Origin: Botryllus schlosseri
Taxonomy: Eukaryota
Direction: 5' to 3'
Length of the DNA stretch: 64,000 nucleotides
Assembly (NCBI GenBank): GCA_051294905.1
Contig: CM119385.1
Location: 8,184,001 to 8,248,000, forward strand
Shown: one piece after another, positions 1 to 64,000 of the stretch
Numbering within the stretch: position 1 is the stretch's first letter
Layout: every line of letters begins with the position of its first letter
Made by a program: the position numbers and the translations under genes
Notes under the pieces: generated by a model
Told to the model about the DNA's origin: nothing
Seen by the model: the letters and a program-made list of their open reading frames with translations, nothing else
Database searches by the model: none

Positions 1-169
1 AATACTCAATTCAGATTCAAGTACTAGAATCGGTATGCCCAGCCCTGGTTTTATGTAGATTCTTCTTAATTTCGTATCATTTTGTGCCCGCTATTTTATT
101 GAATTGAAATGATAATCAAAACTATATCTGTTGTCGTGTCAGGATATTTTTCGTAAGGGACGTTTAGTC

Positions 170-3100
170 ATGGTCGTGTTACCATCGTCTCCAGTTTGGT
201 ATCAGACAAGAGGAGCTGATACCTCTCATTCGGGGATACTGGCTTTTGGATCGAGAAATTTGGTTTACACTCTGGATCTGAAAAACGAAAGCCCGGCAAT
301 ATATGGTGAGTCGATATCGCGGATTTCAACCGCGGCAAGTAAATATCGGAAATTCGGGTTGGTAGCTCCTGGTAACTCTCTCTAACATAGATATGTTTCT
401 ACAAGCAAATGGATTATAACAGCAGAAATATGGACGGCATCCAGCAGTTGAGAGGGTGCCTCAATTCTACATCTCTTTTAAGGCGACTATCAAGTCAAAA
501 ACCTAACTCTCAGTTGGCTACCCCTTTCACCATGAAATTTTCACAGTCGCTAGATGTCGCTATACGCTATGCTATGTACGAAAAAAAAAGTTTAGTTCTA
601 CCATGCAGATTGTGGATTTGAAGGAGAAAAAATGCACCGACACGGGGAATGCAAAATCTAAATATTGTGAAGCCCTCTTTTCAATCTAACGCCTTGACAG
701 TGCTGTGTTATGCCAAAATTTGAAGGAATATGTGCTACCCCTCTAGGAGAAATCCCATTTTGAAATTTCAAATTTCAGGTCATCTTTTTCGAAAAGTTTG
801 CTGTGAAGCTCTGTAATTCAGAGCAAGGTAGACCTAGGCCAAACGTCTCTTAGCATAACACAGGTCTCTATGTTAGCTTTTCAAAAAAACCTCAGTGAAT
901 ACTATACGACATATATGTCATACAAATTTTTACTTTACCGTGAAGCTGTTCAACAAAATTTTACAATGGAGAAAAACGTTAACAAACATTTTAGTAGTAA
1001 TAAAAGATACTAAATCGGTGCCGATGAAAATCGAAATTATGAAGTTATTAGTTATGTTTTGGGTAAGATGAGGCCATGAGGTAAGAGTATAGGTACTATG
1101 TCGATATTTCAAGCCAAGCAAAAAAAATTGAAAATTTTTATATTTTTTCAAAATTTTGACTTGCTAGTCCCCTTAAGAGGATATTAGCCTGTCTTACTCG
1201 AGGTGTTGCCCCTGTTTTTCATGAAATCGTTCGTTATAATCAAAATTGGCTACCATCAATGTAAAATTCAATTACTCTATTCCTTATTGCAGTGTATGAG
1301 TACCGTAGTAGGCCTACTACCATCCTAAGACTTTGTGTTGAAGCTACTGGATCATCAGTGAGCTACAGTCTGATTACGACCTATATAACATCTAAATTTA
1401 GCAGTGTCTTAGGAGAAAATCTAACCTCCACTGGTAGTTTACCTGTAAATATATTTCAGGTATTTTGAGCGGTCATACCGATAAAGTGACATCCTGCTCG
1501 TTTTGTCCACCGATCATCCAAGACCAGCTGCTGAGATTAGTGTCCGGAGCTGACGATTGCGTCGTCAAAGTTTGGGATGTGAAGCAAAAGCTGGTACTAC
1601 ACGAACATTCGGGACATGGTGCCAACAAAATCATTGCAGTTCATTGGTCTCCGGGTAAAACAATTTGTTCTACATGATAGATTCAAGAGGCATTTTTAAT
1701 GCTATGGAGTTGATCGCAAGGTCTTGATCTGAGTTTCAAAGGTAATCGAAAGCAGTGTTGGGATGACTCGAGTCACTTTGCTAAAATGACTTGACTTGAC
1801 TTGAGTCAAAATGTGCAATGACTCAAAGTGACTCGTGACTTGAAAGTAGTGACTTGATCCCAACATTGATCGGAAGTCACCTCTTGAAATCGCTTGTGCA
1901 TGATTCTACAGAATTCTCTGTTTCCACTACTCCTCATGAATAAATGATTTTTTATAGTTATCAATATTGCTGCACAGGTTATAGCATTTATCGGGATCAG
2001 TTGGCTAGATAAGGTCAACAGATTCGGCGCAAAAGCCGTCAGCCCCTAAACTGTGTCCTATAGGCTATATGGAAACAGTGAATTTCAGCATACTGGTAGT
2101 TGTTAATAAATTTCCACTTTACCCTCATTCACCATAAATATCTGAATATCATGTATGGAAGATACAAATACTTTCAAATCGACTCCACTTTCAACATTGA
2201 CCTGTTTCTTTGTCGGGTGTATGGTTCTAATGCAGTTCACTTTCACAGTCAATTCTTCACTTATATTATCTGGTGACGAGAAGGGGTTTGTCATTGCTTG
2301 GAGTTTGGATAGCAACAGGACAAACCGCTTCGATCCGGATGGCACCAGCCAGTTGAATTTGTGCTGCCTGACTTGCTCGCCACACGATGAGAATATCGTC
2401 GCGGTCGGTTATAAATCTGGCGCCGTTTCGCTGATGGACATCAAGAAAAACGGTAATGTGAGTACGGATATGAGTTACTTGCGGATCTAAGTTACTAGAC
2501 AAGATTTTCTTCGTTAAGGTTATCCGAAAACTACGGGCTCACACAAATGAAATTCACGGAATAGCCTGGATGCCGGATAGGAACGAAAGCCTTCTCCAGA
2601 GAGGCGATGAAAGACTAGATAAGCCAATAGAGTATGTACTGCGTGTGTCGTACGGTCGTTGAACTATTTTCACGGCACATTTCAAGAACTTGTAAGCTGC
2701 CTCATGCTGTCGTAATACAAAGTTTTAGTATTTTTGTAAGTTAGAACAAGATGAGGCAATTTTAGGTAGCAATCCTGGCATCGACATTCGTAGTTGACTT
2801 AGTCTTGTTTATAAATGTATGAATATACCATAATGCCTCCAAAATGACTGGAATATAACCTCATCTACTAATAGCAAGTCAAATTTTCCTTTGAAAAGCT
2901 TCTTTCTGTAAATAAGAGATTCACCTAAATGTTAGTGATTTGACACTGCTTCGTTGGCCTCCTGCTGTCCTGTGTTGTAATTATTTTTGAAATTGTTGCC
3001 CGAAACATTCAGTGGATTCAACGGCATCATCGTCACGGGTAGCAAGGATAAAACAATCAAACTATGGAGCATAAGCCGAGGAAAGTGTTTGCGCAGTTTG

Positions 3101-6100
3101 AAGATACCAAGTAGAGTCACCAAAGGTAAATGTATTATCAATCATTGGGTGTTTTCTGCATAAGCTGTTCAAACGTGTGTGCGAATTGTCAATTTTAGGC
3201 AGAAGAGTCAATGAAGACGTGGCACGCTTATTTACTACCGTGTACTGGCCAAGCGGGTCTCCAACAAGGTTTATATCGTCCGGCTATAATGGAGACATAA
3301 TAATATGGGATGTTCAGCCTGACGCGAACAATCTCTTCGAGGTTTGTACTCTCAGTTGCGTTGAAGTGAATTTCAACGGGCTGTGATATCTACGTTCGGA
3401 TTCAAGTGTGGTCTATAAGGTGTCACCTTAGTGTAAACATAGTTTGGCACTTTATTGAACGTGCGGGCATGAAGATTATTTCTGTCAAAATTGTTTTATG
3501 AATCTATGTATATTGTATACCTGTTTAAGTAGGCTCATTTGGTGTATTACCAAATGGTGGTCGGTGTGGAAATAGTACTTATACTTTATCGGAGTCATGA
3601 ATTAGTATATTTGTACTACTCACTCAAGTAGCTAGGTTTTTGGCTACTTCCACTTCTGCTTAGGGCTTTGTAGGCAAAACTACATTTTTACACTTTGAAT
3701 TTTTAATAGTGGAAAGTAGTTTTGGGTGAGTTAGCATCGCCTTTACGAGTGGAATTGTTGCCCGAGTGAAATAGCATCTGCATCACGGTAACTTGGTATA
3801 ATTTTGAAGAAGTGTCATTGTCTATAAGTAGCATTGAACCGACAAGATAGCGTAATGGTGGACCTCCCGGCTTCTCGATTGGTAGGTGGTGGGTTTGATG
3901 CCCGGCCGGGTCAGACCAAAGACCGGATTAGAAACCCTGGTATCCGTGACTTCTCCCGCTTGGTGCTCAGTATTTCCGGGATAGCATGGAGGGGTGGTGC
4001 AAGACTTAGAAAGCCTTACAAGGCTATATCTGCACCTTCCTTGTCCAGCGGCATATGCACATCATGCACTCATGGTATGTATATACCGCAAAAACATCAA
4101 GGACAAAAATTTACAACACCATCCAGAGACTCGTCTTGCAGCTTCGAGTGTAGCCATCAACGATCATCTGCTAAAAGAATGCGAACCTGGCCATATTTAC
4201 TAGTTGAAACTGCTGGAGTATTTTTCAGGCATTTATTTTCTACTTCTACTAGACATTTGTATTTTTAATCGAGTAGAAATTTGCGGCATTACTTCTACAT
4301 CCGCTGACTACTTTCACCATCGCTGATATACCAACCTAAATTATGGGCGTGAGCCTCACAGTTCGAGTTTGAAGCGTAAATATTGTCGCTGCCTTCCAGA
4401 TATTAGCGGCTCAAAGCCACGACACAGGGCATCAACGTATCGTTTTCAACATATGCCCCGGCGCCGATCCAAAATCCTCGATCCTGACCACGTCCATGGA
4501 CCGGCAGATTTTTCACTGGACCGTACCGGAAATGATTTGCGCACGCTGCAGCAGACCGGACTGGGTTCTGCCCACGTTGGGGGGATTCGTGTATTCTCTT
4601 GCCGTGTCAACGCAAGATCCGAGTACTCTGGCTCTCGGTGTTGGGGACGGAATGATACGTATTTGGAAAACTAAAAGTCCGAAAAGCTCTTATGACATCA
4701 CCATATTGTGGCAGGGGATTAAAGAGAAGGTAATTTGCGGGATTTTTGGTAATATATTCTCAAGTCTGAAATATATTTCTTTCTTTTGTTTAGGTCATGT
4801 CGCTGTGTTGGCATCCGTATAAGGAAGGGTGCCTGGCCTTTGCCACTGAAGACGGAAAGGTATCCTTGCTCTCGAATATCTGTTTTCTTTGTCATGAAGA
4901 AACTGTACAATGACGCCGTGATTTTTCGTCACCAAATGTAAGCGTTAATTTTCAAGGTCGGCGTTTACGACATACTCTCGATGAGACCTCCCACGTTGTC
5001 GACGACGTATCATTTGAAACCGGTGTATTCGTTATCGTGGGGGCCCGTGTGTGCGGCCAAGTCAGAAGACAGCAATCGCAGAGTCGATATCAAATCTTTC
5101 AACATCTATTCATGCGGTGGTGATGGGGTTATCTATCAACATGATTTCAAGGTTTGCAACTTTACCGATTTTCTATTATTGGACGTATTCAGGTTTAGCC
5201 CGAACTCTAAGCGCTATCATAAGGAAACACTTGCACGCTGACTACTGTGTCATGTGACCCTCCTGTTGTAATTGGACTCCTGTTTCCGTATGGACTAGTG
5301 GAAAACGCTCAATAATTGGTTACATTACCAGAGTATGGATTTCGGTGCGATAAACATTGATCAAATCATTGAAATGAGCAATCCCGGAAGTGGCCTGGTC
5401 TTGGGAAAACGCAGCGAAGTGTCATGGAGCAACGATCATCTCTTGCTAGGAATTGGAAATGATAACGGGTAACGTCGCGTGCCTCGTTCGCGTTTTTTCT
5501 CTTCGACTTACGTTCGATTTTCCGCTCAGGTCGATAGAGATATTTTCAGCGCCGTGCCTTGAACACATTGTGACGATCAAATGCCATTCGAAAATTGTCA
5601 ATTGTGTTCGATGGAAGCCCGGGGACTCGACGGCAGGTTTGAAATTGTTGCTTTTGGGAAGCATGTCGAAGATGCAGACACCTTATTCTTTCTTTTTGGT
5701 GCAGGTCAGGGATATGAAGTGGCTACCGGATCAAACCACTCGAATATATACGTTCATGATTTGGCCAAGGCATTTGCGGATCGTAACTATCGTGTTGGCG
5801 ATAAGCTGGGTATGATTCTTCCGTGTTGCTATCGGTACTGAAATATTCTAGTTTTCTTCCTATGTAGGCTACTTGTTAGAAAAGTATATTCTTATTGAAA
5901 TGAACCCGAATATATTCGGCTGATACTCGTCAGGGTTTATCGTCAGCAACTGGAAAGAACATTGTATATCTACAATCGTATCACCAATTATGATGTCACC
6001 GGCATGAAATTTTTAATACGGCGTTGATGTCGCCGATACGATTGTTGATATATAATGTTCTTTCCAATTCTCTACTACTTGCTGACGATTACCCTTGGCG

Positions 6101-9100
6101 AGTGTCAGTCGAAAATATTCGGGCTCATTTCACTATATTATTAATATTCAATATGATTCTGTAGATTATTTGTGATAGCTATTGCCTTCAGGCTTCATTG
6201 CCCAATATTTCGATTTTAGATATTTTTTAAGTATGCCATCTTTATACTTTCAATATCTATAGACTCGACGTGCGCAATTAATTCGAGTCTCCGACGTGGT
6301 CGCTAACTGTCTTGCTGTACTCGAGCCAGATTTTACCCGGCTTAATGTCAAAACATATATACTCAGCAAGAGATGCATTTTCATATCCGTTATTTTGTTG
6401 CCTTGCAAGACTATCCCATCGTTATATCGAAGCCTACAAAATCTCTGATGGGACATCTGGCACGCATCACCGGGATCTCGTACAACGCCCGTAATCCAAA
6501 GGAAATAGTCTCGTGCTCGTATGATGGAACTGCGCAGGTCAGTGGCGATAATTTCTGTCTCTATGCGACAATTTACCAATCCCCACGCTCATTTCATATG
6601 CAAATGAATACATCTTATAAACATATGTTTTTATCATTTGATATCAAGTTTAAATCCGGAAATGTTCGAAATCGATACAAAATTATTTGAGAACCAGTCA
6701 AATTTTATATGCCATTCTATGGCTTTGCGATGACTGTAGATCAGTGGCTCTTAACCTGGCTTCAAACGGCCCCCTTGGATTCGCTGACCCAGTCTCGAGG
6801 GTTTGCCGAAGAGACCCATGACAGACATTTCATTGTAAGTTAGAAGAATAGTAAAGCTACCCCATTGTTGGTATTTCGTCTATCAATCCTGATACTTGGA
6901 AAATAGAGCTAGAAACTGTTGAGGCTGAGGAAAATTACTATATTATCGATTGGAGCCATTCTATATCATTCGAGCAGAGTTGAAAAAAAAGTGGGTTGGA
7001 CCAGATCGAACTGAAAACTGAACAGTGAACATATAATGGCTTGTACTCGGACTCAAGTCAAAACACCATGTCTCGGACTTGACTCGGTGGTGAATTGAAA
7101 ATGACTCTACGTGACTCGAGTCAAAACTATAAAAGTGAGATTGACTTGTAACTGTGAAACGCGGGAATTGATTACAACCCTACACCCAACCCATATAGAG
7201 GAAATCACGCATCGGTATCCTGTAGTAATGTATTAGATTTTCATTTATCAGATGGACACGCTCGTGTTGTAAAATTTGCCCACTGTCACGTTACTAGTGT
7301 CATACGCCATCTTTAAAACTGGGTTGAAATTGGCTGCAATTCGAATGACAGGTGTGGAATACCGAGTCTGAGTCTCCGTTATTCAACTTCCGAGGACATC
7401 ACGGCCGTTTAATGTGCGTCAGTTGGACATCTGTCATAACGGGCGACGGCAATAAATCAAGCGGAATCATATACACCGGCGCCGACGACTACACGGTGCA
7501 TGGCTGGTATGCGGAAGATCAACAGCACACGGAACCAGTAAAAGGTTTGTATTGCCGTGTATACTAGTCTATTGACGTGTGTAGCAATTTATTTTTGTAA
7601 AATTCCCTGACTTTTACAGTTTTACCAGACTTTGGATTTGGTCCCAAAAATAAGTTCCAAGCGAAAAAGAAAGCCAAAAAGAAAAAGGGAAGTCAAAGCG
7701 CGCTGTCGACTTCGCAAAGTGCTGAATCGAGCACACCTATAAATTCTCCCATTTCACGTATGAACAATATAAAATGGTGGCAAATCATGTTGTTTTGTAA
7801 CTATGAGTCACTTTTATCCGGCAGGCAATTGCAATGGAGCTGACCATGATTTGGAGATGCTTCTCGAGGCGAAAAAGGCAGAGCTCATCGCAAACTTGAA
7901 TACATCGCAGTCTATTTCAAGTGATTTTATATAGATACTTGACCTTTGCGACTCGATATCATCTGAAATCTTCCAGGTCCGACACTTCCTAGCCCGGAAT
8001 CCAGCCGCCCATCGTCAAAAGATGTCAGAAATGAAACGTGGGTGATTGAATTTTACTACGATATTGTGAGAAAGAATATCTGGGCACTAAGAGTTTGCTA
8101 TTGCATTTCGTTCATTTTAATTGGGTGTCATGCGGGTACAGATATTAGCTTCCCGAAACCAAACTTATTGAAGCATATAAATGGTTAATCTTGGCGATTT
8201 TGCACAGTATTCAGGATCACAAATTCCTTCTTCTTGCATACATGTATTCTAAGTGAGAGTGGGAGTTAACTTAATATCAACAATGACATCTACGGTAATA
8301 ACCATCTCAAGCATAATTAAGCCTAGCTATCTGCATTCAATATGGTTTGATGCTCAGTAAGGTTTAGATAGCTGTAAGCTCTGGCTCATTGCTGTTCATT
8401 ATACGCATAAAAATGGGAACTGTGATATATAATAGTATGTAATCTTGAAATTGTTTCTTCCTATTTCAGTGTGACGACGAATCACGATGAGGAAACGGAA
8501 AGAAAACTCAAGAAACGAAGCAAGAACATGTTTCCTCAGTCTGTGTCCTTGGTTAGTTGTGAAATTTATTTGTTCTCTTGGAATCTCCTGAAAAATCTTT
8601 GAATTATCGCCTTTTTACATTTCTGTCGATTAGGATAACAGAAGGAAATCGGAACAGCATCAGGATTGCTTGAAAATCGTGCAATGGAAGATCGCCCGAG
8701 ACCTTCACAAAGACACGGAACTGCAATTTCTGCCTGGAGATATGGAACACTTGAATCTCGGCTTTTACACTGACAGAAGAGCCGCTTTTAGGTGATGAAA
8801 TGAGCGCCAGTGTCATTCCCAGTCGGAACTGCGGTTTCCTTTCAGTTGCAAAATTCTCATACCGCTAAACCACGAGTAGGATTAGTTAGGATATTTAGCA
8901 CATATGTAATATTTTTGAATAATTTTTGCTTAGTTGCTATTGAAATGATCAAGTCATAGCTATCTGTGTTTTGCGCCAATTTTTCTGCAGAGAAAAATTC
9001 AATTGAATAATATATTAATATTGGAACAAACCGGAATGATGTTGACTGACACTCGCCGGGGGTCATCGTCAGCAACTAGTAGAGAATTGAAAAGAACATA

Positions 9101-12100
9101 TATCAGCAATTGTATCACCAAATATGATGTCACCGGCATTAAAATCGGAATAATTTGGTCGGATGGCTCAAGCTCAATATGCTATTTTTAGATTATGTAT
9201 TAATTATGTAGTTTCTTGTTATTATTTCATGTGCCAATGTTATTTTCTTTATGGTTGGACAAACCAATAAATATTTCTCTCTCTGTTGGCACAAACTCCA
9301 GCAGTATGTAGAAAAAATTCCTGACTACAATATCTTGTGTGTCAATGAAATTAATACTTCTCCTCAGATGAATTAATATTATGTTGGTGTTTATATATCT
9401 CATAAAATCTGCCAATCCTGACTCCACAAACAGCGCAGCGGGCATCATGCGGGGCCTGACTGATAATCCCGCATCATCATTACACGATAATCACAGATTT
9501 TATGCTGTTCCTACGTCATGACTGTATTTTCTTAATAGAATGATGAAAAATGAATTCGATAAACTTCGAGAAGACAGTTACCACGACACCAGCACCAACA
9601 TCAAGCTCTGGATGGGGGATGTTGTGGGCAAGTATTCCTATTGCAGATCGCTAGTAATGAACATTGAGTACCTCGTATTATATATTTAAAGATATCATCT
9701 CTGTCTTTACATTTTGGTCGAAAGATTTTCAAATGCCAAAAGATATCATGCCTGTGTTGCTCTTACACGCAGAATCGGAAAACTAGAAAATTTTTGAGCT
9801 TTTCCGAATTCAAATTGGAATATTGAATTCGCAAAGACTCGGAAATCAAATCAAACAACAAAAATCAAATTCAGTTCACATCAAAATAGAGTTCATCCTC
9901 GTAATGTGGAAATAATGGAAAACGTTTGTACGCCAAGCTTGGCGCATTTCGCGCTATACATTCCTGCGGCATTGTCAGGAATACCAGGAATTATATTAGA
10001 AATGAAATTAAAGCAAAGACACATTTCACAAATTGATCAGAATTAGATTACAAGCATTTTGCTTTTATTATTCTAATTGGCCTACTAGAACTATCTAGTT
10101 GTCCAAGTCTGTTTACATGTAGTGCACTCAGTTTCTGTCTCGTTATCATTGACATTTGCTATCATTTTCGTTGTTTCATCCATTACACTTTTATCAAGAG
10201 CAACATATCGAACCCTGACACACTAATATTATTTTACATTTTTCAGGTGCTATCAATGACGCGGCGTTGAGTAATCAGTTAACGGACCAGCTTGTGGCCA
10301 TGGCACCCATGGCCGGACAAAGTTTTTGGCGAGGCACTTGCCGTAAATTCGCGAGGCAACTGATCGAGGACGGACACCCCTTGCACGCCGTCCACTATTT
10401 GTTGGCTTGCGATCGGGTAAGGAAGGACACTTTAATTTTAATTTGACGCGACCTATGTCATCCTTGTTGACGTCTCGTGCAGCCCGAGGAAGCCGTTGAA
10501 ACTCTGATCGCGGGCAGGCACTATAGAGAAGCAGTGGCTCTGGCACGTGCCAGATTTTCCGACAGTGACCCGCTGGTGGTGAAGACCGTGAAAGCGTGGG
10601 CCCATAAACTGAAAATAGGTATCTATCGTTGAAGTCTGGTGTCGGGATGATTTTTCTTTTGGAATTGGTGTCAAATCGAATTTGAGACGGTAGAAATTGG
10701 CGATCAGAAATTTTAGTACAGAAACTTGCTTGTGCGGTATCTAGAAGTGGTCATGGACAATGGACATTGATAAATTATTGTTGAAAATGTTTTCGAACAA
10801 CTATTTTTAGTGTCGTTCCCATATTAACCGCCTTCGATGGACTGTTATGTGATCCCTCGACCAATGCTACTAATTGACAATACCCAGTCAAGTACTTTTC
10901 ACAGCTTTTTTTTCAAATTCCTCTTGAAGTAATTTTGATGTGTTTTGGACATCGCTACTTATATTTATCATTGAGTAGAAATTTACAACGCTGGCTGTTT
11001 CGGTCACATCTGCCGATATCCATACTAACTAATTTGGAAGCGATGTCCGTTGTCTGTTTTATAGTTATGTTTCTACCTAGCCTTTTTTGACATGTGGATA
11101 TGCCGACTTCATTAGTTCTTTGTGTTTGCATGCATGCGTCACTGAATGAATCTAAGTTTGCCAACCTGAGAAATATGGCCATGATACTACTTGTTTTGTT
11201 CGGGTCTACATACATTTGCCAGCAAGCATTTTCGGCTACGAACATTAATAAGACAAGACTGCATTCCGATCTAACTGGTGTGGCGTGCAGTCTTTGCGAA
11301 GGGTTTGTACGCCTGACATGCAGCGAAAATTCAAAGAACTTTTTGGCAACTTCAATCGACCACATATATTTCATTGACTTCAATAGCTATTGAAGTAAAT
11401 TACGTTAATAAATTCACTGAATACTGTTTTTGGTCTCTATGCTTTAAATTTGAAATTTACCCTACAACGACATGTGTAACATAGCTGGAGTACACGGACT
11501 TACGGACACAAGATATCTCAATCATGAACATGACAAGAATTCATTTGTGCGTCTCAGGCGGCTCGGTGGAGTTGGCAGCAAAATGCTTTGCTTCCATCGG
11601 CGAATTTGAGGAGGCCGCCAATGTTTTATCGCAGAGGGCAACGTCAGGGGCATCTACTATTCCAGATAGCGACATCGCTTCATTGTGGGCCGCTGCCAGT
11701 ATTGCAAAATGTGCCAAAAATTTTGACTTTGCCTCAGCTTATGCGAACAGGTAAGAACGTCCTGGTTTGTGTATTGATGATTTTATGAAATGCCCGTTTA
11801 ATTCTGTATGGCAGAGCTGTGTATACCGTGTGCTGTCGCACTTGGGATTGGGAAAAAAATCAACAGATTCTCGCGTCCTATCCAAATCTGAAGGAATACA
11901 GGTACACGTTATTCTTGGCATATCGAGTTCTTATCTCATCATGCTCTTCTCATATGGTATCCTATTTATCAACAAGTTTTTCCTTCAGTTGTAACCAAGT
12001 CATGAGGTTCTGGAGTCACGAGCCATATTCAAGTTTAGCTTTTCGCAAGTCAAGCCAATCTAAAAAAAATGACTTGAAACAAATCTCTAGTCTCAAACGA

Positions 12101-13542
12101 TTTATGACTTGAGTCACTGCAACGCTTTCTATGTGATAGATATAAATTAGTCTTTGTCGCAGCATTTAGAAAGTCGCAATGGTATAGTTTTTGACCCGCT
12201 GTTCAAGTTCATTTCTGAAACTAAATGAAGTTGCTACTTATTTTTGACTTTACCAAAATTGAAATTGCAAAAAATTCGATCCAGTTATAGTCCATGATCA
12301 CCCGATCAATCATTTTGTCTTTTTACAACTATGATACTTATGTGTGACCTCTAACCGTGTATTTCTTGCTCAATTTCAGATTCATCAGTTTGGTCCACGA
12401 GAAAATCGTATCGATAATGCTGGAGAAATCACTCACGAAAGAAATACCGTCCATGAGAAATTCGTCGCCCGCAACTGCCGAAGCAGTGTCACACAGTGAG
12501 TAGCTGGAAAGACAATTTCAAATGCCGGAATTTTTTGCAATGTCACGATTCCAGTATGTCGTCGCGATAATTTGGAAACAATTTTGCAGTCCTTATTCGT
12601 CTTATCTTGCTATACTTGATTATGACTGCGTCTTTGTGTTTAGATATGTCATCATTTGTGGAATGTATATTGAACCGATGGCACAGTGACTTGGGCGCAC
12701 CTGGTGAAACCATGCTCGATTCAGAATTATGCCTCGATTTACTCAAGGAAGTCGCAGATAGGACTGATGATTACACAGACAATAAGTTTTTTCTTCAGGT
12801 ATGGTATTGGAAGTATAACATTTGTTAATATTCAAGCGGATATATCAACCATTTACCTAAGATAGTCTGGAGATCGAAGATTCAGAATAGTCACTCTCAG
12901 TCTCTTTTAGGATGCTGTCCTGGTTACATTATTTAAATTGATGTAGGTCAATTTTGCAACAAAAGTCAGTAGGCCTACTTCTGATTCATGAATCACGTCT
13001 AGTCTTGCGGCATATTCCAAATTTGGTATGTTGCAAGGTGATGCATATAAATATTAAGACTACATTCACAGGAATGAAATTTATAACGATCTGTTTTACG
13101 CACGAAAGAAAGGTATTCTTGATTGAGATTAACATGTTTTTTCCAGTTGTCTATGGATGTAGCTGCTGCAATCTGTACGCATTGCATCAACGTGCATAAT
13201 ACTGAGATCTGTGAAAACGCCGAAGATAATTTGGACTGGCTTAAATACATCGCACATGCGCTTGGTCAGATTTCGAAGTCTGGTGGTGATACCCAATTGC
13301 GAGAAGAATTGACCACTCTGCTATGCGCTGTAGTGAGCTGGTGTTTGAAAACGGGTGAAAGCAGCAAGGATCCTACGAATCTACTTTTACGCCAAGATGA
13401 AATTCAAGATGGAAAATCATCGATACACATGCAAACTGCTATTAAGTATATGTTAGACAGGGTGGACATTGATATTTATAACATTGTGCCTTACTTGAAT
13501 TCTAAATTGCACGATGTTGATCAATTGTTTCCGCTGAAATAA
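170..13542 (+). CDS. GEMIN5: Gem-associated protein 5 (WD40 repeats + TPR-like dimerization region), multi-exon
   Basis: Phase-consistent exons: 170-305, 1460-1654, 2249-2457, 2519-2631, 3013-3125, 3199-3341, 4400-4729, 4794-4859, 4957-5151, 5332-5468, 5530-5636, 5705-5809, 6410-6537, 7352-7544, 7620-7757, 7825-7920, 7977-8037, 8470-8551, 8634-8791, 9539-9627, 10247-10416, 10483-10618, 11558-11750, 11815-11901, 12380-12495, 12644-12798, then uncertain small exons, and last exon 13147-13542. Motifs [69 protein letters not shown] and [11 protein letters not shown] match GEMIN5. Confidence 0.93.
1753..1868. mobile_element. Small hAT-type MITE (GACTCGAGTC-rich family)
   Basis: TIRs CAGTGTTGGGA / TCCCAACATTG; flanks ATCGAAAG / ATCGGAAG (7/8 TSD). 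Confidence 0.75.
3836..4010 (+). mobile_element. tRNA-derived SINE (degenerate copy)
   Basis: A-box-like TAGCGTAATGG and B-box-like GGTTTGATGCCC, followed by CCGGCCGGGTCAGACCAAAGAC..GCTCAG..GGATAGCATGGAGG, which is shared with the copy at 27517-27776. Confidence 0.7.
5895..6133. mobile_element. Palindromic MITE with probable TA TSD; related copies near 9000-9150 and 29140-29280
   Basis: Ends TGAAATGAACCCGAATATATTCGGCTGA / TCAGTCGAAAATATTCGGGCTCATTTCA are inverted repeats; the internal ATGATGTCACCGGC core recurs in the other copies. Confidence 0.65.
9628..10246 (+). other. Non-canonical GC-AG intron in GEMIN5
   Basis: G|GCAAGT donor; splicing here yields [28 protein letters not shown] in frame with the next exon. 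Confidence 0.7.
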
Positions 13543-13639
13543 ACTTACGAAGCTGATCATTTTCCAATGTGTTATTGGTTGATTTAGGCTACGGCCTAGT
13601 GTTGAGAGGACGGAGTGAAATCATGTCCTTTATTCTCGG

Positions 13640-14107
13640 CAGGGCTGTGGCAACTCTAGTCATGACTCGACTCGAGTCGTGATTTTTTAGTGACTCGAGT
13701 CAATTTGTATATTGAGTCTACTTGTACTCGAGTCATTGCGCATGACTCGGACCAAGTCATGTGACTCGAGACTGGGTTATCACACTATTGTTTTTTCGTC
13801 TATCAGTAAAGGTACTTGAAAATGCTACCAAAACTGTTGAAAGTGAGGAAAATTAGTATATTATGAATCGATCGATGTCACCGAGCAGAGTTGTAAAAAG
13901 GGGTCTTCTCATGACATAATCTCGGAACTGATCAGTCAACACAACGACTCGCACTCGAGTAAAAAGACTATGGCTCGGATTCGACACTACTCCGTGACTT
14001 GGGCTCGGTCTTGACTCGATGGTGAATTGAAAATGACTCGAGTCAAAACTATAAAAGTGATATTGACTTGAGACGACTCTGAACCTCGTGACTTGGTTAG
14101 AACCCTG
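13640..14107. mobile_element. hAT-type MITE, about 470 bp (GACTCGAGTC family)
   Basis: Termini CAGGGCTG / GAACCCTG; perfect 8-bp TSD ATTCTCGG; similar copies at about 6830-7180 and 41759-42276. Confidence 0.85.
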
Positions 14108-15645
14108 ATTCTCGGAATGTAATTTATCTGGGGTTAGGCTACCATATTTTGGGATCCCTAAAAGGAGAACTCTTTTTAAAAATTACATAAGTCAGATACC
14201 CGACTAGAAAACTGCCAGTTCCAGAATTTTTACGGGAATTTTTGTTGTGTTGACTACAAAACAGCCCTACTCGCGCAAGACCCTCCCGAACATACGCATT
14301 GCAGACTTCACGTCACTTATGGAGTTTTTTTAGTTGTGCCTGTCCATTAGCCTGGCTCTCAAAGTGATAAAGGAGGACATTTAGGCGTCCTCGGTGAACA
14401 TTTGCTATTTCCTGAAAAGACAATAAATTCCCCGAAAGAAAGACACATGGTAACCCTAAATGTATCACTATTGGTTAAGATGGCGTTCTTGCAGATGAAA
14501 TTCTCACTTGCATTCATTCCAGAGCTCGCTGCTCATCAAGCGGTCTGTCCAGTGTCCACAGTGTAGTAAAACGAGCAGTTTATAAAACAACGATTTCCGT
14601 AGAGTACAAAGTCGTCGGCAATGTTAGGCCGGAGGGATGCTATAAATCTGGCGTGACCAACACGTTATATTTTGCGGCCGGCGACCTGATTTGAGATTTC
14701 GGAAGAGCGCGTGGTAAAGTATTATGAAATGCTGAATTGATTTCAGTTCGAAGAAATAGTTGTTGTTCAAAACGAGCTATTCTCCTGAGCCCAACATCAC
14801 TATACCTTACTAGCTGATACAGCTTCGGTAATGGTAATAGCTTTCCATGAATGAAGAATTAGCTGATATGAATGGGCTGGGCAAGTGAGCATATTGCCTT
14901 GGCGTGCAAAATCCAAGACACTGCCAAAACCATAAGAAGCTTACAAAACGACTTGTGGCATTCCAACAAGATCGTGCTTACGATAAGATATAGTTTTCCA
15001 GCAAATACCGTGTGTATAGCTAACCCCAATATCGATTCATCAGTTGCGGAAACGTGTGGTCAGGTACCGCGCGCGTAGCTCGTTATTGAAAATAGAATGG
15101 AAGTAGATGATCACAATATGTTCGTTGTATTTGTATTTCGCTATTAAAATATCATTACTATTGTGGTACCGTAACTATGCCCGTCGCACACGTCAGAGAG
15201 CGCAGCGTAGTTGTACTGACGTGAAGTTTTAATAATTAAAACTTTAAAAATTAAATTAAATTAAATTAAATTGAAAAATTTAAAGCGCATTAGGGTTGCA
15301 TAGGCCTATAAAAATAATCGTGGGCTACCCGTTACACTCCGGTCGTTTACCAGTACCGATGTTGAATTTCCTCACTTTGACATTCAGTGCACTATCGGTA
15401 GCGTTTCTGCTCCTTATCAAAAAAAGATATAACTCTGAATGCCAAAGCTGAGAAATTTAGCGACGGACGGGTAAACGGGAGCTATTCTCATTAATAAATA
15501 AACCCATTATACCCACCCAATCAACAGCTCTTGGTTTCAAATAGGTTGTTGAAACTTGATATATTGTCTTCACGGGTAGTGAGGAATATAAATTGAGCTT
15601 AACAAGGTGTGTTGAGTCGAAAAAGTATGGGAACCATAGGTCTAC

Positions 15646-16565
15646 CATGGGTAAATCTGATTACGTATGAGCAGATAGAGGATAAAACAAATTGATCGCA
15701 ATAAATATGCAATTCTCGATCATATTGACCGATTCAATTATGGATTATAGCAAATTTTCTCGCATCTCACGGTTAGGCGATAAGTTGACTCACTAAACAG
15801 TACAGCCGCGGCCTACGATATTCAAATATCGGTGAAATAATAGCGGAAATATAGGTCGATGGGGGTCTGGGGAAGGGCAAGCCCCCAGAAGTTTGGTTTA
15901 TCACCCTACGAGGGCCCAAGACCAACGTTTTTTTTAGGGGGGGGGGCTGACGAAGTGCTGTTTCGGTCCTGGACTCCAGTCAACTTATTCGTACGACTTA
16001 AGTTTCAGGAAAGTGAATTGCGTTTGAGCTTTGCGCCTAATGTGCCTTCTAATTTTTTTGAGTCTGTATAAGCTGTCACCAACTCACTGCGTGGTCCCGT
16101 GGACAAAAGTACGTGGTATTCTGGGATCTGATACAGAGGGCAATGCGTTGACTAAAAACAGGTAAAACTTCGGATTTCTGTGCGCGGCACATATTTATCT
16201 GTACGCGCAGACTGTATGTCAACAGTGCGCGGCCACGCAAGCGCGCAGCTTAAAGAACATTAATTGCTCAATGCTCAGCTCTACCGGTAAATCTGACTAC
16301 GTGAGCAGAGAGGATATATAATAGACAGCAATATATATGCCATTTCCCCGATAGATATTGACCGATTCAATCACGAATAAGTGAAAATTTTCCCGCTTCA
16401 CGCGTTCAGGCAAAAGACGCGCTGACACACCACACAGTCCAAAAAATCTCGCTGATAAGTCGCGGCAAAACGAACAACCTGACGAGGGACCAAGAACCAA
16501 CGTTTTTTGGATGGGTGGGGGAGGGGGGGGGGGGGGTTAATGAGGTGCTGTTCGGTCCTGCTCAA
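15646..16565. repeat. Two diverged direct copies of a ~300-bp interspersed repeat (15646-15975, 16284-16565); third copy at about 42760-43030
   Basis: Shared GGTAAATCTGA(T/C)TACGT..GAGCAGA..GAGGAT, ATATTGACCGATTCAAT and AAGACCAACGTTTTTT..GGGGG..GAAGTGCTGTTTCGGTCCTG blocks. Confidence 0.65.
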
Positions 16566-17461
16566 GACACACAATGCATAATGCGACACAATGCGATGAA
16601 ATACACAAACAGGAGGATGTTGAAACTACCAAGTGCGATATATGCTGGAATAGGCTACTCAATTGGTGGTCCGAATACAGACATTTGAAGTGTTGGATCC
16701 TGACCTTATCTGTTTGAGTATCCATGAGTAGAATATGCGGATCTGGCAGACAGGCGGGATAGTTGACCATTTTTATTCGACTTAGTCAACACCGCAAATA
16801 TAAGGTCATCATCACAACTTATGTCATAGAGATTGCTAGTGGATCTAAGAAAATTCAGACTTCTGAATAAGGACCGTTGCTAAAAATAGTTGAGTTACCC
16901 TGAAACGTCTCATACCATGCATTGCGCGAGTCTATAGGATGTAAACTGACAAATTTAGGAAATATATGTCATCATATTCCGAAAGCTAACGCGCTATCAA
17001 TCAATCAATCGTCAGATTATATTTTCATCTGCACAAGGCACACACACAATTTGCAGGCTGCAATGCGATACACAAGACACGCAACGCGATGTACATTGTA
17101 CACACAATTTGCTAATTATTATCATTTGCTTACTATTATTTGAGAACTTTTGATTTCATTTTGTGTCTAGTATATCGCATTGTATAGTGTTTGTATATCT
17201 TGGGCAGTTAAAAATATAATCTGACGAATATCGAATATTATATCTAACGCTGATCAGGATCCTTGAAATCGCGATACTTTCGTTTCTGTGATACGCACCA
17301 AGGTAAACGGCTTTCAAGCTCGACCACTGATCGACGAATGCAGATTTATAAAACTGGGGAATACATCGGTCCGTTTGAAACTATCGAATTACACGGTAGT
17401 CGGGTTCGAATAACTGTGAGTTCGGTTCGTGAAGATCAGAGGCGCTCGATACTAGCAGGCC

Positions 17462-20400
17462 ATGGACATGGAAGAAGATCAAGCATCTGGGTTCGTATTT
17501 TTACAGCCACTTCTACGCGCACCACAATACCGTATTGTTACCGTACCATGTATGTGCCTATGTTTGCAGATTGCAGTTAGAAACGGAATATCGTTGATAT
17601 GGTAATATAAACTGGTATTGATTGAAGTACGATAGGTAAATTCAATATCCAGACCCAATGGCGATAGGCATTCTAATATAATAGTAGCTGCAAGATGTGA
17701 AGATCGTAAATAGTAGATATAGCCTACTAACGTAACAACTTACACTCCTACAGCAATTTTCGTATTGGTATCAAATCACCAGTACTGAATTATTCTCATC
17801 CGCTCCAGACTAGGACTAGCATTGTAAGGTTCGATGCACAGAGAGAGAGAGAGAGAATTGAGTCATTTCAAAAACACAAACATTGAAATTCTGCGATGTG
17901 GCAAGAACCTGCTTCAAGTTTCTAACAGTCATCTCTCCTGGAAATAACCTAGAAAACCTAATTTCGCAGAACATAATCCAGCGTTTCATCTGATTCTTTT
18001 TCTTAGTGAGCCGGAGCAAATGGATCAAAGCGATGAACCGTCTGCGTCAACCGACAAATCAACCTCTGATCGCAAATACCAGAACGATACCAGCAAACAA
18101 ATGATAGTCAAGAAAAAGATTGAGCAATATTTCCACATTATCACGCAGGGCTGCGGTCGCATGAACTGCGAAAATCCCAACTGCGCATCGAACCCAAGAA
18201 ATTGCAAGATCACAGGGAACGAAGCAGCGGTCAAGGTCTGTCTCGTGTGTAGTATTGACATTTCATTATTTTATCATTCATCTCAAGAATAATAGCATAG
18301 GCCTACTTCTCATTTACCATGCAGTATTTAATGGGATTCTAAAAAAAATTTCAGAGCTCATTTCCTACCGTGGATGCCCGAAAATAGGACTGGCACCCCC
18401 AAAATATGCGGCTAATTGATATGAGAAAAAGACACAATCTTCAACTTTATTGACGATGAATTTGACCCTTGTAATATGCAGGATATGATGAATATAACAG
18501 TTGTCCCGCCGAATCATAGAATATGTCTTATGATTGTGTAAAATACTGAAGTAAAATTATTTCAGCAGTAGCCGAAGTGTCGGTATTCATATTTACAATT
18601 GTATACTATATTTGTATTGAAATAAACCCAATTATTTTTTGGTAATTGTCAACAACTAGTAGGAATTGTTTATTGAGGTTGTGCACCTACAGGTGTATTC
18701 ATATTGATGCTTGATTTTACAGGCAATTCAACTCCTTCAGCAAAAAGCCGAAATATGTCCGCTTCATGTTGGCGATTCTATGATGGAGTCGTCTTCCCCA
18801 TCAAATCATTCACCCAGTAATTCAGCCGCGGGGCCTCTATCCAGTGATACTAGCTCAGCCAGCAGTGATTGCCCTGACAGCCGCTCACCACAAGACGGCA
18901 TCAAACACCAAGAACCTCACACTTCAAAAACCGTTGATAATGAAAAAAAGAAAGATCTTAAAGTTTACCGTGTTGAAGGTAAGACTGATAGTCCTTGAAA
19001 TAACAAACTACCTGTATGAGTATCAGCCATTTGATCGAAAGCTACATTACTAAATACTTGGTATTCCAAAAAATTACTAAGAAACTGTAAAAGGAATTTG
19101 TAAAAATATTTAAATCTTATTACTTAACTATAGATGATTTGAATTCTTCACAAAGACATCTGTGCTCCAGTAGTTGTAACTATAACGACGCAAAATATGT
19201 CATATGTGTAAAGTGTAATTACAATGTCCACCAATAAGTATTGATCAGTCATTAGAACCATGGTCTTGCAATCTGGAGGCTCATGTTGAAATCATATCGG
19301 CAGCTGTCACCTTAAACTCAGGCACCGAAGAACAGAATCAATTTCACTATCAAGCCATTGCTGAACTGAAATTTTAAAAAGTTTACCAAACTAGTGTTTG
19401 CTGAATTGTCGTTGACACATCTCTGTTCAGGCGTAAAATATTTAACGGAGGAGATGGTGGATGAGCTGATACTCCGTTGCAAGAAGTCGGAGGCGTCTCA
19501 AGTGGACGCGTCCGACGCGCATGACGACACGTTCAAACAGGCGCCCTCGAAAGATCCATACAATCCTTTGTTTCTAGCGTTGACCGAAGTATTTTCCAGT
19601 ATGGAAAGTCTGAACAGGTGAGACCGAAATTTCTTGTGCAGTGGTTTTCAATTTTATTCTTAATTACAGAATGTAAATAGGCTTGTCCATTAATTACAAA
19701 AATAACACACCAGATTTTAGTCTGATTTAGACCTAATATACTGATATAGAGTTCATCTTCTACTTTCGACTTACCCTGTGTCAAAACGCTACATGTGTCA
19801 AACTGTAACTCACTCTAGGCCTGTATTATGTGAAAGCTAAAAAAATAACAACTAGGACTAATGATTAGGCCTACTGATACTATAGATAAGCAGAATTTTT
19901 TAATACATATTCAGTTACCGTCTGATACAGGAGTGATTTAGCTAGTCATCACAACAATTTCACTCATAGGCAACATTTCAGCTTACAAAAAGTAGTGGGG
20001 TTTTGCCTGAAAAAGTGTCGAGTAGAAGTGGATGTAGTCGAAAACATTACCGCTCCAGTAACCAGTACAAGCAGCCAAAATTTACTCGGTCACTCGGAAA
20101 AGTTAAAGTAGGCTACTTCGTTACTGACCACCACCACCCAGACTGAGACAACTCGAAAATTTTTAGCATTTCCAAATGAGATTAGAATTAAAATGACATC
20201 TGCAAAGTTTTTCCTGAATTTAGAGTAGAATTATAATTATAGCTACAAAGTTATTAGATTAAAATTAGAAGATAGCTACGCGTTTTTCCCAAATTGGATC
20301 AGAATTTAAATGACTGAATTCGTGAAAACATGGACATTAATTAATTTCCTTTAATATCAACTCATATTTTGTTCTTATGAGCATGAAAATAGCAAATATC

Positions 20401-23400
20401 TGTACAGCAAGCCTCGCTCATTTCTCACGGTAGAGTTCTCCTGTAGCTTTTACTGGAAAAGCAGAAAGTATAATAGAATTGAATAAAAGAGCGAAGAAAC
20501 ATTTCTCAAACTAGATTAGAATTAAAGCAAAGAAACATTGCGCAAATTAGATTAGTATTAAAGTAAAGACAGATTTCACAAATTAGATTAGAATTAGAGC
20601 AAAGAAAGATTTCACAAATTAGATTATAATTAGAGTAAAGAAATATTGCACAAATTAGATTACAATCAGAAGATCGAAACATTTCACAAATTAGATCAGA
20701 ATAACAGCATAGAAACTTTTCACAAATTAGACTAGAATTAGACGATAGAAACATTTCACAAATTAGATTGGGATTAAAGCAAAGAAACGTTTCACAAATT
20801 AGATTAGAATTATATTACCGACAACTAGAATCATCCAGTTGTCCAAGTCTGCCACCACCCCAGTACCCCAACTGTGCCGAAATCTATTCGATCCATCCGT
20901 TCCTTTCTGCCAGGAGTTTTCCGAGTAAAGACAGGAAATCGCAGCCGGCAGATGTCGAGGAAAGCATGGAGATCGACACAACAGATGAAAACGAAGCCAC
21001 CGACAACGCCGGCCCGATGCCGGTAGACGCTAAACTGGACCGGGACGCCTTGTCTACTGAGCTCAGCTCGTTTTTTTCCACCGAATTCCCAAACACGTCC
21101 GGTCTGAGGCGCGCGAACGCAGCCAAAAGACGCGCGGACACAAAGGCAAAAGCAGCCGCTCCGAAAGTTAAGGTTTCTTCGCCCAACGTAGACATAGTAT
21201 CGGTCAGGCGCGTGTACAGTAAATTACAAGGCATCGAACGCGCGAACGATGCTTTCGTAAGCAGCCTGGGCTTGCTCAGCACGAGTGTGATCGCACGTTT
21301 GGACGTTATGCGGCAACTGCCGGGCGCTCTCGATATGAACCCTTTCGTGATAGCGATGGAGAATCCCATGTTGCATTCGCCGGAATACTTTGAGACGGCG
21401 CTGCCCGAGTTTTGTAAGGCGATGGGGAAGCTGCCGTTGGAGGCTTGCGTCGTGCTGGTGAAATGGTGGTCGTCGTACGCCGCGGACGAGTTGAGGTCGT
21501 TTGTGGAATGCTTCCAGCAGCTTATTACGGTCAAGGTCTGTGTTTCGAGCTTACTCGACAAGTAAACCCGATTAGTAATTTGATTATGATTCGTGTATTT
21601 GGCTTCCATTATGCTATTCATTATGCTCACACAACAGTATGTATGATGTGGACAGCTGAATTATGTACCCTTTATGTGACCACAGACAATATAATGCCAT
21701 TTCTACATTACATTACAGATCATTTGCTATTTTTTTTTTACGATTCCAATGTTGTGGCGATGCCGTGGGAGTGGGTGTATCAAATCTTAACAGAAATGTA
21801 ATTTCCACTTTGCGCTATATTTTGTGTACAATCAATCTAGGTTTACAGTCTTCCGCATTGTAAAATGGTATCGAAACTTCAATTCTTGTTCAAGGTGGTG
21901 GAAGCACGGCTCTATCAGGACGACGCCGAAAACTTGGACCTGCACAAGAATCACACGATCGCAAACGCCGTGAAATGTTTGAAACTATTCTATTACGCTT
22001 CGCTCTACGGCGGAAAGATCGAAAAAGAAACTACTAGTTATATATCGAAATCTTTGGCGAATTCCTTCGACTTCCCGGGTAAGAAAACGACTCTATTCTG
22101 GAGCCTGTCATGTTTGTAGTAACTTTAAAATGGTGTGCACACAGCTGACGACTTCGATATCGAGAAGAAATCTTGGAAGGACCCGTTCAGTGAAGCACTC
22201 GGCGTATCCGAAACGGATGTCGCGGAACCTATTATTCCTCTCGAAGAATTTCAGAACGAAGTGTTGAACGAGTCTATCAGTGTGAGTATCCGAAGGGCTG
22301 GCTTTGTGATTACTTGCTGTCAAATGACTGGTGCGTCACAGATTGAAAATTTATGTGACCTTGCAACTGATTTGGATTTGCCATCACTAGCTGGCCGTAT
22401 TTTTGTGCCCGAAGATATCGGTAACAATCCAGTATTGCAAATCACAGGTTTTCTGGATGCTTTTTATAGTAATTATACTCTGATGGATTTTTCTTCTGGC
22501 TACACCGCTAGCCTATGCAAGGGTTTGACAGCACAATTTCTGCTACTTGCGGTTGGAATGTCAACGGTCGTCCTATCTCAGTAGACGGCCTATCGTACTC
22601 GTGACTTACATCAGGGGTCAACCGTTTTGGTGTGGTGAACTTGCACACCCTTTTCGACGCGGACATAATAAGTTACCGTCATCATTTTTACCTTGCTGCC
22701 GAATTGGTCTACTTAGCCTACTACTAAATAGTCAACTGTCGACTAAAGAAAGGTCTGCAGCTCCGCATGGACTTGATCAATGATCATGGCCTATCTGAGA
22801 AACTTTTACTTAAATAAAAGGTCAGTCAATGCGTAATTGCGTATGTCAACGGAAGATGTTGGGAAGCACTGATATAGACCACAGCTTTAGTGTAACAAGT
22901 TTCCCATGCACCCTTGTATAGCCTTTTCGTACCGGTACTCGTACCCATGTGTATTCTTGGGCGCACCGATTGCAGAGCCTTGACCTACATGACCAAGTGG
23001 CTTGGGAGTTCCAAGTCTCTGTTGCAATCATGCCTGCTAGTATAGAAAGTTGTTGCGTTATTTTCTCAGGTATACAACGATTTCACTAACGCCGGCGACT
23101 ATGAGATGAAGAGCAACGAGTTTACCTTCATGAAATATCCGTTTGTTCTCAACATCGTCAACAAAACCACCTTTTTCTTTTACGATAACAAAGTTCAGAT
23201 GTTAAGGTAAATGATTAGCGAGTTATTACAGTTTTTCTTACAATCGGAGGAGTTCAAAGTAGCGAGTGCTGGTACTCACGTACAAGTAATGTCTTACATT
23301 TCGACTCTATTGAAAGTAGAAGTAACTCAAAATGCCTAATGACACTTCAAATAGGTAGGATCTTCGAAAACATATTGTATACTGTAATGCGGGGTTCTAA

Positions 23401-26400
23401 TGATAGTGTCACTGGTACAAGTGGATGCAAACTCATCCCAATTCTAGTTTGTACTTTACAAAATTATAATCCAAAAAGTAAGTAATTTGCCTGAAAACTG
23501 TTCAAGCAACAGTGTTTGAATTTGCCACCGTTATGTACTATATTTTCCAAATACAAAGCTTTGTGCTTCAATAACTTCGCTTTTAACGTTTGTAATAGCG
23601 CCAAATTTCTTGTGCATCGGTTTTTTCAGACAACCTGACAATTTCGTGGGGTAGACATTAATTGAATCCAAACTTTTTTTGCTTATAGCAATGCCTCTAT
23701 AGCAGTGGTTCGCAACCTTTTTTTAAACACGCCCCCCTTTTGTGATAGTGAACGCGACCCCCTTATCGTCATATCACAAAATCCAACCGGGATGCCAGCA
23801 ACCCAAACAGATTGTTTGATGGCATGGAGGGTTATGACTGTTGATGAAAGAATTCAAAAATATGAAATTCGGCCTATATATAGAGATTAGAGAAACATGC
23901 GTGAATCGGAGGTGAATCGCGCGAAAAAAATTTTCAGTCGACCATTTCTTCGCGCCCCCCTTCAGATGCTTTCACGCCCCCCCTTCCATGTGGCGCGCCC
24001 CCTAGGTTGAGAACCACTGCTCTATAGGTTGGAATCGCACCAAAGTTGGTGTACATCGTTTTTTTTTAAGGTAACCTAACAATTTTATCAAGTAGCCAGT
24101 ACAATTTGAATTTTTGAACATCCCTATTGAGCACTTACTTCATCACCGAGCAGGCACGTCATTTCTATCCGCTGTTTCAGTGGAAGACGCCTGGTGATAC
24201 TGCAAAGCATTCTTAGCCACACGACAGCCAGCCCGTACCTGCGGCTGAAAATTCGCCGGGACCGCGTGATAGAAGACGCCCTGCTGCGGGTAAGTTTTGT
24301 AGGCCGCCGAAACGCTCAACGCGACTGAACCCTGGCTTTTTTTTCCAGCTTGAACTTATTGCCGGTGAGAGTCCGATCGATTTGCGGAAGCAGCTCTACG
24401 TCGAGTTCGAGGGGGAGCAGGGCGTCGACGAGGGGGGAGTTTCGAAAGAGTTTTTTCAGCTCGTCGTGGAGCAGATATTCAACCCCGATTACGGTATGTT
24501 TTGTCCAGAGTTGTAAGCAAGTGAAATTTACGTTTGTAGTTCTATTCAAATTCACTTCACCTAGTCAAGTCCAAATCCGAAAAAAAAACGGTCAAGTCCG
24601 TGTCATAGGGTTAATACTCGAGTCCAAGTCACAGAGTTCACTGACCATTATTGAATACAAGACGGGTTTAACTTGCTTCTGTGAAACTCTCGGATGCTTG
24701 GCAAGGCGTTACACTCATATATGCTCATTTTTCTTGCTCTTACCATGTTTACTCAAACAGATGAAATCGGGTTTCTGCGCCTATTTTCAAGTATCGATCC
24801 TCAAACGCGAGACTTGAAGCAAGTAATATTGAATATTTCGGGAGTCGTTTTCCATCTTTATGAAAATGACTCGAGTCATTACAACACTGGTTTTGACCCA
24901 GCGGCCTGTCGTTTGCGCCAGGGCTGTGGACTGTAGAGATTTTCAATATACCTGCTCCTAATATTTCCTTCACAATACTCCGTCTCCCACAATCCTGTAA
25001 ATTTGTAAGGAATTGCGCTTGGAGAAACAAATTGAGTTGGTGAGGGTCCGCCTCTGCGAATAACTTGACAACTTGCGTATCTGCTACAGCACTTTAGGGA
25101 CATTTGAGGTCATTCGATTTCAAAGTAGTTGCAGTCTAAAAAATTTCCAATTCGTGACGGTTTCAATGTGCCGACACATTGCTTTCTGCCTGTGGGAATT
25201 TTCGAATTGTGCAGCGGAAGCTATAAATCTGGTTATGAAAAGTACCAGGTTGACTTTTGTTGCGCTGAAACCGAATTTTACTCATACACAGTTTCTTCGA
25301 TTTCCAATTCAAGGATTATTCAAAGTTTCCTTCCGCTTGCTGGGATTTGTAAATTGCCGAGTGGAAGCTTTACGCGCCTTAAATCCGGACACGGCGCCAC
25401 CGCATATTACTCTGCAACATTGCCCACTGTTGCTTTCAGCTTGCGGGAATTTTCAAAATGTCAAGGGTGGTTATATGAGTTCTACATCTGAAATTTAAAA
25501 AAGTACCAGGCCGACTTTTATGCGCTGAAATGCGGCGACACTTAGCATTACTTAGAACCATGCTCTAATAGATCTCAAAGTGGCTCACCATTTAGTCAGA
25601 GCTGATAAGATATAATTTAATCTAAGTAACTATGCTATACAGCGTAGCCTATGTGCAAAACCTGTCCAGCTCCTGACAGATTCTAGGTGGATCAGTGCCT
25701 GATCATTATTTTAATTTATATTTTCGGAATCGGTGCAACATTAGCTTTCGATCAAGACCAGATTCAGTAATTTCTGCGCTCGGGAAGATAGCTTTTGAAT
25801 TGTCTGAAATCCTACAGTCGCTTACGCAAAACAATTCTCCACTCCAGCCTCGGCTAAGCGGAACGAAGCTGCAAAATCGGTCGTTGCCGTTCCATGTTTA
25901 ATTTCTATAGCTAGACATTTCTTTACCCTAATTTTAAGTCTAAATGCGTGAACTTTTTCTATGCTCTGATTTTAATTTGAATCTAATTTCTCGTTTTCCT
26001 GAAAATCCTACAGGATAACTGTATAGAGCGAAACGAGTCAAGCATGCTCGTGAGAATGTGCATTCATTCGATATCAACTTAACTTCATTCAGTGGCTATG
26101 TTTAGGGGAATTCAGTAATCGTAATCTTTGAAAATGCAATGTAGCTGTGGTTCTAATTCTAATCTAATTTGGAAAAGCTGAAAATCTTCTAGTCCATCGC
26201 GCAAACCACCATCTTTTATATGTAATATATTTCTCGGCTTTTACGGTGTTACTTTTTCCCTGTCAGGTATGTTTACGTACAACGAAGACACGCGCCTCTT
26301 CTGGTTCAATCCGCATTCCTTCGAAAATTCCGCGCAATTCACCCTGATCGGCATCGTGCTGGGGCTGGCGATCTACAACAGCTGCATCTTGGACATCAGA

Positions 26401-29400
26401 CTGCCCACAGTCGTCTTTAAAAAGCTGCTCGGCAAAAAACCGACGTTGAAAGACTTGAAGCAATCCCACCCGGTACGAATATCACACCCGTGGTACTTTA
26501 ATTTACGGATGAGGCTGGCCAGTGACGGAGTTATTCTAGCGTTTGGTACTCGTGTAGGTTTTTCCAACCAATTTTGCGGATGAAATTGTTGTAATAACCG
26601 CGCGAGATATCCCCATGTAGTAAGATAACTGAATATTAGGGTTGTTCAAAAGTAACTTTTTTTCCCGTTTCCGGGAATTCACCGAGTAAATTGTTTACGT
26701 TGCCTAAAAAACGCTGCACACCAAATTTGGCTCAATTCTTACCAGTAGAAGCCAATGCAGACCCAATTGAAATTTTCGAAATTATGATGAAAAATAAAAC
26801 AAATTTTACCGTAAACCTCCCATAAAATTGTTCAGTTGCCTGAAAGAACGAGGCATAATAATTTTTGCTCAATTCCAACCAGTAGAAGCGAACTTATTGG
26901 AGTTGAAAGTTTTAAATTTGCGAAAATAGCATTGACAGTGGGGAAAACCCAGAAATATGATTGAAAAACTCAAATAACTTCACTTTTACGGTTTAGAATT
27001 GCGTCAAATTTGTTTTGCATCGTTTTTGTAGACAAGTCAACAATTTCATGGAGTGTCCAGTAAAATTCGAAAAAAGAAATTTATAATTTTTTTTATAATA
27101 AATTAACATTTATTCCAATTGGCTATGCGTAGGCTTCTACTGGTAGGAATTGAGCCAAATTTGGTGCGAAGCGTTTTTAGGCAACCTATCAATTCAATCA
27201 GTGAATCCCAGGGATCCGAAAAAAAAGTTATTTTTAACAACCTTGCTTGAATATATTTTTGAAGATTGTGCCTGTGTTTGTTGCAAAGCCACATTTTTCA
27301 ATTTCAAAAGTCCGATTAAGTGCTAAAATCGTGTGATCCCTATGCCCTAGGCCTAATCTATTTATTGAAACAACTAGACTTGACTTGTAAATTGCCACGT
27401 TTAAATGTGTACTTGGGCCACCCCCGTACAACAAATACGTCATGCACAGGTGTTGAGGTGTATATGTAACGGTATTTCGCTCATGAAACAGGACGCTGTG
27501 CACTAATTTCACTCTGGAGAGAGAGAGAGATATGATATTCTTTTTTGCCTGCACCATCGAGATGCTTTGACGACGGAGTTGCGATACGGCCCCATGAGGT
27601 CATCTAGTCTGCGCCCCCGTTTTTTTTTCTCCTCCATGCTATCCGTAATTGCTGAGCGCCTAGCAGGATAGCTGCGGATACGAATTTTCGAGTCTTTGGT
27701 ATGACCCGGCCGGGGATCGAACCCACGACCTACTGTTCGAGAAGCCGGACGCATAACCATTACACTATCTCGCTCGAAAGACGGCGTTCGAATTTTGTTT
27801 CGAACCAACAAACTGTTATTGTCCAGAAAACAACGTATCGACCACCGTCTTTTTTCTGCAGGGCATACATCACAGTCTCGAGGCCTTGTTGAGTTACGTA
27901 GGGAACGTGGAAGACGATTTCATGGCCGTGTTCAGCGTCGAATATCACGACATGTTCATCGATAACAGGAAGCACGACTTGAAAGAGAACGGCGAAAACA
28001 TACCGGTCACAAATGATAACAGAACGGTGGGTGTGTGACGATTTTCCACAATGAAAATTTGTCAGCATTCGATATTCTTGTGCGTTTTCAGGAGTTTGTC
28101 GACTTGTACACCAGCTGGTTGCTCAACGATTCGATAAAGTCTCAGTTTGAAGCGTTCCGACACGGTTTTGACCTCGTCGTGGCGAAGTCTCCATTGAAAT
28201 ATTTATTCCGAAGCGACGAGCTGGAGATTTTGATAACTGGCAGTCAGGTTGGTACTGCGCGGCGGATATTTTTTCACTTGAAGGCAGTGTTGGTATGACT
28301 CGAGCCATGACTTGAAGTCGCTTGGCTTGACTCGAGTCAAAATTTGCAGTGACTCAAAGGTGGTGACTTGATCCCAACACTGCTCCAAGGATGTCTCAAC
28401 TGTTGCGACTGGCGCTTTGCGCAGTAGCCTTTAGCGGCCCCCTGATTTTTTAGTACCATGACGTTTTTTTGATACTATGAATTGTATAAAGCCAATTCTG
28501 ACATCACGGAAAGATCTCAAATATTCCGATTTCGAGTCAATCTCAAGTCACCAAATATTTTCAGTATAAATACTATGAACCAATGTCTACCAATACTATG
28601 AACCAATGTGTACCGTATAACAAACTAATTGCCATACCATATTAAAACGTCTCCTACTTTACCCCGAGTAGAATGTTGAAATCTTTCAACACATCTTTCC
28701 TTACAGGAGTATGACTTCAAATCTCTGGAGGAAGGTACGGAATACGACGGTGGCTTTTCGAAAGACTCAGATACGGTGAAACACTTCTGGTCGGTGGTTC
28801 ACGACATGTCGGACGACGACAAGAAGAGATTGCTTCAATTCACGACCGGGACCGACCGTGCCCCTGTTGGCGGGTTGGCGCAGCTGAAGCTGGTAAGTCA
28901 CTATGACTGTCAACGTACTTCTACGTCACACTTTTTAGGCAATAAGAGTTTATTTTTTAACTTTGGATATTGTAAAGCGGAAAGTCGTTTTATGATGTGT
29001 TGGCATCGATTTTAGGAGTGAAATTATAACAATTGTGCGTAACATGCCTCTATCACAGTGACTTGATGTATCTATATAATTATCTGAAGAGCTTCTTGGA
29101 GGCACAGAACTTCAATAAACAATTGAATAGTATATTGATATTGAAATAAGCCTGAATATTTTCGGCCGACTCTCGTCAGGGGTAAAGGACACTTTATGTC
29201 AACTATCATATCACAAATTATGATGTCACCGGCTCTTATGAGTGAAATTGTCATAAGAACCGAGTGAAACCATCCGTGTATCTTGTTAAATGAATATTTT
29301 TCAAGGATTTTACTTAATTTGCAGTATCATGAGTCATTTTGCATTGGTCGCGAAAATTCATCTTGCATTTTTTAATGTAGCTACCTCCGATAAACTGCTA

Positions 29401-29725
29401 AAAGCATGCGGCCCCGCAATTAAATTTTTGTCAGTAGTTGAACGTATCTTGGAAATCAGTAATTCTGCTTCTATTTCAGTTGAAATTTACAGCGTTACTT
29501 CTAATTCTAATCAAGTAGCAACGCTAACTACTTTGACCAGACCGCCCCTGATGATTAATTTTGTTTGGAAAGGTTATTGCGAGAAACGGGCCGAGCTCAG
29601 ACCGGTTGCCGACCGCCCACACCTGCTTCAACGTCATCCTGTTGCCAGATTACAAAGACGAAGAGAAGCTGAAAGAACGGCTGTACAAGGCGATAACTTA
29701 TGCAAAGGGCTTCGGAATGCTATGA
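17462..29725 (+). CDS. UBE3A: Ubiquitin-protein ligase E3A (AZUL Zn-finger + HECT), multi-exon
   Basis: Exons 17462-17490 (tentative start), 18007-18235, 18723-18978, 19431-19617, 20914-21535, 21895-22078, 22145-22281, 23070-23206, 24181-24289, 24349-24493, 26267-26472, 27862-28026, 28092-28247, 28707-28892, 29573-29725. AZUL motif [24 protein letters not shown]; HECT motifs [38 protein letters not shown] and catalytic LPTAHTCFN; C-terminus KGFGML*. Confidence 0.96.
20506..20815. repeat. 36-bp minisatellite (about 8.5 units, CAAATTAGATTAGAATTAGAGCAAAGAAAGATTTCA) within a dispersed repeat
   Basis: Units are directly visible; single related units occur at about 10000-10050, 25940-25990 and 60560-60610. 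Confidence 0.85.
23703..24019. mobile_element. hAT (Charlie-like) MITE
   Basis: TIRs CAGTGGTTCGCAACC / GGTTGAGAACCACTG; perfect TSD CTCTATAG. Confidence 0.85.
26637..27245. mobile_element. MITE with long (about 120 bp) imperfect terminal inverted repeats
   Basis: Left GGTTGTTCAAAAGTAAC..CCAAATTTGGCTCAATTCTTACCAGTAGAAGCC mirrors right GGCTTCTACTGGTAGGAATTGAGCCAAATTTGG..GTTATTTTTAACAACC. Confidence 0.75.
27517..27776 (-). mobile_element. tRNA-derived SINE with (TC)n tail
   Basis: On the minus strand: A box TAGTGTAATGG, B box GGTTCGATCCC, body GGTCATACCAAAGAC..GCGCTCAGCA, ending in a TCTCTC tail. Confidence 0.8.
28285..28382. mobile_element. Small hAT-type MITE (same family as 1753-1868)
   Basis: TIRs CAGTGTTGG / CCAACACTG; flanks CTTGAAGG / CTCCAAGG. 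Confidence 0.7.
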
Positions 29726-30520
29726 ACTGCGTTACATGCTTTTCTCGAGTTTTGCAATTTCCTCGTTTTGTTATGCACTTTCTGAATGTCTTTAAAACCA
29801 ATTGAAAATGTGGCGTTTTTGTGGCTTTACCGAGACAACAGCAGGCAGGTCTGTAGGAGGGACCAGTAACCACTTATAAAAAGGACGACTTAAAGGCGTA
29901 TGTGGTATGCAATATGGCTTTAATGTCTTACAGGTATTCATTGTTAAGGTAATGGTAGGTTATAAATCATATAATTCAAGGATTGCTCATCATACAATTC
30001 AAATATGTACCTTGGTATGCAACCAAAGACGGCAATGCCCGTTCACACTACATAGGCTGATTTGGTGAGGTTACATTAGGCCTGACCTATTTCATGGCAT
30101 TTTGGGACAAGGCTGTGGGTAGATTAGGACTTCGTGGAAATGTCATTCCAATGAATGTGTGAAGATCTATATTACATGTTTTTATTCGTTTGATTGCAAT
30201 CATTAATTCAAAACACCACAAGATTGTTATAAAATGAAAATACAGTCAGGAGTTGAATGACTCGAATGATGTAGTACAACCAGTCGAGGTTCCAAGGCCA
30301 CGTCAAGAAAAAAGTAGCAAATCTAAAATCCACATCGTTGATATCTAACTGTTAGTGGAAAAGAGTGTTCACATTCAAAGTACTCAAACTCCTGCGCCGG
30401 TAAAGTCCAAGACATGAGGTTGCAGGGTCATAAATTGTAGCCCTTTACAAAATATATCAAACTCATAGCAAATGTCGCAATATGAATTGTTTCAGCAGGT
30501 TACAGAATATTATTCAATCA

Positions 30521-31483
30521 CTAGTACTCAATATCATCTCTAAAAGGAAAGTACTTTGACTTTCTGCTGTTTTCGAATTCGCAGTACCTCGTGTCCGTAT
30601 TCAAGCTTGTCAGAAATTCCATGTCTTTGTCTGAAATCGTGAAGTCACAGGATGCAAAATTCTCCTCAATTCGCTCAGGTGATACTGACTTGGGAATTGC
30701 TATTATGCCTCTCTGCATTATCCAACGTAGTATTATTTGAGCTGGAGTTTTGTTGTATTTGGAAGCGATGGCACAAATTCTTTCATCCCCCATCACTTTT
30801 TTGATATTCTTTGCCCCACCCAACGAACGGTAAGCGGTTAAAGTTACTCCGTGTTCCTCGGAAAACTGTCGAAGTTTTTCTTGATTCAGGAATGGATGGA
30901 GTTCTATTTGGTTGGTCACCGGTTTAATGGTGCAAGATTTGAGGATACTGTCAGTTTGCTTGCTGTTGAAATTCGACAGACCAATGCTTCTGGCCAAGCC
31001 AAGTTTTACACATTCTTCCATTCCTCTCCAAGTCTCGACAGGATCTACATCGTCGAGTGCATCGAGGCCGTCTGGAGTAGTTTTGCTTTTCAGGCAGACT
31101 TGTCTTTCAGTCTCAGGAATAGTTGACCAGGGGGAGTGGACCAGGTAAAGGTCAAGATAGTCTAATTTCAGATTTGCCAGAGACTCCTTCAAGGCCGGAA
31201 CTACCATATCTTCTTTATGGTTGGTAGACCATAATTTGCTAACGACAAAAATATCCTCCCGCGTAATGGAACCATCATCTATCTTCTCGTTAATGGCACG
31301 TCCCACCTCTTCCTCATTCTGGTACTTGAATGCAGTGTCGATATGCCGGTATCCGACTTCGATTGCCTGCTTTACCGATCTATGCGCGTCTTCCCCGCTT
31401 GCCAGCCACGTTCCAAACCCCAACAACGGGCATTTTACGCCGTTATTAAAAAGAACGGACATAGTACTTCCAGCCTTTGCCAT
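30521..31483 (-). CDS. Aldo-keto reductase family 1-like, single coding exon, about 320 aa
   Basis: Uninterrupted ORF with GFGTW, GYRHIDTAFKYQNEEEVG, FVVSKLW, DYLDLYLVHSP, IGLSNFN, NQIELHPFL and IPKSVSPERIEEN; catalytic D/Y/K/H tetrad present. The ORF track start at 31555 is a TTG; real ATGs are at 31483 or 31462. Confidence 0.95.
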   Translation of the reverse strand: MAKAGSTMSVLFNNGVKCPLLGFGTWLASGEDAHRSVKQAIEVGYRHIDTAFKYQNEEEVGRAINEKIDDGSITREDIFVVSKLWSTNHKEDMVVPALKESLANLKLDYLDLYLVHSPWSTIPETERQVCLKSKTTPDGLDALDDVDPVETWRGMEECVKLGLARSIGLSNFNSKQTDSILKSCTIKPVTNQIELHPFLNQEKLRQFSEEHGVTLTAYRSLGGAKNIKKVMGDERICAIASKYNKTPAQIILRWIMQRGIIAIPKSVSPERIEENFASCDFTISDKDMEFLTSLNTDTRYCEFENSRKSKYFPFRDDIEY

Positions 31484-31710
31484 GTTGCAGCAGTTGGAAT
31501 GTTGAAGATTCCCTCCAGTACTCCAGCTAGCAGCTACCAATTTCGGTTTTATCAAAATCCATGTTGTATTTTTACCTCTGCAAAGATCGCCGAGGCGTTA
31601 AGCTGCTGCAATCATAGCAGCGTTTTTAGCAATTACGCCTATTGCAAGAATTATCACGTGACAAACACACTGTTTTGATTTTGGGATCGTGCGCAGACGG
31701 AAATAGCTGT
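31484..31710. promoter_or_regulatory. Putative bidirectional promoter between AKR and GRHPR, with palindromic E-box TCACGTGA (31654-31661)
   Basis: Only 227 bp separates the divergent ATGs at 31483 (-) and 31711 (+), and a TCACGTGA palindrome lies within it. Confidence 0.6.
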
Positions 31711-34700
31711 ATGTCCTCCAAACTATTTAAGGTTCTTGTTACCAGGAGGATTCCGAGGGAAGCGATTGACATTCTCCGTGCAAAGTATGTTCGTTACCTG
31801 TTATTTTTGCGTAATATATTGGGCTAGTATTATGTTCGGTTCGGTTTATTAGCAATTTTTATCAGTTCAATACAAATACACCACAAAATTGCGATACAAT
31901 GAAAAGATAGGAAGGTGTAGAAACGATTGGAGTAGTCTTTGGAATCAGACACCCACCTTGGCCTAGGCCAGGGGTTCTCAAAGGGTGGGCCATGGCCCAC
32001 TGGTGGGCCACAGGAGCATTTGAGGTGGGCCACAGAGCTATTTAGAAAATTTTAGAATTTATGTAGGTTTAGTTATATTTGTTATGTTAATCGCTAAAAA
32101 TATATTCATATGATCTAATTATACGTAGGCTACGTAAAGCTTTTCATCCGACTCTGATGAGACGTGTTGGCACGTATGGAGTCAGCATGTACAAATCCAA
32201 AACGGGGCTAACAGCAACTAAAATAATTTCGAGTATATAATAACTGGAAGGTAATGCTGAAGTAACCAAGCATTCCCGGCAGGCGGCAGGGGCTGGGGCA
32301 TATAGTCTATGTCGTATGCCGTTGAAAGGGGTGTGCAATAAACTTGGAATGAAATGTAATTGATGTATAGATTTACTGTAGGCTACTTAGGCATGTCGTA
32401 TTATTGTAAGATAAAATAGCCATAATTACAAATTATTAGCAACTTCTGGTGGAGGTATACTGCACCACCGAAACGAATCGTAACGGATTGAGGAGTTAGC
32501 GGAGTGAATTTATAAATGGAGTCAGTTTAAAATGTCCGCCCTGATATCATTGTACATAATCTAAGAGTCACATGAATTGATTGTGTCATTGGATTGAATA
32601 TTCTGACATCGTGACTTCAATTGGTTTGGCACAAGATGTGGCACTTCTTCGATAGTAGGTAGATATCAATAAATGTTTCCCATGAACACGAATAAAAATT
32701 TATAAACGTCAAAATGAATTGTTGTTTTTTGTGTCTTTGGAGAGACGGATATTAGGCTCGGGTCGGGTGGTATTAGGATTGGGGAAAGAGGGATATTAGG
32801 GCTTGGGAGGGGATGTTAGGCTTGGGGGAAATTAGGGTTATGGGAGGGGGGATATTAGGGTTTGGGAAAGAGGGATATTAAGGTTTGAGGAAAGGGGGAT
32901 TGGAGGTGGGTTAGGGTCAATGTTGGGGTTAGGTATCCCAAGATTAGGAAGGGGGATATTAGGGTTGCAAGAGGGGGGATATTAGGGTTGCGGGAAGGGG
33001 ATATTAGGGTTGCGGGAGGGGGGATATTAGGGTTGCAGGAGGGGGGATATTAGGGTTGCGGGAGGGGGGATATTAGGGTTGGAGTTAGGGGGATATTATG
33101 GTTGTGGGAGAAGGGATATTAGGGTTATGGGAGGGGGGATATTAAGGTGGGGGTTAGGGGGAAATTAGGATTGTGGGAGGGGGGATATTAGGGTTGTGGG
33201 GATATTAAGGTTGGGGTTAGGGGGATATTAGGGTTGTGGGAGGGGGATCCTGGGGTTAGGGTATATTAGGGCTGTGGGAGAGGGGATATTAGGGTTGTGT
33301 GAAAGGGAGATTGGAGGTGGGTTAAACCCCGGTTAGGGGTAATCTAACTACAACGTTGAACCTAACCCACCTCCAACCCTAATATCCCCCTAACTCCAAC
33401 CGTAATATCCCCCTCCCGCAACCCTAATATCCACCTAACCCCGACCCTAATATCCCCCCTCCCACAATCCTAATATCCCCCCCCCGCAACCCTAATATCC
33501 ACCTAACCCCGACCCTAATATCCCCCCTCCCACAATCCTAATATCCCCCCCTCCTACAACCCTAATATCCCCCTAACCCCAACCCTAATATCCCCCCTTC
33601 CGCAACCCTGATATCCCCTAACCCCAACCCGAATATCCTCCTCCCGCAACCCTAATATCTCCCTAACCCCAACCCTAATATCCCCCCTCCCACAACCCTA
33701 ATATCTCCCCTCCCACCCTAATACTCCAACCCTAATCTTGGGATACCCTAAACCAAACTTTGACCCTAACCCTCTCCAAACGCAAAAACAATATATTTTG
33801 ACGTTTATAAATTTGTGTTCGTGTTCATGGAAAACATTCATTGGTGATCATGGTGAACACTTTTCGATGTCTACCTACTATCGAAGAAGTGCCCAAGATG
33901 TGTTATTGAGTGTATATTAAAAAAATCTTTCTCCACTTCTCTGTAGTACCCCATTCACCAATGAATTGTTTGAAGCTGACCCAGAATGATTATATTACTC
34001 CCCACAATAGTGGAACTAAAATCCCAATCACACGGTGGATGCGTGGATTTGATGTTTGTGTTTCGCGATGTGAATGGAGCAGCTGACGATCATAATATAC
34101 ACAGGAGATTCAGCCTATGATCAACCAAGGCCCTAACTGCTGCACCCAAACCCCCGATTGCGGGACCTCGAAGGGGCCCAAGATTATTTCGTTGGTCGTT
34201 TATTGGAGGATATTTATTCGACTTGGAAATTTCCGTCGCGCTTCGCGCGATTCAACGGTCCGAAATGTCTACATTTAAATATCATGAGTAAATTAGAGAC
34301 AAATGCGCATATTTTAGAGGAATAGGCATATCGGCACAGTCGATTACCACGCATTGAACAGGATTATGACTCTAAGATTAGAGGTGGGCCACAGCACATT
34401 TTCAAACCGGAAAATGGGCCACGTCCAAGAAAGGGCTGAGAACCCCTGACCTAGGCGATGTAAATTTAATCGGTGGATCAGATAAGATGATCGTCAGATT
34501 ATATTTTTATCTGAACAAGACACACACAATGTACAATGCGATAAAACACAATGTGATGTAATGAACAGATAGGAGGGTGCCGAACGACCAGTTGCAGTTG
34601 TGGTCTCTTAAACTGGCATCCACCTCGGCCTAGTGCCCGATGTCGCAGTTCTTTCTTCAATGTTTGTCACTATTCCGCTGCTCTTTGTTGCTCTTTCCAT

Positions 34701-37700
34701 TCCTTTTTTGTCGCTGTAAGAACAGCTAGATGGGGGAAGAGAAGCCCAGAATGACCTCCGTTGCGGAATCGAACCCGGGCCGTCCGGGCGGCAGGCGCTT
34801 ATCGTCACCACTACGCTATCTTCCCCGGTAAACGGCCACAATGAAGAGAATACCATTATAATAATCTGAATGGACAAAATCTAAACCAACAATGATTTCG
34901 CAAGTGGTCTCGATAATCAATTTCATATTGAGGTCAAAATTCTGAAAGCGGGGTAAGAACCCTTATTGATCCAGACTCTGCCTATGACATGAAATGAGAT
35001 GTCAAATCAGCTTTCAACTCTTCTGACTACCTGACTAGTAGCTTCTACTGGACTAGTGTGCAGTATCAACTTCGCCACGCACCGATTTTACCTGTAATCA
35101 GTGCTGTATCATACCTCTACATCGCTTGCCTATTTTTCAGTAACTGGGTTGGTTATTTCTCATTGAGTGTAGATGCCTCTTATAATGCATTCTCCCATTC
35201 TGTTAAAATATTAGTAGACTAAGTTGGGTGTTTGATTGATTGACTTCGCCGAGTCGTTTAGAATCCTTCTTTTCTTTCCATTGTACCGCAATCTTTCATC
35301 TAATGAAATTCTTAATGAACTGAACTGTCATAGTTGAAAATTTAATATCACTACAGGTGTAGCCTGGATATATGGGACAGTGATGAATGCATACCGTCAG
35401 AAACGTTGCATGAACGTGTAAAGAGTATTGACGGGTTGTTCTGCTTGCTGACCGATAAAGTGGGATCGTCATTGCTCGACAGTGCAGGTTAGTATTGAGA
35501 TAATGGCATTCTTAGAATAAAATATGTTATTGCCATTTCAGCCAAATTATAATTTTGTTACCTCACAAAAATGCTTGTTTTCTTCGACTTATGAATGAAA
35601 TTTAGTTGTTATAATTTTACGGTGCAATTATGATGTTACAGGACAAAGTTTGAAGGTCGTCAGTACCATGTCCGTCGGTGTGGATCACATTGATCTGCAG
35701 GAATGCTCAAGGAGAGGAATTTCTATCGGTTACACTCCAGACGTACTAACAGCTGCAACGGTAAGCAACTTCAACCAAACTACTATTTAAATATAATATA
35801 TACCACCAATCTAACTAATAGATCTATCAACTACTAAGTGCTTTACCAAGTGCTAATTTTGTAATTATTTTGCATTTATGGTTATACCTTGTGACTCAGG
35901 ACAGTATCATTTTAGGCAGAATTCACACTTGCCCTTCTTCTATCCACATCAAGAAGAGTCCTGGAGTCAGCAGCTGAAGCTAAATGGTTGGTGCTACGCT
36001 TGATTAATGATTAAAGAGACAATTGGAAATGAACACATATGTGGCTAATTTTCGGTAAATCTATTGAGAAATCCCTGTTTCAGTGGTGGATGGGGTACCT
36101 GGAAGCCAATGTGGATGTGTGGTCCTTCCCTTGACGGAAGTACCGTTGGCATTGTCGGACTGGGCAGAATTGGGATTGCGACCCTGGAACGCTTGAGACC
36201 ATTCGCTCCGAAAAGATTTTTATACAACAACACAAAAAGAAAGTCAACATCGCAAGAGAAATCTCTCAGTGTGGAATATGGTAAGCCTTTCATTTATATC
36301 CAGAAGTGGTCAGTGATCAGCAACGTACTTTTACTTTTTCAAAGTACTCAAGTAGGATTTACAAACTTGCAATACCGCCACTACTTCCACTTCACTTGAC
36401 AATGTTTAAGGTAAAGCTACTTCTTACCCTCTTAATTTTGTAAAGAGGAAATTGTTATGGGGTATGTTTGCTTCATCTTTATGTGTGAAATTGTCATTAC
36501 GTAGGGGCGAAATAGCCCGTGTATTATAGCAACTGGATTTATTTTCGAAAATTCCACTTATCTGTAGTGCCATTAGTCATTTCGAGTTACTCGCTAAGAT
36601 GCATATATGTCATATATTACAATTTCGATAGTGGAAAGATCCGATTAACTGTTGAATTTATGCAACCCCTCGACCAAATCTAATTTTTGAAATTACTTAT
36701 TGTGTATGTTTCAGACCTTGATTTTCTGCTGCAACTTGAAGTAATTTTGATATGTCTTGTAAATTTCTACTTCTACGCTAGTTGAATGACCAGCAATGTA
36801 TGAGGCATGTTGGTCTCTGTGTTGTTTAATTATTCACATAAAATGCACCTCCTACTTATACGAAGCAGGTGGCCTTGGCCACTAAATTTACGAATAAAAA
36901 AGAAGTTATGATAATGATGACGTAATAAATCAGCATGATTGAAGAAATATCAAAATTTACCCTTCCTGTGTATATTAAAGCATCTATTCCAAAGAGTAGA
37001 AGTTTATGCAGAAAGATGTGCTTCATACACCAGGTCGATACGTTTGCTACTTGTTACTTAAGGATTCTATATGGCACTGCTTGCAGAGCTGCGGTAAGGG
37101 TGAGGAGGTTAGTTGAATCTTACATCGCCGCAAAATCATCTGTTTACAATAATTGATATCATTTGATTTATGGTTATTTGCAAATAGCAATATGTCGGAG
37201 TGTACGCATGCAATATACTTTCAGCCGATTTTGGCACCCTGCTCGAAGAAAGTGACTTTGTATTGTGTATGTGCGCCCTGACTCCGGAAACAAAGAATCT
37301 TTTTAACAAGGCTGCTTTTGACAAAATGAAAAATACCGCTATCTTCATAAACACAGCCAGGTAGGTTGCTACTTACGCAACAATATAGGGCAGTGGTCGG
37401 GAACCTTTTCTGTCGGAAGAGCCATATTAGCCCTATTTTTTCCATCTCAATTCCCAAAGAGCCATACCTGACAATCAACTGTTACGTCACAATTGAAAAT
37501 TCGTGACATCATGATAGCACTATTTTGAACTCACTATACATGGGATTCCTCGCGTGCGCCATATTTTCTCTGTAAAAACTGGTATTTATTGTTCGAAAAT
37601 AAAGCTCGAAACGAGAGGTAAGGCGCAGACGGGCCAAGCCGCACCATTGATAACACATTTCATCGTATAAGTGGCTTAGAATTTATTATAACTGATATTA

Positions 37701-40700
37701 ATCGAATGTGACTGTCTCACTGATTCCGAAAATCTAAATACTTAACGACTTCTCAATTCCCAAAGTATTCGGCGGTAACATAACGTTGCGTTACACGCAT
37801 ACATTTTATCACTGGCACTACACAGAGCTATACTTACCAATCAAGAACGCGGGGATAGCTATGGCGTTGTTTGTAATTCGAGTTTGTAATTGTGAATGTC
37901 ACATCCACAACAGTTCATTTCTCGCGGTAGATCAGCAAGACAATTTGTATTTGAAAGCTGCTTTTTGAAATGGGCGTCGCCATGTCTGCTATGATCTTTG
38001 ATTAATCAACGTATCGCACAATTCAAGATTTCGATTCGGGTACAAAGAATTCGCGAGAGACATTGGCCGCCGGCGTGACAGCTACTCAAATTTGATCATT
38101 TTCAAAAGAGGGGGTCCGCGCCCTAAACCTGAAGACAGCATTGTCTTTACCTCTCAAAGACATGTTAATACTGCCACGAGAATGATTATATTGGCCGTGA
38201 TTAAAATTTACCAACAACTCGCTGCAATATTGATCAATTCAGTACACAAATAAATATTAGGCAAAGAGCCATATCTTATACCCAAAAGAGCCATATATGG
38301 CTTGCAAGCCATAGGTTCCCGACCACTGATATAGAGTATAGTAACTGGGCGGATCTGAAAAAGCTCACCCACCACAAGTTGGCTTCATCCTTGTAAACTC
38401 TGTGAGGACTTGGTTGCATTATATATTGATCTTGGTATTAGATGATTAACATTATTCGTTAGACCCAGGTGGGTGTGTGATTTCAAAGATTACTTCAAGT
38501 CATTTCGATACCTTCCTATCTTTTCATTGTATCGCAGTCTTGTGGTTTTGAAATGATGAAAATATTAATAGTGATACTGATTCTGTTGAGAAGAATTTAA
38601 TATCATGATGTTTCAATGGCGTGCATTCGAATCGCTACTTGTCTGATAACATAATGCCTTTGTTGTTTAGGGGAGGTATTGTCGAGCAAGACGACCTCAC
38701 GAAAGCACTAAAAGATGGGAGCATAGCTGCAGCTGGGCTTGATGTAACCACTCCCGAGCCCTTGCCTACGAATCACGCTCTCTTCAACATGAAAAATTGT
38801 GGTAAGCTGTGATATTTGGGAGGTCTTCCAGTACGATAGTGGACTTGCTTAAAACCAGGGGTGGTCAGTAATGAAGTACTTCTACTTTTCTGAAATACTC
38901 AAGTTACATTTTATGATTGGATTTTTAAAAGTAGATAGTAGTGTTAGCATAATTTCGCATCACTTCAATGAGTGAAGTTGTCATAAAAACCATGTGAAAT
39001 AGCCCCTGTATCATGAATTTAGATCTGAGGATTGATCCCATTTGTAGCGACGTAGCGTCATCAGTCATTTAGCGTTAGCCGCGAAGATACATATTGCAAT
39101 TTCGAAAGCAGTGACCTCCGATTAACTATATTAAGTATGCGACACCTTAGTGTTTGAAATCACTTACTTGAGTACTTGTCACAGCTTCCATTTTGTGCTT
39201 TTACATGATATAGTTTGGGTATTTCGTGGAAATACCTACTTCTACCTGCAATTGAGTAAAAATTTGCGACGTTACTTCTACTTCTACTTGAGTAGCAACG
39301 CTGGATGCTTTGACCACCTCTGCTTAAAACGGAGCTGGGTGGCCATCAATATTTTTTTAATGTGCTTCACTTCACATAACATGATCGTAGTTTTATAAGA
39401 CGCAGTATTAACACTTGTCTCATTAAAGACTCCCATAACAGTTACGTGGAAATAAATTGTCTCTGTTGCCTAAAGCCCTAGGGCCTAGATAAACACTTGT
39501 GTGTATCGGTTAGCCCTGGAAGGTATGACCCTGAATTTCGTCCATCAATTATGATCTGCCTATAAAACCTTACAGACCGAGACTTGTGTTGCGATTGCGC
39601 GCTGACGGCAATAATGAATAGGTGTGTTGGCGATTGAAAATTTTCGATAATGACAATCGTCACGGTTCCGCGTTGACGTCACAATGGCAACGGCGTGCTA
39701 TTTTGCAAAATCTCACACAGACATTTGATAGCTTCTTACGGCTAAGCTTTCGACTGAGGACTAGTTATTGCGCGAGTGGATATTAAATGCACACTAAATC
39801 CAAATTATCATTTTCTAGAATCAGGACTGTATGACGACCAAATGTTATAATATAAATACTCAATTTTTTTCATATCCTCAATCACAAAAATAACTGATTT
39901 TCACCCAAATCCTGTCATATTCACGAAATAGTACAATAACGCGCCCCTCTTTGAGGATAGTTGCATGAGCGTATAATAACCAGTGGTGGTTTAGGTAGCG
40001 ACCCTCTCTACTCAAGTAAAAGTAGCGATCTTCAAGACATGTCAAAACAAACTCAAGCGGAAGTAGAAAAAAACGAGTGTCTCAAAAGTGCCCAAGTATG
40101 CAGTTTCAAAAACTAGATTTGGCCGAGGGGTCGCTCATTTTTAGCAGTTGATCTCGTGGTTCCCAACCTTTTTCGACTCATCGTCCCCATATCAAGCTCG
40201 ACACAAATTTTTGCCGCCCATATTTCCGGATCCGAAAAAGACGAACATACAAACGAGAAATTTATTCGCCTAACTGTGATATCGCTGGTGTGAATTGACT
40301 AAAAAAATATCACTTTCCGTCTGGTTGACCTTTTTTGTTCAATTTTTGCGTAATATACAGAGTAAGCCATCGTCACGTGAATTTTTTGGCCGTGTTAATT
40401 AGGTGTATCTCACTGTACGCTCCAACATTTTCGTCCCCCAATAGCCCCCTTTGGTATTTTCACCCACTGAGGGCGATATCGCCCACGGTGGGAGCCACCG
40501 AGTTAATTGTCGGTGGCTGCTTTCTAAATCGCATGATGTATGTTCTCGACTAATGCGGATTGACTAATGGCGCTACAGATAGGCGCAATCTTCGAACATA
40601 ATATTCAATTACCGTGACGCATAGAGGGTATCTAACGCAGTTGTCAGAATTTCACTCGTAAATATAATACAAACTCATCCCGAAACTACTTTGTACTTTG

Positions 40701-41080
40701 AAAAATGCCAGGACAGCTGTTCAAGCATAAGTGGTCTAAAGACATGACCAGTGACCACTCAAGTCAATAGTGCAAGTAGAAAAAGTCGACCGAAATACTC
40801 CGAAAAACTAGAAGTTCGTTACTAACCAGACCACCTCTGTCCACAACACACGCAATCAAGCAAAAGATGACAAATGAGCTGCCGGATGCGAAATTTCTGT
40901 GTTACAGTTTATTGGCAGGTGACATTAGCGTATAGTAACTGTTGTCTCTTCTGCTCAGTTATCACGCCGCACATCGCGAGCGCCTCCTTACAAACACGCA
41001 CCAGGATGGCTACGCTGGCTGCGGAGAACCTTATATGCGGCTTGGAAGGCAAAGAAATGCCCGCGAAATACATCGTGTAG
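31711..41080 (+). CDS. GRHPR: Glyoxylate reductase/hydroxypyruvate reductase, 8 exons
   Basis: Exons 31711-31784, 35357-35487, 35642-35760, 35916-35986, 36084-36280, 37225-37360, 38671-38801, 40959-41080, all phases consistent. Motifs [69 protein letters not shown] and PHIASAS. Confidence 0.95.
32640..33893. mobile_element. Foldback-type DNA transposon derivative (Merlin- or Mutator/Foldback-like)
   Basis: Perfect terminal inverted repeat GGCACTTCTTCGATAGTAGGTAGA, extending imperfectly about 90 bp; TSD CAAGATGT (32632-32639 and 33894-33901); internal inverted tandem arrays. Confidence 0.85.
32747..33770. repeat. Inverted G-rich/C-rich arrays of a ~22-bp TTAGGG-containing unit (GGGGGATATTAGGGTTGCGGGA)
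   Basis: G-rich arm 32747-33340, short spacer, C-rich complementary arm 33361-33770. Confidence 0.9.
34500..34826 (-). mobile_element. tRNA(Asp-like)-headed SINE; its 3' part recurs at about 16560-16660, 31840-31960, 38460-38560, 41640-41720, 45900-46000 and 49340-49500
   Basis: Minus strand 34826-34755 reads GGGGAAGATAGCGTAGTGGT..GCCTGCCGC..GGGTTCGATTCCGCAACGGAGG, with A and B boxes but a non-pairing acceptor stem. The body continues into CCTATCT(G/T)TTCATT..ATCGCA blocks seen in the other copies. Confidence 0.65.
37391..38328. mobile_element. hAT-type non-autonomous element
   Basis: TIRs CAGTGGTCGGGAACC / GGTTCCCGACCACTG; TSD ATATAGGG / ATATAGAG; AAGAGCCATA subterminal repeats. Confidence 0.8.
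38856..39322. mobile_element. hAT-type MITE of the TACTTGAGTA-rich family (many degenerate fragments across the window)
   Basis: TIRs CAGGGGTGGTCA / TGACCACCTCTG; perfect TSD CTTAAAAC. Confidence 0.85.
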
Positions 41081-41199
41081 TCCTAGTCACGCATGTTTCA
41101 CAGTCTTCAGCGTTGTATACTCTTGCTTTTGTGCGTTTGCTCAGTTTGCCTTTATGAAAAGATAAAATTCAATTCGTTCTCGCTTCTCGTGGCGCATTG

Positions 41200-44100
41200 C
41201 TAGTCTGGAAATGTTGCCGGTCGTATCTTCATGCTTGAAGTCTTCAGGGAGTACCACAGTCCGGTCCAGGGGCCCCAGATCATTGCGTTGTCGAAGCCGT
41301 ACAATGTGTCAGTCGCTCTTAAGACACGATGTATATTTTAGCGTGAGGTTATTTAATCGTAAATTTTAGTCACGATTGGTTAAAGCAGTCGGCGTAGAAA
41401 TAAAAGTAACGTGGAAAATTTCTCCTCAATTACCAGTGGAAGTACAAGAAACAGGTCAGGAAATTACTGAAGTAAGTACTTCGGAAAACAAGATTTGGTC
41501 GGGGGCTCACATATTTTGCAGTTACTTGGGAGGGGGCTATTTAAGAATTTCAAGATATGCGTCTGACGCAAAATGATTATATTGATACTAAAAATAGATG
41601 TGAATTTCGAAATATACTCTGTCGCCGTGCTACGGTGGCTATTGGTTTATTATTAGCAATTTTATCAGTTCAATACACCACAAAAAATGCGATACAATGA
41701 AAAGACAGGAAGATTTCGCCCGGTTGTTGTAATAGCTTCATATGAGTGATGTAAACATCAGGGTTGTAACCAAAAGTCATATGGTTCCGAGTCACAAGTC
41801 AAATCTCACTTTTATAGATTTGACTCGAACCAAGTCGAGACATTTTTAATTCACCGCCGAGTCAAGTCCAAGTCAGTGAAAAGAGGGTCGAGTCCGAGTC
41901 ATGGTGTTGTGACCCGAGTGCGAGTCATTGTGTTCACTGTTCAGTTTTGAGTTTAATCCGGTGCAATCCACTTGTTTCAACTCTGCTCGAATGATATAGA
42001 ATGGCTCGCATTCATGATATCGTAATTTTCCTCAGTTCTAGCAGTTTCTGGTCCTATTTTCCAAGTATCGGGACTGATAGACGAAATGCCAACAATGTGG
42101 TGACTTGACTATTCTTTGAAGTTGCAATGAAAAGTCTGTCTTTGCCGTCGTCCTAGTCTCCACTCATATGACTTGGTTCGACTCATGCACAATGGCTCGA
42201 GTACAAGTCGAGTCGATACACAAATTGCCTCAAGTCGAGTCACCAAAAAGTCATGACTCGAGTCATTACAGCCCTGGTAAACAGCCCTATACTTCTACTC
42301 TTCAACATCCAAAGTCTAAATAGTTTTGTCTCAGAACTGTTAAGTAGACAACGTGACAGTAGCCTAGCCTAAGACAGTGGTTCTCAACCGCCGGTCCGCC
42401 AGGTAGGCAATATCACAATCTTATATACCTTAATTTCAAGATGCAATGTTGAAGGCTTGCCATTGATAAAATAAATACGACATCAAATTTTGAACTGATT
42501 CAGAACGTCGTGAGGTAACATTAGGGCTGGAAACATGTTCAATTTGACTTGAAGTTCAAGACGCGTCATTTGACGACATGCGAGCGACAAGTACAGAACA
42601 GATACGAGCTGACTCATCGCTAAACAGCGCAGTTTGCGTGATCATTCGTTTTCGATTCATTTGTTTTGTGCAGGACCGTAACTGGGGCACCCCAAACCGC
42701 CCAATTGGAGAGGCGTCGAGCTTAGAAGGGGGCCAAAACTATTTTGCAAATGATCATTCATCATAGCGTATTTTTTGTCGGCAGCGAGAAAACCGATTCA
42801 GTCATGAATGATAGAAAATTTTCGCTATTGGCGCGATTAAGCTACATAAACTCTCTGCTTACACTGAGTAGAATGAATGTGCTCACAATTACAGGTGAAA
42901 ACATGCACCCAACTGTGGGGTCTGGGGGCAAAGCTCCCAGAAGTTTGGCTTATCGCCCTGTGGGGGCCCAAGACAAACGTTTTTCGGGTGGGCTGACGAA
43001 GTGTTTTTTCGGCCCGGATTTGCGGATGGCAGGTATAGCTGCTGTAAGGTGTGTTCGTGTGGCGCATTGTATTCGTAGGTGCCAGAGTAGCCTGCGTCTG
43101 GTGGTAGTGGGCAATGAACAAGGTGCTTGGTTCGACTCCGAAACGCTTCTTCTCTCGATATTGTCAAAGAGAAAGATATTATTCGAGTTGGCGCGGTCGG
43201 TTAAACCCACGGTCTTCTGCGCGAAAGACTAAACGATCGGCTGACTCTCGATGGTAGCATGTTTTTATCTGGACAAGGCAATTTTACCTCGACTCGGCAG
43301 ACTCGATCACTACCACAAAATCACATGGATACCATCATGAAGATGATTAATTACGAATTACGATCGAACCCTCCAAATGTCACTCTCTAGCACCATATAA
43401 TTGCAAAAAACGGTTGCATACTTTACATTTTGGTTTCATTTCAATTTTTGAAAGACCACCGGTCCGCCAGAAATCTTTTGAAATTTTACCGGTCCGCGAG
43501 GTGAAAAAGGTTGAGAACCACTGGTCTAAGAACATGGCTATAGTTGAGTGAGTAGTACAAGCAGATAAAAAAAAATTAAGTACCCCAAAAAGTAGAAGTA
43601 GGCTACTTCGTTACTGACTAACTCTAATTTTGGTACGAAGACAGTTAACAAAAGACATTTCACCGAAAATAAATAAATTATCATTAGTGGATTGTTCAGG
43701 CGCATTGGCTGCGCCGTATATCGTATCTACAGAGTGAAACCAGAGATGAGCATGGACTAGGATTAGGATTTGAAAAAACCGGATTTGGTAAATTTTGTCA
43801 GATTTGGATTGGATTAGGATTAGAGATTTTTTCTGAACGGATTAGGATTTGGATTGGATTATCCGATTTTCTGGGAGATTGATAGGTCGTGTGGCGAATG
43901 ACGACAAACTTTATTCAGATCAGTTATTAATGTAGTTATGGTACACTACACTATGGCACACTCGCTGCCAATGAACATGAGAGGTGCATCCCTATGCTAA
44001 GTTATCTTAAATCTATAGAATTGTTGGTTGTGAAAGAATAATTTCCAATTCCTCCCTTGCATAAATTAGCATTTTTTCTGAATTTCAAGTTACAATCGGA

Positions 44101-47100
44101 TTAGGATTAGACATGGATTTGAATATACAAAAGTTCTGGATTAGGATTTGGACTAGGATTTGAAGCTTCGGATATGGATTGGATTAGGACATAGAAATTT
44201 CAAATCCGCTCATCTATCATCGCTTATCTCCATATTATAAGAAACTTCGCATTCTTAAAGTTGAAGACATATATATTTTTGAATTAGCAAAGTTCATGTA
44301 CAAGTTTAACAAACAAGAAGTTCCAGATTCACTTGTAAACTACTTTGAATACTGCATGCATATACACAACTACGGTACTCGATCTAAGAGCTCTTCCAAC
44401 CTATTTATGTCTAATTCCGACAATGCTTTTCCTCCCTTGAAGCGTGCTGGAATCGATGTGTGGAATAAATTGCCCCCGCGACTTAAAAGTATGAGTTTTC
44501 CGTCATTCAAGACGGAGTTCCTTGACTTACTTCTCAGTAAGTAGTAGTACTAATCGCCATCGGATGTACTCCCCATGTACTATTGCATCAAGGCATCCAC
44601 TATGTACTTCGTTGTTGTTTTTCTATTTTCGTTGATTTATTTTTGATTTTTTACAAACCACCATAACTAGTAAGCATGAGTGTATGTATCTATTCTATAT
44701 ACTTGTTTCTAATCTCCTAGGTTCCGGCTTGACATGAAGATCGTAAGGATCATATCGCCGGCACCCGTCTATACCGTTATAGAGCCAGTTACATGCTATT
44801 ATTACTGTGTATGTGTTGCTATTATTACTGTGTTTTTTGTTTTGTTATGAGTAATTTTTTGCATACTCATTCTGTTTATTCCAGTTGACGAAGAAATAAA
44901 TCTCTCTCTCTCTCTCTCTGAGTGAAACACGACCAGTAGGCCTGCGTTGTTAGAGTTATGATATGACGTCACAATACTGGAATTCCCCGTAAAAACAGTA
45001 GGCCTAGCTAACAGCAGACTAACTGCCAACTATTAGGAAACTTCAACTAAAGATGGACTACCTGTAAAATCCGTTGTTGTAGATTCTGCCGTTCAGGTTA
45101 ACAGCCGAGCACCGGTTGAACCACCAACCGCCGCCATCTTGATGAGCGCAGTCATCTGTTAATCGCATCATGACCCTTATCAGCCACTTTAGAGATACTT
45201 TACCAGGGTTGTTAAATCCGGACCTTGTCCGTCTCGATATTTAGTTTTTAGCAAAACCAAATCAATTATCGTTGATTTGCAAAAAGTGCAGACAGTGTTT
45301 TTATTCTTTTTGCTCATTTGCAGCTGTGATTCAGCGTTTTCAAACATGAACTTTATAAAGAACAGATTTTGTTTCTGTATGACAAGTGAAAACCTTCACC
45401 ACCGCCTTCACTCGCTCTCACCACTTGAAAATTGAGATTCAAAGAATTAGCGAGAAATAAAAAGTGCCAATTCTCCGACTAGCGGTGACTATAACAATAA
45501 CAGATCAACAAATACATTTCGCTTCTTGCTTTTGCTAATAACGCTTTTATATATCGTTATAGCGTAGGCAATTGCATTTGTATGACAGTAAATTCTTCCA
45601 TGAGCGCTATAACGGACTTGAGCAAATTTAGTAGCTCTGTATTATACGCTCAATCCCCGCAATAATACCTACACTGATACATATCGTTGTCACGGTCAAA
45701 CGTGCTGAAGTTCATTCCGTCGTGAGAGGTATACATAATATCGTCGACGTGTCCGAAGTTATGCCCGAAAAATCCGTCGCCAATGCGCATGTCAGGCTCC
45801 GCCGCGGGCACGTATCCCGTGACGTGAAGCTGATACTCGGAATCCTCCGGCCCGACTTCGAATGTCGTGTATCTCGCGTATCTGAGTTGAGTTTATTATT
45901 AACGATTTCGTCCTTTGCAAAACACCACAAGATTGCGATACAATTCAAAGATAGGGAGGTGTCGAAACGTTTTGAAGTAGTCTTTAAAATCAAACATCCA
46001 CCTGGGTCATGTAAGGAAGATGTATGCACACTGAATAAAACGTATTATAAGATAATATAAAAAGATAACATAATAATAAAATAAAAAGCACAAGCAGTAA
46101 AAATGAGGTGGCCTGAGTCGGAAGGCGGAGTCGATATATCAGATCGTATAGTCCGGTTATCTCCAGCGCTGACTAGTAGCCTATTCACCAGAGGTAATCA
46201 ATATCGAAGTAGGCCTACTTACAGGCAAAACCAAGTCAATAATACTTACTTGTTTTGCTTAGAGATCGCTACTTGTACTTAAGTAGAAATTTACGACGAT
46301 ACTTCTTCTGTTACTTCACTACCAGCGATGACCACCTTTGGTATTGACCCATTGAACCAATTAAAGTTTCAGAACTATATCTTACATTCGACATTTATAC
46401 ATACATACATGCATAGAATCCTACCCTGTGTTATCAGACCAGTCGGTTACATCAACTTGCAGGTGGTAGCGACGGGCTGACGTAATTGCGTGGATGGCTT
46501 CGTTTCCGATCCAAAAGTTTCCCCCGCCGTTGCAGTTCACTTCCCCGAATCCGTTCTTGTATGATAGCCAACTTCTGTTGAAATCTAGCACGTTGTCAAC
46601 GTGACTGTGAACGTAAGTCCAACCGCCGCCATCGTCCTATACAATAAAAAAGCCAGCTTAGTCCTTGAGGTCGTATTCCGATGGTAAGAGATCTAACTAT
46701 CACTCATATCAGAACTTCCGTTTAACAAATAGTGGTCAAAGTGGTTAACGTTGCTAGCCAAGTAGAAGTATCAATCACGCCGTGAATTTCTACTCATTTA
46801 CATGTAAAAGTAGCAGTTTTCAAGTTATGCCAAAACTACTTCAATTGAACATTTTCCATTTGGCTAAAGGCACTTTGACGGTAATTTTTGACCGGCTTGC
46901 CGAGCGCGAAATTTGATAAAACGGGTATCAATCGAAAGCTACCGCAGTACTGATTGCGAAAATATAATTTTGTTTCTGCTCGTGGTCCTGGAACCCCCCC
47001 CCCCAAAAAAAATATGCCTCGAATGTTGCATTGTAACGAAGTTTGGTATTGTGGCGCAACGACGCCATCTGGGTGCAGGTGAGAAGCAGCGCAAACCGCA

Positions 47101-49072
47101 AGCGTTGTCGCGCAACCGATTGAGCAATTGAGCATTCACACTCTTATACTCTCGTGCGCACTTGCTCCTGAGCTGCTCAGACGGTGGCGTCACAATACCA
47201 AACTCCGTTACAATGCAACATCCGAGGCTGATTTTGGTGGATTCCAGGACCACGATCACAATATAATTAATATTTTCGCAAGCAGTACCGCGGTAGCGTT
47301 CGATTCATAACCTATTTATCAAATTTCGCGCTAGGCAAGCCGGTCAAAAATTACCGTCAAAGTGCCTTCAGCCAAATGGAAAGTGTGGCATAGACTAATT
47401 TCCCTGAGCCGTGAGATTTGCTTGTGTCCACACTCGCGCTGCTGGATTCTGCGTGTAGGAGTCAGCGTTAATAGTGTCTAAGCTGATATAACACTTGCGC
47501 ACCTCCTGATCGCAGTAGACCGGAAACGGCACGGACCCCGGCTTCTCTTGAAGAAAATACACCCCGCTGTAGGTTCCGCCTTTACGTAAGATATCCGCGC
47601 AGTCTAAATCGTGAGTCCTTCATATATTAGGGTCATTAGCGACATATCAAAAAAGCAATACAAACGTACCTTTACCGATAATTTCGCTGGGACACTCTAC
47701 TGTTGAGTTCCCGCGGCAAAGACTTACGATCGAATTCATTCTGTTGCGTAGTAAGTGTATTTGCTCGATAGCTTGGCCGTGACCTCGCATGACTTCGGCG
47801 GTGATGGCCCCATTGTCTTTTACCAGGGATGTTATTTGCTCTGCTTTCTCCGATAACTGTTGATAATCGATGTTCCTTTCTCTTAACTCATCTAAATCGT
47901 AGACATCAAATTAAAATTGGGTTCGCGGGCCGGAGTCAAATTCAAAATTAGCGCGGACTCTATGCCTGAGTTCAAACTATCTTGAGAGAACAGGAGTGGA
48001 ATGTTAGCTGTGTCATCCAGGTTTGAACAGTAGAGACATACTGCGCCAATCGCTACTTGAATGCTACGTATTTGTTTGCGGAGTGTAGTCAGAGTGGTCG
48101 GGACGTTTTTATGCTACATAGCCGACAACGTTGCTTTCGGTACGATGTTGCGTTTAACTCTTACCGTTACGAAGGCCAATGCACCACCGACATTTCCTAA
48201 AATCACTATAACAGACTCGGAAAATTAAATCATTGGATAATTTGAATAATTAGAGCGAAATACCGGTAAGCTAGTTCTAAGCTAATTTGTGAAATGTTTC
48301 AAAGCTCTAATTTTATTATTATTATTATATTATTATTATTTTATTAATATTATTATTTATTATCTATTTTATTATCAAATATCTGCTCTTCCTCAAATTG
48401 GTACAGTAGAACTGTATGCAGCGCGAAACTACAAGGTGGGTGTACAGAGTTGCCATTATCGTTCTTATATGAGGATGAACTCTGATTTGATACGAACTGA
48501 ACTTGATTTTCGTTGCATTTCTTTCTAATAAAGATTTTAATTACATTTCCAATATTTTTCGAATTACATAATTCTAATTGCACTGTAATTTGAAAAATGG
48601 GTAGCAATAATTCAATTCTATAATCCAATTGGAAAAAGCTGTTTTTTTTTCTAGATGCCCAGCTCTGCACGGTATGTGCGATTCTTCAGCGTTATAGGGT
48701 GACAAGTTTTCCATCTTTGTACCTGCTGTCCGCGATTCAGGGTCACTCGCAGGCTGGCGCAGCTTATCCAGATCCTTCCGTATTTTTTTGATGTTCGCCG
48801 TCAAGTGAGACAGCCGCACTTTGGTATCGTGTTCGAACGCTTCTTGCGCTTTTGCGGTGTGGCACGATGTCTCGGCGAAAATCTGCGATTACATTACAAG
48901 CCTACATCGTTACGAGAAAACTCACTGTACTTTCTATCTACATAGATGGGTCAAGATTGCGATCTAGATTCGAACGACAGCTGTCCATTTTTAGGTAATG
49001 CACACTTACTCTGTTACTCCACAAAAGATGTAAGATTAAGAAAAGCCCCGAAACGTGCATCTTCGTAGTCAT
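41200..49072 (-). CDS. Secreted fibrinogen-like protein (signal peptide + coiled coil + FReD), 'gene C', beta/gamma-chain-like
   Basis: Exons 49072-49010, 48882-48723, possible unresolved exons near 48200-47950, 47891-47670, 47603-47503, 46636-46425, 45881-45673, 45155-45062, 41317-41200. Signal peptide [24 protein letters not shown]; [21 protein letters not shown]; [50 protein letters not shown] and [27 protein letters not shown]. Confidence 0.9.
41759..42276. mobile_element. hAT-type MITE (GACTCGAGTC family)
   Basis: TIRs CAGGGTTGTAA / TTACAGCCCTG; TSD GTAAACAT / GTAAACAG. Confidence 0.85.
42375..43523. mobile_element. hAT-type non-autonomous element with a nested repeat
   Basis: TIRs CAGTGGTTCTCAACC / GGTTGAGAACCACTG; TSD GCCTAAGA / GTCTAAGA; CCGGTCCGC subterminal motifs; contains a copy of the 15646-type repeat. 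Confidence 0.8.
43741..44218. mobile_element. MITE-like element rich in GGATT/GGATTAGG repeats
   Basis: Ends CAGAGATGAGC / GCTCATCTAT; clustered GGATTAGGATTTGGATTGGATT motifs at both ends. Confidence 0.6.
44215..44544 (+). mobile_element. 5'-truncated LINE (CR1/L2-clade-like) ORF2 C-terminal fragment
   Basis: [50 protein letters not shown] resembles the post-RT C-terminus of CR1/L2 LINEs. Confidence 0.7.
48309..48375. repeat. (ATT)n microsatellite
   Basis: Directly visible imperfect ATT run. Confidence 0.85.
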
Positions 49073-50990
49073 CGCCGCAAACTGTATTGTATGCTATATT
49101 ATGTCACGCCATGTCTGCCTTGTTTAGCTACATGATTGAGTGTCAATATTTGATAATGTGTAGCTGCTACGTTATCGTTCTTAGTCAGTAACAAAGAAGT
49201 TTTGGGATTGTTATTTACAAATTTGTCAGTTTGTCTCCGAGGTGGTCAGTACTTCTACTTTATTGCAGTACTCAAGTAGGTTTTGTGAATGCCATATTTG
49301 CATGGATTTTCATCACGTTTACGAGTAGAAATATTATAGCAATGAAATTCAGTTCGATTTGTTATTAACAATTTCATCATTTCCATACACCACAAGACTG
49401 CGATATAACGAACAGATAGGAAGGTGTCGAATCGAGTTTGAGTAGTCTTTGAAATCAGACCCCACCTGCCCTATAGGCGATGTAAAAAAGGAGGCACGCA
49501 CACTGAAGGAAATGTGAAAGAATATAATACAAAAAGACAAGCGGCAAAATGAGGTGGCATACGGAAGACGAAATCGGTTATGTCAGGTCGTGGTCCGGTA
49601 AACCTGAGGGATGACTAGCATTTAATCAGTAGAAATTGCTTGTATTTCGACTTGGATGTGGACATGCTCGACGACTGTCGGATAGCCTGCGTGATACTGT
49701 TCCACACTGCAGCAACCGGGATGTAGCACATCATGAAAATTGCAACTATTTGTCATTGTTATATAATAGAAAAGTTCCATCTCGCAAACTCGAAAACAAA
49801 ATCACAGGCGATGGACAAAAAAGTGTCCGACCTATCGGCCCAACATAACTTCTACAGACTACTTAGTACTCTTCAGATCGCATTTTCTACTTCAACCTCA
49901 AGTAGTTTTTTTCAATGCCATGAAATTCGCTACTTCTACTTGTAATTGAGCAGGGATTCACTTCACTACATCTATAAGTACGTGTCCTCAACGACTATAT
50001 TTTACCACCTCTGGTTTTTCTATCAGAATGTGTATGTATGACACGATAAAATGGATACAATATACATGTCCGACAACATGTTACTCAAACCAATTTTCTG
50101 TGAATCTCGATTCTATACCAGCGAGAAAAAGCGTTGGCCTATGGATGTCTTGATTTTCTCACAAATTCAGGTTTTCCGCGCCATTTTGATGTTCCTTCTA
50201 TTGTGCTCGGGCACACTCACTGTCAAATTGATTGTATGAATATATTTAAGAGATAGTTCAGTCCGAATTCTAAATATATCTCTACAATTACGTATAGTAA
50301 GTCCGAATATATACTTCTACGATCTTAGCGAAAAGACAGTGCATTTACACCATTGTGCAACCACTGATATACGTTTTCCACTGCCTGCTGGCACCGCTCT
50401 GTTCGTGAATCAATACACCAAAATAGATTTACTTCCCGTAAAACAGTGGTTCTTCACATTTACTAGGATATTGAACTAATCTGTAAGCGTTCTGCGTTCC
50501 CAACTTTTTGTCTGGTCACAAAAACAAAAATATACCATACTACACATCTATAATAATATATCACTATAGGATAGGCCTACTGGCGCACAAAATGAACCGT
50601 GCCTCAACAACAACGTCAAAAGAATAAAATCATTGAGACATGATTTTGACACATAACAAACGATTATGATTAGTATTTACTGCAGATCAGTGTTACTTCT
50701 ATGCTGCATGAGTCGTGTGTGTGTCCTGGCGTCCATCGAACCCCTGAGACTGACTCAGCGAACCCGTGGGGCTCGTGTGAACGCCGGTGAAGAACCACTT
50801 CTATAAAGCCGATTTCTGGCTACACGCTATCCTGAGCACCTTTAACAATATGCGCACTTCACGGTATAGCCTATAAATTTAGAACTTTCAGCTGGGATGT
50901 TCGCGATCTAGATATCATTATGATTCTTCGATCTTCGTGTGCCATGATCGCTACATATATTTACATATTGGACAACAAATAAACGCTTCG

Positions 50991-53900
50991 TTAATTTCGG
51001 TGATATCTTAAAATTCGTCTTTGTTTTCTCCTGCGCGCCGAACTTCTCCTCCACCGCCTTGAAAGTCGCCTTATGATTTTCATATCATTCATCTTTCGTC
51101 GTCTCGCAATCTCTTGCCTGTCCGGTAGAATAGGATTTTGATCCGGCCTGAAAGCAAGCGGCCTGACTTTCATCGTCGATCCTTTGAGCGATTCGTGGCA
51201 TCCTCGCCACGTATTCCAGATGATCCCGTCGCTTACTGTGTGAAATTTATGGTATTTGGAATGTATAAGATTAGTCGAACAGTCTATTTGCACTGTACCT
51301 TTCGCAGTGCCGACAGGAAGCTGTTGTGTAGTACGTTTACGTATGCCATTCAAATTGGCCGAGAAACAGTCGCTGTACCACCAACCCCCTCTTCCGTGAT
51401 CTGAAATGAATTGTTGGGTTCAAGACCACTCGAAAATCCCGCAGGATATGGTATCAGCCGTGAATCGATAAAAAATAAATACACGTGAAAATTTTTGGCA
51501 GGCCCGCGCGAGTTGTTGATATTTTGACATTTGATGGAGAGTTGCCGAATGCCCACCCTCGTAGTCTTTTATACAACCATTGGTGGTCAGTGTAGTCAGC
51601 GATCTCAAGTATAGAACTTTATATACTCGATTACAAGAAGAAATATATATTTCACACATGAAAGGGATGCAATGTTACCTCAAATTAGTAAAACCATGAG
51701 TAGTCGAAAAACATGCCCACTGGAGTACGCCCTGGTATAGGTAGGCAAAATCTACTTCAGTACTGTGAAAACGTAGAAGTACTTCGTTTCTGACCACATA
51801 TGTTTACGGCAATAGTTACTTTGTTGTGAAAAACTTCTGATAATATAAAGATATTACATCAGCCAAGGTATAATTATTCGATTACCGGCACAATTTCCCT
51901 GAGTGCGGTCGTTGTCATGGTCTTTTGTGGTAAACTCTACCCCGCGATGACCAGCTGCGACGATATTCGGAGTTGTGTTGTTGGAACATACGCTCTGTGT
52001 GTTTGTTCCTAAGGCATCGCCCACGTTGCCCGCTGGGTCCGCTAAATATCCATCAATGGCTTTTAGCTTGTATCCATTCATTTCATCATCGACGGCGAAA
52101 TATCTTTAAAACCAATGCTGCACGATAATACGAACATATTTGCCGTAACATGCAATGACTTAACATACCTATATATCGCAAATCTATCCACACCATCCCA
52201 CGATAACAAGTCGATTTTCAGTTCTGTCAAGTTTTGTCGTGTCGACCTGCGTCAAATTTGTAGATGAATGCATCGTATATTCTTGTGTTGGAAAGATTCG
52301 CTTACATGTGAATGTATTCATTTCCTATCCAGTATTCCCAGTTTTTGTTATGTTCCTTCTGCCCGAAACCCCATTTGTAGTCCTCCCAGTTGCGGTCAAA
52401 ATCTACCTGCCCGTTGTATCGTCGCTGGATAACTGTCCAGCCTCCACCGCTGTCCTTCATGTCGCAGTAGACCTTCGAAAGGTCGTTGTCGGAGTTACAA
52501 TTTCACGTCGACGCGATTTTCAAAACGGACTTATCGATACTCCATGAGTAAAACATGTACGGATTTCAATAATACAGTACACAGCACGGCACGACACGGT
52601 GCAATTATTGCTAAAACCCAGGGTTGTAACCAAGTCACATGGTTCCGAGTCACGAGTCAATCTTACTTTTGAGGTTTTGACTCGAGTCAAGTCGAGTCAT
52701 TTTCAGTTCATCACCGAGTCGAGTCCGAGTCCAAGTCCCCGTTTAAAGGGTCAAGTCCGAGTCATGGTGTTATGACTCGAGTCCGAGTCCGAGTCACAGT
52801 ATTGAAGTCACGTTCAACTCATGTTTTCAATCCTGCTTGGGTGATGTCGAATTCCGATGCTACAGATCGACAAGACAGGCCAATATGATAATTCTACTAA
52901 TCTTAGAACTTAAAATCAAATATCTGTCTTGTCATGTCAGTCCGATATACATCACAAATATAAGCATTTAGTTTTTTTTTCGATCACATCGACGACAGCT
53001 CATAAATAGCTGATGGAGCCAACGAATTCACGTCTACATGCTATCTGATATAGAACCAACGAATTCGCGTCTAGATACCAGCTAATAGAGAATCAACAAA
53101 TGCATGTTTATGTCTGGAGAGGTATTTTCACCAGGCCAGCATGCTGTAAAAGCGTGCATGCAGCTATGTGCAGTGACAAAAGAACGGATACATTTTGATA
53201 TTACTAAAGGTTTTCCCAATTGCATTACAGACTACATCGCAGTTACAGCATTGGAGAAATAATTGTACAACGGAGCTGTTCAAAATCATTTTTTCAAATT
53301 TTCCGAATACTTCTTAAAATTGTACATAGTAATTGTACATAGTAAAGTCATGCTCATGTCACATCGATAGGATTATTTATCAGCCTAATGCCTGTGCGCA
53401 ATGCATCACTGAGCTATATAAACACCGCACACCTGCTGGTATCCAACCGTTTATGGTCACGACTCCATTTCCAATATGAAAATGTTCCGTGGCCCAACTC
53501 AAAATTTGATAGGCTGATTACTAATTAAAGGTCGGCACATTTGCCCAGACTTATCCACGGCATATTTGGAAACTGATTTGATTGCATTCAACATCTTCAC
53601 GAACCCAACAATAAAGGCAACTTACCCCCAGGTTTAGAACCTCTATCTTTGAATAAAGCATTGAAACGGCGTAAACCGACTCTACGAATATACCGTTATC
53701 TTGTATTTGTAATTGCGATTACAATTAGACTTATTTCTGTAAATGAATGTTATTTTTATTTATCTTTGATCGCAGTTTTTGCGAGGGTGGTAGTCCCCAT
53801 ATTAAAGCCGACACATGTGATACTAAATCGCGCGTAGCGCGAACAAAAATTTCACGTAGCATAAATCTACCCAAACATAATATTGTTTATATGGATTTAG

Positions 53901-55609
53901 GAAAAAAATACGAGCTTGCTTCAAAATTCCAGACAGTTAGGCATATTATCGAAATTCATCCGGGATGCAGTTTTAACAGTGAAATTCCGGACATGTCCGG
54001 GAAATTCCTGACGTCTGGCAACCCTACCTTAGAATATACCCACCTCTAATGAATACACGTTCCAATGGTGCACTAGATGCAGGAATGGACAAGCATTTTT
54101 GAACCACACTGAAGAGCTTCAAATCCACACAAGAGCTTATCAGTCTAGCTCTTCCAAGCACTTGACCATCTGAGTCATTGCATTGGCTCTAATTGAACTT
54201 TGCTTCGATTGTTTGCTTGTATAATAGAAAAGTCTTGAGTACATTGATTGCGGAGGATCTATTACACCTTTATCACTGGATTATTTTGTGCAGTGCATTG
54301 CTAATATGTACCATTGTCTGTTGTTTTTACGGCCGCATATCTGATATCAGACGAGTGCATCGGAAGCAGTGGTGACAAATAGCGATGGCGGCAGAATTCG
54401 TCAGATGCGTTGATCTAGCCATTACGATTTGCAAATTTCTTCATCTTCAAGTCATATAAAATAAGCCGAGTCAATGACTTGGGTCGAGTCATGCGTAATG
54501 ACTCGAGTACAAGTCGAGTCAATCCAAATATTGACTCGAGTCGACTCGAGTCATTTTCCCATTTCAAGAAAGTGACTCGAGTCAAGTCGAGTCACAAAAA
54601 AATCGTGACTCGAGTCGAGTCATGACTCGAGTCATTACAACCCTGCTAAAACCTATTAATTATCTTAGCCATATAGGCCCCTACTGCTATCTTTATTCAT
54701 TTATGCTTCGAGAGGTATAATACTTCATAGGTTTCAGTAAGTTCTAAAGAAGATATATATTTTGAGTTCAGTAATAATTCCGTGTGCTCAATCACATACT
54801 TTGATTAGTCTGTTTGATCCCATTGGACGAATGAAGTAGAAACCATTCTTTCTACCGCCTTTGCTGTGGATTTCGGCGCAATTTCTCCCAGTTAAAACCG
54901 GAATTCTTTTGTCTCCTCGTGCGAATTTTTCTCGGTAAGCACGACTCTTACAGGAATAGTCCAGGGAAAGGGATTCGACCTGCGAAATACTAGCTATGTT
55001 AATCATATCGAGCGACATCTGCTGCGTCATACACAACTTACATTCGCAGCTTTGATTGCAGCGTGAAGTTCCTTGTTGAGAGTAGCTGTGCCGGCGATAT
55101 CAACGTCCGAAATTACTGTATCGGTCTTTCTACTCAACCTTATAACGTCTGCCAATTCCTTCTTTCTTTTCCGGTAGCTTTCTGATACATTGAGCGCATT
55201 TGTATGAATTCAATGTGGCTGATGTCATTTTCAATTCCAGTACCGGCTGATGTTTGAATCTGTTTGTGAGTGTTCCTAACGTTATCAAGATCTATCATTG
55301 CTGCCTTTACTCTGGAGTTCAATAGCGCCTTCTTTTCCACCTGTATCTTATGAAGGAGTTCCTCAGTTGGGCATGTAGAGTTCTGAAGATCGTACCTAAT
55401 GCAAAAATACCCCTATGCTTGTCAATTACTTATCAATGTAATTACCCATCTTAAATTCCCACAAAACTCTTGTCCGCTGCTTACTTGAAGAAAGCGCGCC
55501 GTTTCAAATAGCTGAAACAGATGTTACATACTAAATTTCTACCCGAAAATGCGGCATTTTACGTAATGAAATAGCTGTCACTTACTAGTAATAAGAGACA
55601 CATTTCCAT
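50991..55609 (-). CDS. Secreted fibrinogen-like protein (signal peptide + coiled coil + FReD + Arg-rich tail), 'gene B', alpha-chain-like N-terminus
   Basis: Exons 55609-55586, 55511-55446, 55382-55244, 55181-55042, 54979-54800, 52472-52306, 52246-52169, 52103-51886, 51400-51299, 51235-50991, all phases consistent. [21 protein letters not shown] signal; FCGNLRWNSTCPT; [12 protein letters not shown]; [18 protein letters not shown]; EYWIGNE; FTTKDHDND; [15 protein letters not shown]; [21 protein letters not shown]. Confidence 0.9.
52619..54645 (-). mobile_element. 2.0-kb deleted hAT transposon, likely parent type of the GACTCGAGTC MITEs
   Basis: TIRs CAGGGTTGTAA / TTACAACCCTG; perfect TSD CTAAAACC; contains a transposase remnant. 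Confidence 0.85.
54027..54130 (-). pseudogene. hAT transposase C-terminal dimerization domain remnant
   Basis: Reads [34 protein letters not shown], matching the h[17 protein letters not shown] motif; followed by a TAGGGTTGCCAG element end. Confidence 0.75.
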
Positions 55610-56569
55610 TCTATCAAATATTTTGAATTTCTATTTCTCTGAACTGCGTTAATGTCGTGGCAAATAAATAATTCTTACGAAGAGATCAACAAAGATTAGG
55701 TCTTATACGTTCATTATGAGACATGAACGCAAATATTTTCGGAAGTTATCTTTACTGTGGATTTTAGAGTACGGGATTGTTTGTTCCATTCTACGCAGCA
55801 TTCTTTCCGATGACATTTACATGCTGACGTGCTACGTGAAACTGCAAACTAGTGCAATCTGTCAACACATAGTGGGCGCAAAGTCAAAAGATTGAATCGA
55901 CATCTTTTGATTCATCTCATGTCTGTTTTGTCATAATCAAAATGTACGAATCCAGAGGTTTGATTTTACGATACTATTACTATTACATCTTTTTGTTACA
56001 TACTTTGTTGCGCCGACCGCCGTTAGCAGGCGATATGTACAAACGTAAGACCTTGGTAGCTTCCGCACCCTATCCAACGGCCACTTGTAAATGAATATAA
56101 CTTTTTTAATTACACGAGCTTCCGGAGCTCTGCTCCTTCATCAGGTGTTAAAGCGACAGTAACGCAGAAGAGCAATCTTTTTGTTAGTGATTGTTGTTCA
56201 CTCACTGACATATAGTGGCTTTTTAATTCAGTGTTCTTACTATTTCGCTATATAGGTTGATGTGTCCTGTCTGAATCGTAATGGTCTCAGCGTCTTACTA
56301 ATTATCTGAATAGAATCTAGGAAGAACCGATAACAAGAAATTGCATTCGCATATACATGATGATACTATTGAACAGGCATAGCAATGGCAGATGAATGTG
56401 GAGTTCATCATTGAATACCCCAGGCATCGCCATCATCATTCGCTGCAGTATTTGTATATTTACTCGTAATCCAAAATCTTTATATGTAGGCTATGCATAT
56501 GAGAGAGTAGAATTATGAGGTCAGGATACAGGATCTTGTATTTTTTGCTTAGCTGCTGGACTGTCCATT

Positions 56570-57262
56570 ATAGGTTTGAGGGTTCAACCTCTGCGATGCA
56601 ATCTCGTTGTGCCTTTTGAACTCGACTGGGAATTTTGAAAAAATCGTATTAGTCGCGCGGAGTTCCGCTTGAATTTACATTATACAATATTTAATCTCAA
56701 GTTCAGCCTTCACAATTTCTTCCCCTGCTGTTCTTGTCGGCTTAGTTTGACTCTGTCGGGTGGCAGGCGATAGTCATTCGCCGGGGTGGTTCTTTTTCTG
56801 GTCACTGGTGTCAATGACGTGGTAGTATTCAAATTATCATGTGGAATCGGTTCGGATGTGCCAGCAGCTGATGGCAGGTAGGCCTATGTCAGATCACAGT
56901 TTTGTGAACCCGGGATGCCTTCTGCAAAAATAGCTCCTCCAATGAAGCTTGCTATTCTAAAATACAATTCCAAAGGATATCTTGCTCCATTTTCACCACT
57001 CCCAGTACTGCCTAATTATTTTGTAGTCCGTCACATATTTCTTTGCAAGAGACTTCAAGTCGAACCACTTTGTTTTTACTCTTTCTGCCTCCAACTTCGG
57101 TCCAAAGCCTACGGCATTTATTGTTTCGGTCATTTCCGACCACCTTCCGTCAACCATTGCCTTTGTTTTCGAACCGGATATGTCTCCGGTAAGAACATGA
57201 TAGTTTTCTTCTACCTTCCCAACGAGCAGATTAACCTCTTCCGTACACCACGACCTTGACAT
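56570..57262 (-). pseudogene. Myb/SANT-like DNA-binding protein of PIF/Harbinger ORF1 type, frameshifted
   Basis: WCTEEVNLLVGKVEENYHVLTG..RWSEMTETINAVG..VKTKWFDLKSLAKK; continues after a frameshift with TGSG..IASFIG..EGIPG and a degenerate coiled-coil tail. Confidence 0.75.
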
Positions 57263-58053
57263 GATGCGGACTTCTTGTCAAAGTTAGTACACTCTTCCGA
57301 CTGCCTTACTAATTCCCGAAAGTGTCGCGATAGATAGTCGGTTGTCTCGCGAATCCTATTTGGACTTTCGGAAAAAAAGCATTCAGACAAGAATATGCGA
57401 TTTGAAACCGTGTGGATGAGAACAATTAGGACATTGCCGACAGCGTAGGAAAATTGCCATGTCATATCTGGACTGTTATGCGGAAAACTTTGGTATCGAA
57501 AATAGTCTTCAATTCGTTTCAAGCTCATCATTAATCAAGATGTAAACAAATATTAATGCGGGAATAAGCAGCTCATTGATTAACGAAATAAAGTGTGGAA
57601 GTTTCCCTAACTCGTCACGAACAGACGTTACGAGTACGAAAAGAATATGTAGGCCCTACTATGCCTTATTTTGAAGACAAATATTCTGTTCAGTTAAGAA
57701 AGTCATGAACACGATCACGAATGAGCATGTAATACACCTCGAGGAAGTTCCACTTCAACGCAACTCCAGAGATTTCACCATATAGTGCTTGGCCTTAGAT
57801 ATACGATATGCGAGATAAATAAGGCCACTCTGTATTCGTCGATAAAACACTGAAATTTTACAGTCCACACGATAACCCAAACTCTAAATTCACGCTGTCC
57901 AAGTGTCCATTGTTGTTAAAGAGTTATCAAAAGTATATAAGATAGGTAACTGCGAGTCTGAAACTCAAATTCCCGCCAATCACATTATATTTCTTTCAGT
58001 CATCAGGTCTCTTTGAAATAACAAACAGTATATAATATCTATTGTGTAGTTCA

Positions 58054-61000
58054 TTACGATCTCCCATCGAAACCATAAGGGCGCAGCTTAATTTCTGTTT
58101 TTCGTAAAGAATATTTTCTTCCCCTCCATGATGGCCATATTATTCCCGTGGGTTGTAACCGCGGGTCGAAAGTACCTGGTAATAAATGTACTCGCCTAAT
58201 AACAATATCCAGCAATAGCAATTTTACCACAATTAATTACCTTCATGATAAAATCCATTCAGGTTCGCCCCCTGACATGAGTCGGCCCACCAGCCTTCGA
58301 ACGTATTCAGACAAGATTGCGTCAAGTGCAACTTTTTGTCCCGCGAAGAAAATTTCGCACGAGTTTGTGGTCCTGAAATTCTGAAGAACAACATCGGAAT
58401 GTTTGCGCTTGGTTGATTGGGTCGATGTCTATCGCGACCCGAGTTGTCATCCATAGAGGTAGAGCTCGTTTCACTGTGATGGTGCATCTGCACCGGTATC
58501 CGATATAGTGTTTATATGTCCAAGCACGAATAGGTATCATATAGTAAAGGGCTATATATGTGATCACAAGTATTAGTCAACACTTCTAGCAAATTGTATT
58601 GCATAGATATTTTTGATAATGATTCCGCGGTATATTCACGATAACGCGGTGGATAATGCTGATTTCAGGGTGTCCTGTTTGTAGATTGGCAACATAAGAA
58701 ATTACCTTACATCATAGAATCAGAGCAGTTGCTCACATCTTGTTCGTAGTATGACAGTTGAACGGTGTAAAGGTGCTCGGCAGAATTGACTTTGAAGTAG
58801 GAGTACTGCGCCACTCTAGTTACGTCATCCCAGTCTGTCATGACGATGCGAATGGTCTGAAACCCAGCTTTGCCAATCTCAACAAGATTCTCATTTCCCA
58901 GCCAGAACTCTGTTGAACAGGACGCCTGGCCAAAACCTAAACAGAAAAAGGCAAGTTTAATTCTTATGCGATCAAAATAGCATAAACGGGGACACTTGCA
59001 CCCTTTTCCGCGAAAATTTGAAATTTTAAAGATTGTGGTGCCTTTCGACCGATTAGGCAATCTTCACATTGCTCTGAGCTCGAACTTTGATTGTGCCTGT
59101 ATTTCTGATAGGGTATTTCCAGAAAACGAGCAGAATCGTCTTGATAATATGGTTTGTGCCGGCGCTACAATTTAAATTATTCCTGACTTCGACCTGGCAG
59201 AATGATTCGAGTGCTCGAATCCGAATCGAGTATATTAATTGTAACGATTCGAGTCGGAAACTGAGAGACGTTTTTCTCAAGCACTGAAACTAAACGCCCT
59301 TTTCTCTAAGAGTTTTATTATCTACGAAAATTACATAGTTTCGATGCTTTTTTCCCACCGTGGAAACTTTGAAACCTTCGATTAATCCGGTCGTAAGATC
59401 CAAAACATGTAGGACACGTCTACTCGCATTATAGTGCAAATAGCAATTTTCTGAAGAAGTGATCAGTGTAGGGTTGCATTTAAAACAAAAATGAATTCAA
59501 GCATACATGTTTGAAACATGGCCCGTTTTACGACGTGCTTTTATGGTTTGTTTTTTGTTTGTTTTTTGGCCATGACGTAACAAGTCTTTAAATGGTGACG
59601 TCAGTGTGAAGTGACATTGACTATTGAAAATGCATTGTAAGGATGACTCCTTTGACGAAAAAGGCTTCCGTCACCTGCCTTAAACGGCCCAAAAAATATA
59701 TTTGAACCAATCCATATCGCATACGGCGACTATATTGGGTGCAAATCGTCCGCGTAGGCTCATACTACCAGTTTTTTTTTTAAAGTATTTACACAACTAT
59801 TCGTAATCGAATCGTTCATACACGCTCGGTTTTTCTCATCCCTAATCGTGATTCGTTCTGAAATTGGTAACAACTGCGGACTATGACGAGGTTCGATTCA
59901 TTACCGGCTGCGTACTCTGCCCAGGTCCTGTTAAAATCCACGGAACCGTCAACCCGTCTCTGAACAACAGTCCAACCACCTCCCGAATCCTAAAAACGTT
60001 AACCAAAATTAAAGAAATATGAACCCGATCGACGATTCATCGTATTACATCCATGTCGCAGAAAACGTAGAACGAGTTCACGGGCTTTCGCGGAGTGATC
60101 CGATATATGCCGCTGTCTTGATATGAAATATTATTGTGTTAGATTCGATCGTCCATCACTGACCAATGAATATGACAACCAGCCTTCTTCAAGTTTCCTA
60201 ATCAGACTAGCTAGACCCAGTGGTTCCCAACCTGTTTCGACTCTTCGCCCCCTTATCCAGCTCGACACAAATCTATAAACGGGAAGTTCATTCACCTGCT
60301 GTGTTTATTCAATTGCGATCGTTGTAGAATTGACTAAAAAGAGTGATTTTTTCCGAGTAGGTGCTCGTAAAACCGGTTCCCGGGTCTACTTTCCGTTGAG
60401 TTGACCTTTTTTGCTTCATATCTCACAAGACGTTCTAAAATTATCGCCCGCCCCTATCGCCCCTAAGGTATTTTCTCCCCTTGTTTCTCAAAATCGCCCA
60501 CTGGGGGCGATATTGTCCACGTTGGGAACCACTGAGTTAGCGCGAAATGTCGGTTATCTAATTTGTGAAAAGTGTCTATGCTCTAATTTTAATTCTAATC
60601 CAACTTCTGGTTTTCCTGAAAATGCTACAGGACAACTGCATAGTGCGCCATTCCCATGCTTACGAGAATGAATTCTGAGTTGATATGAACTGAACTTGAT
60701 TTTCGTTATATATATTTCTAATTATTTATTTCTAATTATTCTATGTCCTAGTTTTTGCGAACTCAGTAATTATAATCCTAATAAAATTTGGGAAAATTCT
60801 AATATATTTTGGAGAAGCTGAATATTTTCTAGTTGTGGAACCCTGACTGGATGTGCTACCTCGATGTCCCTTGCTGTGAAGCTCAGCGCAGCTCTTCGCC
60901 TGCGGCGCCTCGAACAGCGGACACACCGCGCCATCTTCTGACTCGCGAATCATAGTGGCCGACGCTCTTTGGGCCGCTTTCAAGCATAACGTGTCGTCGT

Positions 61001-62074
61001 CGCCACAGCCACCGTTGACCCGCGACCCCGGCGGTTCCACGTTTTGCGGCGTTATTTCTAAACGGAATATATCCGGTAAAAGATCACGCCGGTCGGCGGC
61101 ATATCGATAAGATAGTTACGGTCGTCGTCGTCGTTACAGAAGTTCTGGCAATGATGGCGGATGGTCGCGAGTTCGCGTAGGAGATCTGTGTACATAAGCA
61201 ATTCATAACTTTATATAAATTGGAAATGGTGAAAGCATGAGTAATGCTCATTGAGCATACGCTTAGCAGGGATGATAATTTTGAGGGAGAGTTTAATAAT
61301 CAAGTGTCAGCGGTGACGTAGTGAACGTAGATGACGTCACAATCTTCAGTCCGCGGCTATACTTGGCTGGGCGCGAGATGATTTTCACGCATATACACTG
61401 TACAGTTGTAGATGGAGGTGGTCTTTAACGGAGTACTCCACCTATACGGAGTACTTGAGTAGATTGTTCCTACTTGCACTAACTTACTCAAGTGCTTCAC
61501 TTCTTCTTATCAGTTTTTATGGGAAACTAATTCCCTTTTGTATCGTTTGGATATTATTTGCGTACTATTTATGACTGAAGTAGTCATAACTACGAAATTG
61601 CCCTTGTGTCGCGGTTACTGAATTTGATTTTTGAGAATTACACCTATTTGTTGTTTTACTAGTCGCTTCTCGTTAGTCGCGAATATGCACGATGCAATTT
61701 AGAATGTCGCCACATATTATTAACTGTTAAAAGACTGCGACCCCACCAGCAAACCTACCTTTTGAAACTATACTTTCTTGAGTACTTTTCATGTCGTGAT
61801 TTTGTAGGCTTACTTTCTCGTGAAGCAGTTTCGACATGTCTTAAAAATCGTAACTTTACTCGTAAATGAAAACAGATTTGGGGACTAACTTCTACTTCTA
61901 CTTCTACTTGGGTATCAACGTCGACTACTTTAACCAGCTCTGGTTCTATGTCCATACTTTGTAATTCTGAGTTCAGCTGGTCTGTCTTCCGTCGTACAGC
62001 GTCGTATTGACGTTTTTGGACCGATACTTCTGCAGAGAGCTTTACCATGGCGTCCCGTAAAGTGGAATTCTCAT
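58054..62074 (-). CDS. Fibrinogen-like protein (coiled coil + CxxxC + FReD), 'gene A'; 5' exons unresolved and probably further upstream
   Basis: Exons 62074-61958, 61185-61120, an exon ending at 60860 (acceptor uncertain), 60116-60049, 59989-59905, 58936-58711, 58380-58241, 58175-58054. Motifs [78 protein letters not shown] and [23 protein letters not shown]. Confidence 0.85.
60218..60534. mobile_element. hAT-type MITE; second copy at about 40155-40500
   Basis: TIRs CAGTGGTTCCCAAC / GTTGGGAACCACTG; shared CGACTC..CCCC..AGCTCGACACAAA and GGGGCGATAT blocks; TSD not clear. Confidence 0.7.
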
Positions 62075-63257
62075 CTAAAAAGTAAAATAATTCGGACTAA
62101 AATTCACGGATACACGACTGCGCACTATATTTTCTCGAACTAAATTATCTCGCTTTACCCTAATTATAGCTCATTGATATCATATTGAGGTATATATCGC
62201 GTTGAGCATAATACCTTTGCGGTGATATCGCCCTCTTTACGATGAGAGCTGCTTTGCTTAGTATCTAAATGATTTGGCGATCTTCCGGTATACATAATGA
62301 GCATATCTTCCCAAGATATAAAACGAGTACACAGTATGGACATTGGACAGATAGCTGGAATCCGGATACTGTAAATCGGTTGTGCGCCTAATGCATCCGC
62401 TTCACAAATTGCCGATAGTCTATCGTTGAAACGCGTCGTCACCTTCGATCTCTTATGTGCCGTAAAAGTATTAGCGTATAATCTGATTGTTGTATTTGTA
62501 TTTTGTACGTACGATGACTGCAGGTAGTTGATTTGTGTTGACTTCAGGTGATAAAATCAATTTTTTTCGGCAGGCACGCACCGAAGTAATCTGCACGTCT
62601 CCTGTAATCGTCAAAGCAAGGGAACGGTCCGAGTACGCGATGCCGAAGACCTGCCGAAGCAATCGACGAACGTGTTCGCCCTACGCAGCCCAACCGGGCC
62701 TCATATGCAACTCCCGCAATGTTGTTCATTCGTAAATATTATTCAATAAACCAGTAAAACCCCCTGTTATTTTCATCTTATCATGGCGTACGAAGCGGCG
62801 CTCTCTCTTTATCTCGCGCACTCGTCAGCCCAGGCTCCCCGCAGCACTACGGAAATTGCTACCTTCGAGAGACGAACCAGCGTCCCGCGTAGCCGCAACG
62901 CATGCAACATTCAACTGCGCCAACTCCTGCACAGTGAATTTAACGTCTTTATACTCCTAGTCGAGGGGGTTGCTTTATCAAACAGAAAGCAAGTAAACGC
63001 TACGAATCGTGGCGCTGTTGAGGCTAGTGTTTCGCGCATCAGTAAACTACGAACATCTTTTTGTTGCTCGTTGGTTGCTTTAGGTTTTATGTACCTATAG
63101 TCCTACTGAATGAGGTGACTTATCAAACGTAAAATCCATATCAACACTAGAGAAGGTACCAGTGGCGCAATCCGAACCTGAAATCCCACTATTCACGCGG
63201 GTCGCATTAGCCCACTGATCTACCGCCTCAGCCTGTTGGTTGCAGTATGTTTTAGGT

Positions 63258-63520
63258 CAAGGGTCGGCAACCTACGGCCCGCGGGCCGGATCCGGCCCGC
63301 CAAGCGAAATCCGGCCCGCGACGAAATAATTAGTTATCACAGTGTTGGGATCAAGTCACTACCTTCGAGTCACGAGTCATTTCGAGTCATTGGGCATTTT
63401 GACTCGAGTCAAGTCAAGTCAATCGATTTTCAAAGATGACTCGAGTCAAGTCAAGTCACTCGATTTTTGGAGGTGACTCGAGTCAAGTCGAGTCAAGTCA
63501 AGTCACAATTTGACTCAAGT
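63258..63520. mobile_element. hAT MITE start (GGCCCGCGGGCCGG type) interrupted by a GACTCGAGTC-family element
   Basis: CAAGGGTCGGCAACCTACGGCCCGCGGGCCGGATCCGGCCC, then CAGTGTTGGGATCAAGTC at 63340 and dense GACTCGAGTC motifs. Confidence 0.6.
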
Positions 63521-64000
63521 TGTCTTTTCGAAGTATGAGGTATGATAACGTCATTGCATTTTGCTAGCTGTCTGAAATACAGATTGAGTGGTCATTGATT
63601 TTGAACCGATGAACGAATATAGAGTTAAATATATATGCAAGAAGGCACTATATCGCTCACATATACGTAGAACTGCTAAACCTCAATTTATAGTTACCAG
63701 CCAAGATAGAGAAGAGATACGAATTGATTAGACGCAATACATTACGCACTTACAAATCGATATGATACAATTCGAGCCTGCGCCAATGGTTGAGGACTGT
63801 ATAAACTATATTCGATTTCAGTTTCAATAAAACAAAACGTTTGGTTAAGGTAAAACAGAGAATGGAAATTACTTTACTATACTAGTTTGCGACAACGTAA
63901 GATGTAAGCTTCGATCTCTTCGTTTGCGGTCAATTTATTTGTGAGAGAACAATGGAGGCTCAGTAAAACGCACGATCATTAAATGATTGGTCGCTCTCAC

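What the first reader, a model, noticed from the sequence alone, without database searches (positions are those of the whole stretch)
41200..62074. Three-gene fibrinogen-like cluster in apparent gamma-alpha-beta order in a non-vertebrate-looking genome
Seen: three tandem minus-strand genes, each encoding a coiled coil with flanking Cys motifs and a C-terminal FReD. Gene A has CQNFC (human gamma CQEPC), gene B has FC..WN..CP and SCKSRA (human alpha FCSDEDWNYKCP and SCSRA), and gene C has [18 protein letters not shown] (human beta CRTPCTVSCNIPVVSGKEC). Established: vertebrate FGG-FGA-FGB are clustered in that order with FGB inverted, and a three-chain fibrinogen-like set has been reported in Ciona. 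Inference: this may be an ancestral heterotrimeric proto-fibrinogen locus predating clotting. Caveat: the chain signatures are mosaic (gene B enters its FReD in a beta-like way; gene C's P-domain is gamma-like).
Basis: partly seen in the sequence, partly recalled or inferred. Interest (0 to 1): 0.85.

Follow-up and report, generated by a model that had tools for sequence, protein, structure and literature searches.

The report
Sea-squirt three-chain fibrinogen-like gene cluster
Three neighbouring genes in a sea-squirt genome encode three different chains built like vertebrate fibrinogen but without the parts needed for clotting; a protein of this kind has been reported in the sea squirt Ciona, so this is another example, with new detail on gene order and on how the chains may be linked.

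Summary
Three minus-strand genes lie 1.9-2.4 kb apart: A (436 aa), B (452 aa) and C (392 aa). Each has a leader, N-terminal cysteines, a roughly 100-residue coiled coil with a central break, a distal cysteine motif and a Pfam fibrinogen C-terminal domain (FReD). Gene A's first exon lies 2.3-2.6 kb beyond the window end and carries YCPSTC. Its best matches in the whole PDB and Pfam are fibrinogen gamma N-termini and Fib_alpha, both below threshold.

The genome is a tunicate, so the precedent is Doolittle's 2012 Ciona protein.

- The coil exons are unique in the genome.
- The variable FReD exons match fibrinogen gamma best.
- The ring cysteines (A two, B one, C one, at each end) suit a 1:1:1 trimer bridged by A.
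- A trimer of the N-terminal coil halves scored 0.81 against a best control of 0.42.

Against it:
- B and C coils show no detectable similarity to alpha or beta.
- All three FReDs look gamma-like.
- B and C gene models have no RNA junction support.
- No tree with vertebrate chains could be built.

There are no fibrinopeptides or knobs. The scan has not found this on other DNA. Verdict: new member of a known kind, of moderate interest.

The parts
58054..62074 (-). Gene A, exons 2-9 (aa 97-436 of 436). Exon 1 (aa 1-96, MSIVLK...YCPSTC...PTKAS) lies outside the window at L001:2303-2591 = G000:C15:8250303-8250591.
   Evidence: Spliced 1819-nt transcript contig in X25; three of the same junctions on a 501-nt contig in X1 and a fourth as a single X1 joint. 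Model, all GT-AG. Transcript variants are 14 synonymous to 9 nonsynonymous.
61136..61150 (-). Gene A distal ring motif CQNFC (Cys148, Cys152). The matching proximal CPSTC (Cys45, Cys49) is in exon 1, outside the window.
60860..61057 (-). Gene A exon 4: acidic, Cys-containing linker of about 60 aa between the distal ring and the FReD ([13 protein letters not shown]), ending at the FReD start [11 protein letters not shown].
   Evidence: No Pfam family.
58054..60893 (-). Gene A FReD (aa 213-436). The calcium-site motif is lost (FSSRDKKLH) and the P domain is shortened. Extra Cys203 and Cys281 sit at beta-chain-like positions.
   Evidence: Pfam Fibrinogen_C on exons. Exon 7's best PDB match is lamprey fibrinogen gamma, 35.3 bits. 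Alignment.
50991..55609 (-). Gene B, 10 exons, 452 aa: signal peptide, FCGNLRW|NSTCP, coiled coil, SCKSRA, FReD, Arg-rich tail.
   Evidence: Hand model with complete ORF, all GT-AG. RNA-like runs X1-X3 hold 0.20-0.32 of the stretch's words, about an mRNA's worth. Junctions not verified.
55446..55466 (-). Gene B FCGNLRW (Cys25). With NSTCP at 55368-55382 (Cys34) it gives the spacing F-C-x4-W-N-x2-C-P of the human alpha chain. No second ring Cys follows (CPTEE).
54938..54955 (-). Gene B distal single Cys (SCKSRA, Cys133), 24 residues before the first FReD Cys.
50994..51119 (-). Gene B C-terminal Arg/Lys-rich tail after the FReD (whole-protein net charge +28).
41200..49072 (-). Gene C, 8 exons, 392 aa: signal peptide, single N-terminal Cys28 (ETSCHTAK), coiled coil, [18 protein letters not shown], FReD. 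The last intron is 3.7 kb and holds a repeat.
   Evidence: Hand model with complete ORF, all GT-AG. Exon 3 has a 36%-identical exon-level homologue from another sample with the same C-x7-C pattern (P0002).
47599..47718 (-). Gene C distal motif: one ring Cys (Cys133; Ser where a CxxxC second Cys would be), then Cys141 and Cys150, spanning a 66-nt intron.
41209..47670 (-). Gene C FReD (aa 149-390). Calcium-site motif intact (FDRDND); [10 protein letters not shown] pocket stretch resembles gamma; loop Cys217.
   Evidence: Pfam. PDB: exon 6 hits only fibrinogen gamma (36 bits), FGL1 (27), alphaE (24) and beta (21). Exon 5: Ang-1 63.5, alphaE 59.7, gamma 58, beta 40 bits.

Best explanation
This is a tunicate 'proto-fibrinogen' locus. 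Three old paralogous genes encode three non-identical secreted chains with the fibrinogen layout: leader, N-terminal cysteine knot, a roughly 100-residue three-stranded coiled coil with a central non-helical break, distal cysteines, and one FReD per chain.

Inferred mechanism: the chains assemble 1:1:1 into a parallel, in-register heterotrimer. Chain A alone keeps both CxxxC motifs, so it is disulfide-bonded to the single cysteine that B and C each carry at each end of the coil. This gives an 'open ring' with two of fibrinogen's three bonds at each end. The product would be a rod carrying three different FReDs.

Because there are no fibrinopeptides and no GPR/GHR knobs, thrombin cannot make it polymerise. 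It most likely acts as a multivalent FReD lectin or adhesive protein of the haemolymph.

Shown: the genes, their domains and cysteines, gene A's transcript, and the uniqueness of the coil exons.
Inferred: heterotrimer, disulfide map, secretion, function.

As a set, the three chains probably share their origin with vertebrate gamma, alpha and beta. Only A = gamma has sequence support.
For: - Gene models with complete ORFs. A's splicing is fixed by transcript contigs from two studies. A is under purifying selection, 14 synonymous to 9 nonsynonymous variants.
- FReD in all three genes.
- Cys map: A 45/49 and 148/152; B 34 and 133; C 28 and 133. That is four ring Cys at each end, enough for two interchain bonds. 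A homotrimer of B or C would leave an odd Cys.
- Spans agree: B 34-133 is 99 residues and A 49-148 is 99; C 28-133 is 105 and A 45-152 is 107.
- All three share a phase-1 intron in the central coil break. A and C share a phase-0 intron at CDMx|DxGGGW.
- A exon 1: the four best PDB matches are fibrinogen gamma N-termini (E 0.15-1.5; ILxE....YCPxTC). About 1e-6 per sequence, for a comparison named in advance.
- Fib_alpha is A exon 1's joint-best Pfam match (tied with GST_C_2), E 0.066.
- A has a Pro-containing break after 'TY', as gamma has at Y68-M78 (PMC8150326).
- The variable FReD exons of A, B and C all have fibrinogen gamma as best PDB match. C exon 6 hits no angiopoietin, ficolin or tenascin.
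- Coil exons are unique in the genome. C exon 5's best paralogue genome-wide is B.
- Complex prediction on A 38-96 + B exon 3 + C exon 2: score 0.81, best control 0.42. That mark was reached by 51 of 78 solved complexes and 2 of 108 mismatches. Runs agree on at least 85% of contacts; partner pLDDT at least 51. The register puts B Cys34 level with A Cys45 and C Cys28 level with A Cys49.
Against: - B and C coil exons give no fibrinogen hit in PDB or Pfam.
- No Fib_alpha match above the cut-off anywhere in the genome, searched exon by exon.
- A's matches are below threshold.
- CxxxC rings are incomplete in B and C, and the coils are about 13 residues shorter than in vertebrates.
- The conserved FReD exons of B and C score highest to angiopoietins.
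- One of three complex runs scored 0.01. No homotrimer was tested. A pass may only reflect likeness to the solved fibrinogen coiled coil.
- B and C junctions are not RNA-verified, and alternatives exist.
- Gene A's leader (MSIVLKIYIMYF) is a weak signal peptide.
- Expression of C was not tested.
Confidence: 0.6

Rival explanations
1. These are fibrinogen-clade genes, but the trio arose by duplications within tunicates, independently of the vertebrate alpha/beta/gamma split. The resemblance in gene number and order is then coincidental. The products may or may not co-assemble.
For: All three FReDs are closest to the same vertebrate chain, gamma. C's closest paralogue in the genome is B. Signatures are mosaic: the beta-type extra Cys pair occurs in both A and C, and C's pocket stretch is gamma-like. 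B and C coils show no chain-specific similarity.
Against: A's N-terminus matches gamma only, not alpha or beta. B carries the alpha-type F-C-x4-W-N-x2-C-P spacing. The order A-B-C equals gamma-alpha-beta along the direction of transcription, about 1 in 6 by chance. The three are only 27-34% identical with mostly different FReD intron positions, which means old duplications.
Confidence: 0.22
2. These are ordinary coiled-coil FReD lectins of the angiopoietin/FGL/ficolin sort that form homo-oligomers. The fibrinogen-like motifs are short chance or convergent matches in a genome with hundreds of FReD genes.
For: The genome holds at least 151 FReD exon hits, many in tandem arrays. B exon 6 and C exon 5 score highest to Ang-2 and Ang-1. 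No significant Fib_alpha hit.
Against: Cysteines sit at both ends of a coil of matching length in all three. The 2+1+1 stoichiometry does not suit homotrimers of B or C. A's N-terminus finds fibrinogen gamma first among 177,635 PDB sequences. Variable FReD exons prefer fibrinogen gamma or FGL1 over angiopoietins and ficolins. There is no collagen-like region. The complex test passed.
Confidence: 0.12
3. One or more of the genes, most likely B or C, is a decaying or mis-modelled copy, so no three-chain protein is made.
For: B and C have no junction-level RNA evidence. Alternative ORF-preserving splices exist. A has lost the FReD calcium-site motif.
Against: B and C have complete ORFs across 10 and 8 exons with canonical splice sites and intact FReD disulfide and calcium motifs. 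B's words occur in RNA-like runs at about mRNA length. C's coil exon is conserved at 36% identity, with its Cys pattern, in another sample.
Confidence: 0.06

Closest known systems
[quoted passage not shown]
   Same: Tunicate host. A fibrinogen-like protein without thrombin cleavage sites, hence not a clotting protein.
   Different: No direct comparison was possible: the paper is not held and no Ciona sequence could be fetched. I do not know whether that report covered the tandem gamma-alpha-beta order, the 2+1+1 ring cysteines, A's long acidic linker or B's Arg-rich tail.
Vertebrate fibrinogen (FGG-FGA-FGB cluster; the alphaE form, fibrinogen-420, carries a FReD on the alpha chain too)
   Same: Three clustered genes in the same order. 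A's N-terminal YCPxTC, and an interrupted coiled coil. FReDs closest to gamma. Predicted parallel three-stranded coil with cysteines at its ends.
   Different: No fibrinopeptides, no GPR/GHR knobs and no alphaC region. The third gene is not inverted. Rings are incomplete (CxxxC only in A). The coil is about 13 residues shorter. A's FReD lacks the calcium-site motif. Dimerisation of two trimers is not shown.
Fibrinogen-like proteins FGL1 and FGL2
   Same: Coiled coil plus FReD. Second-best PDB match after gamma for A exon 7 and C exon 6.
   Different: These are single genes forming homo-oligomers. They have no pair of cysteine motifs bounding a coil shared by three different chains.
Angiopoietins and angiopoietin-like proteins
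   Same: Coiled coil plus FReD. Best PDB match for the most conserved FReD exons of B and C.
   Different: They give no hit, or much lower scores, for the variable FReD exons. They are homo-oligomers and lack the CPxxC...CxxxC frame.

Membership tests
Vertebrate-type fibrinogen (three-chain) | C-terminal fibrinogen-related domain (Pfam PF00147) | tested here: met
   Exons of A, B and C hit Fibrinogen_C, E from 8e-21 to 5e-4. PDB FReD hits.
Vertebrate-type fibrinogen (three-chain) | Each chain has CxxxC 'disulfide ring' motifs at both ends of a coiled coil of about 111 residues | tested here: not met
   Only A has CPSTC and CQNFC, with 98 residues between the two rings. B (Cys34, Cys133) and C (Cys28, Cys133) have one Cys at each end. 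First-to-first spans are 103, 99 and 105, against 116-117 in human chains (my own knowledge).
Vertebrate-type fibrinogen (three-chain) | Coiled-coil region matches Pfam Fib_alpha (PF08702) | tested here: inconclusive
   A exon 1: joint-best Pfam family (tied with GST_C_2), but 13.8 bits against a cut-off of 29.9. B and C exons: none. Genome-wide: none above the cut-off. Only single exons could be scanned.
Vertebrate-type fibrinogen (three-chain) | Thrombin-released fibrinopeptides exposing GPR/GHR knobs on alpha and beta | tested here: not met
   At most about 4 residues (B) and 6 residues (C) lie between the predicted signal cleavage site and the first Cys. There is no GPR or GHR.
Vertebrate-type fibrinogen (three-chain) | Three non-identical chains from clustered genes, in the order gamma-alpha-beta | tested here: inconclusive
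   The cluster and three distinct chains are shown. The chain identities are supported only for A = gamma. B = alpha rests on a motif. C = beta is not supported by the FReD.
Vertebrate-type fibrinogen (three-chain) | Chains assemble as a heterotrimer, then as a dimer of trimers | tested here: inconclusive
   The in-silico trimer of N-terminal coil halves passed (0.81 against best control 0.42). No homotrimer comparison was made. Dimerisation through A Cys18 or B Cys25 was not tested.
Ciona-type full-length fibrinogen-like protein | Tunicate protein with fibrinogen layout, three FReD-bearing chains and no thrombin sites | tested here: met
   Architecture. Tunicate genome: GH6 domain of the cellulose-synthase type above the Pfam cut-off, introns of about 60 nt, and earlier notes. 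The family description comes from the citation in PMC8037105 and my own knowledge.
Ciona-type full-length fibrinogen-like protein | Sequence orthology to the Ciona chains | not testable with these tools
   Spliced proteins have no reference, so no full-length search was possible. The paper is not held.
Ficolin | Collagen-like Gly-X-Y region before the FReD | tested here: not met
   No Gly-X-Y run in any of the three translated models.
Angiopoietin / ANGPTL | FReD closest to angiopoietins over its whole length | tested here: not met
   Angiopoietins are top for B exon 6 and C exon 5 only. They are absent or low for A exon 7, C exon 6 and B exon 8, where fibrinogen gamma leads.

The most novel reading that the evidence does not exclude
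The whole vertebrate fibrinogen locus was already in place in the common ancestor of tunicates and vertebrates: three chain types, each with its own N-terminal knot signature, in the order gamma-alpha-beta. The ancestral molecule was a non-clotting heterotrimer with three FReDs (alphaE-type). In this lineage it is held by an 'open ring' in which the gamma-like chain bridges the other two. Inversion of FGB, thrombin sites, knobs and the alphaC region would then be vertebrate additions to an existing three-gene unit.
Probability: 0.35. Interest if true: 0.7.

Novelty: new member of a known kind. Interest (0 to 1): 0.5.

Why it matters
How vertebrate clotting acquired its substrate is a long-standing question. 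A non-clotting three-chain precursor has been reported in one tunicate.

This locus gives a second tunicate example, and one chain has transcript support. It adds three testable points:
- The genes sit in tandem in the vertebrate order.
- The disulfide rings are only two-thirds complete, in a way that points to one specific heterotrimer.
- Only one chain keeps a gamma-like pocket stretch and only two keep the calcium-site motif.

If the chain-by-chain orthology holds, the locus dates the gene order and the three-chain design to before vertebrates. It also offers a tractable animal in which to ask what fibrinogen did before it clotted.

Tried and rejected
1. I first took the genome for amphioxus (495 Mb, 19 large pieces, hundreds of FReDs). 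I rejected this after earlier notes pointed to an ascidian and my own search found a GH6 domain of the tunicate cellulose-synthase type. An exact search for the Ciona spliced leader gave one near match and settled nothing.
2. An exhaustive HMMER search of 1.84 billion representatives with C's coil exon found one true relative (P0002, an 88-aa fragment) and no full-length protein. Its contig could not be fetched.
3. Pfam Fib_alpha, by exon and genome-wide: nothing above the cut-off.
4. PDB searches with B exons 2 and 3 and C exons 2 and 3: no fibrinogen hit.
5. ESM Atlas with A exon 1: no usable hit.
6. Microsynteny: no LRAT-family hit in the genome. The window's neighbours by my reading of their ORFs, not confirmed with a family search (a WD40 gene, a UBE3A-like HECT ligase, an aldo-keto reductase, a GRHPR-like gene, a CAP-domain gene) are not the vertebrate neighbours.
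7. I planned a profile search with a 287-aa FReD ORF from C2 as a length carrier plus C's exons. The fragments misaligned (A1), so I did not submit it.
8. Full-length homology searches, a tree with vertebrate chains, a full-length Pfam scan, structure prediction and fold search were all left out. Spliced proteins have no reference, and I did not type long sequences.
9. Literature: no paper in the held library describes this locus. Neither Doolittle 2012 paper is held.
Full report
**What is there.** The window is G000:C15:8184001-8248000 of a 495.5-Mb genome. Six-frame reading of 41200-62100 shows FReD-like pieces on the minus strand in three groups, and Pfam Fibrinogen_C hits exons of all three. 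I built the models by eye from three-frame displays and checked them by script.
- Gene B: 10 exons, 55609-50991, 452 aa.
- Gene C: 8 exons, 49072-41200, 392 aa.
- Both have complete ORFs. Every intron is GT-AG and many are 59-74 nt long.

**Gene A and its missing exon.** For gene A I laid public reads on 58050-64000. An 1819-nt spliced contig in run X25 gives all seven junctions inside the window. A 501-nt contig from another study (X1) carries three of them, and a fourth appears as a separate X1 joint. After the stated cut shifts, all junctions are GT-AG. About 307 nt of that transcript lie upstream of the exon that begins at 62074, and none of it lands in 62077-64000. I fetched the next 10 kb and found the missing first exon at L001:2303-2591. 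It reads MSIVLK...NC...ILQEFEVGYCPSTCDVRDEV...PTKAS, and its phase-1 donor joins correctly to exon 2. Gene A is 436 aa. Transcript variants against the reference are 14 synonymous to 9 nonsynonymous, which indicates purifying selection.

**Anatomy.** Each chain has a leader, N-terminal cysteines, a heptad-rich stretch with a central hydrophilic break, distal cysteines and a FReD.
- The central break contains Pro in A and C.
- Ring cysteines in A: CPSTC and CQNFC.
- Ring cysteines in B: CP and SCKSRA, plus FC.
- Ring cysteines in C: SCHT and LCRGNS, followed by TVEC.
- All three carry a phase-1 intron inside the central break: A ...KAS|D|ENS, B ...TSA|E|SYR, C ...RTA|D|ELR.
- A and C share a phase-0 intron at CDMx|DxGGGW. 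The other FReD introns differ between genes.
- Pairwise identity is 27-34%.
- B and C keep the FReD calcium-site motif (D-x-D-N-D); A has lost it.
- C keeps a CAxQDG.GWW stretch like the gamma chain's pocket, judged from my own knowledge of gamma.
- A and C have an extra Cys pair at the positions of the beta-chain 201-286 bond.
- A has a linker of about 60 aa, acidic and Cys-containing, before its FReD. B ends in a 42-aa Arg-rich tail.
- There is no room for fibrinopeptides, and neither GPR nor GHR is present.

**Not a recent expansion.** The genome holds at least 151 scored FReD exon hits from 871 candidates, many of them in arrays. Even so, the coil exons of A, B and C find only themselves in the whole genome, and so do A exon 7 and C exon 6. 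C exon 5's best non-self match genome-wide is gene B.

**Relation to fibrinogen.**
- A exon 1 against all PDB sequences: the four best matches are fibrinogen gamma N-termini at E 0.15-1.5. They align ILQEFEVGYCPSTCDV with ILDERFGSYCPTTCGI.
- That is not significant for an open search.
- Pfam's joint-best family for the same exon is Fib_alpha (E 0.066, tied with GST_C_2, below the cut-off).
- A's break follows 'TY', as the gamma-chain interruption Y68-M78 does (PMC8150326).
- B and C coil exons give no fibrinogen hit, and the genome has no Fib_alpha hit above the cut-off when searched exon by exon.
- For the FReDs, the conserved exons do not discriminate. C exon 5: Ang-1 63.5, alphaE 59.7, gamma 58, beta 40 bits. 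B exon 6: Ang-2 62.5, gamma 58.5 bits.
- The variable exons all put fibrinogen gamma first. A exon 7: lamprey gamma 35.3 against FGL1 28.4. C exon 6: gamma 36, FGL1 27, alphaE 24, beta 21 and nothing else. B exon 8: gamma 20.5.

The trio therefore belongs with fibrinogen and FGL rather than with angiopoietins or ficolins. But all three FReDs look gamma-like, so C = beta is not supported, and B = alpha rests on F-C-x4-W-N-x2-C-P and SC.SRA alone. That first motif spans a 63-nt intron which is not the only ORF-preserving choice. The chosen junction does give a good signal-peptidase site (QVSS|GQ).

**Heterotrimer.** With two ring cysteines in A and one each in B and C at both ends, a 1:1:1 trimer pairs all of them. 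Homotrimers of B or C would not. The spans fit: B 34-133 equals A 49-148 (99 residues), and C 28-133 is 105 against A 45-152 at 107.

I tested the N-terminal coil halves, which are single exons: A 38-96, B exon 3 and C exon 2.
- Score 0.81 against a best control of 0.42.
- That mark was reached by 51 of 78 solved complexes and 2 of 108 mismatched pairs.
- Runs agree in at least 85% of contacts, and the partner's pLDDT is at least 51.
- One of the three runs scored 0.01.

The contacts describe a parallel, in-register three-stranded coil. B Cys34 sits level with A Cys45 and C Cys28 level with A Cys49. With fibrinogen's first-to-second bonding rule (my own knowledge), that gives B34-A49 and A45-C28 and leaves the third bond of the ring absent. 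This supports binding but does not show it. No homotrimer was run, and the pass may reflect likeness to the solved fibrinogen coil. The net charges of the N-terminal halves (A -4, B +2, C +3) are compatible but weak evidence.

**Which organism.** I first assumed amphioxus. Earlier notes of this scan call the genome an ascidian with spliced-leader trans-splicing. I checked this independently. A glycoside hydrolase family 6 domain is known in animals only from the tunicate cellulose synthase (established knowledge). It is present above the Pfam cut-off at two places on C9, and introns of about 60 nt fit a tunicate. The relevant precedent is therefore Doolittle's 2012 report of a full-length fibrinogen-like protein in Ciona. 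That paper is not held; PMC8037105 summarises it as a primitive full-length fibrinogen without thrombin cleavage sites. The held literature describes no such locus in this or other species.

**Expression.** A is spliced and present in X1 and X25. B's words occur in X1-X3 at 0.20-0.32 of a 4.66-kb stretch, about one mRNA's worth. X1, X2 and X6 hold parts of both A and B. Tissue information is not available. C was not tested, but its coil exon has a 36%-identical homologue with the same Cys pattern in another sample.

**Limits.** Spliced proteins have no reference in these tools. I therefore left out full-length homology searches, a tree with vertebrate and Ciona chains, whole-coil Pfam scans, structure prediction and fold search.

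**Verdict.** This is a tunicate proto-fibrinogen locus, most likely encoding an A-bridged heterotrimer that cannot clot. One-to-one orthology is supported for the gamma-like chain, only suggested for alpha, and unsupported for beta. It is a new member of a known kind.

Noticed in passing
window 63224-64000: Very high depth in RNA-like contigs (mean word depth up to about 27,000) and in raw RNA reads on both strands, with many variants and loose ends. This looks like a highly transcribed repeat family lying in gene A's 4.2-kb first intron.
   Followed up: no
window 42744-43232 and L001 7655-8047: Related ORF-bearing repeat (…HPTVGSG…SLAYRPVG…), open on both strands. One copy is inside gene C's 3.7-kb last intron and another is upstream of gene A.
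   Followed up: no
window 51236-51298: Gene B's last intron (63 nt) is in frame and free of stops. Retaining it would insert 21 residues, including a Cys, into the P domain. The spliced form fits the usual FReD spacing much better (17 residues against 18-19 in beta and gamma).
   Followed up: partly
window 50994-51119: Gene B ends in a 42-aa Arg/Lys-rich tail with several dibasic, furin-like sites (whole-protein net charge +28). It could bind polyanions or be removed by proteolysis.
   Followed up: partly
window 60923: An unspliced contig in run X27 carries A>G, which changes gene A Cys203 to Arg. Cys203 is the Cys I pair with Cys281. It may be an allele or an error (depth 6.5).
   Followed up: no
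L002 917-1780 (G000:C2:30991916-30992779): Single-exon 287-aa gene with the best Fibrinogen_C score in the genome. It has a leader and a basic stretch but lacks the first FReD subdomain (it starts at WTVFQRR).
   Followed up: no
window 116-13539, 17948-29012, 30524-31597, 36049-36396; L001 about 6270-9500: Neighbouring genes by my reading of their ORFs, not confirmed with a family search: a WD40-repeat gene, a UBE3A-like HECT ligase with an N-terminal Zn-finger motif, a single-exon aldo-keto reductase (minus strand), a GRHPR-like dehydrogenase exon, and a CAP/PR-1 domain gene upstream of gene A. None is a neighbour of the vertebrate fibrinogen cluster.
   Followed up: partly
G000:C9:15025585-15025875 and 15068570-15068854: Two GH6-domain hits in ORFs of 531-545 aa about 43 kb apart. 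This may be a duplicated cellulose-synthase-type gene.
   Followed up: no

What the first reader, a model, noticed from the sequence alone, without database searches (positions are those of the whole stretch)
55244..55609. Gene B N-terminus reproduces the fibrinogen alpha-chain FCxxxxWNxxCP spacing but lacks a fibrinopeptide and GPR knob
Splicing two tiny exons (24 and 66 bp) and a 63-bp intron gives [21 protein letters not shown]|[23 protein letters not shown]. The F-C-x4-W-N-x2-C-P spacing equals that of human FGA (FCSDEDWNYKCP). The predicted mature protein starts about 3 residues before the Cys, so there is no thrombin-cleavable peptide or knob. The gene also carries a FReD, like the alphaE form. 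Inference: this is an alpha-like chain in a pre-thrombin state.
Basis: partly seen in the sequence, partly recalled or inferred. Interest (0 to 1): 0.7.

Follow-up and report, generated by a model that had tools for sequence, protein, structure and literature searches.

The report
Tunicate fibrinogen-like chain, alpha-type N-terminus
The predicted tiny exons are real and open a secreted coiled-coil plus fibrinogen-domain protein, the counterpart of the "full-length fibrinogen-like" protein already described in the sea squirt Ciona; its N-terminal cysteine motif is truly homologous to the fibrinogen knot, but the chain as a whole cannot be called alpha.

Summary
Observation confirmed. Minus-strand exons 55609-55586, 55511-55446 and 55382-55244 have GT-AG introns. 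Spliced transcript contigs from several studies fit them and extend to a 10-exon, 452-aa ORF: signal peptide, FCGNLRW|NSTCP, about 100 residues of rod, fibrinogen-related domain (FReD), Arg-rich tail.

The motif is not chance.
- Orthologues in Styela (ECTNIKW|GELCPTEE) and Ciona (QCDSERW|GELCPNEC) keep C-x4-W-x3-CP.
- Among 240 fetched FReD proteins, only these two and three fish alpha chains have it.
- The phase-0 intron three residues before the ring Cys also occurs in teleost FGA and in Xenopus and teleost FGB.

Interpretation partly supported. No fibrinopeptide or knob is present. However:
- The orthologue's rod matches beta (50 bits) better than gamma (28) or alpha (14).
- The FReD tree does not resolve alpha versus beta.
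- The second ring Cys is lost (CPTEE), the rod is 12 residues shorter than beta's and 14-15 shorter than the orthologues', and the pocket acids are replaced.
- Gene B's own rod gives no significant Fib_alpha-type hit; its orthologues score 27-28 bits, just under Pfam's cut-off.

This is the tunicate fibrinogen-like protein of Doolittle (2012) in another tunicate: a new member of a known kind. The scan's reader also noted the surrounding three-gene cluster on this window (s1-268370).

The parts
55610..55647 (-). 5'UTR of gene B, transcribed at least to 55647; in-frame TAG at 55633-55631
   Evidence: Depth arithmetic on contig X14 record 10; upstream codons
55586..55609 (-). Exon 1, coding part (24 nt): MEMCLLLL, the start of the signal peptide
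   Evidence: GTAAGT donor; Ciona B-like has the same tiny first exon
55512..55585 (-). Intron 1 (74 nt, GT..AG)
   Evidence: removed in X14 record 10 by depth arithmetic
55446..55511 (-). Exon 2 (66 nt): end of the signal peptide, then QEFCGNLRW; ends in phase 0 after Trp30
   Evidence: same layout in Ciona B-like (67 nt, ends ..QCDSERW) and in teleost FGA exon 2 (ends ..PFCTDDDW)
55383..55445 (-). Intron 2 (63 nt, GT..AG), phase 0, three residues before the ring Cys. Its position is shared with FGA, FGB and the Ciona B- and C-like genes. It is retained in one contig.
   Evidence: (X14 record 10 ends at 55382; X1 record 6 unspliced)
55244..55382 (-). Exon 3 (139 nt): NSTCPTEE... and the start of the helical rod
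   Evidence: Junction 55181/55244 listed in three runs; translation
55368..55466 (-). The motif F24-C25-x4-W30 | N31-x2-C34-P35, interrupted by intron 2
   Evidence: codon coordinates; conservation
54800..55181 (-). Exons 4 (55042-55181) and 5 (54800-54979): the rest of the rod, the single distal Cys133, and the start of the FReD (Cys157)
   Evidence: Junctions 54977/55040 and 55181/55244; alignment to beta
50991..52472 (-). Exons 6-10 (52306-52472, 52169-52246, 51886-52103, 51299-51400, 50991-51235): FReD and Arg-rich C-terminal tail, with the stop at 50993-50991
   Evidence: Spliced contigs and raw RNA reads; PF00147 hits; model check

Best explanation
The three small exons open a transcribed gene for a secreted 452-aa fibrinogen-like chain. 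Its parts are a signal peptide, a two-cysteine N-terminal segment (FC-x4-W|N-x2-CP), a rod of about 100 Pro/Gly-poor residues, a fibrinogen-related domain and an Arg-rich tail.

It is the orthologue of the middle ('B') gene of a three-gene FReD cluster conserved in the ascidians Ciona and Styela. This is the tunicate 'full-length fibrinogen-like protein without thrombin sites' that Doolittle described in 2012. The genome is therefore most likely a tunicate, closer to Styela than to Ciona.

The N-terminal segment is homologous to the fibrinogen central knot. Cys25 and Cys34 align with beta65 and beta76, and their C-x8-C spacing is that of the alpha chain. They are separated from the rod by the same phase-0 intron as in FGA and FGB.

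Inferred mechanism. After signal cleavage near Gly21/Gln22, the two cysteines tie parallel chains together at the start of a coiled-coil rod. The partners are either more copies of the same chain or the products of the two neighbouring genes. This displays several FReD heads.

There is no fibrinopeptide and no Gly-Pro-Arg knob, and the pocket acids used by beta are replaced. The protein therefore cannot be switched on by a thrombin-like cut. It probably acts constitutively as a multivalent recognition or adhesion molecule.

It cannot be assigned to alpha rather than beta or gamma. Its knot spacing is alpha-type and its rod is most beta-like. This copy is also derived: the second ring Cys and the distal ring are lost, and the rod is 14 residues (two heptads) shorter than Styela's.
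For: Shown:
- Splicing and expression. One search gives spliced contigs from runs of three studies plus junction reads in raw RNA-seq. All nine introns are GT-AG and the ORF is intact.
- Orthology. blastp gives 41.7% identity over 441 aa to Styela XP_039256271.1 and 35% over 397 aa to the Ciona protein, the latter starting exactly at Cys25.
- The N-terminal 150 aa alone score 35 bits (E 2e-7) against Styela and 25 bits (E 1e-3) against Ciona.
- In the FReD tree, gene B groups with Styela at 100/98 and then with Ciona at 99/95.
- The gene order C-B-A on one strand is the same in Ciona. The three-exon N-terminal layout is the same too.
- Homology to fibrinogen chains. The blastp alignment to human beta runs from Cys34 = beta Cys76 to the C-terminus, 32% over 406 aa.
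- The orthologues hit Pfam Fib_alpha at E 3e-6 and 7e-6.
- hhalign of the three tunicate rods gives 90.7% probability (P 1e-6) against the beta rods, collinear over 101 columns. Against fish alpha it gives 82% (P 1e-5), starting at the first Cys.
- Motif specificity.
- Shared phase-0 intron.
- No knob. Pocket residues beta E397/D398/D432 are H/G/S in gene B.
- Prior description of the Ciona protein: PMC8037105, reference 86.

Inferred: signal cleavage, disulfide pairing, oligomer state and function.
Against: - Gene B's own rod is not significantly similar to a beta-rod profile: 4.3 bits, matched by 123 of 3000 shuffles.
- No Fib_alpha hit on its exon pieces, and none over the cut-off anywhere in the genome in six frames.
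- A crude heptad count is not above shuffles, p about 0.2.
- The CxxxC rings that define fibrinogen chains are absent (CPTEE; a single Cys133).
- The exon 1/2 and 2/3 junctions were inferred from a contig end and depth arithmetic. They were not printed as joints. One contig retains intron 2.
- The signal peptide is short and atypical (hydrophobic core MCLLLLLF) and was not tested with a predictor.
- Doolittle's paper itself could not be read. Which Ciona gene it describes is therefore not verified.
Confidence: 0.75

Rival explanations
1. Gene B is the true orthologue of vertebrate FGA. On this view the tunicate C-B-A cluster corresponds one-to-one to FGG-FGA-FGB, as the reader's cluster note s1-268370 proposes. 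The alpha, beta and gamma chains would then have separated before tunicates and vertebrates split, and gene B would be alpha before it gained fibrinopeptide A and the knob.
For: - The knot spacing C-x8-CP with W at +5 is exactly alpha's. Among 240 FReD proteins it occurs only in alpha chains and the tunicate B genes.
- Gene B even shares F-C and W-N-S with fish alpha.
- Exon 2 ends at the same Trp as FGA exon 2.
- hhalign against alpha starts at the first Cys without a gap.
- The three clustered Ciona genes each carry a CPxxC ring. The upstream one reads GSYCPSPC with 110 residues to a CQRYC ring.
- The AU test does not reject a B+FGA clade, p 0.41.
Against: - The orthologue's rod is far closer to beta (50 bits) than to alpha (14).
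- The FReD follows the rod directly, with no alphaC-like region.
- In the FReD tree the tunicate B and C genes are each other's sisters at 81/90, which suggests duplication within tunicates.
- B+FGB is equally unrejected, p 0.32.
- No gamma chain could be fetched, so the three-way test was not run.
- No PLRG1-type flanking synteny was found.
Confidence: 0.15
2. The alpha-type spacing is convergent. Gene B descends from a beta/gamma-like full-length chain that duplicated inside tunicates. The two-residue difference from beta (C-x8-C against C-x10-C) would be a small deletion that happens to give alpha's spacing.
For: - The rod and the FReD junction are beta-like.
- Shark beta also has W three residues before the ring Cys (NEDWGVLCPNGC, close to Ciona's SERWGELCPNEC).
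- B and C are sisters in the FReD tree.
Against: - The spacing and the Trp are conserved in three tunicates that are only 35-42% identical overall, and in alpha chains from fish to human.
- The Phe before the first Cys matches alpha in gene B.
- A knot equally ancestral to all chains explains the data as well.
Confidence: 0.2
3. The motif is a chance resemblance in an ordinary coiled-coil FReD protein (angiopoietin-, ficolin- or FGL-like) with no special relation to fibrinogen.
For: - Taken alone, the 12-residue match is about 20 bits by my own BLOSUM62 estimate, which is not significant in a pairwise search.
- phmmer of the 38-aa peptide finds no solved fibrinogen chain.
- One FReD exon scores as well against angiopoietin-2 as against gamma.
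Against: - The orthologues conserve the motif.
- The intron is shared with FGA and FGB.
- The alignment to beta is collinear and starts at the ring Cys.
- The orthologues hit Fib_alpha.
- The motif is absent from all other sampled FReD proteins.
Confidence: 0.03

Closest known systems
[quoted passage not shown]
   Same: Signal peptide, C-x4-W|x3-CP knot, rod, FReD. The three-exon N-terminal layout and the phase-0 intron are the same. It holds the same middle position in the same three-gene cluster. It has no thrombin site or knob. Identity is 35% from Cys25 to the C-terminus.
   Different: Ciona keeps the CPNEC ring, the Cys before the FReD, two of the three pocket acids and a beta-length span (137 residues against 122 here). 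It has no Arg-rich tail. The paper itself could not be read, so I do not know which Ciona gene or genes it covers.
Styela clava XP_039256271.1 'fibrinogen gamma chain-like' (P0004, residues from about 202 to 660)
   Same: The nearest relative: 41.7% identity over 441 aa, 54% in the FReD. Its knot is ECTNIKW|GELCPTEE, with the same loss of the second ring Cys. It has an Arg-rich tail and altered pocket residues.
   Different: Styela's rod is 14 residues longer, and it keeps the Cys that aligns with beta201. The database model is fused to the upstream FReD gene.
Vertebrate fibrinogen A-alpha chain (FGA), N-terminal knot
   Same: The [F/I]-C-x4-W-x3-C-P spacing and the phase-0 intron right after the Trp. 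Exon 2 ends at that Trp.
   Different: Alpha has fibrinopeptide A and the Gly-Pro-Arg knob in exon 2, a further upstream Cys, a complete CPSGC ring, a distal ring and the alphaC region. A FReD is present only in the alpha-E form, after alphaC. Rod similarity to the tunicate chain is the weakest of the three chains.
Vertebrate fibrinogen B-beta chain (FGB)
   Same: The best overall vertebrate match. The alignment is collinear from ring Cys76 to the C-terminus. The intron before the ring is the same. The rod-FReD junction is similar: IPVVSGKEC..RKGG against [13 protein letters not shown].
   Different: Beta has C-x10-C spacing, fibrinopeptide B and a knob, both rings, FReD insertions, and the pocket acids E397/D398/D432.
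FGL1, FGL2 and angiopoietin-type coiled-coil FReD proteins
   Same: A secreted N-terminal Cys and coiled-coil multimerisation region followed by one FReD. No protease activation. This is the likely functional analogy.
   Different: None of the sampled members has the C-x4-W-x3-CP knot. None aligns through the rod; their matches cover the FReD only.

Membership tests
Fibrinogen chain family (Pfam Fib_alpha rod + Fibrinogen_C) | C-terminal fibrinogen-related domain (PF00147) | tested here: met
   Exons score 58, 23 and 20 bits against PF00147. The canonical FReD cysteines and the DxDxD calcium motif are present.
Fibrinogen chain family (Pfam Fib_alpha rod + Fibrinogen_C) | Rod matching the Fib_alpha profile (PF08702) at the gathering score | tested here: inconclusive
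   Gene B exon pieces give no hit. No hit exceeds the cut-off anywhere in the genome in six frames. The spliced N-terminus scores 4.3 bits against a beta-rod HMM, not significant. The orthologues score 27.8 and 26.8 bits against the 29.9 cut-off, E about 1e-6. Profile-profile comparison gives 90.7%. The spliced protein itself could not be handed to the Pfam tool.
Fibrinogen chain family (Pfam Fib_alpha rod + Fibrinogen_C) | N-terminal disulfide ring Cys-Pro-x-x-Cys | tested here: not met
   Gene B reads CPTEE. Glu stands in the beta Cys80 column, as in Styela, whereas Ciona has CPNEC.
Fibrinogen chain family (Pfam Fib_alpha rod + Fibrinogen_C) | Distal CxxxC ring, about 111 residues after the first ring | tested here: not met
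   There is only one Cys (133) between the knot and the FReD. The span from the ring Cys to the first FReD Cys is 122 residues against 134 in beta.
Fibrinogen chain family (Pfam Fib_alpha rod + Fibrinogen_C) | Phase-0 intron three residues before the ring Cys | tested here: met
   Gene B W30|N31. Xenopus and teleost FGB ..EEL|G(T/V)LCPTGC. Teleost FGA ..DDDW|WSKCPSGC. Ciona B-like and C-like.
Fibrinogen chain family (Pfam Fib_alpha rod + Fibrinogen_C) | Thrombin-released fibrinopeptide and Gly-Pro/His-Arg knob | tested here: not met
   Only about 3 residues lie between the predicted signal cleavage site and Cys25, with no Arg-Gly site. Ciona also has none. Signal cleavage was not tested with a predictor.
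Fibrinogen chain family (Pfam Fib_alpha rod + Fibrinogen_C) | Knob-binding pocket acids (beta E397, D398, D432) | tested here: not met
   The alignment columns give H, G, S in gene B; N, S, T in Styela; G, D, D in Ciona. That these three residues form the knob-binding pocket is from my own knowledge; their positions in P0062 were checked.
Fibrinogen alpha chain (FGA) specifically | Knot spacing [F/I]-C-x4-W-x3-C-P | tested here: met
Fibrinogen alpha chain (FGA) specifically | Rod closest to alpha; alphaC region after the rod | tested here: not met
   The orthologue's rod scores 50 bits against beta, 28.5 against gamma and about 14 against alpha. The FReD follows the rod directly.
Fibrinogen alpha chain (FGA) specifically | FReD groups with the alpha-E FReD | tested here: inconclusive
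   The tree leaves it unresolved. AU p is 0.41 for B+FGA and 0.32 for B+FGB. No gamma chains were in the set.
Tunicate B-type fibrinogen-like chain (Ciona/Styela orthogroup) | Full-length collinear similarity and a FReD clade | tested here: met
Tunicate B-type fibrinogen-like chain (Ciona/Styela orthogroup) | Middle gene of a same-strand C-B-A FReD cluster; the three small N-terminal exons | tested here: met
   Window genes lie at about 60.1-58.0k, 55.6-51.0k and 47.9-41.2k. The Ciona locus L010 shows the same order. The exon layout matches.

The most novel reading that the evidence does not exclude
The three same-strand genes (C, B, A) form a proto-fibrinogen locus that predates thrombin-driven clotting. 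Each would encode a knot-rod-FReD chain, and the three would assemble into a fibrinogen-like heteromer, with gene B as the alpha-type member. Exon 2, which ends at the conserved Trp, would be the exact place where vertebrates later inserted fibrinopeptide A and the Gly-Pro-Arg knob. If so, the three-chain architecture, and not just a single fibrinogen-like chain, existed in the common ancestor of tunicates and vertebrates.
Probability: 0.2. Interest if true: 0.8.

Novelty: new member of a known kind. Interest (0 to 1): 0.45.

Why it matters
How a thrombin-triggered, three-chain clotting protein arose from ordinary fibrinogen-domain lectins is an old question. Tunicates hold the only known non-vertebrate chains that resemble fibrinogen along their full length.

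This locus adds a transcribed third example. It pins the homology of the N-terminal knot to an exact shared intron and cysteine spacing. It also shows that the knot decays in some ascidians: the ring Cys is lost, the rod is shorter and the pocket is altered.

It gives a concrete, testable picture of where the fibrinopeptide and knob were later added, namely the small exon that ends at the conserved Trp. It also offers a three-gene cluster whose products can be tested for co-assembly. As a single observation it is incremental, because the 'fibrinogen without thrombin sites' idea was published for Ciona in 2012.

Tried and rejected
- I first guessed amphioxus from genome size and GC content. I dropped this once the nearest homologues, the synteny and the roughly 62-nt introns pointed to a tunicate.
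- Searching the representative library with FReD exon 8 gave only 5 hits, but one of them was the Styela orthologue.
- phmmer of the 38-aa N-terminal peptide and of exon 3 against solved structures found no fibrinogen hit.
- Searching the window's own genome with exon 3 and with the Styela rod found only the gene itself, or nothing. No statement about paralogues is possible.
- The crude heptad-periodicity test on residues 35-132 was not above shuffles.
- The homotrimer prediction with three copies of the Styela rod returned no verdict (score 0.00, pLDDT about 44). It counts neither for nor against self-association.
- I tried to enumerate exon chains for an unannotated teleost alpha-like gene. 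There were too many solutions, so I abandoned this and read the DNA directly.
- I looked for xxxCP-type exon starts upstream of window genes A and C and found none. Their N-termini remain unmodelled, and there was no second reads call.
- I tested whether a WD40 gene at about 2-7 kb could be the PLRG1 neighbour of vertebrate FGB. It showed no similarity to the partial Xenopus neighbour and only generic WD40 look-alikes, so the lead was dropped.
- No gamma chains could be retrieved as protein ids, so the alpha/beta/gamma assignment tree is incomplete.
- Doolittle's 2012 paper is not held in the library.
Full report
THE SEQUENCE AND THE SPLICE MODEL

On the minus strand an ATG at 55609 opens a 24-nt coding exon that ends at a GTAAGT donor. 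After a 74-nt intron, a 66-nt exon (55511-55446) ends at GTAATT. After a 63-nt intron, exon 3 starts at 55382. Phe24-Cys25-x4-Trp30 is the end of exon 2 and Asn31-x2-Cys34-Pro35 is the start of exon 3. An in-frame TAG lies eight codons upstream of the ATG.

TRANSCRIPT EVIDENCE

Contigs of three public runs from different studies, and raw reads of one RNA-seq run, were laid on 50900-55750.
- Intron-less contigs and junction reads define the joints 51235/51299, 51400/51886, 52103/52169, 54977/55040 and 55181/55244.
- Record positions give two further joints, 52244/52304 and 52470/54798.
- One contig (X14 record 10, 433 nt, depth 6.96) covers 55040-55181 and 55244-55382, stops exactly at the predicted acceptor 55382 and has 128 further letters.
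- The binned depths (3.35 and 2.28) correspond to 78 nt and 50 nt of that contig in the next two bins. That equals exon 2 (66) plus exon 1 with 38 nt of 5'UTR (62).
- The same arithmetic reproduces the three preceding bins to two decimals.

They were not printed as joints, and I say so. One contig of another run reads through intron 2 (55354-55475), so some unspliced RNA or DNA is present.

With boundaries shifted to canonical sites, all nine introns are GT-AG. The ORF is 452 aa.

WHAT THE PROTEIN IS

The product has these parts:
- a short hydrophobic N-terminus;
- the two-cysteine segment;
- about 100 residues with one Pro and one Gly;
- a single Cys133;
- a complete fibrinogen-related domain, with PF00147 hits on the exons;
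- an Arg-rich tail.

A library search with one FReD exon returned a 660-aa Styela clava protein (XP_039256271.1, 'fibrinogen gamma chain-like'). A follow-up search found a 662-aa Ciona intestinalis protein of the same name. Both are gene models that fuse an upstream FReD to a gene-B-like chain.

Gene B aligns to the Styela chain over 441 residues (41.7% identity). It aligns to the Ciona chain from Cys25 to the C-terminus (35%) and to human fibrinogen beta from Cys34 (= beta Cys76) to the C-terminus (32% over 406 residues). The N-terminal 150 residues alone are significantly similar to Styela (35 bits) and Ciona (25 bits), but not to human beta.

In a FReD tree, gene B groups with Styela (100/98) and then with Ciona (99/95).

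In the Ciona genome the fused model is followed on the same strand by another FReD gene, and its first half matches window gene C. The order C-B-A is therefore conserved with this window. Together with the roughly 62-nt introns, this makes the genome a tunicate, closer to Styela than to Ciona. That is an inference.

IS THE MOTIF MORE THAN CHANCE?

Four independent lines say yes.

(a) Conservation. The knot sequences are:
- Styela: ECTNIKW|GELCPTEE
- Ciona: QCDSERW|GELCPNEC
- gene B: FCGNLRW|NSTCPTEE

(b) Specificity. The set includes 63 beta chains, FGL1, angiopoietins, ficolins and many invertebrate proteins. Human alpha reads WPFCSDEDW with the same spacing to Cys-Pro. Chicken alpha reads WPICVDDDW-GTKCPSGC.

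(c) Gene structure. The intron after Trp30 is phase 0 and lies three residues before the ring Cys. The same position and phase are found in:
- Ciona B-like;
- Ciona C-like..CAIG|GSYCPSPC;
- Xenopus and teleost FGB..EEL|GTLCPTGC;
- teleost FGA..PFCTDDDW|WSKCPSGC.
None of gene B's other eight introns coincides with an FGB intron.

(d) Profiles. The orthologues hit Pfam Fib_alpha at E 3e-6 and 7e-6, at 27.8 and 26.8 bits, just under the 29.9-bit cut-off. A profile of the three tunicate rods aligns collinearly with a beta-rod profile over 101 columns (hhalign probability 90.7%, P 1e-6). It aligns with fish alpha from the first Cys (82%, P 1e-5).

IS IT ALPHA-LIKE?

Only in the knot.
- The C-x8-C spacing, the Trp and, in gene B, the Phe and the WNS are alpha's. 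Beta has C-x10-C.
- The Trp is not exclusive to alpha. Shark beta reads NEDWGVLCPNGC.
- The Styela N-terminus plus rod scores 50 bits against human beta, 28.5 against gamma and about 14 against alpha.
- The whole chain scores 198 bits against beta and 197 against gamma.
- The FReD follows the rod directly, as in beta and gamma.
- In the FReD tree the tunicate B and C genes are weak sisters (81/90). Relations to alpha, beta, FGL1 and angiopoietins are unresolved.
- AU tests reject neither B+FGA (p 0.41) nor B+FGB (p 0.32). Gamma chains could not be fetched.

I therefore treat the chain as a homologue of the fibrinogen chains that cannot be assigned to one of them.

DERIVED FEATURES OF THIS COPY

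- Gene B and Styela have Glu where the second ring Cys stands (CPTEE against CPNEC in Ciona).
- Gene B also lacks the Cys that aligns with beta201. It has one Cys where a distal ring would be.
- The span from the ring Cys to the first FReD Cys is 134 residues in beta, 137 in Ciona, 136 in Styela and 122 in gene B. That is 14 residues, or two heptads, shorter than Styela. The transcripts leave no room for a missed exon.
- The three pocket acids of beta (E397, D398, D432; positions checked, their role from my own knowledge) are H, G, S in gene B; N, S, T in Styela; and G, D, D in Ciona.
- By itself gene B's rod is not recognisably fibrinogen-like. It scores 4.3 bits against a beta-rod HMM, equalled by 123 of 3000 shuffles. 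Its exon pieces give no Fib_alpha hit, and no hit in the six-frame genome exceeds the cut-off.

HOW IT MOST LIKELY WORKS

Shown: a transcribed, correctly spliced gene; orthology to the Ciona and Styela chains; a knot homologous to the fibrinogen knot; and no room for a fibrinopeptide or knob. About 3 residues precede Cys25 here, and about 14 Arg-free residues precede it in Ciona.

Inferred:
- The signal peptide is cleaved near Gly21/Gln22.
- Cys25 and Cys34 staple parallel chains at the start of a helical rod.
- The resulting oligomer presents several FReD heads and acts constitutively, without protease activation, in recognition or cell adhesion.

The last point is what Doolittle suggested for the Ciona protein, according to PMC8037105.

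Whether the partners are further B chains or the products of genes A and C is open. A homotrimer prediction on the Styela rod gave no verdict.

COMPARISON WITH WHAT IS KNOWN

[quoted passage not shown] It is described as a primitive full-length fibrinogen without thrombin cleavage sites. I could not read the paper itself, so I cannot say whether it covers the B gene, the C gene or both.

The present gene is a new, transcribed member of that kind in another ascidian. I cannot tell whether three details were reported before: the shared intron, the alpha-type spacing and the decay of the rings.

VERDICT

Novelty: a new member of a known kind. Interest is moderate.

The more interesting open reading is that the conserved three-gene cluster is a proto-fibrinogen locus. 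It is supported here only by leads from Ciona DNA.

Noticed in passing
L010:8721-10061 (Ciona intestinalis, + strand); window gene C about 58066-62100 (-): The Ciona gene upstream of the B-like chain, read by hand, has a signal peptide, ..NQCAIG|GSYCPSPC, 110 residues, a CQRYC ring, then C-x10-C and the FReD. That is both disulfide rings at almost the vertebrate spacing of 111. The gene caller split it into a 113-aa gene plus the front of the fused model P0006. Window gene C has a matching distal Cys cluster (..CGDDDTLC..C-x10-CAELHSKG, about 61050-60890), but its N-terminus could not be modelled.
   Followed up: partly
L010:15303-16460 (Ciona A-like); window 47650-47910 and 47398-47619 (gene A, -): The downstream cluster gene also has a small exon 2 that starts ..tag|GRLPTCPTTC.., a ring-type motif. 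A helical exon follows, ending in C-x8-CP just before the FReD. Window gene A has the equivalent exon (..[15 protein letters not shown]) and the FReD start [10 protein letters not shown]. All three cluster genes may therefore be knot-rod-FReD chains.
   Followed up: partly
P0004 (Styela) and P0006 (Ciona): In both species the NCBI models fuse the FReD of the upstream gene to exon 2 of the B-like gene, skipping its own first exon. This is either the same annotation artefact twice or real read-through transcription across the tandem pair.
   Followed up: no
   Followed up: partly
window 52473-54799 (intron 5 of gene B): This 2.3-kb intron holds high-copy repeats. Contig depths reach thousands to tens of thousands at about 52520-52843, 53978-54139 and 54464-54787. 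Short GACTCGAGTC-type palindromic units recur at both ends, about 1.85 kb apart. It is probably a MITE-like insertion family transcribed elsewhere in the genome.
   Followed up: partly
window 55354-55475: One transcript contig (run X1) retains the 63-nt intron 2. The retained form would end the ORF after ..[10 protein letters not shown].
   Followed up: no
window 30524-31597 (-): An uninterrupted 358-codon open frame with a full-length aldo/keto reductase domain (PF00248, E 8e-55). It is intronless in a genome whose genes here are split into many small exons.
   Followed up: no
L011:14823-16131 (Synchiropus splendidus, - strand): Between FGB and FGA the teleost locus holds a short (234-aa) called gene with only a Fib_alpha hit and a KCPSGC ring exon. 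It is apparently a truncated alpha-like paralogue.
   Followed up: no
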